Source: Candidatus Micrarchaeota archaeon | GTDB taxonomy: Archaea; Micrarchaeota; Micrarchaeia; Anstonellales; Bilamarchaeaceae | Reading direction: 5' to 3' | DNA: 47,372 nt | Assembly (NCBI GenBank): GCA_043827025.1 | Contig: JBDRPL010000029.1 | Location: forward strand, 1-47,372 | In this document: positions 1-47,372 of the stretch, one piece after another | Layout: the number at the start of each line of letters is the position of its first letter | How positions within the stretch are numbered: position 1 is the stretch's first letter | Position numbers and translations under genes: made by a program | The notes under the pieces: model-generated | What the model was told of the DNA's origin: nothing | Databases searched by the model: none | The model's input: the letters and a program-made list of their open reading frames with translations, nothing else

Positions 1-555
1 TTCCTCTACCCCTCGAGAATTGTTCCTGAAAAAAGATTCGGGATTGCAATTGAGGCATTCAAGAGATTTTATGCAAAGGTCAAGGCTAAGGATAAAAAAC
101 GATGGAAGCTAGTAATCGCAGGATACGTACATGATACTGAAAGGGAACATAAATATTTGGCAGAATTGAAAGAAATTAGTAAAGGCTATTCTATAGAGTT
201 TAGGACAAATCTAACTGAGAAAGAGCTCAGATCGCTATATGCGAACTGCTACTCCACGTTGTTCAGCGCGATAAACGAAGATTGGGGCCTCATTCCTTTG
301 GAGTCAATGGCATCTTCAAAACCATGCATCTCAATAGATGAAGGAGGGCCAAGATACAGCATAGTTGATGGAAAAACAGGATTCTTGGTAGGCGATACTA
401 AGCACATGGCAGACAAGATGGTCAAGCTTGCAGAGGATCAGACATTAAATGAAAAGATGGGGAAAGAAGGGCGCAAAAGAGTTGTTCAAAATTACACCTG
501 GAAAATATTCCTAAGCAAACTCAAGAAAAAATTCAAAGAGGTTTCAAAGAAATGA
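1..555 (+). CDS. GT4 (GT-B) glycosyltransferase, C-terminal part; 5' end lies outside the window
   Basis: Frame 1 is open from base 1 (FLYPSRIVPEKRF...). Contains the EDWGLIPLESM EX7E motif and the typical GT4 tail (GGPRYSIVDGKTGFL...YTW). Confidence 0.9.
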   Translation, partial: FLYPSRIVPEKRFGIAIEAFKRFYAKVKAKDKKRWKLVIAGYVHDTEREHKYLAELKEISKGYSIEFRTNLTEKELRSLYANCYSTLFSAINEDWGLIPLESMASSKPCISIDEGGPRYSIVDGKTGFLVGDTKHMADKMVKLAEDQTLNEKMGKEGRKRVVQNYTWKIFLSKLKKKFKEVSKK

Positions 556-1610
556 GAATCTGCATGATAGTTGAGGATTGTCCCCCTGGCGGTGGTGGCG
601 GTGGATTCTTTGTAAAAGAGCTTGCAGAAAGGCTAAGCAAGAAAAACAAGATAATAGTGGTTACACGCGGAGAATATGATTCAGATGAAACCGAAGGCAA
701 TATAATTATCAGAAGGATGAGCGGCAGCAGGATATCGTTTATTGCAAGGGCAGTACATCACCTAATCAAAGCGCCGACCTGTGATATTTATCATGCACAT
801 GGAGTTTTCGCAGGATTAATAGCAAAGAAAGTCCAGCTCTTCAAGCACAAGCCAGTGATATTGCATGTCCACGGATTCAGGAGCAGAGAAATTTCAGGAA
901 TCTTCAAATACGAACTGCAGAAGATGATAACAAAACTCAATTTTGCAAAGATAATAAGCGTTGATGAGGAAAGCACCAGGAAGATGCGAGACCTGGGAGT
1001 GAAAAACGTTGTAACTATTCCTGTTGGTATTGATCGTGATATGTTCAGGCCAGACCCAAAGGCAAGAAAAACAGGCAAGAGATTCCTGTTCGTTGGAAGA
1101 CTTGAGGAAGTGAAAAACATCTGGACGCTTCTGAAGGCATTCGAATCTTTGTACAGTCATGGAACAAGGATAGAACTCTGGATAGCAGGTTCTGGAGGAA
1201 TGGAAAATGAACTGAAAAATTACTGCAGGGGAAGAAGCGAATACCTGCAGACAGTGAAATTCCTAGGCAATGTTGAAAAGGAAGAACTGCCAAAAATATA
1301 TTCGCAATGCGACTTCTTCGTATTGCCTTCATTCAGCGAAGGAATGCCACTTACTTTGCTTGAGGCAATGGCTTCTGGACTTCCATTCATCGTATCGGAC
1401 ATACCTTCCCTTTCAGCAATTGCGAATGGAAGCAAGGGAGGAATAATTTTTGAAACAAGGGACCCAAAGGATCTTGCAGAAAAGATGAAACAGATGATAA
1501 AGGGCAAAAACAGGTTAGGTCCAAATGGCAGGGAATACGTTGAAAAGAAGTTCTCCTGGGAAAAGACAGTCAGGCAAATAGAAAAAGTTTATGCCGAAGT
1601 CGAGGCATGA
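552..1610 (+). CDS. GT4 glycosyltransferase
   Basis: FVGRL..VKN and SFSEGMPLTLLEAMASG (EX7E) motifs; ATGA overlap with the upstream gene. Confidence 0.93.
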   Translation: MRICMIVEDCPPGGGGGGFFVKELAERLSKKNKIIVVTRGEYDSDETEGNIIIRRMSGSRISFIARAVHHLIKAPTCDIYHAHGVFAGLIAKKVQLFKHKPVILHVHGFRSREISGIFKYELQKMITKLNFAKIISVDEESTRKMRDLGVKNVVTIPVGIDRDMFRPDPKARKTGKRFLFVGRLEEVKNIWTLLKAFESLYSHGTRIELWIAGSGGMENELKNYCRGRSEYLQTVKFLGNVEKEELPKIYSQCDFFVLPSFSEGMPLTLLEAMASGLPFIVSDIPSLSAIANGSKGGIIFETRDPKDLAEKMKQMIKGKNRLGPNGREYVEKKFSWEKTVRQIEKVYAEVEA

Positions 1611-3452
1611 CTAGCGGCTGTCTGTGAATTTATACACAAAACCTGAAAATGCATGCCTTGCCTTGTTTATGAAGCCAATAGGCCTGCTTATGTTATTGAA
1701 TTTCATTATAGAATGGTAGATTGCCTTCTCCTTAAGCGTCAGTTTGCCGCTTTCCTTTGCCTTTGCCATGAACCTCCTTGCCTGCTGGAACTGGCCAAGA
1801 ACAGAAGAGGCAAGTGCTGCCGAAATGTAATGTGATTTCGAGTCAACACCCATCTCTGCAAGCCTTCTATGGATTATGACATAATCGCTGTATACCCATT
1901 CCTTGTTTCTCGTGACATTGGTGGAATGAACCCTGTATGCTACAAGTCGTTCTGGGCAATAATAGAATTTGTGCTTCTGGGACAATTTGATGTAAAACCA
2001 CCAGTCATGCGCAAACCTAAGTTCAGGATCGAACTCTCCATAGGTTTTCAAGCATTCCTTCCTGAAAAGAACTGTCGAAGTGCAGCAGATATTTTTAGTC
2101 GTTAAATAATCAAACACATTGCCAGATGCCTTGGAAGTATCGAGCCTGTATAGCTTCCTTATTGTTCCTGTTTTTTTACCTTTTCCATCGATTATATCCG
2201 CATCCGAATGCACCAGATCAGAATCATTGAAGCTTATGAGCTGGAGGACTTGAATGTCAAGTTTTTCCAGATACCAAATATCATCTGAAGAAGTTAATGC
2301 AATATATTTTCCAGTTGCATTTGCAAATCCATCGTTTATCGATCCGCCGTAGCCCATATTTTCTTTGTGATAAATCGCCTTTACTCGCCTGTCTTTCTTT
2401 TCATATTCCTGTATTACTTCCTTTGTGCCGTCCGTAGAGACATTATCGATAAGAATAAGCTCGATATTTTTGTAAGTTTGATTAAGCACTGAATCAACTG
2501 ATTCGCGAATGTAATTGACCTGATTGTAGCAGGGCATGATTACGCTTACCTTGTCTTCCATGTACCCATAAACATCGTCTTCCTTTTTTCTAGCAATCAT
2601 ATCCTTGAGCGCATCCTCCAAGTTCATCATCCTTATTCCCATCGAGATTATCTTGTCTATACTAAGTCCTCCATTCATGGGCCTTGGGGCAACGCCATTC
2701 AATGAAGAGGTTGGAACCCCTTTTATTAGATTCGAATTCAAATTGAAAATGAAAAAGGGTGCCATTCTTTTTGCAAGCGTTTCGCGGTCAATAACTTCTG
2801 GAGCGGCAACATTGAATATCCCATTCGCATTCTTTTTCAAGAGTGCAAGTGTCGCAGAGACCAGGTCTCGCACATAGGTATAATTGGCAAATTGATCATT
2901 TGGAACAACAAGCTCCTTTCCAGATGAAAGGGTATTTCTCAAACGATAGGTGAAGTTCTTGCCTTGCTTTTCCCATCCAAAAATCCCAGTTGTCCTTATT
3001 ATCAGATAATCAAATCCAGAATTGATTATTTTCTGTTCACATTCCAATTTCAATTTTCCATATACATTGATCGGGTTTGGTTTGGAATCTTCCGAATATG
3101 GGCCATTCTTGCCGTCGAAGAGATAATCCGTTGAAAAGAAAACAATCCTCTTGGCGCTATACTTCTCCATGGATTCTAAAATGTTCTCAATCACGCCAAC
3201 ATTATTTCTCTGCGCTGTTTCCGGATCCTTCTCGCAACCGTCAACATAGGCCATTGCAGCAGGTACAATCACAGTTGATGGCGAAAATGTCTGCATCACT
3301 GAATCAAGTTCTTTCTTGTCATTTGCATCCAGCTTAGTAAAGTCTCGAATTGCAACATTACGATAAGTATAATGCCAATCTTTTTCGGATTTGTTCTGGC
3401 GGTAGAATTCGTAGCCAACCAGGCCTGATGCACCAATAACAAGAAAACTCAA
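1611..3452 (-). CDS. Fusion: RmlD-like NDP-4-keto-6-deoxyhexose reductase (SDR) + GT2 glycosyltransferase
   Basis: N-half has GASGLVG, STDYLFDG, YGKLK and PRP. C-half (from 2561) has VSVIMPCYN, DNVSTDGT and SSDD. Start is probably TTG at 3452 after AGGTGA (alternatives 3461 or 3479). Confidence 0.88.
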   Translation of the reverse strand: MSFLVIGASGLVGYEFYRQNKSEKDWHYTYRNVAIRDFTKLDANDKKELDSVMQTFSPSTVIVPAAMAYVDGCEKDPETAQRNNVGVIENILESMEKYSAKRIVFFSTDYLFDGKNGPYSEDSKPNPINVYGKLKLECEQKIINSGFDYLIIRTTGIFGWEKQGKNFTYRLRNTLSSGKELVVPNDQFANYTYVRDLVSATLALLKKNANGIFNVAAPEVIDRETLAKRMAPFFIFNLNSNLIKGVPTSSLNGVAPRPMNGGLSIDKIISMGIRMMNLEDALKDMIARKKEDDVYGYMEDKVSVIMPCYNQVNYIRESVDSVLNQTYKNIELILIDNVSTDGTKEVIQEYEKKDRRVKAIYHKENMGYGGSINDGFANATGKYIALTSSDDIWYLEKLDIQVLQLISFNDSDLVHSDADIIDGKGKKTGTIRKLYRLDTSKASGNVFDYLTTKNICCTSTVLFRKECLKTYGEFDPELRFAHDWWFYIKLSQKHKFYYCPERLVAYRVHSTNVTRNKEWVYSDYVIIHRRLAEMGVDSKSHYISAALASSVLGQFQQARRFMAKAKESGKLTLKEKAIYHSIMKFNNISRPIGFINKARHAFSGFVYKFTDSR

Positions 3453-3457
3453 AAGAT

Positions 3458-3907
3458 TCACCTGTGCTTCAGGCTCCAATCATAGGGAATGTCCTTTGTG
3501 AATGGATCCTTTCTCTGTATCTCATCGGGATCATGAGGTTCTGTTGCGCAATTTGCAACAATCGCAGGCTTTGTTCCTATGCCCTTGAATCCGTTCCATA
3601 CCATTGGCGGAATTTTCACAAGGCAGTAATTGCTTTCGCCGATAAATAGCTCCATCAGCTCTCCTTTTGTCTTTGAGCCTTTGCGATCGTCATACAATAC
3701 TAATTTGATCATTCCCTTGACAACTGCATAATTAAGCGTCATCTTCTTGTGGATGTGCCACCCCTTGATTGCAGTGGGATTGACAACTGAAAAATATATC
3801 TCTCCGAATTTCTCGAAATTCGGTGAATCTGACCGCATCATCTGCATTATCTTCCCGCGCTCATCGCATATCTGTTTCAAGGGGATAACTTCAACACCAT
3901 CAATCAT
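3458..3907 (-). CDS. RmlC-like cupin, NDP-4-keto-6-deoxyglucose 3,5-epimerase family
   Basis: DERG, IKGWHIH and VLYDDR motifs; IPPMVWNGFK; adjacent to rfbG/rfbF-like genes. Confidence 0.85.
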   Translation of the reverse strand: MIDGVEVIPLKQICDERGKIMQMMRSDSPNFEKFGEIYFSVVNPTAIKGWHIHKKMTLNYAVVKGMIKLVLYDDRKGSKTKGELMELFIGESNYCLVKIPPMVWNGFKGIGTKPAIVANCATEPHDPDEIQRKDPFTKDIPYDWSLKHR

Positions 3908-3960
3908 ATCATTACCTCGTTTATTTTTTATTATACTTTTTTTGCTCTGTTTTCAATGTT

Positions 3961-4953
3961 TCAATAGCTAAGTTTCTTCAGCCATTCAGTATACCATTCA
4001 ATTGTTTCCACAAGGCTTTCATCTATGCCCCATTTGCTCTTCCAACCAAGCACTTCCCTTGCTTTCTTGGAGCTTAGATGCTGGTCCCTTATCTCATTAA
4101 CAGCCTCGTTCTTTATCACTGGCTTGATCGTTTTATCCTTGCCCATCAACTTGAGGATTCTGCCAACCAGTTCAAGGACATTCAACTGAACTTCATTGCT
4201 AAAATTAAATGCCTCTCCATGAAAGTTCATCTGCTCTGTTTTCTGCGCCAGAACCTCATAGGCATTAACTGCATCCTTGACATAAATGTAATCGCGTATG
4301 AATTTACCATCGCTTCTTATCTCAACTGAATTATTCATGAAAACACTTTTTATTGTCCCTGGAACAATCCTGCTGAAATTCAAGTCTCCTCCCCCAAAGA
4401 AGTTGCCGCATCTTGAAATTCCAATAGGAAGCGAATATGTCTTTCCATAGCACTGTGCCAATAGGTCAGTGCAGCTTTTAGATGCATCATATGGATTCGA
4501 GCCCTGCAATGGACGATCTTCAGTATAAGGCAGTTTCTTCTGCTCGCCATAAGCTTTATCGCTTGATGCAACAACGATGCTCTTGATGTGTTTATCATGT
4601 AATCTACACGCTTCAAGCACATTCCATGTTCCTTTGATGTTGCTGTTGAAAGTTCCAAGAGGGGAATTGTTTGCAGTTCCTACAATTGTTTGCGCTCCTA
4701 GGTGAATTACAACCTCTGGAAAATATTCGTTCACCACTCTTTCAATAGTATGAAAGTCTTCAAGATCGCCATGAGCTACAGTTACGTTCTCTGAAAGACC
4801 TTCCTCAAAGAACATAGACTTCGGGACATAGTCGCGGGAAACGCACACTATATCCGCCTTCTTCTCGAGAAGGCTCTTTACAAGCCATGAGCCTATAAAA
4901 CCGGTTGAACCGGTTATCAAAACCTTTTTCCCATTAAAATAATTATCTGCCAT
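3961..4953 (-). CDS. rfbG: CDP-glucose 4,6-dehydratase-like SDR
   Basis: GSTGFIGSWL, SSDKAY, YDASK and RCGNFFGGGD motifs; directly downstream of rfbF. ATG at 4953 follows a GAGGT SD. Confidence 0.8.
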   Translation of the reverse strand: MADNYFNGKKVLITGSTGFIGSWLVKSLLEKKADIVCVSRDYVPKSMFFEEGLSENVTVAHGDLEDFHTIERVVNEYFPEVVIHLGAQTIVGTANNSPLGTFNSNIKGTWNVLEACRLHDKHIKSIVVASSDKAYGEQKKLPYTEDRPLQGSNPYDASKSCTDLLAQCYGKTYSLPIGISRCGNFFGGGDLNFSRIVPGTIKSVFMNNSVEIRSDGKFIRDYIYVKDAVNAYEVLAQKTEQMNFHGEAFNFSNEVQLNVLELVGRILKLMGKDKTIKPVIKNEAVNEIRDQHLSSKKAREVLGWKSKWGIDESLVETIEWYTEWLKKLSY

Positions 4954-4961
4954 AGTAATCT

Positions 4962-5729
4962 TTACCTCTGCAATTTCTTCCAAGGAACATTACCAGAATC
5001 CCACATCTCATTCAATTCAAGATAATCCTTATAAGTATCCATGCAATGCCAAAACCCCTCGTGTTTAAGCATTGAAAGCTGTTTTTTTGCAACAAGATTC
5101 GTGAAAGGCTCGTGTTCCAATATGCACCCTTCATCATCTGAAATATAATCAAACATCTCATTTTTGAATGCGAAGAAACCGCCATTTATATACTCGTAAA
5201 GCACTGGCTTTTCAACAAATTCATCTATGACCCCGTTCTTGCCTTCTTTTATGAGGCCGTATTTGGAATGCGGGTGAACTGCGCTTATTGTTCCAACAGT
5301 ATTTTGTTTCTTATGAAAGTCAAGCAGTTTTTTTATGTTGATGTCTGAGAGTCCATCTCCATAGGTTGCAAGGAAATTATCAGAATCAACATACTTCTGG
5401 GCCCTTTTTATCCTCGCACCAGTCTGAGTCTCGAGTCCAGTATGGGCAAAATCTATGTGCCATTTGTCCATTGGCAATGTATCTTTTGGCTTCAAGACGG
5501 TGTTTTCACTTGTGAAAAACTTCTCGATCATGTCGCCCTTGTACCCAAGGCAAAGAACAAAGTCATTGAAGCCATAATAAGAATAAATGTTCATTATATG
5601 AACAAGAATCGGTATTCCTCCAATAGGTACCATTGGCTTTGGCCTGAACTCGGTCTCCTCGTGCAGACGAGTGCCTTTTCCACCACACAGTATAACTACT
5701 TTTGGAGAGCTATCAGTCAATGATTCCAC
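4962..5729 (-). CDS. rfbF: Glucose-1-phosphate cytidylyltransferase
   Basis: LCGGKGTRL..ET..RPKPMV, TYGDG, INGGFF and GFWHCMDT..D motifs. Confidence 0.9.
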   Translation of the reverse strand: MESLTDSSPKVVILCGGKGTRLHEETEFRPKPMVPIGGIPILVHIMNIYSYYGFNDFVLCLGYKGDMIEKFFTSENTVLKPKDTLPMDKWHIDFAHTGLETQTGARIKRAQKYVDSDNFLATYGDGLSDINIKKLLDFHKKQNTVGTISAVHPHSKYGLIKEGKNGVIDEFVEKPVLYEYINGGFFAFKNEMFDYISDDEGCILEHEPFTNLVAKKQLSMLKHEGFWHCMDTYKDYLELNEMWDSGNVPWKKLQR

Positions 5730-5805
5730 CTGTAGTGATTTGTCTGCAGAGTATTTAAATTATTAACTATTACGTCAGTAAACGATGGCAGGGCATCCAA
5801 TAATT

Positions 5806-7194
5806 TCACGAATAATTATCTGAAAATAAAGAATATAAGGACTTCTTGACTTTCTTGAGGAAATGGTATGTCCTTTTATGGTCCCGCAACATCACAGACA
5901 CTCTTTTATGGATGTTATGCGGATCTACCAACGAATCCCAATTCTTATGGTAATGCCTCAACTTTTCCCGATATCCAGGCTGGAATTTGAGAACTGTGTC
6001 TCTTCTTTCATTTGAAAAGTTCTTGTAAAGATCTTCATCCACCAAACCATTGGCAAAGCAATAGTCCCCAAGAACAGTACCATGATAAGGATAGAAGATA
6101 TTGACGCCACTGTAATCAGGCTTAAGCTTCCTGTTGAACTTAATAGTGTCCCACAGCATTTCTTCTGTCTCGCCAGGAACGCCGATTATGTTAATTGCAT
6201 TTGTTTCTATCCCGTATTTTTTGCAAAGGGCAAATGCAGTGACAAGCTGTTCCTCTGAGATATTACGCTGCATTATTGTGTTCCTGACATATTCGTTGCC
6301 AGACTCAACACCAAATTGGATACGTGTACAGCCCGCTTCCTTGATTCTCTTTAATGAGTCATCATCAACAACATTGACCCTTAGCAGACAGATGAACTTC
6401 TTATTGATTTCCTTCTTGTACTTCTCGCAAAATTCAACCATCCATTCGCGGTCAAGGCCAAAGGTATCATCGTAAAGATAAACCTTATTGAATGGGTATT
6501 TCTTTTCAGCATCTTTTATCTCATCTATACATGCATCCACCGGCTTGAAACGGGGCTTGTTCACTGCCATCCCATAAACTTTTGCCAATGCATGGTTGCT
6601 ACAGTAGGTGCACCTAAAAGGGCAGCCTCTTGAAAAGAAGAATGGGGCATAGCCGTTCTTTTGGACATATTCAATGAAAAAGCCGTCCCTTAATGGATGC
6701 GGGACTGCATCAAGGCTTTGTATAAGCGGATTGAGCGGATTTGTGATCACTTTGCCGTCCTTCCTGTGCGCAAGATTATTGACAATAGAATAATCCTCGC
6801 CTTTCTCAACCTTTTCCAGGAAATCTGCAAATGCGAATTCAGATTCTCCAATGAAAAATGCGTCCAGATCATCGCTTTCAGCCAAAGCTGTTGGATATAA
6901 TGTAGGGTGAACACCACCTACAACGACGATCATGTTCTTGTCAACTTCTTTTACCATCTTCGCAGCTGCCTTAACGAATTGGAACTGCGATGAGACAGAA
7001 GTGAATCCTACTACTTTTGGCTTGAAAGTCTTCAAATCCTCTACAAAAGTAGCGAAGTCCTTTTCCTCACGTATTGCAACCACTTTCACATTGTGGCCTT
7101 TGCTGAGCGCCATTGCAGCTATACTACTGAGGCCAAAAGAATACGGAGTTTCATGGAAACCATTGACATTTGTAATTACAAGCAAGACATTCAT
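5806..7194 (-). CDS. Cobalamin-binding (class B-type) radical SAM protein
   Basis: N-terminal B12-binding domain (GGVHPT, GESE), SRGCPFRCTYC CxxxCxxC motif, DDTF, GVESG, and GVPGET. Confidence 0.88.
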   Translation of the reverse strand: MNVLLVITNVNGFHETPYSFGLSSIAAMALSKGHNVKVVAIREEKDFATFVEDLKTFKPKVVGFTSVSSQFQFVKAAAKMVKEVDKNMIVVVGGVHPTLYPTALAESDDLDAFFIGESEFAFADFLEKVEKGEDYSIVNNLAHRKDGKVITNPLNPLIQSLDAVPHPLRDGFFIEYVQKNGYAPFFFSRGCPFRCTYCSNHALAKVYGMAVNKPRFKPVDACIDEIKDAEKKYPFNKVYLYDDTFGLDREWMVEFCEKYKKEINKKFICLLRVNVVDDDSLKRIKEAGCTRIQFGVESGNEYVRNTIMQRNISEEQLVTAFALCKKYGIETNAINIIGVPGETEEMLWDTIKFNRKLKPDYSGVNIFYPYHGTVLGDYCFANGLVDEDLYKNFSNERRDTVLKFQPGYREKLRHYHKNWDSLVDPHNIHKRVSVMLRDHKRTYHFLKKVKKSLYSLFSDNYS

Positions 7195-7255
7195 GCACAT
7201 CAATCTTTTTTTGGTTTGCTAGGTTTTAAAAGTTTAACTGACCTGTGGGAAACTT

Positions 7256-7281
7256 GATGTTCAGAGAAGATGTTCAGAGAA
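7256..7281. repeat. 13-bp tandem duplication (GATGTTCAGAGAA x2)
   Basis: Read directly; it spans the stop codon of the SPASM radical SAM gene. Confidence 0.85.
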
Positions 7282-8290
7282 TATACTCGCCAGTTGCAGG
7301 CATTTCCTCTTTTTGCATATTCTTGTTCTTGATAACTGTCATTCTGAATCCACATTCTGCGCATATCTTTATTCTATGAGATTCCCCTTTGAGATTGGCT
7401 TCCCTGATTTTCTGCATGACTGGACCATGCCATACTTCTTCTATAGTCTGTTTTGTCAAATCGCCAACATCCAGATGTCCGAAATAGTTGCCGTCGCAGA
7501 AAGTAACCTTTCCATTGAACCATACGCTCATGCGCTGATAAGGCTTAGAGCAGTCGAACTCTTTCGAAACAGTTAATGATTTTAGAGATTTCTCATGCCA
7601 ATCACACATATCCGTGACAGCCACTTCATCAGCAATACTCCCCCAGAATTTTATGTAACCTTCGACCTGGCCATGGCTTGTCGGAGAATCAACCATCTGA
7701 AGCCTGACAATTGGCTTTGGAGAACCTCGCTCATTTTTTATGCGCTGGAGATTCTTTATATTATTTAGAACAGAATCGAAATTTCCCCCGATTCTTATTT
7801 TTTCATAGACCTCTTTCTCATATGCGTCAACAGAACATATGATCCTGTCAAGCCCCGCATCTATGAGTTCATTGGCAACCTTCTCAGTAAGAAGGGTGCA
7901 ATTGCTGTTGAACATCACTTCGGTGATTCCTTTTGATTTCGCATAACTCACCATCTTTATGATATCCGGACATAGAAGAGGCTCGCCCCTGTAATTAAGT
8001 TTAATAGAACATAGGCCCTTCTGCGAACCTTCATCAATGATTTTCTTAAAGAAATTGAAGCTCATGTGGCCTTTTGGAGGGGGATTGAAGGATTGAAAGC
8101 AGGTTATGCATTTAAGATTGCAGACACTTGTGGATTCGATATCCATATGGATGGGAACTGCGCCAACAACGTGGTTCTTTGGGTTTTCCTCCCATTTTCT
8201 TCTGTATTCCAGATATTCCGGACTCTGCTCATATTCAGTAGGAATGTGCTTCTTGTAATGAAATGTTGGATTTATCTCTACTCTTCCCAT
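7274..8290 (-). CDS. Radical SAM protein with SPASM/twitch domain
   Basis: CNLKCITC and GEPLL motifs; C-terminal CSKPY...VTFC...CAEC cysteines. Confidence 0.88.
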   Translation of the reverse strand: MGRVEINPTFHYKKHIPTEYEQSPEYLEYRRKWEENPKNHVVGAVPIHMDIESTSVCNLKCITCFQSFNPPPKGHMSFNFFKKIIDEGSQKGLCSIKLNYRGEPLLCPDIIKMVSYAKSKGITEVMFNSNCTLLTEKVANELIDAGLDRIICSVDAYEKEVYEKIRIGGNFDSVLNNIKNLQRIKNERGSPKPIVRLQMVDSPTSHGQVEGYIKFWGSIADEVAVTDMCDWHEKSLKSLTVSKEFDCSKPYQRMSVWFNGKVTFCDGNYFGHLDVGDLTKQTIEEVWHGPVMQKIREANLKGESHRIKICAECGFRMTVIKNKNMQKEEMPATGEYIL

Positions 8291-8311
8291 AAATATCACC
8301 GATTGAGCCCA

Positions 8312-9097
8312 TCACTGGGATTCTATGTGCTTCTTCAGCCTTTCGATTCTTGGATTGTCCTCATCACAAATCTTCATGTAGTGGTGCTTCTTATTCAAGA
8401 GCCAAAGATGCTCGAACTTTATAGCCTTTTGAATCCCTTGCAGCATGTTTTCCTTGCTGTCATGTATATTTGAAAATGTGACCTTCCGCGTCTCATAAAA
8501 ATCAAGCAGCTTCTTTTCAACAAGATATTTTATGAATTCTATTGACCTCGGAGAAAGTCCTCCGCCCATTCCGCACCTGAGGCCTTTTTTCTTGCAGCTT
8601 TGCATTATCTTTTCACAAACTTCCAGGACAATTTTTGATTCGACATCTTCGATATGCATGGAATGGCTTAGGTCGCTTCGCCCAACTGTCACTATCTTCA
8701 AATGCGAGATATCGTTCTTGTTGAGAATGTCTTCTGTGTTGTTGCTGCCAGTAAGCGTCTCGATATTAATACCAATGTCCAAATACTCCACATCTTCCTT
8801 TGGAACCATGTCCTTGACAGCATCCAAATATTTTTTGACAGAATAGGCAGTTTCGACCATCGGAGCAATAATACAGTCTGCACCTATTTGAAGAGCATGG
8901 AACATGTCAGATTTTGCTTCCGCACCTCCAATCTTAATCACCAGGCCAACCCCGCCCCGAGTTGCAATGTCCCTAAGCCTCACCACTTCATCTATGCGGG
9001 CGCCTTCTGCCTCGAATTCTGCTTTCACCTTCAGGACTCCGTAGTTCTGCTTCAGGTCTTTTAGAAGCTCCACCATCTCTCGCTCAAGTTTATTCAT
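8312..9097 (-). CDS. HpcH/HpaI aldolase/citrate-lyase family protein
   Basis: KAEFEAEG, KIGGAEA..D, APMVET, NIET and GRSDL (metal-binding E...D) motifs. Confidence 0.72.
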   Translation of the reverse strand: MNKLEREMVELLKDLKQNYGVLKVKAEFEAEGARIDEVVRLRDIATRGGVGLVIKIGGAEAKSDMFHALQIGADCIIAPMVETAYSVKKYLDAVKDMVPKEDVEYLDIGINIETLTGSNNTEDILNKNDISHLKIVTVGRSDLSHSMHIEDVESKIVLEVCEKIMQSCKKKGLRCGMGGGLSPRSIEFIKYLVEKKLLDFYETRKVTFSNIHDSKENMLQGIQKAIKFEHLWLLNKKHHYMKICDEDNPRIERLKKHIESQ

Positions 9098-9227
9098 AAA
9101 AATCCCATCTTATATCCTAAAGGAATGTCGAAATGATTATCACATACTTGCACATAAAAGTTAAAAAATCTACGTAATCCCGTGCCAAAAATACGTCTTT
9201 TGCCAGATAAATCGAACTGCCATCGAG

Positions 9228-9304
9228 TAAATTTTTAAACCATTCTCCCACATAGTTAATACTAAAAATACCGAATCTACTGAATCAACATTAAAACAGG
9301 TGAA
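9228..9304 (+). promoter_or_regulatory. Putative archaeal TATA box (TTTTTAAA) and AGGTGA SD in a divergent intergenic region
   Basis: TTTTTAAA at about 9232-9239; AGGTGA just before ATG 9308. Confidence 0.5.
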
Positions 9305-9307
9305 AGA

Positions 9308-11143
9308 ATGATACTTGCATTATTAATTGGAAGAAAGGGCAGCGAAGGATTTCCGGGAAAGAACACTGAAAACGTGCTTGGAAAACCACTCATGGCTTAT
9401 CCCCTAGAAGCTGCCAAGAATGCAAAAAGCGTTGATGCTGTCTGTGTCTCAACAGATGATGATGTAATAATGGGGATCGGCAGAAAATACGGCGCTGAAA
9501 TACTGGTACGCCCTCCTGAGCTCTGCACAAGCCATGCTGTTGCAGATGACGTCCTTGTTCATGCATACAACCACTACAAACAGAAATATGAGAAAGAAGG
9601 GAAGGAGATAGAATTGGTGGTTTTCCTATTCTGCAATGCACCGCTGGTGAATTCAGAAAGGATAGAGCAGGCAATAGACATACTTAGAAAGCACCCTGAA
9701 TATGATTCAGTGGCAAGTGTTTCGAAATACAATATGTGGAGCCCTCTCAGGGCAAGGAAAATCGGCGAGGATGGATTGCTGAAGCCATTCGTGCCTTTTG
9801 AATTATTCGGCGACCCAAAGAAACTCACATGCAACCGCGACACCCAGGGAGATGTCTGGTTCTATGACGTCACACTCTGTGTGATAAGACCAAAAAATAT
9901 TGAGAATATAGAAAAAGGGATGACTGCCCAAAGATGGCTTGGTCAAAAGATATACCCCTTGAAACAAGAGGGCGGATTGGACATTGATTATGAATGGGAA
10001 TTTCCACAGATGAGATACTGGCTCAAGAAAAAATGGAGAGAAAATAATAAGGGAAATGTGCTTCCAAAGAAGAACCTTGATGGTGTTGTGCGTGTTGAAA
10101 ACGCCCCGGAAACAAGGGCGGGGTTCCTAAGGCTTGACAAGAATGAAAATACCCTGGGATTGGATGAAAAATTCCTTGACGAAGTAAAGGCAGGGATAAC
10201 TGCGGATTTCATAAATATGTATCCAGAGGTTTACCAAACCTATGAAAAATTGAGCAAATGGCTGAACATAGGCAATGACCAGATATATGTGACTGCAGGT
10301 TCTGACGCAGGCATCAAAGCAGCATTCGAGGCATTTGTTGATGAAGGCGATGAAGTAGTCGTACTTGACCCGACATATGCAATGTATTATGTTTACTCAA
10401 ACATATTTGGAGCAAAGCTCAAGAAAGTTCCTTTCAGCGAAAACATGGAATTGGAAAAGGATGCAGTAATAAAAGCAATAACAAACAAGACAAGACTCAT
10501 ATGCATAGCGAACCCGAATGCACCTACTGGAACCCTTATGGAAAAGGATGAGCTTGTAAGACTGATAAGGTATGCAGAAGAAAGAGGCATAGTCGTTTTG
10601 CTTGACGAAGCATATTATTTATTCAATACAGAAACTATGATCGACCGTGTGAACGAATTCAAGAACCTGATGGTCACAAGATCCTTCACAAAGGGATTCG
10701 GCCTCGGATGCGCAAGGCTTGGGTTTGCTGTGTCCAACAAAGAAATTACACTGCTGCTCAAGAAATTCAGGCCAATGTACGAAGTGAATTCATTCGCTGT
10801 GCTTCTTGGCAATGCAATATTGGATAATATGGACATGGTCGAAAGGAACATAAAGAAATTCCATGAAGGCAAGAAATACCTGGAAGATGCGCTTGATGAG
10901 ATGAGGGTGCACTATTTCAAGAGCCATTCGAACTTCATATTGATAGATGTGGGAAGTCCCGAGGTAGCGAAAAAAATTGATGAGGCACTTGTGAAAAGAA
11001 AGGTACTCATAAGAACAGGGTTCGGTACAGTTCCGCTCAACAGGTGCGTAAGGGCAAGTATAGGTACCAAGGAGCAGATGGAAACATTCTTCAAGAACTT
11101 CAAGGAAGTTGTTGCAGAACTGGGGCTGAAAATAACCAAATGA
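9308..11143 (+). CDS. Fusion: NeuA/KdsB-like cytidylyltransferase + HisC-like class I/II PLP enzyme
   Basis: N-terminal GRKGSEGFPGKN, STDD, RPPEL and DIDYEWE motifs. C-terminal RLDKNEN, YP, NPNAPTG, DEAY and RSFTKGFGLGCARLG motifs. Confidence 0.87.
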   Translation: MILALLIGRKGSEGFPGKNTENVLGKPLMAYPLEAAKNAKSVDAVCVSTDDDVIMGIGRKYGAEILVRPPELCTSHAVADDVLVHAYNHYKQKYEKEGKEIELVVFLFCNAPLVNSERIEQAIDILRKHPEYDSVASVSKYNMWSPLRARKIGEDGLLKPFVPFELFGDPKKLTCNRDTQGDVWFYDVTLCVIRPKNIENIEKGMTAQRWLGQKIYPLKQEGGLDIDYEWEFPQMRYWLKKKWRENNKGNVLPKKNLDGVVRVENAPETRAGFLRLDKNENTLGLDEKFLDEVKAGITADFINMYPEVYQTYEKLSKWLNIGNDQIYVTAGSDAGIKAAFEAFVDEGDEVVVLDPTYAMYYVYSNIFGAKLKKVPFSENMELEKDAVIKAITNKTRLICIANPNAPTGTLMEKDELVRLIRYAEERGIVVLLDEAYYLFNTETMIDRVNEFKNLMVTRSFTKGFGLGCARLGFAVSNKEITLLLKKFRPMYEVNSFAVLLGNAILDNMDMVERNIKKFHEGKKYLEDALDEMRVHYFKSHSNFILIDVGSPEVAKKIDEALVKRKVLIRTGFGTVPLNRCVRASIGTKEQMETFFKNFKEVVAELGLKITK

Positions 11144-11160
11144 GGATCATGGGATTAAAC

Positions 11161-11802
11161 ATGATCAAACTCATCTTTTTCGACCTTGATGGCACTCTCC
11201 TTGAGTCAACAGGAATAAAGACAGATTCTTTCATAGAACTTTTCAGAGATGAAAAGGAAGGCGATCTCAATCAGATTGCAGATTATGTGAAAAAAAATCC
11301 TGGGACCTACAGATATGAAAAATTCGGGCATATTTATAGTAAAATATTGGGAAGATCTCTTGATGAAAAGACAAAACAAGTGCTTTCTGAAAGGTTTTCA
11401 GAACTGGTCCTTGATAAGATATTAAAGTGCCCTTTTGTGAAAGGCACTGAAGAGTTCATGGAAAAATATTCACATTCAGTGAAACTATTTCTCCTTTCAG
11501 CAACCCCTGCGAACGAGCTCGAAACCATCATAAGAAAAAAAGATATCAAAAAATATTTCATAAAAACATATGGCGCTCCGTTGAAAAAGGCTGAGATAAT
11601 GATCCAAACGCTAAAGCAGGAACAAGTAGATAAAGAGGGGGCCGTATTCGTAGGAGACAGTATGGCTGATTTTGATGAAGCAAAAAAAGCAGGCATAAGA
11701 TTCATAGGAAGAGAACTGATCAGAGAAGCATTTCCAAAAGGAACGGAAACAATAAAGGATATTAATGAGCTTGACGAACTAATTACTAACTCTCAGAGTT
11801 GA
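11161..11802 (+). CDS. HAD-superfamily phosphatase/hydrolase
   Basis: FDLDGTL (motif I), LSA (II), K (III) and VGDS.AD (IV). Start is 11161 or the overlapping ATG at 11140. Confidence 0.88.
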   Translation: MIKLIFFDLDGTLLESTGIKTDSFIELFRDEKEGDLNQIADYVKKNPGTYRYEKFGHIYSKILGRSLDEKTKQVLSERFSELVLDKILKCPFVKGTEEFMEKYSHSVKLFLLSATPANELETIIRKKDIKKYFIKTYGAPLKKAEIMIQTLKQEQVDKEGAVFVGDSMADFDEAKKAGIRFIGRELIREAFPKGTETIKDINELDELITNSQS

Positions 11803-11806
11803 TCCC

Positions 11807-13633
11807 ATGGCTCAGGAAAAAAATAAATGCACAATATGTTCGACTTCCAGAAATGCAATTGCTGAAATAACAAAGAAAAATGAGAATTTCAAATGGGCAT
11901 ATTTAGGGGAAGATGTTTCAAAAGCGATAGCAATTGAAAACGCACTTGGTAAATCTGGAGAAAAAATAGATACCGGAGGCATGCTTCAGGAGATTGCAAG
12001 ATCGCTTAAATGGAAATATGTTGAGTACATAGGAAAGATGAGCCTAAAGAAAAAATCGCTCATCTGGTGGGGAAGCGCGCTTTCGGAAAAGAGCCCCTAT
12101 TCCTCAAAGACATTCCTTCATTCGTGCTACCTCATGGTTTATTTGGAAATCGTCAAAAAATACAGCGATATGCCACTGGTTTTCTTTGTTGAGGCAGGAT
12201 CACTGCGAAAAGCAATGAAAGAAAATGCACCTTCTGGAATAGATGTGGAATGCAAGGAAAGCAGTGTTGGGCATATTAAAGAAAGCGTTGGCAATATGTT
12301 GAATTGCATATTGAGGCGGGGATACTTCCTGACAAACAACATCTACAAAACAATCCTTGCAAAATGGATATACCAGATGCAGAACAAGGTTGAGAAAAAT
12401 GTGCCTTATGAGGTCCTGCATACATTTGCTGCGAAAAGGTCATTCGACGCCCAGAATAAAAAATTCAAAGAAAACTTTTACGGCGACCTTCCAGAATATG
12501 CAAAGAGAACTAGCAAAAAATACATAATCTATCCTTCCATATGGGGCGCGTCATATAAGACTGCCATGGATGTATTGAAACTTCAGGAAAGAATACTCAT
12601 CCATCACGCATTTCTCTCAATATTCGACATATTCAATGTTTTCTTCAGCACAATGAAAAGGCCAAAATCAGATTGCCCCAAGTTCGAAGGAATGGACATT
12701 GCTGCAATAATAGATGAAGATGTAAGAAAAGACTATGGAGGCATAAGGATGCCCTCTGACATTCTGGTATATCACGCAATAAAAAACATGAAGAAAAACA
12801 GGATTCTGATTTCCAACCTCATTGAACCCTATGAAAACCATACAAATGAAAAAGTAGCAAGGATAGCTGTGAGGGAATTCTATCCTGATGCAAGGATAAC
12901 TGGATACCAACATTCTACATTCTCAAGCATGCACCTTGAATACTTGTTTTCAAAAGAGGAGTTTGCAGTTCTTCCTTTCCCTGATGAGATAATAACAAGC
13001 GGAGATCAGGACAAGAGAACATTTACTGAATGGGGCTATCCAATTGACAGGCTTGTGAGGGGGGGTGCAATAAGATACGCGGATGTGCTTCAACTGGAGA
13101 CAAACAATAGAGCACTGAACCCGGACAAGCCAACTGTGCTTGTTACAACTTCGATAAACAAGCCAGATGCACTTGAACTGGTATGGAAGACAATAAAAGC
13201 ATTTGAAAATGGGGAAAAATATCGCATCATAATAAAGTGCCACCCTTATATGCCATTCAAGAAGATAATAAAAGAGCTTGGCATTCCAGTTCCTGGACAC
13301 TTTGAAATCAGTGATACTCCTATACCAAAACTTCTTGACGAAACAGATGTCCTGGTCTACACCAGCTCGACAACCTGCCTGGAAGCAATTGCAAAGGGAG
13401 TTCCCATAATCTACGTTGGCTCAGACCTGATGATTGAACTGAATCCACTTGACTTCGACCCCGATGTAGCATTCTGCGCAAAGAAACCAGAGGACATCGT
13501 AAAGGGAGTGGAATATTGGGTGGGAATGAAAAAAGAGGAACTGGATAAAAGAAGAAAGGATTGGAAAGGGACTGTTCAGAAAATGTTCTGCAAGGTTGAT
13601 GACAAGACCTATTCCTTATTTTTCAGGCAATGA
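11807..13633 (+). CDS. Large surface-carbohydrate biosynthesis protein with a GT-B-like C-terminus (resembles the LIC13510-type family); candidate ulosonate transferase
   Basis: YEN...EK, GYQHS, GAIRY, IKCHP and SSTTCLEAIAKG motifs. Confidence 0.6.
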   Translation: MAQEKNKCTICSTSRNAIAEITKKNENFKWAYLGEDVSKAIAIENALGKSGEKIDTGGMLQEIARSLKWKYVEYIGKMSLKKKSLIWWGSALSEKSPYSSKTFLHSCYLMVYLEIVKKYSDMPLVFFVEAGSLRKAMKENAPSGIDVECKESSVGHIKESVGNMLNCILRRGYFLTNNIYKTILAKWIYQMQNKVEKNVPYEVLHTFAAKRSFDAQNKKFKENFYGDLPEYAKRTSKKYIIYPSIWGASYKTAMDVLKLQERILIHHAFLSIFDIFNVFFSTMKRPKSDCPKFEGMDIAAIIDEDVRKDYGGIRMPSDILVYHAIKNMKKNRILISNLIEPYENHTNEKVARIAVREFYPDARITGYQHSTFSSMHLEYLFSKEEFAVLPFPDEIITSGDQDKRTFTEWGYPIDRLVRGGAIRYADVLQLETNNRALNPDKPTVLVTTSINKPDALELVWKTIKAFENGEKYRIIIKCHPYMPFKKIIKELGIPVPGHFEISDTPIPKLLDETDVLVYTSSTTCLEAIAKGVPIIYVGSDLMIELNPLDFDPDVAFCAKKPEDIVKGVEYWVGMKKEELDKRRKDWKGTVQKMFCKVDDKTYSLFFRQ

Positions 13634-15507
13634 ATTTTTTTGTAAACCAGCTTGGCAGCCCTTTCTGCACTCTTTCCATCATCAAGATGTGTCCCGTATC
13701 TTTTCAGGAACTCGTGATTGTTTAGATCAACATCATAGCCAGGGACGGAACCAGTATCCAAAAAAGAGTTGATTGCCTTTGACATTTCTTCAACAGTCTT
13801 GAAGCAATATGCTCTTTTCTTTAAAAGAATTTCTGCATCCTTGTCAAGTCTGCAATGTTGCGTAGTTGTGAATACGGGCTTGTTCGTAGTGATTGCCTGC
13901 AATAATGTAGTCGAAGGAAAATCAATTACAAAAACACCTGCATATGGCGCCAGATCATCAAATGTAGATTCTGCTTGTATGAATCTTAAGTCGCTGAATT
14001 CCTTTTCTTCTGCATATGCCACTATAGGGCTTGACCTATAGCCGATGTTAGGATGCAATTTAACAACAACAGGCATTTTCCTTTGTTTTCCAATGGTTTC
14101 CAGAACATGTTTTTGCGATCTCCAGAAAAGATTGTCTGACCACATTGGAGGAAATGAAACATAAAGGTGGTTATGGTAAAGGTTAGTTGAAGCATAGAGC
14201 AGGAAGCTTTTTTTCTTCTCTTTACCTTGTAACTTTTTTGAGGATAATTTGTCAAGGTTGCTTGAGCCTATTGGAACCAGCTCTGTGCCTGACTGCTTTG
14301 CCTGCTTTCCATATTTTTCAACAACACCTTCCCCAAAAACAAGATGAATTCCTGATTTCACAAAATCAGAATAGGGGATCATTGGCTGGTCAAGATAACC
14401 ATAATTCCCATGCTGCCAACTGAATACAGGAATGCCGATATCCAAGGCAGCTTTTGCAAATGATTTTGCAATTGGATTCGAAAAACCAGATGTGAGCATA
14501 GCTCCTATGCCATTCCTCTTTGAAAAAGAATTTGAAAGCAGGTAAGAATTCATGCATGCCTTTGCAACCCTATTAAACAAGAAAAGCAATCTTGGCCCTG
14601 CAATTGGCAGAACGTCGATGTTTTCGAAAATGAACAGACTGCAGAACTCCGAATTAGACCTAAGGCAGTCCATGATCTTTTTCGGATCAGGAGGTACATC
14701 TGCAGTTCCAATTGCCATTTCATTGACTGCCCAGTATTCAACATCATCTGAAAGCTCCAAAATCGGAAAGATTCCTGAATCCTTGAAATTGCGCATGCAG
14801 GAACCCCAATTGTATTTGCCTCCAAAAAAAATGACAGGGAATTTGTCCATTGACTTTTCGCTCAGGTCGAGGCGCAACGTTTCTGCCTGACTATGTGATT
14901 TCAGCAATGGCTTCACCTTGTTGCGTATGAAACACATTGCCCTTTTGAAAAAGCCAATTCCTGTAGGCGTCTTGATTGAACCAAGAATGACTGGCTTGAA
15001 GCTCCATTGGTCTAATGAAAGAAGAATCGAATAGATAGATTCACTGTTGTCAAAAAGAACCTGGAAAGCTTCCTGGGAAAAACCGATTAATCGGGATGGC
15101 TGACCATAGAATAGAATTTCATCCGGATTCTCAGCACAGATTATCTTGGAAAGCTGAAATGTCCTAAGAAGTATAGAATCATAGAGAAGTTTTAGGTGGA
15201 AAAAACCGAATGCAGCGGGAGTTATGCCCTTCTTCTTGAATTCAGGAGATTGTTCGTGAATCAAATCATCGATTATGCTGCAGATCCTTTCTACTTTTTT
15301 ATAATTCTCCATTCCAAACTGATAAAGCTCTTCAGCACCATAATAATCTTCAGGGATCTTGTATTTGAAATTGTTCTTGTCCAGCTCGTGCATTGCAAAA
15401 GGAGACAGAGCAATCAGAGTTGTCAAGCTGGCATTGTGTTTTTTCAGAAAGTCAATAACCTGTGCTTCGTTCTCTAGGAACACCAAAACCTTTTTTGCAG
15501 CATCCAT
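13609..15507 (-). CDS. Large GT-B-like polysaccharide biosynthesis protein; candidate transferase
   Basis: WQHG, VFGEG, VKLHP and STTLLQA...KPV motifs; 632-aa ORF. Confidence 0.6.
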   Translation of the reverse strand: MDAAKKVLVFLENEAQVIDFLKKHNASLTTLIALSPFAMHELDKNNFKYKIPEDYYGAEELYQFGMENYKKVERICSIIDDLIHEQSPEFKKKGITPAAFGFFHLKLLYDSILLRTFQLSKIICAENPDEILFYGQPSRLIGFSQEAFQVLFDNSESIYSILLSLDQWSFKPVILGSIKTPTGIGFFKRAMCFIRNKVKPLLKSHSQAETLRLDLSEKSMDKFPVIFFGGKYNWGSCMRNFKDSGIFPILELSDDVEYWAVNEMAIGTADVPPDPKKIMDCLRSNSEFCSLFIFENIDVLPIAGPRLLFLFNRVAKACMNSYLLSNSFSKRNGIGAMLTSGFSNPIAKSFAKAALDIGIPVFSWQHGNYGYLDQPMIPYSDFVKSGIHLVFGEGVVEKYGKQAKQSGTELVPIGSSNLDKLSSKKLQGKEKKKSFLLYASTNLYHNHLYVSFPPMWSDNLFWRSQKHVLETIGKQRKMPVVVKLHPNIGYRSSPIVAYAEEKEFSDLRFIQAESTFDDLAPYAGVFVIDFPSTTLLQAITTNKPVFTTTQHCRLDKDAEILLKKRAYCFKTVEEMSKAINSFLDTGSVPGYDVDLNNHEFLKRYGTHLDDGKSAERAAKLVYKKIHCLKNKE

Positions 15508-15533
15508 GTGATTTGAGAATGGGTAGACAAAAC

Positions 15534-15541
15534 TTTTAAAA
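15534..15541. promoter_or_regulatory. Palindromic TATA box TTTTAAAA in a 67-bp divergent spacer
   Basis: About 27 bp from the minus-strand ATG (15507) and about 34 bp from the plus-strand ATG (15575). Confidence 0.55.
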
Positions 15542-15574
15542 CAGTTATCAACAACAGATGGGTTGGTGTGATTT

Positions 15575-15724
15575 ATGGCAAAGCGAGTTCATGTTGTTCC
15601 GATCATTCCAAATGGAGATGGCACCTTCACAATAAGCAAGGCAGACCTTGGAAAGGAACAAATTGTTTTAGTTGCCATAACTGATGCCACCTACTATGTG
15701 CACATAAAAGAGATATCGACATGA
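15575..15724 (+). CDS. Small hypothetical protein, 49 aa (MAKRVHVVPIIPNGDGTFTISKADLGKEQIVLVAITDATYYVHIKEIST)
   Basis: Translated by hand (below the ORF-track cutoff). GGTGTGA SD-like site upstream, TATA upstream, and it fills an otherwise empty gap. Confidence 0.6.
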   Translation: MAKRVHVVPIIPNGDGTFTISKADLGKEQIVLVAITDATYYVHIKEIST

Positions 15725-15793
15725 GACGAAATCCGTCTGAGAAGTAGGTATCTTTAAAAGGACTTGGAGGCACTTATTCCTTCAGGTCTTTCT

Positions 15794-16954
15794 ATGGTAG
15801 ATGCATTTAGATTCAAGTTAAGAACTGACGCCAGATTCGGCGTAGGAATGGCTGAGAAGCTTGGCGAATTGTTGAAAGAAAAGGGCTACTCAAACCCAAT
15901 AATTTTGATTGATACTGGAGTAATCAACCTTCCTTCGATAAAGAAAATTGTAGAGGAAACAGGCAAAACATGCAAAGTCCTAAAGGTATTCGAGAACAAG
16001 GTTCCAGAGCCCACATATGGATCATTGGATGAGGCAAGAACGCACTTTGAAGGTTTGAAACCAGATTGTGTTGTTGGAATAGGAGGCGGAAGCACCCTTG
16101 ACCTTGCAAAAGGAATAGCAACACTTATGACCAATCCTGGGAAGGGTCTCTTGTACAGAGGATTCAATCTTGTAAAAACACTTCCTTTGCCAGTGATTGC
16201 AATACCAACAACCGCAGGAACAGGAAGCGAAGCAACATTCAATGCAGTTTTCACAGAGAAATCAGAGAAAAAGAAAATGGGCATCAATACAGAATATAAT
16301 TTCCCAGTACTCGCAATACTTGACCCTGTTCTGATAACGAGCTGTCCAAAGAAAGTGGCTGTTGGATCAGGAATGGATGCAATAGTTCACACATTGGAAA
16401 GCTTCGTAGCAAATGCATCTACGCCAACATCAAGGATGTATGCAAAGCAAGCATTTGCACTTTTGTTCAATAATCTTGAAAAGGCAGTGAAAGACCCTAA
16501 AGATATTGAAGCGCAATCAAAGGTTTTGCTTGGAAGCCATTATGCAGGCATCTCACTCGTTAATTCAGGTGCAGGGCCTGCAGGAGCAATGTCTTACCCA
16601 TTGGGAACTTATTTCGATGTTCCACATGGGATAGCTGGCGCGATGTTCATCCCTCATGTGGTAAAGATGAATGTGGATAAGGGATGCAATACCTACAACC
16701 AATTATACGATCTTATTGATGGCGCAGACCATGGGCTTAGTGAGGAAGAAAAGGCAAATGAGTTCTCAAAAGAATTCACAAGGTTCTGCAATGCACTGGA
16801 TGTGCCAAAGAAGTTGAATGTCTTCGGAGTGAAGAAAAGCGATAAAGAGCTACTTCAGCGCGAGGCTGCTGTATTGAAAGGAGCATTCGGCATGAACCCA
16901 GTGCCATTCGGGGAAAAAGAGGTTCAGGAGCTCTTGGACATGTTGATTGATTAG
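15794..16954 (+). CDS. Iron-containing (group III) alcohol dehydrogenase, KdnB-like
   Basis: GGGSTLDLAK, LMTNPG..LYRG.NLV, PTTAGTGSEAT, GMDAIVH.LES and PHG motifs; adjacent to a KdnA-like gene. Confidence 0.85.
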   Translation: MVDAFRFKLRTDARFGVGMAEKLGELLKEKGYSNPIILIDTGVINLPSIKKIVEETGKTCKVLKVFENKVPEPTYGSLDEARTHFEGLKPDCVVGIGGGSTLDLAKGIATLMTNPGKGLLYRGFNLVKTLPLPVIAIPTTAGTGSEATFNAVFTEKSEKKKMGINTEYNFPVLAILDPVLITSCPKKVAVGSGMDAIVHTLESFVANASTPTSRMYAKQAFALLFNNLEKAVKDPKDIEAQSKVLLGSHYAGISLVNSGAGPAGAMSYPLGTYFDVPHGIAGAMFIPHVVKMNVDKGCNTYNQLYDLIDGADHGLSEEEKANEFSKEFTRFCNALDVPKKLNVFGVKKSDKELLQREAAVLKGAFGMNPVPFGEKEVQELLDMLID

Positions 16955-16986
16955 AGGAAATTGAAGAAAAACAAGGGAGTGATGCT

Positions 16987-18162
16987 ATGCCAGGATTCGA
17001 ATTGATTGGGAAGGAAGAAAAAGAAGCTGTTGACGAGATATTCGAAAAAAGCAATGGAGTGCTTTACAGATATGCACTCAATGATAGGAGAAATAACATT
17101 TTCAGAGTTGATGAGTTCGAAAAACAACTCCAGCACAAAGTAGGGGCAAAACACTGCCTTTGCGTATGCAATGGAACTGCAGCACTCAAACTTTGCCTTA
17201 TAGGCGCTGGAGTAAAACCTGGAGATGAAGTCATAACGCAAAGCTTCACATTCATTGCTACTGTGGAAGCAATACTTGAACTTGGAGCAAAGCCAATCAT
17301 CACAGAAGTTGATAAATCTCTTAACATGGATCCTGAGGACCTGAGGAAAAAAATCACAAAGAAGACAAAGGCAATAATACCTGTTCATATGGCAGGAGTT
17401 GCTGCAAAGATGGATGAGATAATGGCGATCGCAAAGGAACACAATCTTCCTGTTGTCGAAGATAGTGCACAGGCACTTGGCGCCACATACAAAGGAAAGA
17501 TGCTCGGAACCATAGGCATCGCAGGCATTTACAGCCTTGACATTGGCAAAGTCATAACAACAGGAGAGGGTGGAGTTGTAGTAACAAATGATGAAAAAAT
17601 ATTTCTCAAGGCGAGGGAATACTCGGACCATGGTCATGAGCAGAACCCAAAGGTGCCAAGAGGCGAAGACACCAGAACAATCTGGGGCTTTAATTACAAG
17701 ATAACCGAGCTCCAGGGAGCAATAGGACAGGCACAGCTTAAGAAATTGGATTATGTCCTTGAACAGCAGAGAAAAAACAAAAGGATGATCAAAGAGGGAA
17801 TAAAAAGCGCACCTGGAATCGAATTCAGGGAAATCCCGAATGGAGAGGGAGATGCAGGAGATACATTGATTTTTTTCGTAAAAGACAGAGAAACCGCATC
17901 AAAATTTGCAAAGAAGCTCTCTGAAAGAAAAATGGGCACTAAAAATCTGCCTGATGCAATAAACTGGCATTATGCAGGCACATGGACCCAAATATTCCAT
18001 GATTACCCTGAATACAAGGGAAAGAACCTTGAAGAAGTGTGGGAGCAGTCGACCAGCTATCTTAGGAGAGCAATTGCACTTCCTGTAATGGTGAAGATGG
18101 CTGATGAAAGGATAAATGAGATAATATCAGCAGTCATGGAGATTGCAAACGAGTTGAAATAA
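16987..18162 (+). CDS. DegT/DnrJ-family PLP aminotransferase, KdnA-like
   Basis: MPGFELIG.EEK N-terminus, EDSAQ, SLDIGKVITTGEGG, SDHGH, FREIP..EGD and NWHY. These match my recollection of Shewanella KdnA. Confidence 0.85.
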   Translation: MPGFELIGKEEKEAVDEIFEKSNGVLYRYALNDRRNNIFRVDEFEKQLQHKVGAKHCLCVCNGTAALKLCLIGAGVKPGDEVITQSFTFIATVEAILELGAKPIITEVDKSLNMDPEDLRKKITKKTKAIIPVHMAGVAAKMDEIMAIAKEHNLPVVEDSAQALGATYKGKMLGTIGIAGIYSLDIGKVITTGEGGVVVTNDEKIFLKAREYSDHGHEQNPKVPRGEDTRTIWGFNYKITELQGAIGQAQLKKLDYVLEQQRKNKRMIKEGIKSAPGIEFREIPNGEGDAGDTLIFFVKDRETASKFAKKLSERKMGTKNLPDAINWHYAGTWTQIFHDYPEYKGKNLEEVWEQSTSYLRRAIALPVMVKMADERINEIISAVMEIANELK

Positions 18163-18163
18163 C

Positions 18164-18817
18164 ATGGCAGATTATGACAGCACCTCGAGGGAAAAACCAT
18201 ACGTACTTGCAATAATTCCTGCAAGAGGAGGAAGCAAGGGCATCCCTAGGAAGAACATGAAGATGATTGCCGGGAAGCCATTGATAGCCTGGAGCATAGG
18301 ATCAGCAAAGGAATCCAAACTATTGGACAAGTTTGTGGTTTCAACAGAAGACAAGGAAATTGCTGATGTTTCAAGAAAGTATGGCGCAGAGGTTGTTGAC
18401 AGGCCAAAAGAACTGGCAAGCGACACTGCAATGACACTGCCAGTATTGCAGCAAGTTCTCCAGAAGATAGATGCAGATATTGTTGTGCTTCTCCAACCGA
18501 CCTCTCCGATGAGGAGCAAAGGCCTCATAGACAGATGCATAAAACAATTCCTTGAAACCAAAGTAGAATCACTGGCAACGGGATTCATCTGCAAATTCAT
18601 GGAATACGGCAGTTACAGCAAACGAAGGCAGGAATTGAAGGGATTCTTCTATGATGATGGAAATGTATATGTCATAGATGCAAACCTGATACGAAATGGA
18701 AAAATGGTCGGTGAAAAGAAAGGGCATTGTTTCACAACAAGAGAAGAAAATACAGAAATAGATGACGAATTCGATTTCTGGCTTGTTGAAAAGGTGCTTC
18801 AGGAGCGAATGAAATAG
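18164..18817 (+). CDS. neuA: CMP-nonulosonate synthetase
   Basis: IPARGGSKGIPRKN, LQPTSPMR, RRQ and EIDDEFD motifs. Confidence 0.92.
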   Translation: MADYDSTSREKPYVLAIIPARGGSKGIPRKNMKMIAGKPLIAWSIGSAKESKLLDKFVVSTEDKEIADVSRKYGAEVVDRPKELASDTAMTLPVLQQVLQKIDADIVVLLQPTSPMRSKGLIDRCIKQFLETKVESLATGFICKFMEYGSYSKRRQELKGFFYDDGNVYVIDANLIRNGKMVGEKKGHCFTTREENTEIDDEFDFWLVEKVLQERMK

Positions 18818-18827
18818 GAGGATTAAT

Positions 18828-19880
18828 ATGCATAAAGAAACTATACTGGTTGGAAAAAAGAAGGTCGGGCCAGGACAGCCATGCTTCATAATCGCAGAAG
18901 CTGGAGTGAATCATAATGGCGATATGAAATTGGCAAAAGAGCTTGCACTTGTAGCAAAGCAGGCAGGCGCTGACGTTGTAAAATTCCAGACATTTAATCC
19001 TGACAAACTTGTCACGAAAAAGGCAGGCAAGGCAGAATACCAAAAAGAGACGACAGATGCAGCTGAAAGCCAGCTTGCAATGCTTAAAAAACTGGCACTT
19101 GGTGAAAAAGATTTCGAGGAATTGAAGAGGTATTGCGACAAGATAGGCATCATGTTCCTTTCGACCCCTTTTGACAGCGAAAGCGTCACGATAGTCAACA
19201 AGCTTTGCCCTATAATCAAAATTTCGTCTACTGACACCAACAACTATCCATTCATAGAACAGATAGCAAGGCTAGGGAAACCGATAATGCTGTCAACAGG
19301 AATGTCAACAATGGACGAGGTAAAAAAGGCTGTTGAAGCAATAAGGAAAACAGGGAATGACAAGATAATTTTATTGCAATGCATAAGTTCATATCCAACT
19401 CCGCTTGAATACGCAAATGTGGCAGCAATGCTCGAGCTAAGGAAAGCAGATGTTGAGATTGTCGGGTATTCGGACCATACTGTCGGTAATTTCGCAATAT
19501 TCACAGCAGTTGCCCTTGGGGCCAATGTTGTTGAGAAACACTTTACCTTGGACAAGAATATGGAAGGACCTGACCATAAGGCATCTGCAGACCCGAAAGA
19601 GCTTGAAGAACTGATAAAAGGGATAAGAAGCATAGAAAAGGCCCTTGGAAGCGGAATTAAGGCACCTGTAAAATGCGAAATGGAGAATATACCTATTGTC
19701 AGGAAAAGGCTTGTTGCTGCAGTTGACATAAAAAACGGGCATGTGATTACGCGCGAAATGGTCGAGATAAAAAGATCGAAAAACGGTGCAGAGCCAGGAC
19801 AACTAAACGAAGTTATAGGAAAGAAGGCAACAAGAGATATAAGCATAGATGAAGGAATAGAAAAAGAGGATGTGAAATGA
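18828..19880 (+). CDS. neuB: Nonulosonate synthase (NeuB/LegI family) with C-terminal SAF domain
   Basis: AEAGVNHNGD, KFQT, STPFD, SDHT and EKHFTLD...GPDH motifs. Confidence 0.93.
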   Translation: MHKETILVGKKKVGPGQPCFIIAEAGVNHNGDMKLAKELALVAKQAGADVVKFQTFNPDKLVTKKAGKAEYQKETTDAAESQLAMLKKLALGEKDFEELKRYCDKIGIMFLSTPFDSESVTIVNKLCPIIKISSTDTNNYPFIEQIARLGKPIMLSTGMSTMDEVKKAVEAIRKTGNDKIILLQCISSYPTPLEYANVAAMLELRKADVEIVGYSDHTVGNFAIFTAVALGANVVEKHFTLDKNMEGPDHKASADPKELEELIKGIRSIEKALGSGIKAPVKCEMENIPIVRKRLVAAVDIKNGHVITREMVEIKRSKNGAEPGQLNEVIGKKATRDISIDEGIEKEDVK

Positions 19881-20524
19881 AAAAACTCCTGATAATAGGC
19901 GCTGGAGACCAGCCCAAAATAATCATTGATGCCATAGAATCCAACCCAAACTACAAGGACATCAGCATAAAGGGACTCATGGATGTTGAGGGCCGAAAAG
20001 AAAATGTTGGAAAAGAGATACTTGGGCATCGAATAGTAGGAACGCTTGACAAACTTGCAGAATACTTATGCGACTTCTATGTGATAGCTGTTGGCGATCC
20101 TGCAAAAAGAAAGGAGATCGATGCAAAGGTGGCCGAAACAGGAAAGAAAACTGAGGCACTTACGATAATCCACAAAAGCGCAATAGTCTCGAAGCACGTG
20201 AAGATAGGGAGTGGAAGTATGATCTCTGCTGGCGCAATAATACTTCCGAATGCGATATTAGGAAGGCACTGCATAATCAACACAAGTGCAACGATCGACC
20301 ATGACTGCGAGCTTGGAGATTACGTTAACATATCTCCAGGTGCGAAGATATCTGGAAATGTAAAGATAGGTGAGTGTGCAACTATAGGAACAGGCGCAAC
20401 AATAATCGACGGCGTGACAATTGGAAAGAATGCGATCATAGGCGCAGGCGCATCCGTGATATCTGATATACCTGCAGATTCAACTGCAGTCGGTGTTCCG
20501 GCAAAGGTAATCAAAAAGGGTTGA
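19877..20524 (+). CDS. neuD: NeuD/PglD/LegH-family hexapeptide sugar acetyltransferase
   Basis: IIGAG N-terminus, INTSATIDHDC, left-handed beta-helix repeats, and GVPAK. Confidence 0.88.
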   Translation: MKKLLIIGAGDQPKIIIDAIESNPNYKDISIKGLMDVEGRKENVGKEILGHRIVGTLDKLAEYLCDFYVIAVGDPAKRKEIDAKVAETGKKTEALTIIHKSAIVSKHVKIGSGSMISAGAIILPNAILGRHCIINTSATIDHDCELGDYVNISPGAKISGNVKIGECATIGTGATIIDGVTIGKNAIIGAGASVISDIPADSTAVGVPAKVIKKG

Positions 20525-20533
20525 AGCTCAAAG

Positions 20534-21511
20534 ATGAAACACATAATTTATATGAGTCATAACATCTTCGGTTTCGAAACGCTTCAGCATCTTGCAAGGC
20601 TGATCAAGGAGAAAAAATTAGATGCTAAGATAGAACTTATAGTCTGCAGAAAGACAAAGGAAAGATTGTGCGATCAGACACTTGATTTCATTGAATTTGC
20701 AAAAAAAGAAAAGATAGGATTGGTGCAGACAGACAACATAAAAGAAGACCAAGTGGTCATGGAAAAGATAGAACAAATTAAACCCGATTTCCTTTTTGTT
20801 TTTGGATGGTCGCAGCTGATACCTGAAAATATATTAAAAGGAGTCAAAGAGCTTGCAATAGGAAGCCACCCTACACTTCTTCCGAAATACAGAGGAAATG
20901 CAGCAATACCCTGGCAAATACTACTTGGGGAAAAAGAGAGCGGCGCCACCTTATTCGAGATACGGTCTGATGTTGGAGTTGATGCTGGAGGGATACTGGC
21001 GCAGAAAAGATATCTCCTAGATGCCAGAGAGACCTCAACCACGCTCTACAAGAAGTTCACTGAAAATGTGAAGAAAATACTTGACGAAAGCCTGAAATGT
21101 ATAATCAATGGGAAGATAAAACCAAAACCACAGCAGAGCCCCCCCAGTTATCTTGGAAAGAGAAGGCCTTCGGACAGCAGGATAAACTGGGAGCTTTCAA
21201 GCGAAGAAGTGGACAGGCTCATAAGGGCTCAGTCCTTTCCATACCCAGTTGCCTATTCCTATTTGAAAAAAGGAGAAACCTATGAAAAAATTGGGATTCT
21301 TGACTCGGAACTAGGAAAAGAACAAGTAATCGGAGTTCCTGGAAGCATATTGATAGGCAAGGGCAGGGCAATTGTGGCCTGCGGAAAGGGAACAATAGAG
21401 ATAAGAAATATAAGAGTTGAAAACAATAGCATGGATGCTTCAAAATATCTGAATGGTATTGGAAGATTCGACATTGAGATGAATGATGTCCTATTTGAGG
21501 CGGTTAGATAA
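20534..21511 (+). CDS. Sugar N-formyltransferase (Fmt/ArnA-like)
   Basis: GWSQLI, HPTLLPKYRG.A, VDAG and INW...IRA..PYP motifs; located inside the neu operon. Confidence 0.87.
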   Translation: MKHIIYMSHNIFGFETLQHLARLIKEKKLDAKIELIVCRKTKERLCDQTLDFIEFAKKEKIGLVQTDNIKEDQVVMEKIEQIKPDFLFVFGWSQLIPENILKGVKELAIGSHPTLLPKYRGNAAIPWQILLGEKESGATLFEIRSDVGVDAGGILAQKRYLLDARETSTTLYKKFTENVKKILDESLKCIINGKIKPKPQQSPPSYLGKRRPSDSRINWELSSEEVDRLIRAQSFPYPVAYSYLKKGETYEKIGILDSELGKEQVIGVPGSILIGKGRAIVACGKGTIEIRNIRVENNSMDASKYLNGIGRFDIEMNDVLFEAVR

Positions 21512-22674
21512 TGACAAAGAAAATCGCAGTTATCACAGGAACAAGGGCGGAATACGGCATACTTGAACCAATAGTAAAAAAGATAGTGGCGGACAAGGAG
21601 CTTGAACTCCAGCTCTATGTCACAGGCATGCACCTTTCCAAGGAATATGGAGACACTGTGAAGCAGATAGAATACAAAATAGCTGAAAAAATAGATATGA
21701 AGATCAAGGAAAGAAATGAAGATATTGACATGGCGATCTCGGTAAGCGAAGGCGTTAAGGGATTTGCAAATGCATTCAAGAAAAGAAAGCCGGATCTTGT
21801 TATTGTCCTTGGGGACAGGATTGAAGCGTTTGCTGCAGCAGTCTCTGCCCACCTTCTCAACATACCCATAGCACACATACATGGAGGAGATTTGACATTT
21901 TCAATATTCGATGAAGGGATGAGACACGCAATTACAAAGCTTGCCCATATTCATTTCGCAGCAACTGAAAAAAGCAAGAAAAGAATATTGCAGATGGGTG
22001 AAGAACCTTGGAGAGTCTTCAATGTGGGGGCGCCAGGCATTGATGCGATACTCGAATCCAAAATAACATCAAAACAGGAGATATGTAAAAAGCTCAGGCT
22101 TGGCCCAAACAAAAAAATCGCATTGGTACTCTATCATCCGGTGACAACTGAGTGGGAAACTGCAGGAACAGAGATGGTCTCGATCCTCAGGGCAATGGAA
22201 AACTTCGATGGCCAAGTAATTATCATAGGGAGCAATGCGGATGCAGGAAGTTACAAGATAAAAGATGAGATGAACAGGCTGAAGAACAAAAAAAATTGCC
22301 ATCTATTCAACAGCCTTGGGCACGCAGACTTCCTTTCATTGATGAAGAACTGCGATGTGATGGTCGGAAATTCAAGCAGCGGCATAATCGAGGCGCCAAG
22401 CCTTGGAGTTTCTGTGATAAACGTAGGGCCAAGGCAAGAAGGAAGGGAAAGGGCAAAGAATGTAATAGATGTGCCTTGTGATGAGGTTCATATTCGAAAG
22501 GCAGTTGAAAAGGCAATTAATGATTCGAAGTTCATTGAAACAGCAAAGAAATGCGAATCTCCTTATGGGAATGGCCATGCTTCTGAAAAGATAATGAAGA
22601 CAATAAAGGGCATAGACCTAGCGAATAAAAAACTAATACAGAAAAGATTCATAGAGATCGGAGTTGATGACTGA
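21511..22674 (+). CDS. neuC: Hydrolysing NDP-N-acetylhexosamine 2-epimerase (NeuC/LegG family)
   Basis: TGTRAEYG, TGMHL, LGDR.E, HIHGGD, RHAITKLAH, GNSSSG..E and RQ.GR motifs. Confidence 0.93.
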   Translation: MTKKIAVITGTRAEYGILEPIVKKIVADKELELQLYVTGMHLSKEYGDTVKQIEYKIAEKIDMKIKERNEDIDMAISVSEGVKGFANAFKKRKPDLVIVLGDRIEAFAAAVSAHLLNIPIAHIHGGDLTFSIFDEGMRHAITKLAHIHFAATEKSKKRILQMGEEPWRVFNVGAPGIDAILESKITSKQEICKKLRLGPNKKIALVLYHPVTTEWETAGTEMVSILRAMENFDGQVIIIGSNADAGSYKIKDEMNRLKNKKNCHLFNSLGHADFLSLMKNCDVMVGNSSSGIIEAPSLGVSVINVGPRQEGRERAKNVIDVPCDEVHIRKAVEKAINDSKFIETAKKCESPYGNGHASEKIMKTIKGIDLANKKLIQKRFIEIGVDD

Positions 22675-23324
22675 TGCATGTTTTGGTGATAGGTGCACAT
22701 CCTGATGATGAAGTATATGGTTGCGGCGGAACGATTGCGAGAATGGCGAGCGAAGGGCATGAGATATACGTACTTATCGTGACAGAAGGTTCCAGTGCCC
22801 AATACAAGGACAAGAAAATGATAGATGTGAAACGACAAGAAGCAGAAAAGGTGAAGGAACTGCTGAAGATAAAGAAGTACATCTTCGGCGAGTTTGCTGA
22901 CATGAAGCTGGATTCTGTGCCTCATCTTGAACTCAACAAATTCATCGAGGCTGCAATAGACGAAATAAAGCCTGAATACATATTCACACATTACAAGCAT
23001 GATTTGAATAAAGATCATCAAAAAATATTCGAATCAACAATGGTTGCTGCAAGGCCTGGCAGGAAATTCATAAAAAGAATATACAGCTATGAAGTTCCTT
23101 CCACAACAGAACTGGGAAGTGTTGCTTTCCAGCCGAATAAGTTCTTCAATATAACCAGCTACATAGATAAAAAGAAAAAAGCTGTGGAGATCTACAAAAG
23201 CGAGCTTCGCGAGTATCCTCATGCAAGGAATGCAGAGGCAGTTGAAGCACTTGCGAAGTACCGAGGATATTCATCGAATCTGAAGTATGCAGAAGCATTT
23301 ATGCTAATAAGGGCCATTGAATAA
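22674..23324 (+). CDS. PIG-L/LmbE-family N-deacetylase
   Basis: AHPDDE..G.GGT and D...DH motifs; C-terminal AEAF. Confidence 0.9.
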   Translation: MHVLVIGAHPDDEVYGCGGTIARMASEGHEIYVLIVTEGSSAQYKDKKMIDVKRQEAEKVKELLKIKKYIFGEFADMKLDSVPHLELNKFIEAAIDEIKPEYIFTHYKHDLNKDHQKIFESTMVAARPGRKFIKRIYSYEVPSTTELGSVAFQPNKFFNITSYIDKKKKAVEIYKSELREYPHARNAEAVEALAKYRGYSSNLKYAEAFMLIRAIE

Positions 23325-23366
23325 AAGTACAAAAAAGGACAATAATAGCTAAAAACAAGTGATGTT

Positions 23367-24497
23367 ATGAAAATACCGCTTTACAAGCCATATGTTGACG
23401 AGAAAGAAAAGGAATGTGTGAACCGAGTAATTGACCGGGGCTATAATTGGACTAATGGACCTGAAAACGAAGAATTGGAGCAAATGGTCTGCAAACTCAC
23501 TGGCTCCAAATATGCCTTGAGCATGAACAATGGAACGTGCGCATTGCATGCAATGCTCTTTGCCCATGAGATAGGGCCAGGAGACGAGATCATAGTCCCA
23601 TCATTCACATTCATAGCAACTGCCAACTCACCACTATTTGTGGGTGCAAAGCCAGTTTTCGCAGACATAGAAAAAGAAACTTATGCGCTTGATCCAGAAG
23701 ATGTAAGGGGGAAAATCACAAAGAAGACAAAGGCGATAATGCCCATTCACTATGGCGGTTGTCCTGCAATCAAAACAAAAGAATTGAAGGAAATCGCAGA
23801 TGAGAAAGGATTATTGTTCATAGAGGATGCGGCTGAATCGCTTGGCGCTAAAATTGACGGCAAGATGGTTGGAACCTTTGGGGATTCTGCAATGTACAGC
23901 CTTTGCGGAAACAAGATAATCACAAGCGGAGAAGGGGGAATCGTAGTAACGAACGAAGAGAAGACATACCAAAAACTCAAGTTGATAAGATCTCATGGAA
24001 GGAATGAAACAGAGAATTATTTCGAAAGCGCTGCGAGGATGGATTATATACAATTAGGATACAATTTTAGGATGCCGACCATAGTGGCAGCACTTGCAAT
24101 TGCACAGCTGAAGAAACTTGATAAGATAATAGAAATGCGAAGAAAGATTGCGAAGCAGTTTGATTCATTCCTTTCTGCATATGGTAACAAGGTGAGAGTG
24201 CCATACAACAAAGATAGTGGATTGTTCAATGTTTACCAGATGTACTCCATAGTATTGGAAAGCGAAGCGCTGAGAGACAGGCTGAAAAATCACCTAACCA
24301 AGAACCAGGTGGCAACCAAGATATACTTCGACCCAATACACAAGACGCATTTCTATTCGAAAGTATTAGGATACAAGGACGTCCTGCATACAACAGAAGA
24401 TATTGCAAGAAGAGAGTTGACGATTCCGATTTATCCTGGCATGACAGACGAAGAAGTGAAATATGTTTGCGAAAAGATGAAAGGAAGTATCGAATAG
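23367..24497 (+). CDS. DegT/DnrJ/EryC1/StrS sugar aminotransferase
   Basis: NGTCALH, FTFIAT, EDAAESLG, SLCGNKIITSGEGG and GYNFRM motifs. Confidence 0.92.
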   Translation: MKIPLYKPYVDEKEKECVNRVIDRGYNWTNGPENEELEQMVCKLTGSKYALSMNNGTCALHAMLFAHEIGPGDEIIVPSFTFIATANSPLFVGAKPVFADIEKETYALDPEDVRGKITKKTKAIMPIHYGGCPAIKTKELKEIADEKGLLFIEDAAESLGAKIDGKMVGTFGDSAMYSLCGNKIITSGEGGIVVTNEEKTYQKLKLIRSHGRNETENYFESAARMDYIQLGYNFRMPTIVAALAIAQLKKLDKIIEMRRKIAKQFDSFLSAYGNKVRVPYNKDSGLFNVYQMYSIVLESEALRDRLKNHLTKNQVATKIYFDPIHKTHFYSKVLGYKDVLHTTEDIARRELTIPIYPGMTDEEVKYVCEKMKGSIE

Positions 24498-24498
24498 G

Positions 24499-25857
24499 TT
24501 AGGCTATATTCCTATATTTTGGATTGTTATAGTCCTTCAGCACTTCCATGTCCAGAGCAAGAACTTCATTGACGCCGTATTCTATGCCATGCTTGAGCTC
24601 CATGTCAAACACAGATTTGAACCTTGAAAATGCGATTCTGTAGTTTCTCTTATCTGCCTTGTCCTCATTAACAACAATGTCGGCATCAGGCACAATCTTC
24701 TTGATGATCTCTGCGATCTGTATGATCTTATAATTATTAATCTCAGACCCTACGTTGAAAATGCCTCCTTTGATCTTCTCTATTGGAAGTTCAAGGCATC
24801 TTATGTAAGCATCTGCAGCATCTTCAAGATGCAGGAAAGGCCTCCATTGTTCGCCTCCGAACACAGTTATTTTTTTATCAACAACTGCCTTTGCACTCAG
24901 CAGGTTGATCACCAAATCAAAACGCATCCTTGGAGAAACACCAAAAAGAGTAGGCATCCTCATTATAGTTGGCGCAAAGTTGCCATCTTCCATATCAAGA
25001 AGCACCTGTTCTGAATTTATCTTCATCTTGGCATATATGGAAACCGGATTCAGCTTAGCCTCCTCTGCAAGAAGCTCATCTCCACTGCTTGCACCATAAT
25101 TACTACAAGTAGATGAAAATATGAAACGATTTATCTGGAAATACTTACAGACATCTGCAAGAAGCTTGGTGGAAAAATAGTTGAGTTCTATCGCCTGCCT
25201 TGGGCTGACAGTGCACGCAGGATCTCCTACAAGGGATGCAAGATGAATTACTGCATCAACGCCTTTTATAGCATCAACAACATCAGTCATGTTCCTCATG
25301 TCTCCATTGACGAATGTAAAGCCTTCTTTACCATAGAGGTCTTTTATCCCATGGTCCCCGTACATCACATTGTCAAGAACCTTCACCCTATAGCCTTTTG
25401 AAAGAAGCTTTCTAGCCAAAACAGCCCCAAAATATCCTGCACCGCCAACAACAAGAACCTGTTTTACATGTTCTGTTTTGTTTGGATCTCTTGAAAATGA
25501 AACTGACTTATCATACAAAAAGACAATACGTAAAATCTTTCCTTCATCATCAACAACAGGTATTTTGAGAGAACCTCCAACAGGTACGCTCTTCCTTATA
25601 GATTCATCAAAGACTTCATTTCCTTGCCTGACAAACAAGGGATTTTTATTCACGATACTCGAAACGGCATCATTTATGGAGATGCCTTGTAGCAATGCTC
25701 TGCGTATGTCGCCATCAGTAACTACTCCTTTCAGAGATTTCTTGGCATCGACTATAAATGCGATTCCAATAAGGTTCTTGTCAATGGCCTTCATAGCATC
25801 TTTTATGGAACTGCCTTCATCCACAACTGAGGAGTTGAAATCAAAAACATTAGACAT
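24499..25857 (-). CDS. Fusion: CBS-pair domain + NAD-dependent epimerase/dehydratase (SDR)
   Basis: N-terminal GVVTDGDIRRALL...IPVVD CBS pair. C-terminal GGAGYFG, YAKMK and SPRMRFDL motifs. Confidence 0.87.
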   Translation of the reverse strand: MSNVFDFNSSVVDEGSSIKDAMKAIDKNLIGIAFIVDAKKSLKGVVTDGDIRRALLQGISINDAVSSIVNKNPLFVRQGNEVFDESIRKSVPVGGSLKIPVVDDEGKILRIVFLYDKSVSFSRDPNKTEHVKQVLVVGGAGYFGAVLARKLLSKGYRVKVLDNVMYGDHGIKDLYGKEGFTFVNGDMRNMTDVVDAIKGVDAVIHLASLVGDPACTVSPRQAIELNYFSTKLLADVCKYFQINRFIFSSTCSNYGASSGDELLAEEAKLNPVSIYAKMKINSEQVLLDMEDGNFAPTIMRMPTLFGVSPRMRFDLVINLLSAKAVVDKKITVFGGEQWRPFLHLEDAADAYIRCLELPIEKIKGGIFNVGSEINNYKIIQIAEIIKKIVPDADIVVNEDKADKRNYRIAFSRFKSVFDMELKHGIEYGVNEVLALDMEVLKDYNNPKYRNIA

Positions 25858-25924
25858 GAGAAAATATTGTAGGAGTCCATTATTAAAAGCTATCTAGGGG
25901 TATATAAAACAGGAAAGTGAGCCC

Positions 25925-27799
25925 ATGGAAGGCATGAAAAAGATAGCCGTATTCGAAAGCATAGGGCCTGAAAATAAAGGCAAGGCACTTAGCCACCTGA
26001 AGGAAGGATTTGCAGTGCTTTTCCGGGAGATTAGCCCAACAATATCTATTGACCCTAATATCAAAAATGCCCTGGAAAAAGGCAGTATGAAAAGAATTGA
26101 GAGCCTGCTTTTTGATTATCCCCTTTATGTAAGGGCCTGGGAACAGGCAGACAAAATAATAGATGAGCTATTCACTAAAAGACATGGCAAAAGCAATCTG
26201 ATAAAAAACACCAACAACCTATTTAGATATAAAAACATATCTGCAATGTACAAGAAGAAAATGCTTGTTGAGCTTTGCAATAACTGCGAAACAATAATGA
26301 TGGTAACCCAGGTTATGGAAAAAGAAAATCCTGAGAAGATTATCCTATATCCTTCAGAGGACTGGCTTCTTGGCGAGGCTAAAGAATTGCTTGGCAGGAA
26401 AGTCGAGTTGGTTCTGCAGAAAAAGAAATTGTCGCACCGAATAAAGCAGACTTTCCAAAAGATGGGATTCCTTCTATATCCCTGGTACATGCTGCTGAAA
26501 AAAGTGTCCATCTTTCCGAAAAAGAAGGAAAAATTCCAGGTGGCAATAAGCATAGACCAGACTGCCAATCTCTTTTCAAGAAGAAACTATGGCGAAGCGA
26601 CCTTGATAGATGAGAAAGAACTTCCAAAAGAAAAAGTGCTATTCATAGACGAAAGCAGAAAGTACATAAAGGAAAAATATGCCGAGATGGGATTTTGTTG
26701 CACATCCCTTAGATGCGAACGAGAGACTCTTAGCCTTGGCGCTTTGAAGGACATCCTGTTCAGGTTCTTTCCATGCTGGATACGCTCCATATTCTGCATA
26801 GGTGAAGACTGGATGACTGTTAGGATGGCATCAAAGGCAATGAGCGATTATATACTTTGGAGGCTTCTTCTTGGCAGATATAAGATAAATAATTACGTGC
26901 GAAGAATGGTTGTTGATCCAATATCAAAAATAGCTATGCTGAGAGAAAGCAAAACAAAGACATGGCTGTATTACCCTGATGCATCAACAGTGGACCATAC
27001 TGAATGGAATGGGGAAAACTCGCCTGACCCAGATTTTAATTTCATTGATTATGATCGTGTAGTAGTATATGGAAATCGGACAAAAAGATTCTTCCAAAGC
27101 TACAGACATAACAAGGTAGGCACATACTTCAAGAACGGAATATGGTATTCACAAATAGCAAAGGAGATAGAAACGGGAAAGATCGCCACCAGTATAGGTA
27201 AGCAAATCAAGGCAAAAACCCCAAGCAAGAATGCAATATTCCTAGGCATATTCGACACGACGTTCTCGGAAAGAACCCCACTTCATCCAAAAGATGGGGA
27301 AAAATTCGGAAAGGACATGCTTAATCTTCTTGAGGAAAACAAAGACTATTTTATGATATTCAAGGTGAAATATCCCTGGGCAGAGCTGACCGACGAGATA
27401 AGGTTAATTTATGAAAAGCTGAGGAACCATGAAAGGTGCCTTCTCTTTCCAACAAAAGACGGAGACCTCGGCTCTTCAGCTGAAGTCATAGCCAAATCTG
27501 ATTTTGTCATAGGTGCTGTGTATACTTCTCCTGTAGTGGAGGCTCTTGGAACACACAAAAAAGCGATATACTACGATGTAAGCGGATATGATGCCGGAAA
27601 GAAGGGGATATATTTTTCAGACATACCCGATCTTGTGGCGCACAGCTATGGCGAAATGAAAGAGCTTATGGCGCATTGGATGAAAAAAACGGATGAAAAA
27701 AAGTTCGATGGATTTCTGAATAAATATGTAAAGGGAGAAATGGATGAATACCTTGACCAGAAGGCAATCAACAGATTCAGGAAAATGTTAATGGACTAG
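25925..27799 (+). CDS. Large polysaccharide biosynthesis protein (resembles the PFTS-motif family), GT-B-like C-terminus
   Basis: IFDT, IFKVKY and AVYTSPVVEALG...AIYYD motifs; 624 aa. Confidence 0.55.
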   Translation: MEGMKKIAVFESIGPENKGKALSHLKEGFAVLFREISPTISIDPNIKNALEKGSMKRIESLLFDYPLYVRAWEQADKIIDELFTKRHGKSNLIKNTNNLFRYKNISAMYKKKMLVELCNNCETIMMVTQVMEKENPEKIILYPSEDWLLGEAKELLGRKVELVLQKKKLSHRIKQTFQKMGFLLYPWYMLLKKVSIFPKKKEKFQVAISIDQTANLFSRRNYGEATLIDEKELPKEKVLFIDESRKYIKEKYAEMGFCCTSLRCERETLSLGALKDILFRFFPCWIRSIFCIGEDWMTVRMASKAMSDYILWRLLLGRYKINNYVRRMVVDPISKIAMLRESKTKTWLYYPDASTVDHTEWNGENSPDPDFNFIDYDRVVVYGNRTKRFFQSYRHNKVGTYFKNGIWYSQIAKEIETGKIATSIGKQIKAKTPSKNAIFLGIFDTTFSERTPLHPKDGEKFGKDMLNLLEENKDYFMIFKVKYPWAELTDEIRLIYEKLRNHERCLLFPTKDGDLGSSAEVIAKSDFVIGAVYTSPVVEALGTHKKAIYYDVSGYDAGKKGIYFSDIPDLVAHSYGEMKELMAHWMKKTDEKKFDGFLNKYVKGEMDEYLDQKAINRFRKMLMD

Positions 27800-27803
27800 A
27801 TGC

Positions 27804-28934
27804 CTATTTCTGATCCCAGAGGTTATCCTTGACCCAGTCGCCATTCCTGTCCTTTCTCCATACCCGTGGATCTCTGAATGTGTCTGCAATTTTGTCAAAA
27901 TCCTCTTCACTCATGCCAACATATTTCAACCAGCGCTGAAGGTCTCTTGGTTTGACATGATCGTATTTTCGGACCATTTCGATTCCTTTTTCTCGGCTCA
28001 TAAGGCCTGCTCTGATATCCTTGGATACATGGTCTGTGGCCCGCCCATAGCCAAACTTTACATATTTGAGATAATCATGCGCCCCATTTTCATGCATATC
28101 ATCAAGATTCGACATCATTCTATAGGTTCTGTCAAAAGGTTCTGCAGAAATTTCAAACCCGTATTCTTTTCTCATGAGCTCGGTTTGCTTATTCGCTTCC
28201 CAGTCAACATAATTCGAAAGGTAAACCCCTCTAACACCAACTCTGGCGAGCTCCTCATCCGTAGGATATTTTGCCCAAAGGAGATCCTTTTCTGTCAGGC
28301 CTTCCTTTCCGACCATGTCATTCCAGTCAAACCCTCTTTGTGCGTGTTCCAATCTGAACTTGGCAGTCATCTCGATAAAATCATTGTACCCAAACATTCC
28401 CCCAAGGTCAGCATATCCATGCTCTCCCCAGATTATCAATGGAATGTTATGTTTGACTGCCATCTGTACAGGATAAGTGAAAATGCCACAGTGGTTATGC
28501 CAGTTCATATCACCCATTATCTCGAAGCCTACTCTGTTGAGTTTTATCAGCATCTGTTCACTTGGCCTGAAAACAAGATGATCTGCATCAAACCTGTTTC
28601 TCATATTATCCAGATTTCTCTGACCAACATCAAGATAATTATTTCCATGGTAAGTTACCAAAAGAGGTTTTAGGCCGAGAATTTTTGTTACGTAATGTGT
28701 TTGGAAGTAACTGTCCTTTCCGCCACCAACCGGAATAATGCAGTCATAATTGCTACCGTCCTTTGATCGATACTGCTCCACAAGCTTCTTGAGCATTGCT
28801 CCTCTCTTTGCCCAGTCGATTTTCTTCTTCTGTTCGTGGACCCTGCAACCCGAACAAACCCCGTTCTCATCGAATTCCAACGGCACTGCCGAAGATGATG
28901 GATAAACACACTTAGTGCACCATGTGACGCTCAT
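27804..28934 (-). CDS. N-acetyl sugar amidotransferase (WbuX/PseA/AglX-like)
   Basis: CTKC...CSGC Zn site, YDCIIPVGGGKDS PP-loop, WGE and KFGYGRA motifs; HisH/HisF-like partners nearby. Confidence 0.88.
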   Translation of the reverse strand: MSVTWCTKCVYPSSSAVPLEFDENGVCSGCRVHEQKKKIDWAKRGAMLKKLVEQYRSKDGSNYDCIIPVGGGKDSYFQTHYVTKILGLKPLLVTYHGNNYLDVGQRNLDNMRNRFDADHLVFRPSEQMLIKLNRVGFEIMGDMNWHNHCGIFTYPVQMAVKHNIPLIIWGEHGYADLGGMFGYNDFIEMTAKFRLEHAQRGFDWNDMVGKEGLTEKDLLWAKYPTDEELARVGVRGVYLSNYVDWEANKQTELMRKEYGFEISAEPFDRTYRMMSNLDDMHENGAHDYLKYVKFGYGRATDHVSKDIRAGLMSREKGIEMVRKYDHVKPRDLQRWLKYVGMSEEDFDKIADTFRDPRVWRKDRNGDWVKDNLWDQK

Positions 28935-28973
28935 AAAAATCAAATCAACAAATGTGCAAATGGTTTTTTAATT

Positions 28974-30062
28974 CTAGTCCCCAAACTCGATTATTTGTAC
29001 TCGATTATTATGGCTGTCTGCGACATATAACTTCCCTTCGTGAATCTTGACATCGTAAGGGTGGAAAAATGTCCCTGGAGAATTGCCCTGTTCCGCCTCC
29101 CCTTCCTTCTCCCATCCTTTTGTGACAGTTCCATCTTTCGTTCCTCCGAACCATCCGATGAACTTGCCGTCTTTGGAAAAGAGCTGGATTCTTGGGTTGC
29201 CATATTCTGATACTACAAAATTGCCATTCGCATCAAAGTCCATAGAAGTAGGCGCATTGAAGCTCCCTGGTAAAGAAGATGGCGACGGAGTCCCTTGGGT
29301 TTCCCAGCCATTGGTAATTGTTCCATCATCATCTTTTGCACCAATCCAACCAAGGAATTCGCCTGATTTTGAGATTTTCAGTATCCTGTGATGCCAAGTA
29401 TCGACTACATAAAGATTGCCACCAGGACCTTCGCGCACAACATGGGGCCTATCAAAAGATAGCCCCGAAGGTTCAAACCATCCAAGGAAATTGCCATTTT
29501 TTGAAAATCTCGCAATCCTATTTGAACCGTAATCAGAAACATAGAGTATTTCACGTGCAAAATCGAAATAAGCAGTGGCAGGCGCTGAAAGCACATCGCT
29601 TCCGAAAGCAGAAAGGAATTCTCCGTCCGCAGAGTATTTTTGTATCTCCTTGCCCTCATAATTACAGATATAAAGATTTCCGCTAGAGTCAAAATCCACT
29701 GAATGTGGTTTGTTCAATCTTCCTGAAATTTCTCCAGCAGGCGCCAGAGTTACAACCCCATATTTCAGCATCTTGTGGGAATCGAAATCGCACACATACA
29801 TTCTTTCATTCGCATCGAAATTCATGCAGAAAGGCCTTCCACTGAAGCCGTCTATGGTGGTTATGCTGACTTTTGTTCCATTTGTAATCTTGGCTGGAAA
29901 TTTAGTTGAATTGCTGTTATTTTTCATTTGGACCACGCCATCTTGATTCAGGTAAATATTAACGGGAACGTTGGCTGCATCTTCTGAAGCAGGCTTGCCA
30001 ATGCACCCTAAAAACAGGAATAGGCAAAACAAAATAGGCAAGCAGTTCTTAAACATACTCAT
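28974..30062 (-). CDS. Exported/lipoprotein-like NHL-repeat beta-propeller protein
   Basis: Hydrophobic N-terminus ending LFLGC; repeated P..V.FD..GNLYV.D..N.RI.KF units. Confidence 0.82.
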   Translation of the reverse strand: MSMFKNCLPILFCLFLFLGCIGKPASEDAANVPVNIYLNQDGVVQMKNNSNSTKFPAKITNGTKVSITTIDGFSGRPFCMNFDANERMYVCDFDSHKMLKYGVVTLAPAGEISGRLNKPHSVDFDSSGNLYICNYEGKEIQKYSADGEFLSAFGSDVLSAPATAYFDFAREILYVSDYGSNRIARFSKNGNFLGWFEPSGLSFDRPHVVREGPGGNLYVVDTWHHRILKISKSGEFLGWIGAKDDDGTITNGWETQGTPSPSSLPGSFNAPTSMDFDANGNFVVSEYGNPRIQLFSKDGKFIGWFGGTKDGTVTKGWEKEGEAEQGNSPGTFFHPYDVKIHEGKLYVADSHNNRVQIIEFGD

Positions 30063-30084
30063 GTTACTCCAAGAGTATCAAAAT

Positions 30085-30092
30085 TTTATAAA
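30085..30092. promoter_or_regulatory. Palindromic TATA box TTTATAAA in a 63-bp divergent spacer
   Basis: About 23 bp from the minus-strand ATG 30062 and about 34 bp from the plus-strand ATG 30126. Confidence 0.55.
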
Positions 30093-30125
30093 CCTTGTGT
30101 ATAAAAAAAGAGTGATGATGAAGCT

Positions 30126-30755
30126 ATGACCACAGCAATTATAGATTATGGCATGGGGAATGCCCAGTCAGTCATAAATGCAATAGAATCCATCAACCAC
30201 AGGGCAATCCTTACTAATAGAATGGAGGAAATCCAAAATGCAGATCGCATAATACTGCCCGGAGTGGGCGCGTTTCCAAAGGCAATGGACAACCTGAAAA
30301 GGCTTGGCCTATTGAAAATACTGAAAGAAGAGGTAAGGGAAAAGAAAAAGCCGTTCCTGGGAATCTGCCTTGGAATGCAGCTTCTTGCTAAGAAAGGTTA
30401 TGAAGTAGCTCCCACAGCAGGGTTGGGATGGATAGATGCTGAAGTCAAAAGATTTGAATTCACTGACAAAAAATTCAAGATACCGCATATGGGTTGGGAC
30501 GACGTGACATGCAACACGAAATCCAACATGTTTATGGGTGCAAGCGAAAAACAAACATTCTACTTTGTCCATAGCTATTATGTTGATTGCAATGACAAGA
30601 AAATAGTTGTAGGCGAATGTGACTACGGCATAAAATTCACAGCAGCAATTGAACAGGAAAACATCTTCGGGGCACAGTTCCATCCTGAAAAAAGCCAGAA
30701 GGACGGTCTTGACCTGCTGAAGAGGTTCGTCGAATACGATGCACAAAGAAAATGA
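30126..30755 (+). CDS. HisH-like glutamine amidotransferase (WbuY/AglY-type)
   Basis: DYGMGN, LPGVGAF, GICLGMQ, YFVHSY and QFHPEKS motifs. Confidence 0.9.
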   Translation: MTTAIIDYGMGNAQSVINAIESINHRAILTNRMEEIQNADRIILPGVGAFPKAMDNLKRLGLLKILKEEVREKKKPFLGICLGMQLLAKKGYEVAPTAGLGWIDAEVKRFEFTDKKFKIPHMGWDDVTCNTKSNMFMGASEKQTFYFVHSYYVDCNDKKIVVGECDYGIKFTAAIEQENIFGAQFHPEKSQKDGLDLLKRFVEYDAQRK

Positions 30756-30769
30756 AATATGGTGAAAAC

Positions 30770-31561
30770 ATGCTGAAGAACAGACTCATACCGTGCCTTT
30801 TCCTGAAGAACGGCTTGATAGTAAGGAGCGAAAAGTTCGAATACCACCAGTACCTTGGCAATCCGATTCATCAGGTTGAAAGATATAATTCATGGTGCGT
30901 AGATGAGCTCATTTACATAGATATAAGCCCTGAAGAGAAATATGATCTCAGGCGAGACGACATGAAAGTAAAGAATGTCCCTAACCTTCTTGATATAATC
31001 ACCGAAGTATCAAAGAAATGCTTCATGCCCTTGACTTTCGGCGGAAGGATAAGGACCATAGAGGACATAAGGGAAAGGACCAAGCGCGGAGCAGACAAGG
31101 TGACAATCAACACCATGGCTCTCGAGAGCCCAAGCTTCATAACAAAAAGCTCTGAGATATTCGGAAGTCAATGTATAGTTGTTTCTATAGATGTGAAGAA
31201 AGGGGATGACGGTTCCTATGAGGTCTACAGCCATGGGGGCAAAAAGGCCACTGGCAAGGGTCCGGTGGAATGGGCAATGAAAGTCGAGGATCTCGGAGCG
31301 GGTGAGGTATTCCTCAATTCAATTGATAGGGATGGTATAGGAGAAGGCTATGACACGGATTTGGTAAGAAGTGTTGCCGAAGTAATCTCAATACCGTTGA
31401 TAGCCTGCGGAGGAGCAGGCGATTACGAAGATTTTGTCACTGTAATAAACGAAGGAAAGGCAGATGCAGCTGCAGCTGGCAACATCTTCAACTTCAAAGA
31501 ACATAGCACCATGCTTGCAAAAAAACACATGCATAATCGTGGAATGAATGTAAGGATCTGA
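30770..31561 (+). CDS. HisF-like cyclase subunit (WbuZ/AglZ-type)
   Basis: RLIPCL, CFMPLTFGG.I, GADKV and NSIDRDG motifs; GGTGA SD before ATG 30770. Confidence 0.9.
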   Translation: MLKNRLIPCLFLKNGLIVRSEKFEYHQYLGNPIHQVERYNSWCVDELIYIDISPEEKYDLRRDDMKVKNVPNLLDIITEVSKKCFMPLTFGGRIRTIEDIRERTKRGADKVTINTMALESPSFITKSSEIFGSQCIVVSIDVKKGDDGSYEVYSHGGKKATGKGPVEWAMKVEDLGAGEVFLNSIDRDGIGEGYDTDLVRSVAEVISIPLIACGGAGDYEDFVTVINEGKADAAAAGNIFNFKEHSTMLAKKHMHNRGMNVRI

Positions 31562-31574
31562 AAACAGAAAGAAG

Positions 31575-33494
31575 TCAGTCCATGAAGGTGATTACCTGTA
31601 TCCTATGGTTATGAGTATCAGCTACATATAATTTATTGCCTATGAGTTTCGCGTCATATGGTCGGTCAAACGCACCTGGTTCTGTCCCTACTCTGGATTT
31701 TACATTATCTGTTTCCCAGCCTTTTGTTACTGTACCGTCCTCTTTCCCGCCAAACCACCCAATGAACTTTCCATCTATTGAAAACAACTGGACTCTTGGA
31801 TTGCCATATTCTGTAGTGATGAAATGCCCTTTACCATCAAAATATATTGAGGTAACTGCATCAAATCCGCCTGTAGAATTTGTCAGAATGGCCTTTCCGT
31901 CCTTTGCCCATCCGTTGGTAAGGGTGCCGTCATCTTTCATTCCCAGCCATCCTATGAAGCCACCATCCTTGCTGAATTTTTGTATCTTATGGTTCCAGGT
32001 ATCAGCAACATACATGTTTCCCTCTGAATCAAAATCAACCATGTGGACCTTGTTGAAACCGTCAAAAAGATCCGATTTGATAGAATCCCCTTCTTTTTCC
32101 CATCCTTTTGTGGCCGTGCCGTCGGTTTTGACGCCCATCCATCCAAGGTATTTTCCATCTGTTGTAAATTTTACCAGGCGGTCGCCGCCATAGTCAGCAA
32201 CATACAAATTTCCATCTGGTCCTAGCCTTGTTGATGATGGGCCTTTTAGCATGCCTTCGCCCAGGATGGCTATGAACTTGCCATCTGCTGAGAATTTCTG
32301 TAGTCTTTTGTTATTATAATCAGTTATATACATATCTCCTTTTTCATCCAGGATGACTCCGTGTGCTAAATCAAACATTCCTGGCTCGGTTCCATTGGTT
32401 GCATTGCCAACCATTGTCCAGCCATCTGTTTTTCCTTCACCCTGCTTGGCGCCTATCCATCCCATGAATTGAAGGTCCTTGCTGAACTTTAGGATGTTAT
32501 GTGATTCCATGCCTCCTATGTAAAGAGTTCCATCCTTGTCAACAGTGAATCCCATTGGCTTGATGAATTCCCCCTTTAGGATTGTGATGTTGTTTGCTTG
32601 TTTGTAGAGATTTGTATCTGCAGAGGCATCAACCTTGTAGGTTGAGGAAGTAAATACTATGTCCTTATGGTCAATGTCTTTTATTAGAAACGTTCCATTG
32701 TAATTTATGTTAAGATAATCCTTGTTTGAAACCATTTGAATCAAAAGTTCTCCTCCTTCTGGAACTATGGTAAGTTTAAAGGTTCTTGGAACCATTGCTG
32801 TGAATGAACTGGTCATTCCTTTGGCTGACCTGTTGTCAAAGGAAATGTCCAGAGGAACAGTTGTGTTGATCATGAAACGCATTAGGAGTGGATCTGGGAT
32901 GTAAGAATAGGTTAGTCCATTCAGCTTGGACATGTTCCTGAAGACCAAAACCCTCTCAGCCCCAGTAGGATCCTCGTTTTTTTCAACAAAATGAAATGCA
33001 ATGATCTCCGAATCCTTAACATTCATTGGAACATAGCCTGCCACTAACTCTTGAGGTTGAGTCTTTCTAGGGTCAAAAAATTTCAAAATAGGTTCCTCAA
33101 AAGTGCCAAAAACATTCCAATTATCGTGGATATATGGGTAGTCATAGGCCTCTTCTGATAGCAGGATTGTTGGGACTGAATCTATATCATAAAAAGATAT
33201 GAACAAAAAAGCACCGGGATCATTAATATCAAAGGAAGTGTATCCAGATATGTTTAGCCTAAACGGTTCTTGGATGAAAGCCAATTCGTGAAGCATTGGA
33301 TCATAGCAGCCATCACAATAACGATCATAAATCAAAATCGAAAAAACAGGTTTCAAAATTGGCTGTAGAATCTCATTGGTAGAAACAAGTACTGAATCAT
33401 CTATTTTCTCATCGATTTTCCCTGCACTTCCTGAAAAGTACCAGGCAGAAAAGAACATCAGCATGAAAAACAAAATAACATATCGCAATTTCAT
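31575..33494 (-). CDS. Membrane-anchored/exported protein: thioredoxin-like CxxC domain + NHL-repeat beta-propeller
   Basis: N-terminal hydrophobic segment, CDGC...VPT motif, and C-terminal NHL repeats paralogous to 28974-30062. Confidence 0.8.
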   Translation of the reverse strand: MKLRYVILFFMLMFFSAWYFSGSAGKIDEKIDDSVLVSTNEILQPILKPVFSILIYDRYCDGCYDPMLHELAFIQEPFRLNISGYTSFDINDPGAFLFISFYDIDSVPTILLSEEAYDYPYIHDNWNVFGTFEEPILKFFDPRKTQPQELVAGYVPMNVKDSEIIAFHFVEKNEDPTGAERVLVFRNMSKLNGLTYSYIPDPLLMRFMINTTVPLDISFDNRSAKGMTSSFTAMVPRTFKLTIVPEGGELLIQMVSNKDYLNINYNGTFLIKDIDHKDIVFTSSTYKVDASADTNLYKQANNITILKGEFIKPMGFTVDKDGTLYIGGMESHNILKFSKDLQFMGWIGAKQGEGKTDGWTMVGNATNGTEPGMFDLAHGVILDEKGDMYITDYNNKRLQKFSADGKFIAILGEGMLKGPSSTRLGPDGNLYVADYGGDRLVKFTTDGKYLGWMGVKTDGTATKGWEKEGDSIKSDLFDGFNKVHMVDFDSEGNMYVADTWNHKIQKFSKDGGFIGWLGMKDDGTLTNGWAKDGKAILTNSTGGFDAVTSIYFDGKGHFITTEYGNPRVQLFSIDGKFIGWFGGKEDGTVTKGWETDNVKSRVGTEPGAFDRPYDAKLIGNKLYVADTHNHRIQVITFMD

Positions 33495-33556
33495 TTAAAA
33501 CACACGTCAAATAGTATAAAACATTTAAATAACGTTTCTAAACCTAACAAAAAAGG

Positions 33557-34294
33557 TCACTTCCTGGTCTCCTTCCATTTAACGTTTTCATTCATCTTCT
33601 GCAATTCAGGATGAACGTTCAATATCCTTAGAATCTCTGAAAAATTAAAATCATGCGAAATCGCCTTTTTCCCAAGCAGCGAATAGATTTTCTTCACCAA
33701 AAGATAGTCTTCCTCAAAATCGACAGTCCACCGCATCTTGGAAAGGTCTGCCTTGTTTCGAAGGTTCCCAATCCTGAAAAGTCCTGGATTTTTCCTCATG
33801 TATGGGGTCACATGCTCCCTTTCAGCAGAAAGTTTCGCCTCCTTCCATGCCTTTTCAAGAGCAGCAAATGAGAAAACCTCTGCATCAAGGCCATGCGGAT
33901 AGCTTGGTGGTTTGTTGTTTGAAACATAATCGTAGTTGCCACCGAGGAAAAGGTTGACAAGCTCGTCAAGCACATCCGGGTCAACAAGCGGGCAGTCGGA
34001 AGTCACACGCACGATCACATCCGCGTTGTTCTGCCTTGCAGCATTGTAATACCTGTCAAGGACATCATCCATGCTTCCGCGAAATAAGAAGAGGCGGTTG
34101 TCTTTACAGAACCTCTCCACCTGGTCATCTTCATGATTTGTCGTGGTTGCAATAACTATGGAACTTATTTTTTTTGACCTTTTCACCCTTTCTATTACAT
34201 GCCAGAGTATTGGCCTTCCTGCGATTTCCTTCATTATCTTGCCAGGAAGACGCGTAGATCCCATGCGGGCCTGGATTATGCATACAATCTTCAT
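33557..34294 (-). CDS. spsF: SpsF-type cytidylyltransferase (PseF-equivalent CMP-sugar synthetase)
   Basis: IQARMGSTRLPGK, GS.DDVLDRY, RVTSDCP, REHVT and RWTVD motifs. Confidence 0.87.
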   Translation of the reverse strand: MKIVCIIQARMGSTRLPGKIMKEIAGRPILWHVIERVKRSKKISSIVIATTTNHEDDQVERFCKDNRLFLFRGSMDDVLDRYYNAARQNNADVIVRVTSDCPLVDPDVLDELVNLFLGGNYDYVSNNKPPSYPHGLDAEVFSFAALEKAWKEAKLSAEREHVTPYMRKNPGLFRIGNLRNKADLSKMRWTVDFEEDYLLVKKIYSLLGKKAISHDFNFSEILRILNVHPELQKMNENVKWKETRK

Positions 34295-34303
34295 AAAACA
34301 ACC

Positions 34304-34972
34304 TCAGTATTTTCGTATGGGGAGTTCACCGTATTTTTCACGCAATTGCGCCATTGCCTTGTCAATGAAATCCTTATTTGCAGTGATACTTGAGCCTGAA
34401 CGATAGTATGTAAACAATGGTTTAGATATATGCATGCCCTTATACTTTTTCATGACCCGCATTAAAAGGTCATATTCTGCAAACACCATACTTTTGTCAT
34501 AGAAACCTACTTCATCAAGAACAAATCTGCGATACATTATGCCTATTGCGACAGTATTGAATATATTGTCGCCAGTGCGCACAAGCTTTCTCTTGTTGGT
34601 GGTGGCATCGCACTCATAATAATCCGAATATACAAATCCAGCATTTGAGTTTTTTTCCATTACAGAATGCATCTGAGCCAGGATGTCTTTGTCGAATTCA
34701 TCGTCAGCATCAAGTTTTATTATGTATTTTCCATTTGCATTATGAAATCCTGTGATTGCAGCCTCCAGAAAGCCCTTGTTTCTCTGAGAAATTGTCCGGA
34801 TACGGCCGCCATATGTTTCTAGAATCTTACCCGTACGGTCCGTTGAACCATCATTGACTACAACCAGCTCATAATTGTCCGATTTGAAGGATTGATTAAG
34901 TACGCTATCAATTGCACGCTTGAGGGTTTTTTCACCGTTGTAGACGGGAATAATTACACTGATTTCAACCAC
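34304..34972 (-). CDS. GT2 glycosyltransferase
   Basis: SVIIPVYN, NDGSTD and LDADD motifs. Confidence 0.9.
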   Translation of the reverse strand: MVEISVIIPVYNGEKTLKRAIDSVLNQSFKSDNYELVVVNDGSTDRTGKILETYGGRIRTISQRNKGFLEAAITGFHNANGKYIIKLDADDEFDKDILAQMHSVMEKNSNAGFVYSDYYECDATTNKRKLVRTGDNIFNTVAIGIMYRRFVLDEVGFYDKSMVFAEYDLLMRVMKKYKGMHISKPLFTYYRSGSSITANKDFIDKAMAQLREKYGELPIRKY

Positions 34973-34983
34973 TAGTCTTCACC

Positions 34984-35418
34984 TCAAGATCCTAAGTCAA
35001 GCTCATATTGCTGGTAAACCGCAACAAATTTATTCTTCTCGAAAATCTTCTGCGATGCCACATTATCCGGCTTGATCCTTGCGATTAATTTTTTTATGCC
35101 TATTTTTCGAGCTTCTGCGATTATGGCACTTATAGCCTCGGTACCCATGCCCTTTTTCTGTTTTGAAGGATTGATGAATATGCCGACATCATAACCATCC
35201 TCCATTTTTTCAAGTTTGGCAAACCCAACCTCTTGCCCACCTGAAGAAATAATAAAAGAATAAAAATATGGATCAGCAAGCTTTTTCTGCCAGTAGGCAA
35301 CATGATTTTCAAGTTTAAGTTCGCTAGAGTCAAACATTCTTGAACGTATAAGTGGGTGGTTCCTCCACTCAAAGATCATCCTTATGTCTTCAGCAACAAC
35401 CCTTCTCAAAGAAATCAT
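34984..35418 (-). CDS. pseH: GNAT acetyltransferase, PseH-like
   Basis: WRN.P.IR, Q.KGMG and N.AS...FEK..F motifs; located within a pse-like operon. Confidence 0.75.
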   Translation of the reverse strand: MISLRRVVAEDIRMIFEWRNHPLIRSRMFDSSELKLENHVAYWQKKLADPYFYSFIISSGGQEVGFAKLEKMEDGYDVGIFINPSKQKKGMGTEAISAIIAEARKIGIKKLIARIKPDNVASQKIFEKNKFVAVYQQYELDLGS

Positions 35419-36494
35419 TCAACATCAGCCTCATGCACTCCCTCTCCTTCAGCAATGTCATGCTTGGCCTTTTTGCCGATTATAAACGCGAATCTTTCTG
35501 GTTCTGCTCCTGGCTTAACCTTTCCGCTCCTGAGCAGTGCAACATTTTCATGGGTGATTGACTCTCCCTTCTTTATTGACATGAGCGAGTGGACACGATG
35601 CCTTGCAAATGCATGCAACTCCTTTTCCCCTTCCAAAACAACTTTCTCTCCGCTTCCAAGGGCCTTCTCTGTTTCATGTATTGCATTAACCATCTGCTTC
35701 AGTTCATCGCAAAGCACTGCGAACTTATGGTCAGGTCCGTCAAGGTTGTTGTCACTGGTGTAATGCTTTTCTATTATAGATGCTCCGCAGGCAACTGCAG
35801 CTACAGGACCAATTATTGGATTTCTTGAATGGTCTGAAAAGCCAACAGGAACGCCGAACATCTGCTTCATCTTCGGAATTGCCATAAGGTTAAGAGTATC
35901 CATAGGCGCAGGATATTTAGCAGTACACTGCATCAAAGCGATTTGATTATTGCCTGCAGCCTGTATGGCTTTTATCGCCTTTTTGACATCCTCAAGGTCA
36001 GAAGCCCCGGTTGATAATATTATTGGCTTACCCTTCTTTGCTATGTGCGAAAGAAATGGCGTGTTTGAAACTGAATAGGAAGCAATCTTATAAACAGCCA
36101 TGTCCACCTTTGCAAGCTCGTCTGCCGATTGTTCATCAAAAGGAGTTGCAGTAAAAAGTATTCCTTTCTTATCGCAATAATTCTTAAGCTTTGGAATCCA
36201 TTCATAGGGAACTTCCATCTCCTCAATTATGTCATATATGGATTTCGGATTCTTCAGATAGTCAGCAAATCCTGCATTTTTAGGATACATTTTCTTTGCC
36301 CGATATATCTGGAATTTAACTGCATCCGCCCTTGCTTCAACAGCTGCATCTATGAGCTTGAGCGCATGCTCATAATTCTTCTGCATGTCACTGCAATATT
36401 TCCAGTTGGCTCCTGCTTCTGCAATTACAAAGCATGGCTCGCCATCGCCAACAAGGCGCTTCCCGATTTTTATTTTGTTAGCTGGAGTACTCAT
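35415..36494 (-). CDS. pseI: Nonulosonate synthase (PseI/SpsE family) with SAF domain
   Basis: AEAGAN, KFQ, TPFD, KIASY, SDHS and EKHYT...GPDH motifs. Confidence 0.82.
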   Translation of the reverse strand: MSTPANKIKIGKRLVGDGEPCFVIAEAGANWKYCSDMQKNYEHALKLIDAAVEARADAVKFQIYRAKKMYPKNAGFADYLKNPKSIYDIIEEMEVPYEWIPKLKNYCDKKGILFTATPFDEQSADELAKVDMAVYKIASYSVSNTPFLSHIAKKGKPIILSTGASDLEDVKKAIKAIQAAGNNQIALMQCTAKYPAPMDTLNLMAIPKMKQMFGVPVGFSDHSRNPIIGPVAAVACGASIIEKHYTSDNNLDGPDHKFAVLCDELKQMVNAIHETEKALGSGEKVVLEGEKELHAFARHRVHSLMSIKKGESITHENVALLRSGKVKPGAEPERFAFIIGKKAKHDIAEGEGVHEADVE

Positions 36495-36510
36495 TTGAAT
36501 CCCTCGATTT

Positions 36511-37641
36511 TTACTTTGATATTTCCTTCATTGTTTCTTTTATAGCATAAACTACCTGGTCCACATCCTCATTGGTCATGTCCTGATATAATGGAATCGT
36601 AAGTATTCTTGAAGAAATGTCCTCTGTGATAGGAAAATCCTTCGGATTGATTTTGAATCTTTGGTAGTAGGTAAATTTATAGATCGGAATATAATGGACA
36701 TTCACGCCAATACCTTTTTTGCGCATTGATGCAAAGAACTCATCGCGGTTTATCTTCTTGTCTAAAAGAATAGTATAAAGATGCCACACGTGCCTCAGGT
36801 TCTTTTCAACATGAGGAACTGTAATGCCCTGAATGCCTGAAAGCAACAAATTGTATTTTTCAACAATCTTTTGCCTTTTTTCGATGAATGATTCGAGCTT
36901 TGCAAGCTGTGTAATTCCAAGCGCACATTGGAAATCAGTTATTCTATAATTCCTACCAAGAACCTTCATGTCATACGCATAACCAGCTCTTTCACTCGGA
37001 GTTTTATCAATGCCATGGTTACGGAGTAATTTCAATTTAGCATACAACCCTTCATTTTCAGTTGTTACTGCCCCCCCTTCACCCGTAGTAAGGTGTTTCA
37101 CAGGATGGAAGCTAAAAATAGTCATATCAACAAGCGAACCCACCTTTTTACCTTTGTATTGGGCGCCGATTGCATGAGATGCATCTTCTATCAAATAAAG
37201 ATTGTGCTCCTTTGCGATCTTTTTTAACTCGTCAATGTCACACGGCTGGCCGGCATAGTCTACAAAAATAATTGCCTTTGTCTTCTTTGTGATTTTTTTT
37301 CGGATCTGTTCCGGAATTATGTTGTATGTCTTTGGATTAATGTCTGCGAAAACTGGGATGCAACCATTGTATAGTGCACAATTGGCATCTGCAACGAAAG
37401 TAAATGGAGTTGTTATTATCTCACTCCCCGGCTCGAGTTCCAAGGCACCAACTGCAATGTCAAGAGCGCTTGTCCCTGAGTTGACTGCAACTGCATACTT
37501 TGCCCCAACGTATTTCGCCAACGCTTTCTCAAATTCGTCGACCTTTGGACCTGTAGTGAGCCAGTCTCCTTTCAGGACTTCGGCAACTGCATCCACGTCT
37601 TTGCTGTCAATTGACTGATGGCCATATGGAATGAATTTCAT
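36511..37641 (-). CDS. pseC: UDP-4-keto-6-deoxy-HexNAc aminotransferase (PseC)
   Basis: IPYGHQSI, LTTGP, EDASHAIG, SFHPVKHLTTGEGG and NYRITDFQCALG motifs. Confidence 0.9.
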   Translation of the reverse strand: MKFIPYGHQSIDSKDVDAVAEVLKGDWLTTGPKVDEFEKALAKYVGAKYAVAVNSGTSALDIAVGALELEPGSEIITTPFTFVADANCALYNGCIPVFADINPKTYNIIPEQIRKKITKKTKAIIFVDYAGQPCDIDELKKIAKEHNLYLIEDASHAIGAQYKGKKVGSLVDMTIFSFHPVKHLTTGEGGAVTTENEGLYAKLKLLRNHGIDKTPSERAGYAYDMKVLGRNYRITDFQCALGITQLAKLESFIEKRQKIVEKYNLLLSGIQGITVPHVEKNLRHVWHLYTILLDKKINRDEFFASMRKKGIGVNVHYIPIYKFTYYQRFKINPKDFPITEDISSRILTIPLYQDMTNEDVDQVVYAIKETMKEISK

Positions 37642-38036
37642 AGCTTCACCTTGAACTCATAGCTGATTGCATCATTTAAATCATAATTATTCGAAAAAAT
37701 GATTATGGTTGTTGGTTCTTTAGTGTTGTTCTTGACAGCATGGGCAACACCTGACGGAATAATCACCAACTCCAATTCCACCCCATCGGATTTGATTGTT
37801 TTCCTTGCACATTCCTTAGTTACAACATCCTCAAGTATAACTTCAGTCTCACCGCAAACAGGAGCAATCACCTCAACCTTCTCATTATGGTAATGCTTTG
37901 CCCTTGACTTTCCAGGCTCTATCGAGACCAGGTAGCTGTGCCTGCATTCAAAATCCTTGTAATGCTCTGAAAAAAGCTCCACAAGACAACCATCATCTCG
38001 AGAATGCTTCTTTCTCTTTAGAATCTTCACATCCAC
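37638..38036 (-). CDS. Sugar-modifying cupin (WxcM/FdtA/CapF-like isomerase or epimerase)
   Basis: DDG.L.E, PGKSRAKHYH..K.E and IPSGVAHAVKN motifs. Confidence 0.72.
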   Translation of the reverse strand: MDVKILKRKKHSRDDGCLVELFSEHYKDFECRHSYLVSIEPGKSRAKHYHNEKVEVIAPVCGETEVILEDVVTKECARKTIKSDGVELELVIIPSGVAHAVKNNTKEPTTIIIFSNNYDLNDAISYEFKVKL

Positions 38037-39013
38037 TTAAGGCTCACCAGAAGTTTTTTTATCTCATCCTTGTTCAGCCAGTTGCTTTTGACATCGCTCC
38101 CATAATAAAAGTCCTGAGGCAGGGGTTTCCCTCCTTTTAGGTTAAGCTCATACCAAAAAGGATGTTCAGGCTCAATAACAAAATAATCATCGAATTCCTT
38201 AGTATGGGCAGTCTCTTCCTTTGTTATGAGAACTTCATGAAGCTTCTCTCCAGGCCTTATGCCAATGACTTTCTTCTTTGCCTGGGGAGCTATGACATCT
38301 GCAAGGTCGATTATCTGTGTGGCAGGGATTTTTGGGACGAAAACCTCCCCACCTTTGAGCATGGAAGCGCACCTCATGACAAAGTTTGCTCCGCTCTCGA
38401 GAGTTATCCAAAATCTTGTCATCTTATCATCAGTAAGCGTCAATTCACCTGTTTCCGCCTGCTTTTTAAATAATGGAATGACGCTTCCGCTGCTTCCGAT
38501 TACATTCCCATAGCGCACGCATCCGAATTTGGGCCCCTTTGCGCCAGAATAAGCATTTGCCTGAACGAACAGCTTCTCAGCAACCAATTTAGTGGCGCCA
38601 TATAGATTTACAGGCTGGACTGCCTTGTCTGTACTCAATGCAATTACTCGATCAACACCAGTATCTATGGCTGCATTGATGACATTCTCCGCTCCGCGAA
38701 TATTGGTTTCTATTGCCTCTATTGGATTATATTCACAAACTGGAACATGCTTCAAAGCTGCTGCATGAACCAAGATGTCAACGCCTTTCATTGCCCTGTA
38801 GATTCTATCTTTATCCCTAACATCACCGATAAGGAAACGGAGTTTGTCACTCTTGAATTTTCTTTCCATCTCTATCTGTTTAAGTTCCCCCCGTGAGTAT
38901 ACCCGTATTGCCTTTGGATTGTGCTCACTTAGCAGTAGCTCAACAAACTTGTTGCCGAATGACCCAGTTCCTCCAGTAATTAACACAGTTTTATTATCAA
39001 AAATACTGTTCAT
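38027..39013 (-). CDS. pseB: UDP-GlcNAc 4,6-dehydratase (inverting), PseB
   Basis: TGGTGSFG, AALKHVP, STDKA, YGATK, RYGNV.GS.GSV, MTRFW and GIRPGEKLHE motifs; GGTGA SD before ATG 39013. Confidence 0.92.
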   Translation of the reverse strand: MNSIFDNKTVLITGGTGSFGNKFVELLLSEHNPKAIRVYSRGELKQIEMERKFKSDKLRFLIGDVRDKDRIYRAMKGVDILVHAAALKHVPVCEYNPIEAIETNIRGAENVINAAIDTGVDRVIALSTDKAVQPVNLYGATKLVAEKLFVQANAYSGAKGPKFGCVRYGNVIGSSGSVIPLFKKQAETGELTLTDDKMTRFWITLESGANFVMRCASMLKGGEVFVPKIPATQIIDLADVIAPQAKKKVIGIRPGEKLHEVLITKEETAHTKEFDDYFVIEPEHPFWYELNLKGGKPLPQDFYYGSDVKSNWLNKDEIKKLLVSLKWM

Positions 39014-39024
39014 TTCTTCACCTG

Positions 39025-39040
39025 AAAATAAGCTTATTTT
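39025..39040. promoter_or_regulatory. Perfect 16-bp palindrome AAAATAAGCTTATTTT (candidate operator)
   Basis: Read directly; lies between TTTAAA (39053-39058) and the pseB SD. Confidence 0.45.
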
Positions 39041-39106
39041 GGGAGGTAAGAGTTTAAAAAGACCGCTGGGCAAAGCAATAACAGACTAAAGAGGGCAGGA
39101 AACCAA

Positions 39107-40750
39107 ATGACTGAAAAATCAACAATTGTTAAGGGCACTGCCTGGAGTATTCTAAGCCAGGTAATAACCAAGGGAGCCTCGTTCATATATCTGATAATCC
39201 TTACGCATTATTTTTCACAGGGCGACATCGGAAGTTTTTATTGGGTACTCAGCATATTGGGAATACTGACTATTTTTACAGACCTTGGAATGAACAATGC
39301 ATTCAGCAGGTACCTGCCATACTACTATGGGGAGAGAAAATTCAAAGAACTCAAGATTCTGATCAAATCAACCATTGGAATAGGGGTGGGGCTATCTTTT
39401 CTAGTTTCACTGATGACAATTGTGTTCGCGGACCAGCTAAGCAGCTTTTTTGGAAATCCAGGTTTAGCAAATATCTTGCGCCTCATGGGAGCATATCTGG
39501 TCCTTAATCAGATGTTCGAGATTTGTAGGGGGATATTGATTGGAAGAAAGGATATCAAACATGCTGAATTCGGAATGAACATCCAGAACATATCAAAGCT
39601 GGTTTTTACGCTTGCCGCATTTTACATCCTAGGCCCTACAATCTACTCGCTTATACTTGCATTCATGGCCTCTCTGCTGCTTTCGGTTCTCTATGGGATA
39701 TCGCGCAGCTACGGGCTGATAAAAGAGATCGTCTTCAAGGACCAGCATGAAAATGCAGAAGATTATGAAAACTTGTTGAAAGAGATAGTTCCGTTTGGAC
39801 TGACAATCGCAATCATAGGCTCACTATTCACATTGGCAGCATATGTCGACAAAATAATGATTGGAGCCCTTATGCCTGAAGAGATTGCAGCTCCGCAGAT
39901 CGCCATTTATACAATTGCCATAGGCCTTGCAGGCCTTGTCTCCATATTCCAAACCTCAATAAACAGGATATTCTTCCCAGTTATCTCGGAAATGCTTGGT
40001 AAAAAGGATAACAAACATATGGAAAGGACAGCGGAGATATCAATAAAATGGCTATTGATGATAATAGTGCCAACAGTGATCCTGCTTCTGGCATTTGGAG
40101 GGTATTTCCTGGAACTGTTCTACGGAAGCGAATACAGGTCAGGAGAAACTGCAATGTCTTTGATTGCCATTGGATTGTTCATAAGCGCAATCGGAGCACT
40201 GCCAGGCGCAGTCCTAATAGCCATGAAAAGACTGGACATAGAATTTGGCATAGGAATCGTGGCTGTGATAACAAATATTATAGTGAACTGGATGCTGATT
40301 CCGCAGTATGGGATAAATGGTGCTGCATTTGCATTGATGATTTCGCTTACAATTACCGCAATCCTCACAATAAATTACTCCAGGAAGATTGCAAATTTGA
40401 AACTCCCAGTGGATGCATACAAGCCTATACTTGCAGGAATGACAGGTCTTGCCCTCATCCTGATATTGAAGCCTTATCTTCTTCTTTTACTTAATGGTAC
40501 TATAGCCACAGTCCTTGGAAACCAGGATGCAGGTACAGAGATAGTTGAAAAGATGATAAAGCTCATTGCTTTTGGTGCCCTCTTCGGATTCGCATGCCTG
40601 ATTTATTTTGCATGCCTCCTGGCACTAAGGACATTTGGTGCAGATGAAATAGATATGTTCGAATCAGGGCTGAAAAAGGCAAAGGTGCCTGAGAGTTGGA
40701 GGAAAAAAATAAGGACCATGCTTGAGGCAAAATATCTGGGAACATATTAA
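39107..40750 (+). CDS. Wzx/MOP-family oligosaccharide flippase
   Basis: Many TM helices; DLG...A.SRY, DKIMIG, FP..S and LIP.YGINGAA motifs. Confidence 0.9.
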   Translation: MTEKSTIVKGTAWSILSQVITKGASFIYLIILTHYFSQGDIGSFYWVLSILGILTIFTDLGMNNAFSRYLPYYYGERKFKELKILIKSTIGIGVGLSFLVSLMTIVFADQLSSFFGNPGLANILRLMGAYLVLNQMFEICRGILIGRKDIKHAEFGMNIQNISKLVFTLAAFYILGPTIYSLILAFMASLLLSVLYGISRSYGLIKEIVFKDQHENAEDYENLLKEIVPFGLTIAIIGSLFTLAAYVDKIMIGALMPEEIAAPQIAIYTIAIGLAGLVSIFQTSINRIFFPVISEMLGKKDNKHMERTAEISIKWLLMIIVPTVILLLAFGGYFLELFYGSEYRSGETAMSLIAIGLFISAIGALPGAVLIAMKRLDIEFGIGIVAVITNIIVNWMLIPQYGINGAAFALMISLTITAILTINYSRKIANLKLPVDAYKPILAGMTGLALILILKPYLLLLLNGTIATVLGNQDAGTEIVEKMIKLIAFGALFGFACLIYFACLLALRTFGADEIDMFESGLKKAKVPESWRKKIRTMLEAKYLGTY

Positions 40751-40762
40751 TGGAATGAAAAT

Positions 40763-41806
40763 ATGAATATTGGTGGATGGATGGATAAAAAAACATATAT
40801 TATCAATATCGCAATAACGCTTGCAATAATCATTGCGATTTTCTACTTTGTAGACATAGGAAAAGTAATCGAAGAGCTGACAAAGGTGGATATGAAATTC
40901 ATAGTTCTGGCGATTCTTGTATATATCGTCTTAAACGTGCTTATGGCAAAAAGAATACAGAAACTGCTTTCAGCCATGGGCCACAAGACCAGCCTCTCTG
41001 AGTGCGTACAGGCCAACTTTGGCGGAATGCTACTTTCTGATTTTACTCCAGTAAGAAGCGGCTACTTCTTCACCGCATTCTCGCTTTCGTCCAAGAAAGG
41101 CATCCCAATTGAGAAAACAATGCTCTCTATTTTCGGGCCCCAGATATTCGAGTTCCTTTTGAAAGTGGTGTGTTCAGGCGTCCTTATCTTTGTTGTGATC
41201 TCAAACCTTATTCCAAAGGAGAACCAGAATATAACATTGTTGCTGCTTGTCGTGATGGGATTGGGAATGCTGTTTCTCATCGCACTTCTTTTCTCCAAAA
41301 GATTGCTGCAGAAGTTCGAATTCATGAAGAAACTTCCAGGTGGAAAGAAACTATTCTATTTGATGAAGTTAATGCAGGACAATTCCAATGTTCTATTGAA
41401 GGAGTGGCCGGTTGTTTTCGGAGTATTGTTCGGAGCATGGGTATTAAAGGGAATAGAATGGCTTCTGATAGCACAGTCTCTTGGAATAGAGATAACTGCA
41501 ATGAATGAATTTGTCTTTTTCCTGCTGTTCCACAGCTCCATCACATTCCTTCATTTCATGCCCTTCCCCACTATTGCAGGTGCAGGGGCTTCTGAAGCAA
41601 TATCTGCAGGCATATTATCATTGCTTGGAGTGCCACTAGAAAAAGGCCTCACTTTTGCAATATTAACACGAGCACTCATGATATTCGTTGATTTAATTGG
41701 TTTGATTTCAATTGGCGAATTCATAAAGAAGGGAAAGTTCTTTGAGTTGTTGAATACGCTGGATAAGACGGAAGAGAAAGGCGAGGAGAAGGTTGAAGGA
41801 AAATAG
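40763..41806 (+). CDS. UPF0104 / lysylphosphatidylglycerol-synthase TM-domain membrane protein (putative flippase-like)
   Basis: Multi-TM protein with TPVRSG and P..AGAGASE motifs. Confidence 0.78.
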   Translation: MNIGGWMDKKTYIINIAITLAIIIAIFYFVDIGKVIEELTKVDMKFIVLAILVYIVLNVLMAKRIQKLLSAMGHKTSLSECVQANFGGMLLSDFTPVRSGYFFTAFSLSSKKGIPIEKTMLSIFGPQIFEFLLKVVCSGVLIFVVISNLIPKENQNITLLLLVVMGLGMLFLIALLFSKRLLQKFEFMKKLPGGKKLFYLMKLMQDNSNVLLKEWPVVFGVLFGAWVLKGIEWLLIAQSLGIEITAMNEFVFFLLFHSSITFLHFMPFPTIAGAGASEAISAGILSLLGVPLEKGLTFAILTRALMIFVDLIGLISIGEFIKKGKFFELLNTLDKTEEKGEEKVEGK

Positions 41807-41811
41807 TTACA

Positions 41812-41859
41812 GTATCAAAAAACATAACCTTATAAGGTAAATGTTATATAATTTGATAC
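41812..41859 (+). promoter_or_regulatory. Nested inverted-repeat promoter/operator of the wHTH-NTase pair
   Basis: GTATCAAA (41812-19)...TTTGATAC (41852-59); AACAT...ATGTT; central ACCTTATAAGGT palindrome (41827-38) containing a TATA about 26 bp before the ATG (leaderless). Confidence 0.65.
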
Positions 41860-41860
41860 G

Positions 41861-42775
41861 ATGAAACTAACCAAACGCGAAACAGAGATACTTGACTTCC
41901 TGCTTGTGAAAAGCGCCACAACTGCAGAAATAGCCTCTGGTTTGGCAATCAAAAAATCAAACCTTTCCAGATACCTGAAAAAACTTGCAGATTACAGCCT
42001 TATTGAAACCAAGAAAGAAAAGAGATCGAAGATTATTTCTATTAATCCTTTCATCTCATCGGGTTTTGTTTCTGTCAGGTCAAATTTCCCCTCATTAAAA
42101 TTAAGTGATATACTTGTAGGGCGTATGCCTTCGTTCCTTAGTTTCTTATGGCGTAGAGGGCGATTCAGATTGATAGATATTGATTTGCCAGCCATCACTT
42201 CCAAAAGACTGCTGAAAAAGATGCGTTCCATTGGACTCGTACATATGGAAAAAAAGGGAGAGTATGAATTAAGAAACGAGGCTCTGCCTATTGCAGAATT
42301 TTGTTTCAGTAGTCTAACCGCACTCGAAGGGATCAAGTTCTCAAAAGACTGTGGTTCTGCGATAACCGGGCAATCATCAATAGAAAGTGCAAAAGGAATC
42401 GAAGTAGTATACACATCCGAAAAAGAAGCCAGAACAAAGAAATACCGGCTAACTGCTTTCAGCATGTTTGACAAGTATGGGGTCCATCTCCTTTCAGCAG
42501 GTAAATTTTATTACACTAATATCAAACCAGGCATTGCAGATGTTGTAATTCATACTTTAGCGCTTTCAAGAGACGAACGAAACATCTCCTATGTTTGCGC
42601 ACTGATGCTGAAGAATTCGTTCAATCCAAAGAAACTGCTGGCGAAAAGGCAGCTTTTCAGTCTTGGCAAGAAATTCATTAATGAAATTATAAAATTCATC
42701 GAATCAAAAGGCAAAAAGACATTTCCTGGTTTTCCAACCTGGGAAGAAGTAGAAGGTGTTGCGTATGGCAGATAG
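41861..42775 (+). CDS. Winged-helix (ArsR/MarR-like) DNA-binding protein; putative antitoxin/regulator
   Basis: N-terminal EIL..L...T..EIA..L.I.KSNLSRYLK.L HTH, a second degenerate wHTH, and a C-terminal FPTWEE motif; overlaps the downstream NTase gene. Confidence 0.75.
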   Translation: MKLTKRETEILDFLLVKSATTAEIASGLAIKKSNLSRYLKKLADYSLIETKKEKRSKIISINPFISSGFVSVRSNFPSLKLSDILVGRMPSFLSFLWRRGRFRLIDIDLPAITSKRLLKKMRSIGLVHMEKKGEYELRNEALPIAEFCFSSLTALEGIKFSKDCGSAITGQSSIESAKGIEVVYTSEKEARTKKYRLTAFSMFDKYGVHLLSAGKFYYTNIKPGIADVVIHTLALSRDERNISYVCALMLKNSFNPKKLLAKRQLFSLGKKFINEIIKFIESKGKKTFPGFPTWEEVEGVAYGR

Positions 42776-43415
42776 GATGTTTGATGCGAAATACATTGAC
42801 GAGGAATTTGGCAGGATAGGCGCAAGGGTAAAGGAGCAACTTGGCATTTACCTGATAGGTGGATGCGCAATGTCTTTCCGCAAACTGAAGGAATCCACCA
42901 AAGACGTTGATATTGTATTCAGGAACGGCATTGAATGTGGATTGTTCTGTGATGCTTTGTTTGGTACGCAATACCATGAGCCACATCCAATAAAACCAGA
43001 GCATGAACTCCTTCAGCCAACAAAAGTGTATGAAAACAAAGACGGATTCCACTTGGACCTTTTCGTAAAGCAGATATGCGAAAAACTCATGCTATCTGAA
43101 AGAATGATAAAAAGGGCCGAATTATACAAAAAATACGGAAATCTTTCAGTTTATCTGGTATCAAAGGAAGACATCTTCCTCTTCAAAGGACTGGCAAGCG
43201 AAGGAAGAAAACGAGACCTGCCAGACATGAAGGTAATTTATCCGAATCTCGACTGGAAGGTAATCGAAACAGAGCTTGAAACCCAAGAACTGTCCGCAGA
43301 CCTCAATGCATTATTCATAAGAAGGCTTGAGGAATTCAGCGAAACATACAAGCTGGATGTCCCTATATTGGGAAAACTGAGGAAACTGACTGGAGATAAA
43401 GGCGAAGTAAAATAG
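42765..43415 (+). CDS. Pol-beta-superfamily nucleotidyltransferase (DUF6036/AbiEii-like); putative toxin
   Basis: IGGCAM...K.STKDVD, LDLF and K...R.RD..D motifs. Confidence 0.75.
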   Translation: MADRMFDAKYIDEEFGRIGARVKEQLGIYLIGGCAMSFRKLKESTKDVDIVFRNGIECGLFCDALFGTQYHEPHPIKPEHELLQPTKVYENKDGFHLDLFVKQICEKLMLSERMIKRAELYKKYGNLSVYLVSKEDIFLFKGLASEGRKRDLPDMKVIYPNLDWKVIETELETQELSADLNALFIRRLEEFSETYKLDVPILGKLRKLTGDKGEVK

Positions 43416-43418
43416 TTC

Positions 43419-43898
43419 CTAGAGTATTGAAAACGCCAATAGGACTAGATTAAGAAGAGCAATCAAAACTCCTCCAAGCAACCCCCAGTAAAGCTCTTTT
43501 TGCTTGAAAGTGTAGTCCTTGAATGTAGAACGAAGAACGTAACCTGATACCCCAAGACCAAGCAGCCCAAGATAAAGCGAGGATTTGCCCAATTGAAGCA
43601 CGCTGCTTGAAACGAACAATATAGCAATTATAAAAACACCCAAACCAACTGCATAAGCCATTGTCTTGGCCAGAGATAATTGGGTTTTCTCTTCATTCAG
43701 ATACTTGACTGAGAGATAGACTGAGAAGAGCGCAAGAAGGATTCCGATTGAAAATGAGATTACGATAACTGATTGCGTCTTCAATTCAGAAGGAAGCACC
43801 CCAAACCAAACAAGGTAAATTAGGATGAATGGCAGAAATGCCGAAACAGCAACCAAAAGAGACGGAATTGCGATTTTATTCATGCCAAAATTATCCAT
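43419..43898 (-). CDS. Hypothetical membrane protein (about 5 TM segments)
   Basis: Hydrophobic ORF; likely start is ATG 43898 or 43883. Confidence 0.6.
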   Translation of the reverse strand: MDNFGMNKIAIPSLLVAVSAFLPFILIYLVWFGVLPSELKTQSVIVISFSIGILLALFSVYLSVKYLNEEKTQLSLAKTMAYAVGLGVFIIAILFVSSSVLQLGKSSLYLGLLGLGVSGYVLRSTFKDYTFKQKELYWGLLGGVLIALLNLVLLAFSIL

Positions 43899-43964
43899 CA
43901 AAATATTAAAAAAACTATCTCCAAGTCTGTTTGGAATAAAAATCTTGCGTACGAAACACCTTCC

Positions 43965-44723
43965 ATGCTCTATTGCAATGAAACGGCCGAAACAATCGCA
44001 CAACACCAGCTCGCAATCTCAGTCATCATCCCAACATGGAATGAAGCAGACAACATAGAGAAAGCCATTTCTGAGATCATCAAGACACTGGAATCGAATA
44101 AAATCAGTTATGAAATAATTGTGGCAGATGACAATAGCAAGGATGGCACAAAGGAAAAGGTTGCTTCTATTAGAGACAAGCAACACAAACCTATCGCTCT
44201 GCTGAATCGAGATCCGCCTCCTGGCTTTGGCTACTCAATACGCGATGCAATACGAATGGCAAATGGGGAAATGTCAGTCGTGATGATGGCTGATCTGTCA
44301 GATGACCCTAAATTCCTACCTGAAATGAAACAAAAATTCGATGAGGGTTGTGATGTGATAGTAGGCTCAAGGTTCGTGCCAGGCGCAAAGACCTATGATT
44401 ATCCTTTTCTTAAGATGCTCTCAAATAGGCTGTTCAACACCACAATCCGCATTTTCTTCTGGACAAGTATAAGAGACACGTCAAATGCATTCAAAGCTTT
44501 TAGAACAGCTGAGATAAATCAGGTGCCAATAGACAGCAGAGGCTTCGAAGTCTCGGCAGAAATGATGCTCAGGATGCTGATAAAAAAGAAGAAAATATGT
44601 GAAATACCTGTCACCTGGACTGACAGGACGGCAGGCCAGGCAAAGTTCAAGCTTTATAATACCTTCATAAATTACTTTATACTATTTCTAAAAATGCTTA
44701 AACTCCGCTACTTAGGCAAGTGA
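43965..44723 (+). CDS. DPM1-like GT2 (polyprenol-phosphate glycosyltransferase)
   Basis: VIIPTWNE, DDNSKDGT, MADLSDDP, GSRF and R.AG.AKF motifs. Confidence 0.88.
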   Translation: MLYCNETAETIAQHQLAISVIIPTWNEADNIEKAISEIIKTLESNKISYEIIVADDNSKDGTKEKVASIRDKQHKPIALLNRDPPPGFGYSIRDAIRMANGEMSVVMMADLSDDPKFLPEMKQKFDEGCDVIVGSRFVPGAKTYDYPFLKMLSNRLFNTTIRIFFWTSIRDTSNAFKAFRTAEINQVPIDSRGFEVSAEMMLRMLIKKKKICEIPVTWTDRTAGQAKFKLYNTFINYFILFLKMLKLRYLGK

Positions 44724-44737
44724 ATTAAAGTGAATTA
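44718..44737. repeat. 10-bp tandem duplication (AAGTGAATTA x2)
   Basis: Read directly; it spans the GT2 stop codon. Confidence 0.75.
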
Positions 44738-44759
44738 ATTAGGCGGGCAGGTAATTCAA

Positions 44760-45965
44760 ATGAAAGTTTCTATTGTTGGAATAGGTCGAGTGGGGCTTCC
44801 TTTGGCAATAGTGTTTGCATCAAAAGGGGTCCATACTTATGGAATTGATATTGACGAGAAGAAAATCGCTGTGATAAAGCAGGGCAAGATGCCTTTCAAG
44901 GAAGAAGGGGCAGAAGAACTGCTCAAGAACGTATTGGGCAAGACATTTGAACCTACTTCAGACTTCTCTAAATTAAAGGAGTGCGATGCAATAATCCTTA
45001 CGCTTGGAACGCCTGTTGATGAATTCATGAACCCTGATTTCTCACAAATTGAACGTTCATTGGAAAAACTTTTCCCCTATCTGAAAGAAGGGCAGACACT
45101 TATATTAAGAAGCACAGTATCTCCAGGAAGCACTGAATATGTAAAAGGATTCATTGAAAAGAAAACTAAACTAAAGGTAGGCGAAAACTTCTTCATAGCA
45201 TTCTGTCCTGAAAGAATCGCCGAAGGAAAGGCAATCAAGGAATTGGAAGAGTTGCCTGAAATCGTAGGTGGATTGGACACGAAAAGCAGTGAAAAAGCAA
45301 AGGAAGTGTTCAAGAAACTAAAGGAAGACGTCTACGTAACAAGTGCATTGAATGCAGAACTTCTCAAACTATTCACCAACATGTATAGATACATAAATTT
45401 CGCAACTGCAAATGAGTTTATGGTGATTGCTGAATCACTGGGTGCGAACATAAACGAGATAGTTGAATTGTCAAACAAAAAATATCCGCGAGGAGGGCCG
45501 AAACAACCTGGATTCGCAGCAGGACCATGCCTTTTCAAGGACGGATTCTTTTTAACAAGCAACATCCCCTTTCCAGATCTTATTTCAACTGCATGGAAAA
45601 TAAATGAAACCATTCCAGGATATCTGATCCAAAGGGCAAAAAGCATCCAACCAATCAAAGGAAAGAAGGCAACGATATTGGGAATGGCATTCAAAGCCAA
45701 CAACGATGATGATCGAGCTTCATTATCCCACAAGATAAAGAAGATATTCAAAATGGAACTTGCAGAAGTAGTGACGCACGATGTATATCGAGATGGCCAG
45801 AATTTCGATGATGCCATAAAGGATGCGGACTTTTTAGTGATCGCAACTGCGCATGACGAATACAAGAAGGATTTCGAATATTACAAGAAGGTCATAAAAC
45901 CAGGATGTGTGGTTATTGACATATGGAATGTCTTCAAGAAGGACAAAATAGTGTTCAAATCATGA
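44760..45965 (+). CDS. Nucleotide-sugar 6-dehydrogenase (WecC/WbpA family)
   Basis: GIGRVGLP, RSTV.PG, PERIAEG, K...N.YR, GPCL.KD and FK...DD.R.S motifs. Confidence 0.9.
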   Translation: MKVSIVGIGRVGLPLAIVFASKGVHTYGIDIDEKKIAVIKQGKMPFKEEGAEELLKNVLGKTFEPTSDFSKLKECDAIILTLGTPVDEFMNPDFSQIERSLEKLFPYLKEGQTLILRSTVSPGSTEYVKGFIEKKTKLKVGENFFIAFCPERIAEGKAIKELEELPEIVGGLDTKSSEKAKEVFKKLKEDVYVTSALNAELLKLFTNMYRYINFATANEFMVIAESLGANINEIVELSNKKYPRGGPKQPGFAAGPCLFKDGFFLTSNIPFPDLISTAWKINETIPGYLIQRAKSIQPIKGKKATILGMAFKANNDDDRASLSHKIKKIFKMELAEVVTHDVYRDGQNFDDAIKDADFLVIATAHDEYKKDFEYYKKVIKPGCVVIDIWNVFKKDKIVFKS

Positions 45966-45992
45966 TTTGATTTTTAAAAGGAGGGAAATGAA

Positions 45993-46955
45993 ATGGCAAA
46001 TGTAATGGTAACTGGCGGTGCCGGATTCATCGGAAGCAGAGTGGTGGAAGAGCTTGCAAAATCGCATGACGTGACCGTTGTGGACAACCTGAGCAAGGGA
46101 GATTTGAAAAATGTTGATGTGCAGAGGGTAAAATTCAAGAAAGCAGACCTGTGCAACGAAAGCGAGACAAGAGACATACTTGATGATTATGAATATTGCT
46201 TTCATTTCGCAGCAAAGATAGGTGGCATCGGATATTTCCACAAATACCCTGCAGAAATATTGAGAGACAATACATTGATGTTTTCCAACCTGCTTGACAG
46301 CGCAAGACGATCCAAGACTTTCAAGAAGATGGTCTACATGTCATCTTCGATGGTATTTGAAAGAACAGCTTCATTCCCATCAAAAGAAGAAGACATCTAC
46401 ACTTCACCTCCTCCGATCACCCACTATGGATTCTCAAAACTTGTAGGCGAATATTACTGCAAGGCATTCAACGAGCAATATGGCATGAACTACACAATCT
46501 TCAGGCCATTCAATGCATATGGACCGGGTGAAGTTCCTGAAAACGAAGTTGGTATTGCACATGTGATACCTGACTTGATAAAGAAGGTTCATTTCGACAA
46601 GCAATATCCTGTTGAGATATTGGGAGATGGACAACAGATAAGGGCATACACCTATGTTACAGACCTTGCAAATGCAATAGGCACCCTCACCTTTGACAAG
46701 AGAACCGACAACCAGGATTACAATGTTGCTGATCCTCATGCGTATACTGTCATGGAATTGCTAGAAAAAGTGTGGAAGATGTGCGGCCCTCCTGAAAAGG
46801 AATTGAAGGTCAAAAACGTCCCTACATTCAAGGATGACGTGCAGAAAAGAATACCTGACACAGAAAAAATAGCATCGCTTGACTGGAAGCCAAAGGTTGA
46901 CATTGACGATGGTTTGAAAAGAACGTATGATTGGATAAATGCAAGAATGGGATGA
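45993..46955 (+). CDS. NAD-dependent nucleotide-sugar epimerase/dehydratase/decarboxylase (extended SDR)
   Basis: TGGAGFIG, SSSMV, YGFSK, RPFNAYG and GDG.Q.R motifs. Confidence 0.9.
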   Translation: MANVMVTGGAGFIGSRVVEELAKSHDVTVVDNLSKGDLKNVDVQRVKFKKADLCNESETRDILDDYEYCFHFAAKIGGIGYFHKYPAEILRDNTLMFSNLLDSARRSKTFKKMVYMSSSMVFERTASFPSKEEDIYTSPPPITHYGFSKLVGEYYCKAFNEQYGMNYTIFRPFNAYGPGEVPENEVGIAHVIPDLIKKVHFDKQYPVEILGDGQQIRAYTYVTDLANAIGTLTFDKRTDNQDYNVADPHAYTVMELLEKVWKMCGPPEKELKVKNVPTFKDDVQKRIPDTEKIASLDWKPKVDIDDGLKRTYDWINARMG

Positions 46956-46957
46956 AA

Positions 46958-47372
46958 ATGAAACTTGAAAAAGAAGACTATCTTATCATTCTGGGTTTGC
47001 TAATCACGCTTTTTCTCAATTATGACCTTGTAAAAACCCTAACTCAAATTCCTTCCCCTATATATGGAGGGGATTTTTACAATGGACTTGGCGGAGTCAT
47101 CCACATAACTGATGGTGGTAACCCAATCCAAAGTGCGCAGATGGCTGGCGAGATGCCCTGGGTACCTACGCTTTTCCATACTTCAATTGCAATGTTGTCA
47201 AAGATAACTGGCCTAAGCGAAATGCAGTCGCTCATTGATTTTGCGCTTTTCATCCACCTGCTGGCATACATAGTAGTTTTCTTCCTGCTTTTCAAAATAT
47301 CACAGAACAAATATGCAGCAATGCTTGGCACGATTATATTTATCACCACCATCTCGCCGATATTCAAGTACT
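46958..47372 (+). CDS. Multi-TM membrane protein, possibly a GT-C glycosyltransferase; runs off the window end
   Basis: Translated by hand: MKLEKEDYLIILGLLITLFLNY...PSPIYGGDFY.... Open to the end; acidic loop after TM1, then more TM segments; start overlaps or abuts the previous stop. Confidence 0.65.
   Translation, partial: MKLEKEDYLIILGLLITLFLNYDLVKTLTQIPSPIYGGDFYNGLGGVIHITDGGNPIQSAQMAGEMPWVPTLFHTSIAMLSKITGLSEMQSLIDFALFIHLLAYIVVFFLLFKISQNKYAAMLGTIIFITTISPIFKY

Follow-up and report, generated by a model that had tools for sequence, protein, structure and literature searches.

An HpcH-like aldolase beside a cytidylyltransferase-aminotransferase fusion in a micrarchaeal glycan locus: a rare combination that may serve a sialic-acid-like sugar made without the usual synthase

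In a surface-sugar gene cluster of a Candidatus Micrarchaeota archaeon, an aldolase of the HpcH/pyruvate-kinase superfamily lies within a cassette for a CMP-activated acidic sugar, a rare combination that, judging from the sequences, may produce a sialic-acid-like sugar without the usual synthase. The stretch analysed, hereafter the window, covers 47,372 nt (contig JBDRPL010000029.1, positions 1-47,372, assembly GCA_043827025.1, labelled G000; 36 contigs, 91.6% complete). What is new is a genome without the dehydrogenase pair, the thiamine enzyme, or the DAHP and KDO8P synthases, in which the aldolase is present instead. Our preferred reading, which we place slightly short of an even chance, is that the locus is a hybrid, the cassette having lost its dehydrogenase pair and acquired an aldolase of the kind used in branched-sugar clusters.

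The four central genes, listed in the initial annotation as aldolase, fusion, HAD and GT-B-like open reading frames, are all real and intact, and profile matches confirm them in place, with the HAD start shifted. The aldolase-like TIM barrel of the KAEFEAEG/ETRK subfamily (8312-9097, minus strand, 261 residues) matches PF03328 (HpcH_HpaI) with 35.7 bits against a cut-off of 25. It is indeed divergently paired with a NeuA/KdsB-like fusion (9308-11143, plus strand, 611 residues), across a gap of 210 bp for which no bridging record was found among the matches listed and a promoter scan reached chance level only. The fusion joins a NeuA-like cytidylyltransferase domain (9308-10045; PF02348 on residues 7-142) to a fold-I PLP domain of the HisC/CobD type (10046-11143; PF00155 and TIGR01141 on residues 270-601) with the PLP motifs DEAY and SFTK. 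A HAD phosphatase follows (11140-11802, plus strand; PF13419, motif DLDGT); the ORF list starts it at 11044, but an ATG at 11140, overlapping the fusion stop (ATGA), or at 11161 is likelier. Next come a TIGR04326-like putative CMP-ulosonate glycosyltransferase (11807-13633, plus strand, 608 residues) and, convergent with it, a second putative ulosonate transferase resembling BFO_1060 (13609-15507, minus strand; NF046086 40 bits, under the cut-off; 40% identity to cassette locus L118).

The minus-strand run starts with the aldolase and continues, 12 bp downstream, with a radical SAM/SPASM protein (7274-8299; PF04055 and PF13186), the proposed hydroxyl oxidase, and then with a B12-dependent radical SAM protein (5806-7203), possibly a methyltransferase. 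On the same strand, glucose-1-P cytidylyltransferase, CDP-glucose 4,6-dehydratase, cupin epimerase and RmlD-GT2 fusion genes make up a 6-deoxyhexose set (1611-5729). A separate Fe-ADH and DegT pair lies at 15764-18162. Both NeuB genes of the window (18828 and 35415) have their own cytidylyltransferase, as first noted, namely a CTP_transf_3 gene (18164 and 33557) adjoining or within 2 kb. Parts of the window are matched at 95-100% by short contigs from other runs, one of which bridges the aldolase-radical SAM junction (8174-8760), and an RNA search gave no holder among the matches listed. The window contig ends inside the glycan cluster.

The N-terminal domain of the fusion belongs to a divergent sub-clade of a cytidylyltransferase family, here called A2 (57-66% identity), and matches PF02348 (CTP_transf_3) with 64.9 bits against a cut-off of 22.6. 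Its R9, K18, D225 and D227 align with Arg12, Lys21, Asp209 and Asp211 of 1eyr, as described in the available part of PMC2901514, and R177 is kept, as the equivalent of Arg165 by motif only. A PseF/KdsB equivalog was rejected, since TIGR03584 gives 88 bits against 205.7 and all curated cut-offs lie higher; the family appears to be separate from the known curated ones. Near-invariant columns are changed at 25 of 115 positions, compared with a median of 3 and a maximum of 11 in 76 members (leaving out L142, an aberrant called ORF), and such changes also exceed those of family members in the radical SAM protein (10 of 76) and the HAD (8 of 39). Three of them, L78V, G79A and E80D, are common to this fusion and to the one probably paired with an aldolase in a second lineage (see below), and align with Ser81-Ser82-Ile83 of N. 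meningitidis NeuA, where Ser82 is a docked sugar contact according to the same part of PMC2901514; the two fusions share changes in the sugar-binding loop. As to the C-terminal domain, a housekeeping HisC was discarded: TIGR01141 gives 265.9 bits, under the 276.55 cut-off, the domain groups with cassette aminotransferases, and other HisC-like genes exist elsewhere in the genome, with a separate one on contig C30. Among the best 150 representatives, the same domain order was found only in the P0121 cluster.

Family A2 marks a widespread and uncharacterised cassette with a radical SAM enzyme or GFO oxidase, an aminotransferase or SDR, a HAD and a KpsC-like transferase, and the window has this make-up. 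Among 81 cassette loci, aminotransferase (25) and SDR (20) never occur together, nor do radical SAM enzyme (38) and GFO dehydrogenase (19), exclusion counts that are inflated by the shortness of many loci; these alternations are as predicted by an oxidation followed by amination or re-reduction. The radical SAM/SPASM protein clusters with those of the 38 loci and is 46% identical to that of L087. The PLP domain scores 435 bits with the cassette aminotransferase profile (373-463 in other cassette loci; 46% to L137), and the HAD 233 bits versus 257-304 (47% to L099, 44% to L118). A weaker link holds for the B12 enzyme, with 313 bits versus 580-749 for clear cassette members and 31-34% identity to cassette B12 enzymes. 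The transferase, initially considered an orphan, is related to others of this cassette (44% to L099); it scores 103 bits with TIGR04326 (cut-off 250), its family finds its best PDB match in the CMP-Kdo transferase KpsC (E 1.3e-5, limited to about 80 positions), and the HP motif (H479-P480) is invariant in the alignment. A 2-hydroxyacid dehydrogenase and an extended SDR are each present in 19 of 21 full-flank cassette loci; this pair was not found in G000, where the best matches reach 280 and 153 bits versus 385-437 and 404-456 elsewhere, both in unrelated places.

The cassette might instead tailor a NeuB-made nonulosonic acid, as ElaABC does, with the aldolase a mere neighbour having another job, an explanation that we judge unlikely overall yet deserving of serious weight. 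Of 12 Omnitrophota cassette regions, 10 have NeuB no more than 20 kb away, and the window contains it twice; among solved structures, NeuA/PseF enzymes come nearest to the domain, none of 13 cassette genomes carries the aldolase, and the logic of ElaB with the GFO protein ElaA and the SDR ElaC, in the available part of PMC13656337, matches the oxidase and SDR/aminotransferase alternations. However, of 21 full-flank metagenome loci, only 3 have NeuB at a distance of 10 kb or less, several of these loci seem complete in themselves, and both NeuB genes of the window own their cytidylyltransferase. Tailoring would also leave unexplained the missing dehydrogenase pair and the probable aldolase-fusion pairing in a second lineage.

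The aldolase model (pLDDT 95.7) has HpcH/HpaI/GarL enzymes as top Foldseek and VIA-align matches (Z 18.1-18.6, rmsd 2.6-2.7, about 195 aligned residues), with pyruvate kinase within 1 Z; the best folds are 1dxe (Z 18.6), 3qz6 (18.4), pyruvate kinase (17.6) and CLYBL (17.2), at 13-19% identity. In the family, for which 2067 homologues were collected, the metal-ligand pair E113 and D142 is invariant and aligns with the IET and GPTDL motifs of SwHKA. Taking for HpaI what we presume to be the catalytic Arg and His-Asp positions, the invariant K55 sits at the strand end in the expected place of the Arg, and the family alignment has no conserved His. Further invariant basic residues are K25, R34, K89, R140, R204, K205 and K236, and all family-invariant residues are kept in the window's protein. 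A DAHP synthase of known type was rejected as its identity. One relative lies in a catabolic cluster of Ilyobacter, and a HAD-aldolase fusion exists (P0241); longer forms gave 2 matches among 8000 scored, and a fusion to a cytidylyltransferase was not found among them, which is weak evidence.

The normal home of this aldolase family is branched-sugar (caryophyllose-type) clusters with a thiamine enzyme, present in 66 of 80 genome loci and 75 of 80 viral loci. A DHQ-synthase-like lyase occurs in 28 of 80 aldolase loci, a HAD in 27, and both in none; because one or the other follows the aldolase, never both, a phosphorylated 2-keto-acid product is suggested. In the available part of PMC9306805, 4-hydroxy-2-oxo acids are the substrates of thiamine enzymes from clusters of this kind, and the cluster aldolase is their proposed source, a function unassayed in that study.

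This context raises the possibility that the aldolase, whether still working or a leftover, belongs to a branched-sugar (yersiniose- or caryophyllose-type) cluster together with the CDP-glucose genes, the thiamine enzyme being lost or unassembled, which we regard as improbable. The related genomes G143, G258 and G122 have the aldolase in the default context, the window's CDP-glucose 4,6-dehydratase shares 61-67% identity with the dehydratases of aldolase clusters in G143, G122 and G342, and the assembly is incomplete, its contig ending within the cluster. Against it, a tblastn search of the 36 contigs of G000 revealed no YerE-like thiamine enzyme and, for DdhC, only 27-32% DegT matches, nor were lyase, SDR or cluster GT2 orthologues found there; likewise, acetolactate-synthase-like thiamine enzyme, DHQ-synthase-like gene, DAHP synthase and KdsA are missing from this 91.6% complete assembly. 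Moreover, the CDP-glucose, cupin and RmlD genes together are a complete 6-deoxyhexose set, two radical SAM genes of cassette type lie between them and the aldolase, and the latter retains its invariant residues.

The initial annotation had proposed to check whether the KAEFEAEG aldolase and the GR.GS.GFPGKN cytidylyltransferase regularly occur together, and this was not observed: the latter family is present in none of 160 aldolase loci (0/80 genome, 0/80 viral), and the aldolase in none of 81 cytidylyltransferase loci and 13 whole genomes, which rules out a family-wide module. The cytidylyltransferase family is encoded in two of 50 aldolase genomes, on another contig in one and about 21 kb away in the other. 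For the aldolase in genome contigs, a single-protein scan was empty and an alignment-based scan gave matches; the plasmid collection held three aldolase records and the phage collection none, with a close cytidylyltransferase in neither. In its own phylum, the aldolase occurs in 4 of 400 other genomes (1 of 98 in its own family) and the cytidylyltransferase family in 0 of 400, and no relative with the hybrid locus was found among these genomes. Two Logan contig sizes, 15723 and 3888, are shared by the closest aldolase cluster (P0002/P0243, 61-62% identity) and the closest fusion cluster (P0244/P0121, 67-68%); single chance size matches amount to 2 in 14042 pairs. As judged from equal contig sizes alone, a second lineage, 61-68% identical, therefore probably pairs the same aldolase with the same fusion; a check of 10 further proteins gave no equal-sized partner for P0003. 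On both sides of the pairing, the enzymes group in a clade of their own with a long stem, the window with P0002 and P0003 for the aldolase (SH-aLRT 100) and with P0121 and P0244 for the fusion (99), supports that come from quick trees; of the 82 viral and archaeal loci, 25 went into the aldolase tree. Other aldolases adjoin NeuA- or KdsB-like genes (L189, L190, L266, L269) with differing cytidylyltransferases (22-27% or 35-45 bits); they are not the nearest relatives of the window's aldolase, and a grouping of the window clade with L189/L190 was neither recovered nor rejected (p-AU 0.35). The pairing is a rare variant, not a single-contig accident.

Under the hybrid reading, we infer every reaction, their order, the aldehyde and the chain length of a pathway, and we hold it tentatively, as falling a little below even. 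The metal-dependent aldolase would join pyruvate or PEP to an aldose phosphate, likeliest erythrose 4-phosphate, giving 3-deoxy-hept-2-ulosonate 7-phosphate; the HAD would remove the phosphate, and the N-terminal domain of the fusion would make the CMP-ulosonate. The radical SAM/SPASM enzyme would then oxidise one hydroxyl to a ketone, which the fused PLP domain would transaminate, the B12 enzyme may methylate, and the TIGR04326-like enzyme would move the resulting amino-3-deoxy-ulosonate, probably a heptulosonate, onto a surface glycan. Rpe-, transketolase- and transaldolase-like genes are present in G000. The second lineage, the long-stemmed clades, the aldolase context, the KpsC match and the absent thiamine partner make the NeuB-independent aldolase route put forward earlier plausible for a small sub-lineage, but not for either family at large. 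For the possibly amino-bearing product proposed then, the amino group would most likely be introduced by way of the adjacent radical SAM oxidase, which lay outside the limits drawn at the time. Quite unlikely, in our view, is a small amino alcohol (serinol- or ethanolamine-phosphate type) or other carboxyl substituent made by the PLP domain and the HAD, as the Campylobacter jejuni capsule enzymes Cj1435-Cj1438 reportedly do in an analogous way: the domain resembles HisC/CobD and not DegT, enzymes of this sort take phosphorylated substrates, and a HAD follows, but the strict alternation with an SDR fits a shared keto-sugar intermediate, and the block shows no recognisable amide ligase.

Some observations run counter to the aldolase-to-CMP-sugar pathway. 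The aldolase is transcribed away from the fusion, towards CDP-glucose genes resembling those of aldolase-thiamine clusters; its fold matches pyruvate kinase and CitE-type lyases equally well, at 13-19% identity to any solved aldolase; long branches may mean relaxed selection or general divergence, the radical SAM protein and HAD departing as well; and family-level co-occurrence is lacking, with NeuB close to the cassette in Omnitrophota and twice in the window. A bolder and distinctly doubtful extension is that KAEFEAEG/ETRK proteins are an unrecognised class of ulosonate-phosphate synthases, DAHP-synthase analogues on an HpcH/pyruvate-kinase barrel, possibly using PEP and giving D-ribo, not D-arabino, products. 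They would serve branched sugars in hundreds of genomes and many viruses, and here lead to a heptulosonic acid that is CMP-activated, oxidised by radical chemistry and aminated, a C7 sialic-acid-like surface sugar made without NeuB, KdsA or DAHP synthase.

If the aldolase feeds the cytidylyltransferase, it opens a third entry route to CMP-ulosonates and probably to a new surface sugar; a search of mainly open-access literature found no described pathway of this type. The hybrid would offer a handle on the substrate of a widespread cassette, as one assayable enzyme may replace its upstream genes, and on the unassayed aldolase step of caryophyllose-type sugars. Should the other explanations hold, the locus reflects ordinary reshuffling in a mosaic glycan island.

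To our knowledge, CMP-ulosonate donors all derive from KdsA or NeuB. The CMP-Kdo (KdsA, KdsC, KdsB, WaaA/KpsC) and CMP-NulO (NeuB, NeuA) systems show the same order of synthase, HAD, cytidylyltransferase and, in our case putative, GT-B transferase with HP motif; here, the synthase would be an HpcH/pyruvate-kinase-type barrel, and the cytidylyltransferase is of a separate family. Oxidation of a sugar hydroxyl followed by transamination, as proposed here, is also known from KdnB/KdnA of the Kdo8N pathway and from BtrN/BtrR, through other enzyme families: the former are an Fe-ADH and a DegT protein, and the latter act on a free aminocyclitol. With the class II pyruvate aldolases HpaI/HpcH, GarL, YfaU and SwHKA, the window's aldolase shares the fold (Z 18) and two acidic metal ligands, but it differs in sequence (13-19% identity), in its extra invariant basic residues and, apparently, in having Lys55 at the place of the Arg and no His of the His-Asp pair. 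In acyl-branched sugar pathways (erwiniose ErwE/ErwI, caryophyllose MMAR_2332/MMAR_2331; available part of PMC9306805), an aldolase/citrate-lyase-family gene is the proposed 4-hydroxy-2-oxo acid supplier, and the family of the window's aldolase has the matching context (thiamine enzyme, CDP-glucose genes, GT2); with no thiamine enzyme here, the keto acid would escape decarboxylation and instead be activated with CMP and transferred. Finally, the C8 epimerisation of CMP-Leg5,7Ac2 by ElaABC, as presented in the available part of PMC13656337, likewise combines a cytidylyltransferase, an oxidase and a second redox step on a CMP-ulosonate, the oxidase being here a radical SAM/SPASM protein and the second step a PLP enzyme.

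All four genes that the initial annotation had combined into one route were found as described, namely, an HpcH/pyruvate-kinase-type aldolase of 261 aa (8312-9097, minus strand), a fusion of a NeuA-like cytidylyltransferase (family A2) with a HisC-like PLP aminotransferase domain (9308-11143, plus strand), a HAD protein (11140-11802, plus strand) and a TIGR04326-like transferase (11807-13633, plus strand). The fusion is a single open frame of 611 aa, and is no artefact since a full-length relative exists (P0244, 609 aa, 68% identity). It lies 210 bp from the aldolase gene, which is the first of a minus-strand run encoding a radical SAM/SPASM protein (7274-8299, 12 bp behind), a B12 radical SAM protein, glucose-1-phosphate cytidylyltransferase, CDP-glucose dehydratase, a cupin and an RmlD-GT2 protein. 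The aldolase may have arrived together with these CDP-glucose genes, because the dehydratase of the window is closest to those in the aldolase clusters of related genomes; this speaks against the pathway reading.

The entire window, contig C29 of a 1.33-Mb assembly, probably archaeal from its genes (G000; 36 contigs, 91.6% complete), is a surface-glycan island of flat GC content (38-45%) with two NeuB modules, WbuX/HisH/HisF, a flippase and numerous transferases; the contig ends within this island and the assembly is incomplete, which counts against the pathway reading. At 15764-24497, an Fe-ADH and a DegT aminotransferase, which we take to be KdnB/KdnA-like, precede NeuA, NeuB, NeuD, a formyltransferase, NeuC and a PIG-L deacetylase, suggesting a nonulosonic acid with an N-formyl and an extra amino group; this Fe-ADH and DegT pair also adjoins NeuA/NeuB in locus L279. 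The acetamidino set WbuX, HisH and HisF (27804-33494) is interspersed with genes for two NHL-repeat proteins on the other strand, and a pseudaminic-acid-type module (33557-39073) comprises PseB, a cupin, PseC, NeuB, a PseH-like acetyltransferase, a GT2 and a KdsB/SpsF-like cytidylyltransferase.

The aldolase has 2067 homologues. The structural model (pLDDT 95.7) best matches HpcH/HpaI aldolases (13-19% identity); pyruvate kinase and CitE-type lyases score almost as well. Across the family, the metal ligands E113 and D142 never vary, and neither do seven Lys/Arg residues; the latter would be in keeping with phosphorylated substrates. Among the best 80 of 544 genome loci, an acetolactate-synthase-like thiamine enzyme is found in 66, glucose-1-phosphate cytidylyltransferase in 36, DegT/DdhC in 37, a DHQ-synthase-like lyase in 28 (usually with an SDR, 24) and a HAD in 27, but lyase and HAD together in none. 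This alternation implies that the product, like a DAHP-type compound, bears a terminal phosphate, which is lost by either elimination or hydrolysis; given the structure of caryophyllose, the isomer would presumably be D-ribo. Acyl-branched sugar clusters are organised in this way. PMC9306805 shows that the thiamine enzymes of these clusters accept 4-hydroxy-2-oxo acids, proposes a cluster aldolase as their maker and assigns MMAR_2331, possibly of the present subfamily, to the aldolase/citrate-lyase family; PMC5706390 describes the disappearance of caryophyllose upon MMAR_2331 loss.

At least 153 viral contigs encode the aldolase. In the best 80 of these 153 (L196-L275), it belongs to a compact set with an SDR, the lyase (56 loci), the thiamine enzyme (75 loci), an NDP-sugar dehydratase and DegT; in 11 viral loci, a 131-aa protein that matches no Pfam family takes the usual place of SDR and lyase. 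Viruses seem to have a branched-sugar pathway of caryophyllose type, on which our literature search returned nothing. A 36% relative in Ilyobacter polytropus (L081:15001-20069) has a catabolic context (aconitase, 2-hydroxyacid dehydrogenase, PrpF, carboxylate transporter), and in the related genome G258 (L188:10117-14628) the aldolase and thiamine genes are in pieces, through decay or assembly error.

The NeuB-independent route from the aldolase to a CMP-activated, possibly amino-bearing ulosonic acid, proposed in the initial annotation, does not hold for the two families at large. The A2 family is absent from all 160 aldolase loci (best 80 genome and best 80 viral), where its profile scores at best 27-45 bits versus 431, and the aldolase family from all 81 A2 loci and all 13 Omnitrophota genomes with A2 (of 301 searched). 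Whole-genome searches of 50 of the 80 aldolase genomes recovered A2 in two, unlinked or about 21 kb away. For a small sub-lineage, however, the route is plausible, if tentative, and should be taken to include the radical SAM oxidase. No published account was found in the literature searched, mostly open-access text, and passages of PMC12247030 and PMC12395582 contribute nothing decisive. A divergent aldolase sub-branch (L189:8622-12088, L190:105-3435, L266:9986-13774, L269:9944-12870) stands before or after an LdpA-like Fe-S protein and adjoins a different NeuA- or KdsB-like cytidylyltransferase, with a HAD in L189 and L190; it is a candidate second aldolase-to-CMP-ulosonate module.

The small sub-lineage in question probably has a second member. 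The nearest aldolase relatives (P0002 and P0243, 93% mutual identity) and the nearest fusion relatives (P0244 and P0121, 94%) both come from Logan contigs of 15723 and 3888 bases. Chance single size matches numbered two in 14042 pairs of two hit lists, one being at 3888 with a protein from another source; coincidence can hardly explain a double match between the two top clusters, the pairing being read from contig sizes. Each of the paired enzymes groups in a separate clade with a long stem (0.39 and 0.64) in the quick trees. Of 115 near-invariant cytidylyltransferase columns, 25 are changed in the window and 25 in P0244 (members: median 3, maximum 11). Sixteen are common to both, some of them in the loop that aligns with Ser81-Ile83 of N. 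meningitidis NeuA, where Ser82 contacts the docked sugar according to a passage of PMC2901514. These changes suggest an altered substrate, although general divergence may account for them, as the radical SAM protein and HAD of the window likewise diverge more than usual.

The A2 family is tight (57-66% identity). Its 81 loci, the best 80 of 568 metagenome matches plus one viral, are in many cases short, 21 having full flanks. Neighbours include a 2-hydroxyacid dehydrogenase (39), an extended SDR (31), a B12 radical SAM protein (19), a HAD (17), methyltransferases, a cyclase and TIGR04326-like transferases. The radical SAM protein, PLP domain, HAD and transferase of the window are all members of this cassette; the best PDB match of the transferase profile is KpsC, via the HP motif only. 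In 10 of 12 Omnitrophota cassette regions NeuB is found within 20 kb, which counts against NeuB independence, although just 3 of the 21 full-flank metagenome loci have it within 10 kb. Variants L110 and L158 replace the 2-hydroxyacid dehydrogenase with a 965-aa PEP-utiliser/PPDK-like/cytidylyltransferase protein and an NTP transferase.

The dehydrogenase and the extended SDR each occur in 19 of the 21 full-flank loci; G000 has no orthologue of either (280 and 153 bits versus 385-437 and 404-456 in cassette loci, comparison locus L278 being identical to a training sequence). Nor were the thiamine partner of the aldolase, the lyase, DAHP synthases or KdsA found in this 91.6% complete assembly, and therefore each half of the locus is without its usual partner. 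Erythrose 4-phosphate could come from the products of the G000 Rpe-, transketolase- and transaldolase-like genes. We give nearly an even chance to the locus being a CMP-ulosonate pathway with a different synthase.

Two sets of cassette genes behave as either-or pairs, namely, radical SAM/SPASM (38 loci) or GFO dehydrogenase (19), and HisC-like aminotransferase (25) or SDR (20), with no co-occurrence within either pair in the 81 loci, many of them short. This pattern would fit a scheme in which a hydroxyl, once oxidised, is then aminated or re-reduced. A comparable oxidation-then-second-step logic is proposed for ElaABC in a passage of PMC13656337: in both systems, a hydroxyl would be oxidised and then re-reduced or, in the cassette, aminated.

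Follow-up and report, generated by a model that had tools for sequence, protein, structure and literature searches.

The window, a 47,372-nucleotide stretch of contig JBDRPL010000029.1 from a Candidatus Micrarchaeota archaeon (GCA_043827025.1), carries a run of intact, tightly coupled plus-strand frames at 15794–24497. These encode, in order, a group III (Fe-type) alcohol dehydrogenase (Fe-ADH; 15794–16954, ATG at 15794), predicted to be a sugar oxidase; a PLP transaminase of DegT fold belonging to a nonulosonate-linked subfamily of the KdnA family (16987–18162); a NeuA-type CMP-nonulosonate synthetase, not KdsB (18164–18817); a NeuB/LegI-type nonulosonate synthase (18828–19880; TIGR03569, 429 bits, cut-off 400); a NeuD/PglD-type acetyltransferase (19877–20524; TIGR03570 above cut-off); a sugar N-formyltransferase (20534–21511); the hydrolysing NDP-sugar 2-epimerase NeuC/LegG (21511–22674; TIGR03568, 458 bits, cut-off 236); a PIG-L family N-deacetylase (22674–23324); and a second DegT aminotransferase (23367–24497), below the LegC and PseC cut-offs and predicted to act at C4 of an NDP-hexose. 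The formyltransferase, which lies outside the conserved module, and the deacetylase were assigned by family match and are considered accessory. Successive intergenic gaps measured 32, 1, 10, −4, 9, −1, −1 and 42 nt. Gene order and coupling agreed with the preliminary description of this DNA, as did the MPGFELIG start and the SDHGH and NWHY motifs that it had read in the first DegT protein. Two features were missing from it. A CBS-SDR fusion (24499–25857, minus strand), predicted to oxidise C4 while leaving the C6 hydroxyl in place, lies just beyond the stretch it covered, convergent with the operon, and is the partner of the second DegT. A separate PseB/PseC/NeuB-type cluster occupies 33557–39073 (above cut-off for both PseB, 488 bits, and PseC, 472 bits) and has its own synthase and CMP-transferase.

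Many further sugar enzymes are encoded in the same cluster as the operon. Rfam gave no matches in 13000–28000, and a promoter and terminator scan returned chance-level signals only. The rpoB_arch match (915 bits, cut-off 811) marks the host as archaeal. In a contamination check the tetranucleotide correlation of the contig (0.988) fell inside the range of the other contigs; that of the operon alone (0.956) ranked among the lowest 25% of 110 windows. An STT3 family search of the host found none; contig C35 of the host carries a 1021-aa frame with WWDYG.

The closest solved match of the transaminase was KdnA (5k8b, 300 bits; next 175), also its top fold match at 39% identity. The protein has the DegT fold, the PLP residues K188 and D159, and the SDHGH and NWHY motifs, both of which aligned with Shewanella KdnA. 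It nevertheless fell outside the clade of kdsB-linked sequences nearest 5k8b. A kdsB-linked KdnA (locus L230) scored 516 bits to 5k8b, compared to 300 for the window transaminase, and in trees that left out the Shewanella KdnA sequence itself the two clades separated with support of 99 (FastTree) and 93 (IQ-TREE). Residues G187, D228, A324 and A330 of the window protein differ from the kdsB-side sequences. The transaminase query had no match in 60 relatives or in 400 genomes of the host phylum, where NeuB was present in 14 of 150 other genomes. No close homologue was found on plasmids, and 35 viral loci gave one 45% match.

The Fe-ADH keeps GGGS, D40, D195, H199 and H278. At position 264 it has Gly instead of the metal-binding His carried by KdnB-type and the majority of generic members, leaving the Asp, His, His, His ligand set of KdnB incomplete. 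His was found there in 3/120 close homologues, 0/65 module rows and 7/7 KdnB-type rows. Among solved structures the Fe-ADH matched methanol and lactaldehyde dehydrogenases at 181–154 bits, methanol dehydrogenase being highest, and KdnB at 100 bits; the true KdnB-type neighbour in locus L154 reached 361 bits to KdnB. A reading of these scores as showing no relationship to KdnB was dropped, since quick trees with generic outgroups joined the Fe-ADH to KdnB-type proteins and set both apart from 22 other group III enzymes (SH-aLRT 99, to be taken with caution because the KdnB branch is long). The two also have K.G[IM]N and the Tyr268 column in common. By this placement the Fe-ADH is the sister group of KdnB, not plain KdnB. 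The KdnB/KdnA-like identity first proposed for the pair is supported by these comparisons, both enzymes belonging with KdnA/KdnB but as separate subfamilies.

The distribution of the module was surveyed in 90 loci, forming 73 groups at 90% identity. Module loci are related and the controls come from one phylum, so the counts are not independent: an oxidase was in view in 63/73 groups (this Fe-ADH in 53, KdnB-type in 5, PhyH in 5), a NeuB-type gene in 51/73, NeuC in 40/73 and the dedicated NeuA (at least 50% identity) in 42/73. An oxidase was present in all 55 loci of at least 9 kb, and a NeuB-type gene in 51 of them. The NeuA co-travels with the pair and forms its own clade, NeuB types vary (35–55% identity), and the association with neuA/neuB persists in different phyla. 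No KdsA was found among 75 unassigned KdsA-sized ORFs of module loci, the remaining 5 of 80 being scanned separately. True KdsB-type genes lie less than 10 kb from the module in 2/73 groups (L002, above cut-off, and L006). The preliminary description had set neuB neighbours against kdsA/kdsB neighbours; across many genomes the pair sits with neuA/neuB. The module also occurs in routes whose visible genes include no SDR (L093, L131, L154), in one case with NanE and a 9-phosphatase domain (L129), and beside a Kdn-type route in green sulfur bacteria, a cultured test case. Treating the green sulfur subclade as Kdo-linked was considered and dropped, as the neighbouring gene is of NeuA type and another cytidylyltransferase, separate and higher-scoring, is present.

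Transaminase, NeuA and oxidase make up a subfamily distinct from the kdsB-linked KdnA. According to a review, the Shewanella enzymes oxidise and then aminate free Kdo to yield Kdo8N. The S. oneidensis system (KdnB 5k8c, KdnA 5k8b) resembles the window in having a group III dehydrogenase and a KdnA-family transaminase beside a CMP-ulosonate synthetase, with shared motifs. It differs in that the window has NeuA for KdsB, a neuB/neuC context, and an oxidase lacking the metal-binding His.

The SDR partner bears on the position of amination. LegC was partnered by LegB in 0/6 module loci (73–92 bits), whereas in loci without the module the partner was a best-hit LegB at 419–524 bits in 20/22. The dehydratase Glu was present in 2/43 aminotransferase-adjacent SDR rows of module loci (three more being PseB) versus 21/22 controls. 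The window CBS-SDR reads STCSNYG, lacks this Glu and scored 86 bits to LegB (cut-off 475). The operon resembles the CMP-legionaminic pathway (LegB/C/H/G/I/F) in its SDR, C4 aminotransferase (assigned at family level only), acetyltransferase, hydrolysing 2-epimerase, synthase and CMP-synthetase. It differs in replacing the LegB/PglF-type 4,6-dehydratase and in the extra oxidase/transaminase pair. Orthologues of the second DegT (50–54%) adjoin an SDR in other module loci. Partner SDRs without the dehydratase Glu suggest that the C9 hydroxyl is likely kept and aminated. The LegC locus L296, which has no module, carries the same non-dehydratase SDR, which thus does not need the module; in L149 and L143 a LegB-like SDR lies on the opposite strand. 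The closest solved match of the CBS-SDR was 6vo6 (181 bits; next 103), which we take to be Cj1427, acting on GDP-heptose, and its predicted function draws on this match. Campylobacter jejuni Cj1427 is a C4-dehydrogenase that supplies routes to 6-hydroxy products (PMC10680097). It acts on GDP-heptose and has no CBS domain, unlike the window enzyme, which is paired with an aminotransferase.

From gene order, families, co-occurrence, motifs and trees we infer each chemical step of the following route, which we consider probable. The CBS-SDR and second DegT would produce a 4-amino NDP-HexNAc with its C6 hydroxyl kept, NeuD would acetylate the C4 amine, NeuC would release and epimerise the sugar, and condensation with PEP by NeuB would yield a 5,7-diamino sugar still bearing the C9 hydroxyl. 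C8 of Kdo is a terminal CH2OH, as is C9 in Neu and Kdn. The KdnB-related dehydrogenase would then act on the free nine-carbon sugar and oxidise its C9 hydroxyl to an aldehyde, the KdnA-family transaminase would convert this to a 9-amine, and the dedicated NeuA would activate the product, giving a CMP-5,7,9-triamino-nonulosonate for a surface glycan. Of the C9 or C8 amination proposed earlier, the nonulosonate context is retained and the SDR contrast leans to C9. Compared to the Neu5Ac pathway (neuABCD), the operon has NeuC, NeuB and NeuA plus the SDR/DegT pair and the module; its sequence may be compatible with plain Neu5Ac output.

The amines at C5 and C7 are the likely targets of the deacetylase and formyltransferase. 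The preliminary description had the new amine acetylated or formylated by neighbouring genes. Such capping was rejected as the default, since formyltransferase and PIG-L were each found in only 6/73 groups and have precedent at other amines. Formyltransferase and deacetylase genes accompany formyl or free-amine legionaminic sugars in organisms for which no third amine has been described. Halorubrum sp. PV6 (an N-formyl form) and Ca. Kuenenia (a free-amine/formyl form) both have clusters with a formyltransferase as here, that of Kuenenia also with a deacetylase.

Amination of C8, by way of a ketone formed from the secondary alcohol, possibly on a 9-deoxy Pse-type nonulosonate from the second cluster, appears unlikely. 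It would retain the carbon number of Kdo8N and draws on PseB and PseC being on the same contig. A natural 8-amino-5,7-diacylamino-9-deoxy sugar is known from the Flexibacter (Tenacibaculum) maritimus O-polysaccharide (PMC3210612), so C8 amination does occur in nature. That sugar is, like the predicted product, a nine-carbon ulosonic acid with three nitrogens, but is 9-deoxy with its amine at C8. Against this reading, PseB accompanies the module in only 2/73 groups besides the window, whose Pse cluster has its own synthase and CMP-transferase; nor would C8 amination explain why module operons consistently lack LegB. No genes were found assigned to the 8-amino sugar in the literature searched, and one T. 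maritimum O-antigen table searched holds no kdnA/kdnB-type annotation.

Improbable, too, is an earlier action of the pair on C6 of a hexose precursor (ManNAc-type or NDP-HexNAc), NeuB then condensing it to the same 9-amino product. The kept C6 hydroxyl fits this equally well, and hexoses are the substrates of most DegT enzymes. However, free Kdo is the substrate of the Shewanella enzymes according to a review, NeuA rather than a constant NeuB type co-travels with the pair, and the 9-phosphate routes (L129; green sulfur bacteria) phosphorylate C6 before condensation. Equally hard to credit is amination at C4 or C7, or of another sugar within the glycan. The many other sugar enzymes of the cluster would allow it, but in most module operons the C5 and C7 nitrogens already come from the NeuC substrate and the DegT/LegC step, and the neuA/neuB linkage is conserved. 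An ordinary Kdo8N pathway or its idle relic, suggested by KdnA/KdnB homology and the two KdsB-neighboured groups, is very improbable: the KdsA, WaaA and LpxC families had no match in the host genome (91.6% complete), all three host CTP_transf_3 genes fall outside the KdsB clade, the scanned ORFs of module loci lack KdsA, and the operon frames are intact and coupled.

The C9 reading would make the sugar an undescribed one, as first proposed; for C8 that claim falls to the F. maritimus sugar. No report of a natural 9-amino nonulosonate was found in the literature searched. Neu5Ac9NAc, Neu5Ac7NAc and Neu5Ac7,9diNAc, which have the same skeleton as the predicted products, are chemoenzymatic stable analogues not described as natural (PMC10795189). 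More tentatively, this undescribed subfamily might make natural 9-amino nonulosonates in both bacteria and archaea, namely 9-amino-Kdn, 9-amino-Neu5Ac and, here, a 5,7,9-triamino sugar via a hydroxyl-keeping LegB substitute. The free-amine sugar of green sulfur bacterial aminoglycosphingolipid has been assigned to neuraminic acid; it might instead be the isomer 9-amino-Kdn, produced by this module, for which these bacteria provide a cultured host. If so, this would be a new class of natural sialic-acid relatives with their enzymes named, in which a side-chain amine offsets the negative charge. Many clusters read as "legionaminic acid" would make something else, and automatically annotated "Kdo8N transaminase" genes would often be mislabelled. 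The module would also provide enzymes for making 9-amino sialic acids, which are today obtained chemoenzymatically.

The nine genes of the preliminary description were recovered at their positions, all on the + strand with intergenic gaps of -4 to 42 nt, and family scans upheld their assignments. An Fe-ADH oxidase (15794-16954), a KdnA-family transaminase (16987-18162) and a NeuA (18164-18817), here termed the module, precede NeuB, NeuD, a formyltransferase, NeuC, a PIG-L deacetylase and a second DegT (23367-24497). Overlooked were a CBS-SDR gene (24499-25857, -) converging on the second DegT, and a separate nonulosonate cluster (33557-39073, -) with PseB and PseC above cut-off, a NeuB-type synthase, GNAT, GT2 and an SpsF-type cytidylyltransferase; PseG was unmatched among its scanned ORFs. 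The host genome (1.33 Mb) is archaeal, with an rpoB_arch match above cut-off, and at 91.6% completeness gave no match to the KdsA, WaaA or LpxC families. Its three CTP_transf_3 and two NeuB genes all lie within the window.

Elsewhere in the window (9308-11802, +; 8312-9097, -), one gene joins a cytidylyltransferase to a class I/II aminotransferase of HisC-like type and is followed by a HAD hydrolase, while the other strand carries an HpcH/HpaI aldolase together with two radical SAM genes; these possibly form a third ulosonate-type pathway. Genes for acetamidino modification, a WbuX amidotransferase and its HisH/HisF-like partners, are divided between both strands (27804-28943, -; 30126-31561, +) and alternate with a pair of NHL-repeat genes (28974-30062 and 31575-33494). 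Three proteins of 600-630 aa (11807-15507 and 25925-27799), weakly resembling the Leptospira-type surface-carbohydrate families TIGR04326, TIGR04331 and TIGR04417, have homologues in other module loci and are candidate nonulosonate transferases.

The closest solved match of the transaminase by sequence was Shewanella KdnA (300 bits; runner-up 175), and its AlphaFold model (pLDDT 86) gave the KdnA structure 5k8b as top fold match, at 39% identity. Its clade comprised 51 rows (support 99) in one tree and 22 rows (support 93) in another. In the trees of the two enzymes, L154 (361 bits to KdnB) and L230 (516 bits to KdnA) stood in for the Shewanella proteins. The kdsB-linked KdnA homologues (Flavobacteriales, L003 and L007) branched outside. 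Four alignment columns split nonulosonate-side from kdsB-side transaminases; one is G187, adjoining the PLP lysine and Val/Ala on the kdsB side, which may give window-side enzymes a roomier pocket. Omnitrophota, Pelagibacteraceae and Prochlorococcus are among the named hosts of the window clade, and a viral contig (L162, 1-1140) carries a further member (45%). Acquisition by transfer is suggested, since a search of 400 further genomes from the host's phylum did not find the transaminase. The Fe-ADH matched KdnB at 100 bits and generic alcohol dehydrogenases at as much as 181. Against generic outgroups it grouped with KdnB-type proteins (FastTree 99, 50 rows; SH-aLRT 99, 41 rows after removal of 9 near-duplicates), sharing K.G[IM]N and the Tyr268 column, the Tyr of which also occurs in a kdsB-side group outside this split. 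Position 264, where we take His to be a metal ligand (and Asp40 an NAD marker), is Gly in the window enzyme and His in 7/7 KdnB-type rows, 3/120 close homologues and 0/65 module rows.

The survey of the module covered 90 loci (the 80 top-ranked of 196 metagenome matches, 6 of 80 genome loci and 4 of 14 regions), giving 73 groups at 90% identity; the six genome loci (L001, L002, L004, L005, L006 and L009) were chosen as close or neuB-linked. An oxidase was in view in 63 groups: window-type Fe-ADH in 53, KdnB-type in 5 and a third kind, a PhyH-type dioxygenase, in 5, Pelagibacteraceae among them. NeuB-type genes occurred in 51/73 groups, NeuC in 40 and NeuA with at least 50% identity in 42, many missing partners reflecting short contigs; among the 55 loci of at least 9 kb, all had an oxidase, and NeuB-type genes were present in 51. 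The co-travelling NeuA formed a single clade (28 rows, support 100) outside KdsB. No KdsA was found among 75 unassigned KdsA-sized ORFs of module loci (the other 5 of 80 were scanned separately), and KdsB-type genes lay within 10 kb in two groups. We consider it very likely that the pair aminates some nonulosonate. The PhyH-family gene replaces Fe-ADH directly 5' of the transaminase in L009 (9242-9994), L006 (9252-9995) and L158 (9225-9992). Unusual oxidases include an Fe-ADH fused to a B12-binding radical SAM domain (L107:2360-5533), a KdnB-type domain inside a protein of 895 aa that shows similarity to radical SAM enzymes (L134:11780-14467) and an Fe-ADH with a 460-aa N-terminal part of no recognised kind (L155:7458-9986).

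The preliminary description had allowed amination at C9 of a Neu-type or C8 of a Leg-type sugar. Kdo, Neu and Kdn all end in a CH2OH, which is C8 in Kdo and C9 in the other two; in Leg and Pse, an earlier 4,6-dehydratase step makes the sugar 9-deoxy. At six module loci with LegC above cut-off and an adjoining SDR, the SDR scored 73-92 bits on LegB (cut-off 475); a seventh, L104, had no SDR in view. As a control, LegC was searched for in 201 genomes from a single phylum; of the 30 loci recovered, 23 had an SDR of at least 150 aa in view, one being a module locus. In contrast, 20 of the remaining 22 SDRs best matched LegB (419-524 bits, 15 above cut-off), with one window-type and one of unclear type. 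The acidic residue of the TSE motif is required for dehydration; its Glu was present in 21/22 controls and, among SDRs that adjoin an aminotransferase in module loci, in 2/43 rows (duplicates counted); another three rows were PseB from separate clusters. The window CBS-SDR reads STCSNYG, and its closest solved match was 6vo6 (181 bits; next 103), presumably Cj1427. In the accessible part of PMC10680097, where 6vo6 is unmentioned, Cj1427 is described as the C4-dehydrogenase step towards 6-hydroxy products. Since module operons use a CBS-SDR or GalE-like SDR, no SDR, or a NanE/9-phosphatase route (L129), three different upstream routes apparently leave the terminal hydroxyl in place. Counting against this are opposite-strand LegB-like genes at L149 and L143, PseB in the window and two groups, and the non-independence of the samples. 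Amination at C9, on the free sugar, is somewhat favoured. Locus L296 (genome G1153) combines LegC with the same kind of non-dehydratase SDR in a genome where the module was not found, and its product may be a 7-amino, 9-hydroxy nonulosonate. F. maritimus is a known natural source of an 8-amino nonulosonate (PMC3210612), and 9-N-acetyl and 7,9-di-N-acetyl analogues are described as synthetic compounds (PMC10795189). The consulted portions of PMC7371886, PMC8157484 and PMC3438082 held nothing on a third amine, and those of a T. maritimum O-antigen paper (PMC9796276), whose table covers one strain, no kdnA/kdnB-type annotation.

In the proposed pathway, NDP-GlcNAc would be oxidised at C4 by the CBS-SDR, aminated there by the second DegT and acetylated by NeuD. 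NeuC would then release and 2-epimerise the sugar, NeuB would condense it, the Fe-ADH/transaminase pair would oxidise and transaminate C9, and NeuA would provide CMP activation as the last step. The destination may be an N-glycan; an STT3 family search of the host was negative, and a 1021-aa frame with WWDYG lies on its contig C35. The earlier idea that neighbouring genes cap the new amine fared poorly: formyltransferase and PIG-L each occur in 6/73 groups (a methyltransferase family in 24), and such genes have precedent at other amines. Halorubrum PV6 has a predicted formyltransferase alongside 5-N-formyl-Leg (PMC6137143), and Ca. Kuenenia, which has both a deacetylase and a formyltransferase, makes a sugar in which one amine is free and another formylated (SugarBase preprint). 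Given these precedents, both enzymes would more simply act on C5/C7.

A phylum-wide transaminase search matched 103/401 genomes; 29 of the best 30 loci formed one group (43-46% identity) with Fe-ADH adjoining. Five larger regions (L261-L263, L265 and L274; genomes G496, G580, G536, G524 and G556) hold the module in a fixed operon of green sulfur bacteria: LPG-synthase-type membrane protein, unknown protein, NeuA-type synthetase, Fe-ADH, transaminase (families scanned for L261). The unclassified protein has 320 aa, with Atlas neighbours including glycerophosphotransferase-like clusters at 11%. All five genomes have the FMO family and a short NeuB adjoining a phosphatase-like gene, whose best family was KDN-9-phosphatase, below cut-off, in the three scanned; NeuC was unmatched in 4/5. 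This gene content points to Kdn as the probable substrate. 9-Amino-Kdn and neuraminic acid have the same mass, and a 1991 paper reportedly assigned the aminoglycosphingolipid sugar of Chlorobium limicola as free neuraminic acid. That lipid is cited in PMC11762602, and PMC12132484 records Kdo in Cba. tepidum LOS.

KdnA homologues occurred in 32/301 Flavobacteriales genomes, with kdsB within 1.5 kb in 9/30 loci and often a KdnB-type gene; kdsB was also present near those of L003 and L007. Such kdnA-kdsB-kdnB-type clusters (L227-L256, order of G411) suggest Kdo8N beyond Shewanella. In the class of G413 (L314, L317, L320-L327), the homologue adjoins a third Fe-ADH clade, unrelated to KdnB, in at least 10/21 genomes, possibly Kdo8N made with a different oxidase (kdsB is near in L007). 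Kdo8N chemistry is covered in the reviews PMC4402001 and PMC5125639, and in a Leptospira table of PMC8510873 a gene annotated as kdnB appears together with neuA genes. In the literature consulted, where subscription carbohydrate journals are thinly covered and absence is weak evidence, neither this module nor any 9-amino nonulosonate from nature was found described. The module is a real, conserved and apparently undescribed variant of Kdo8N logic on nine-carbon sugars.
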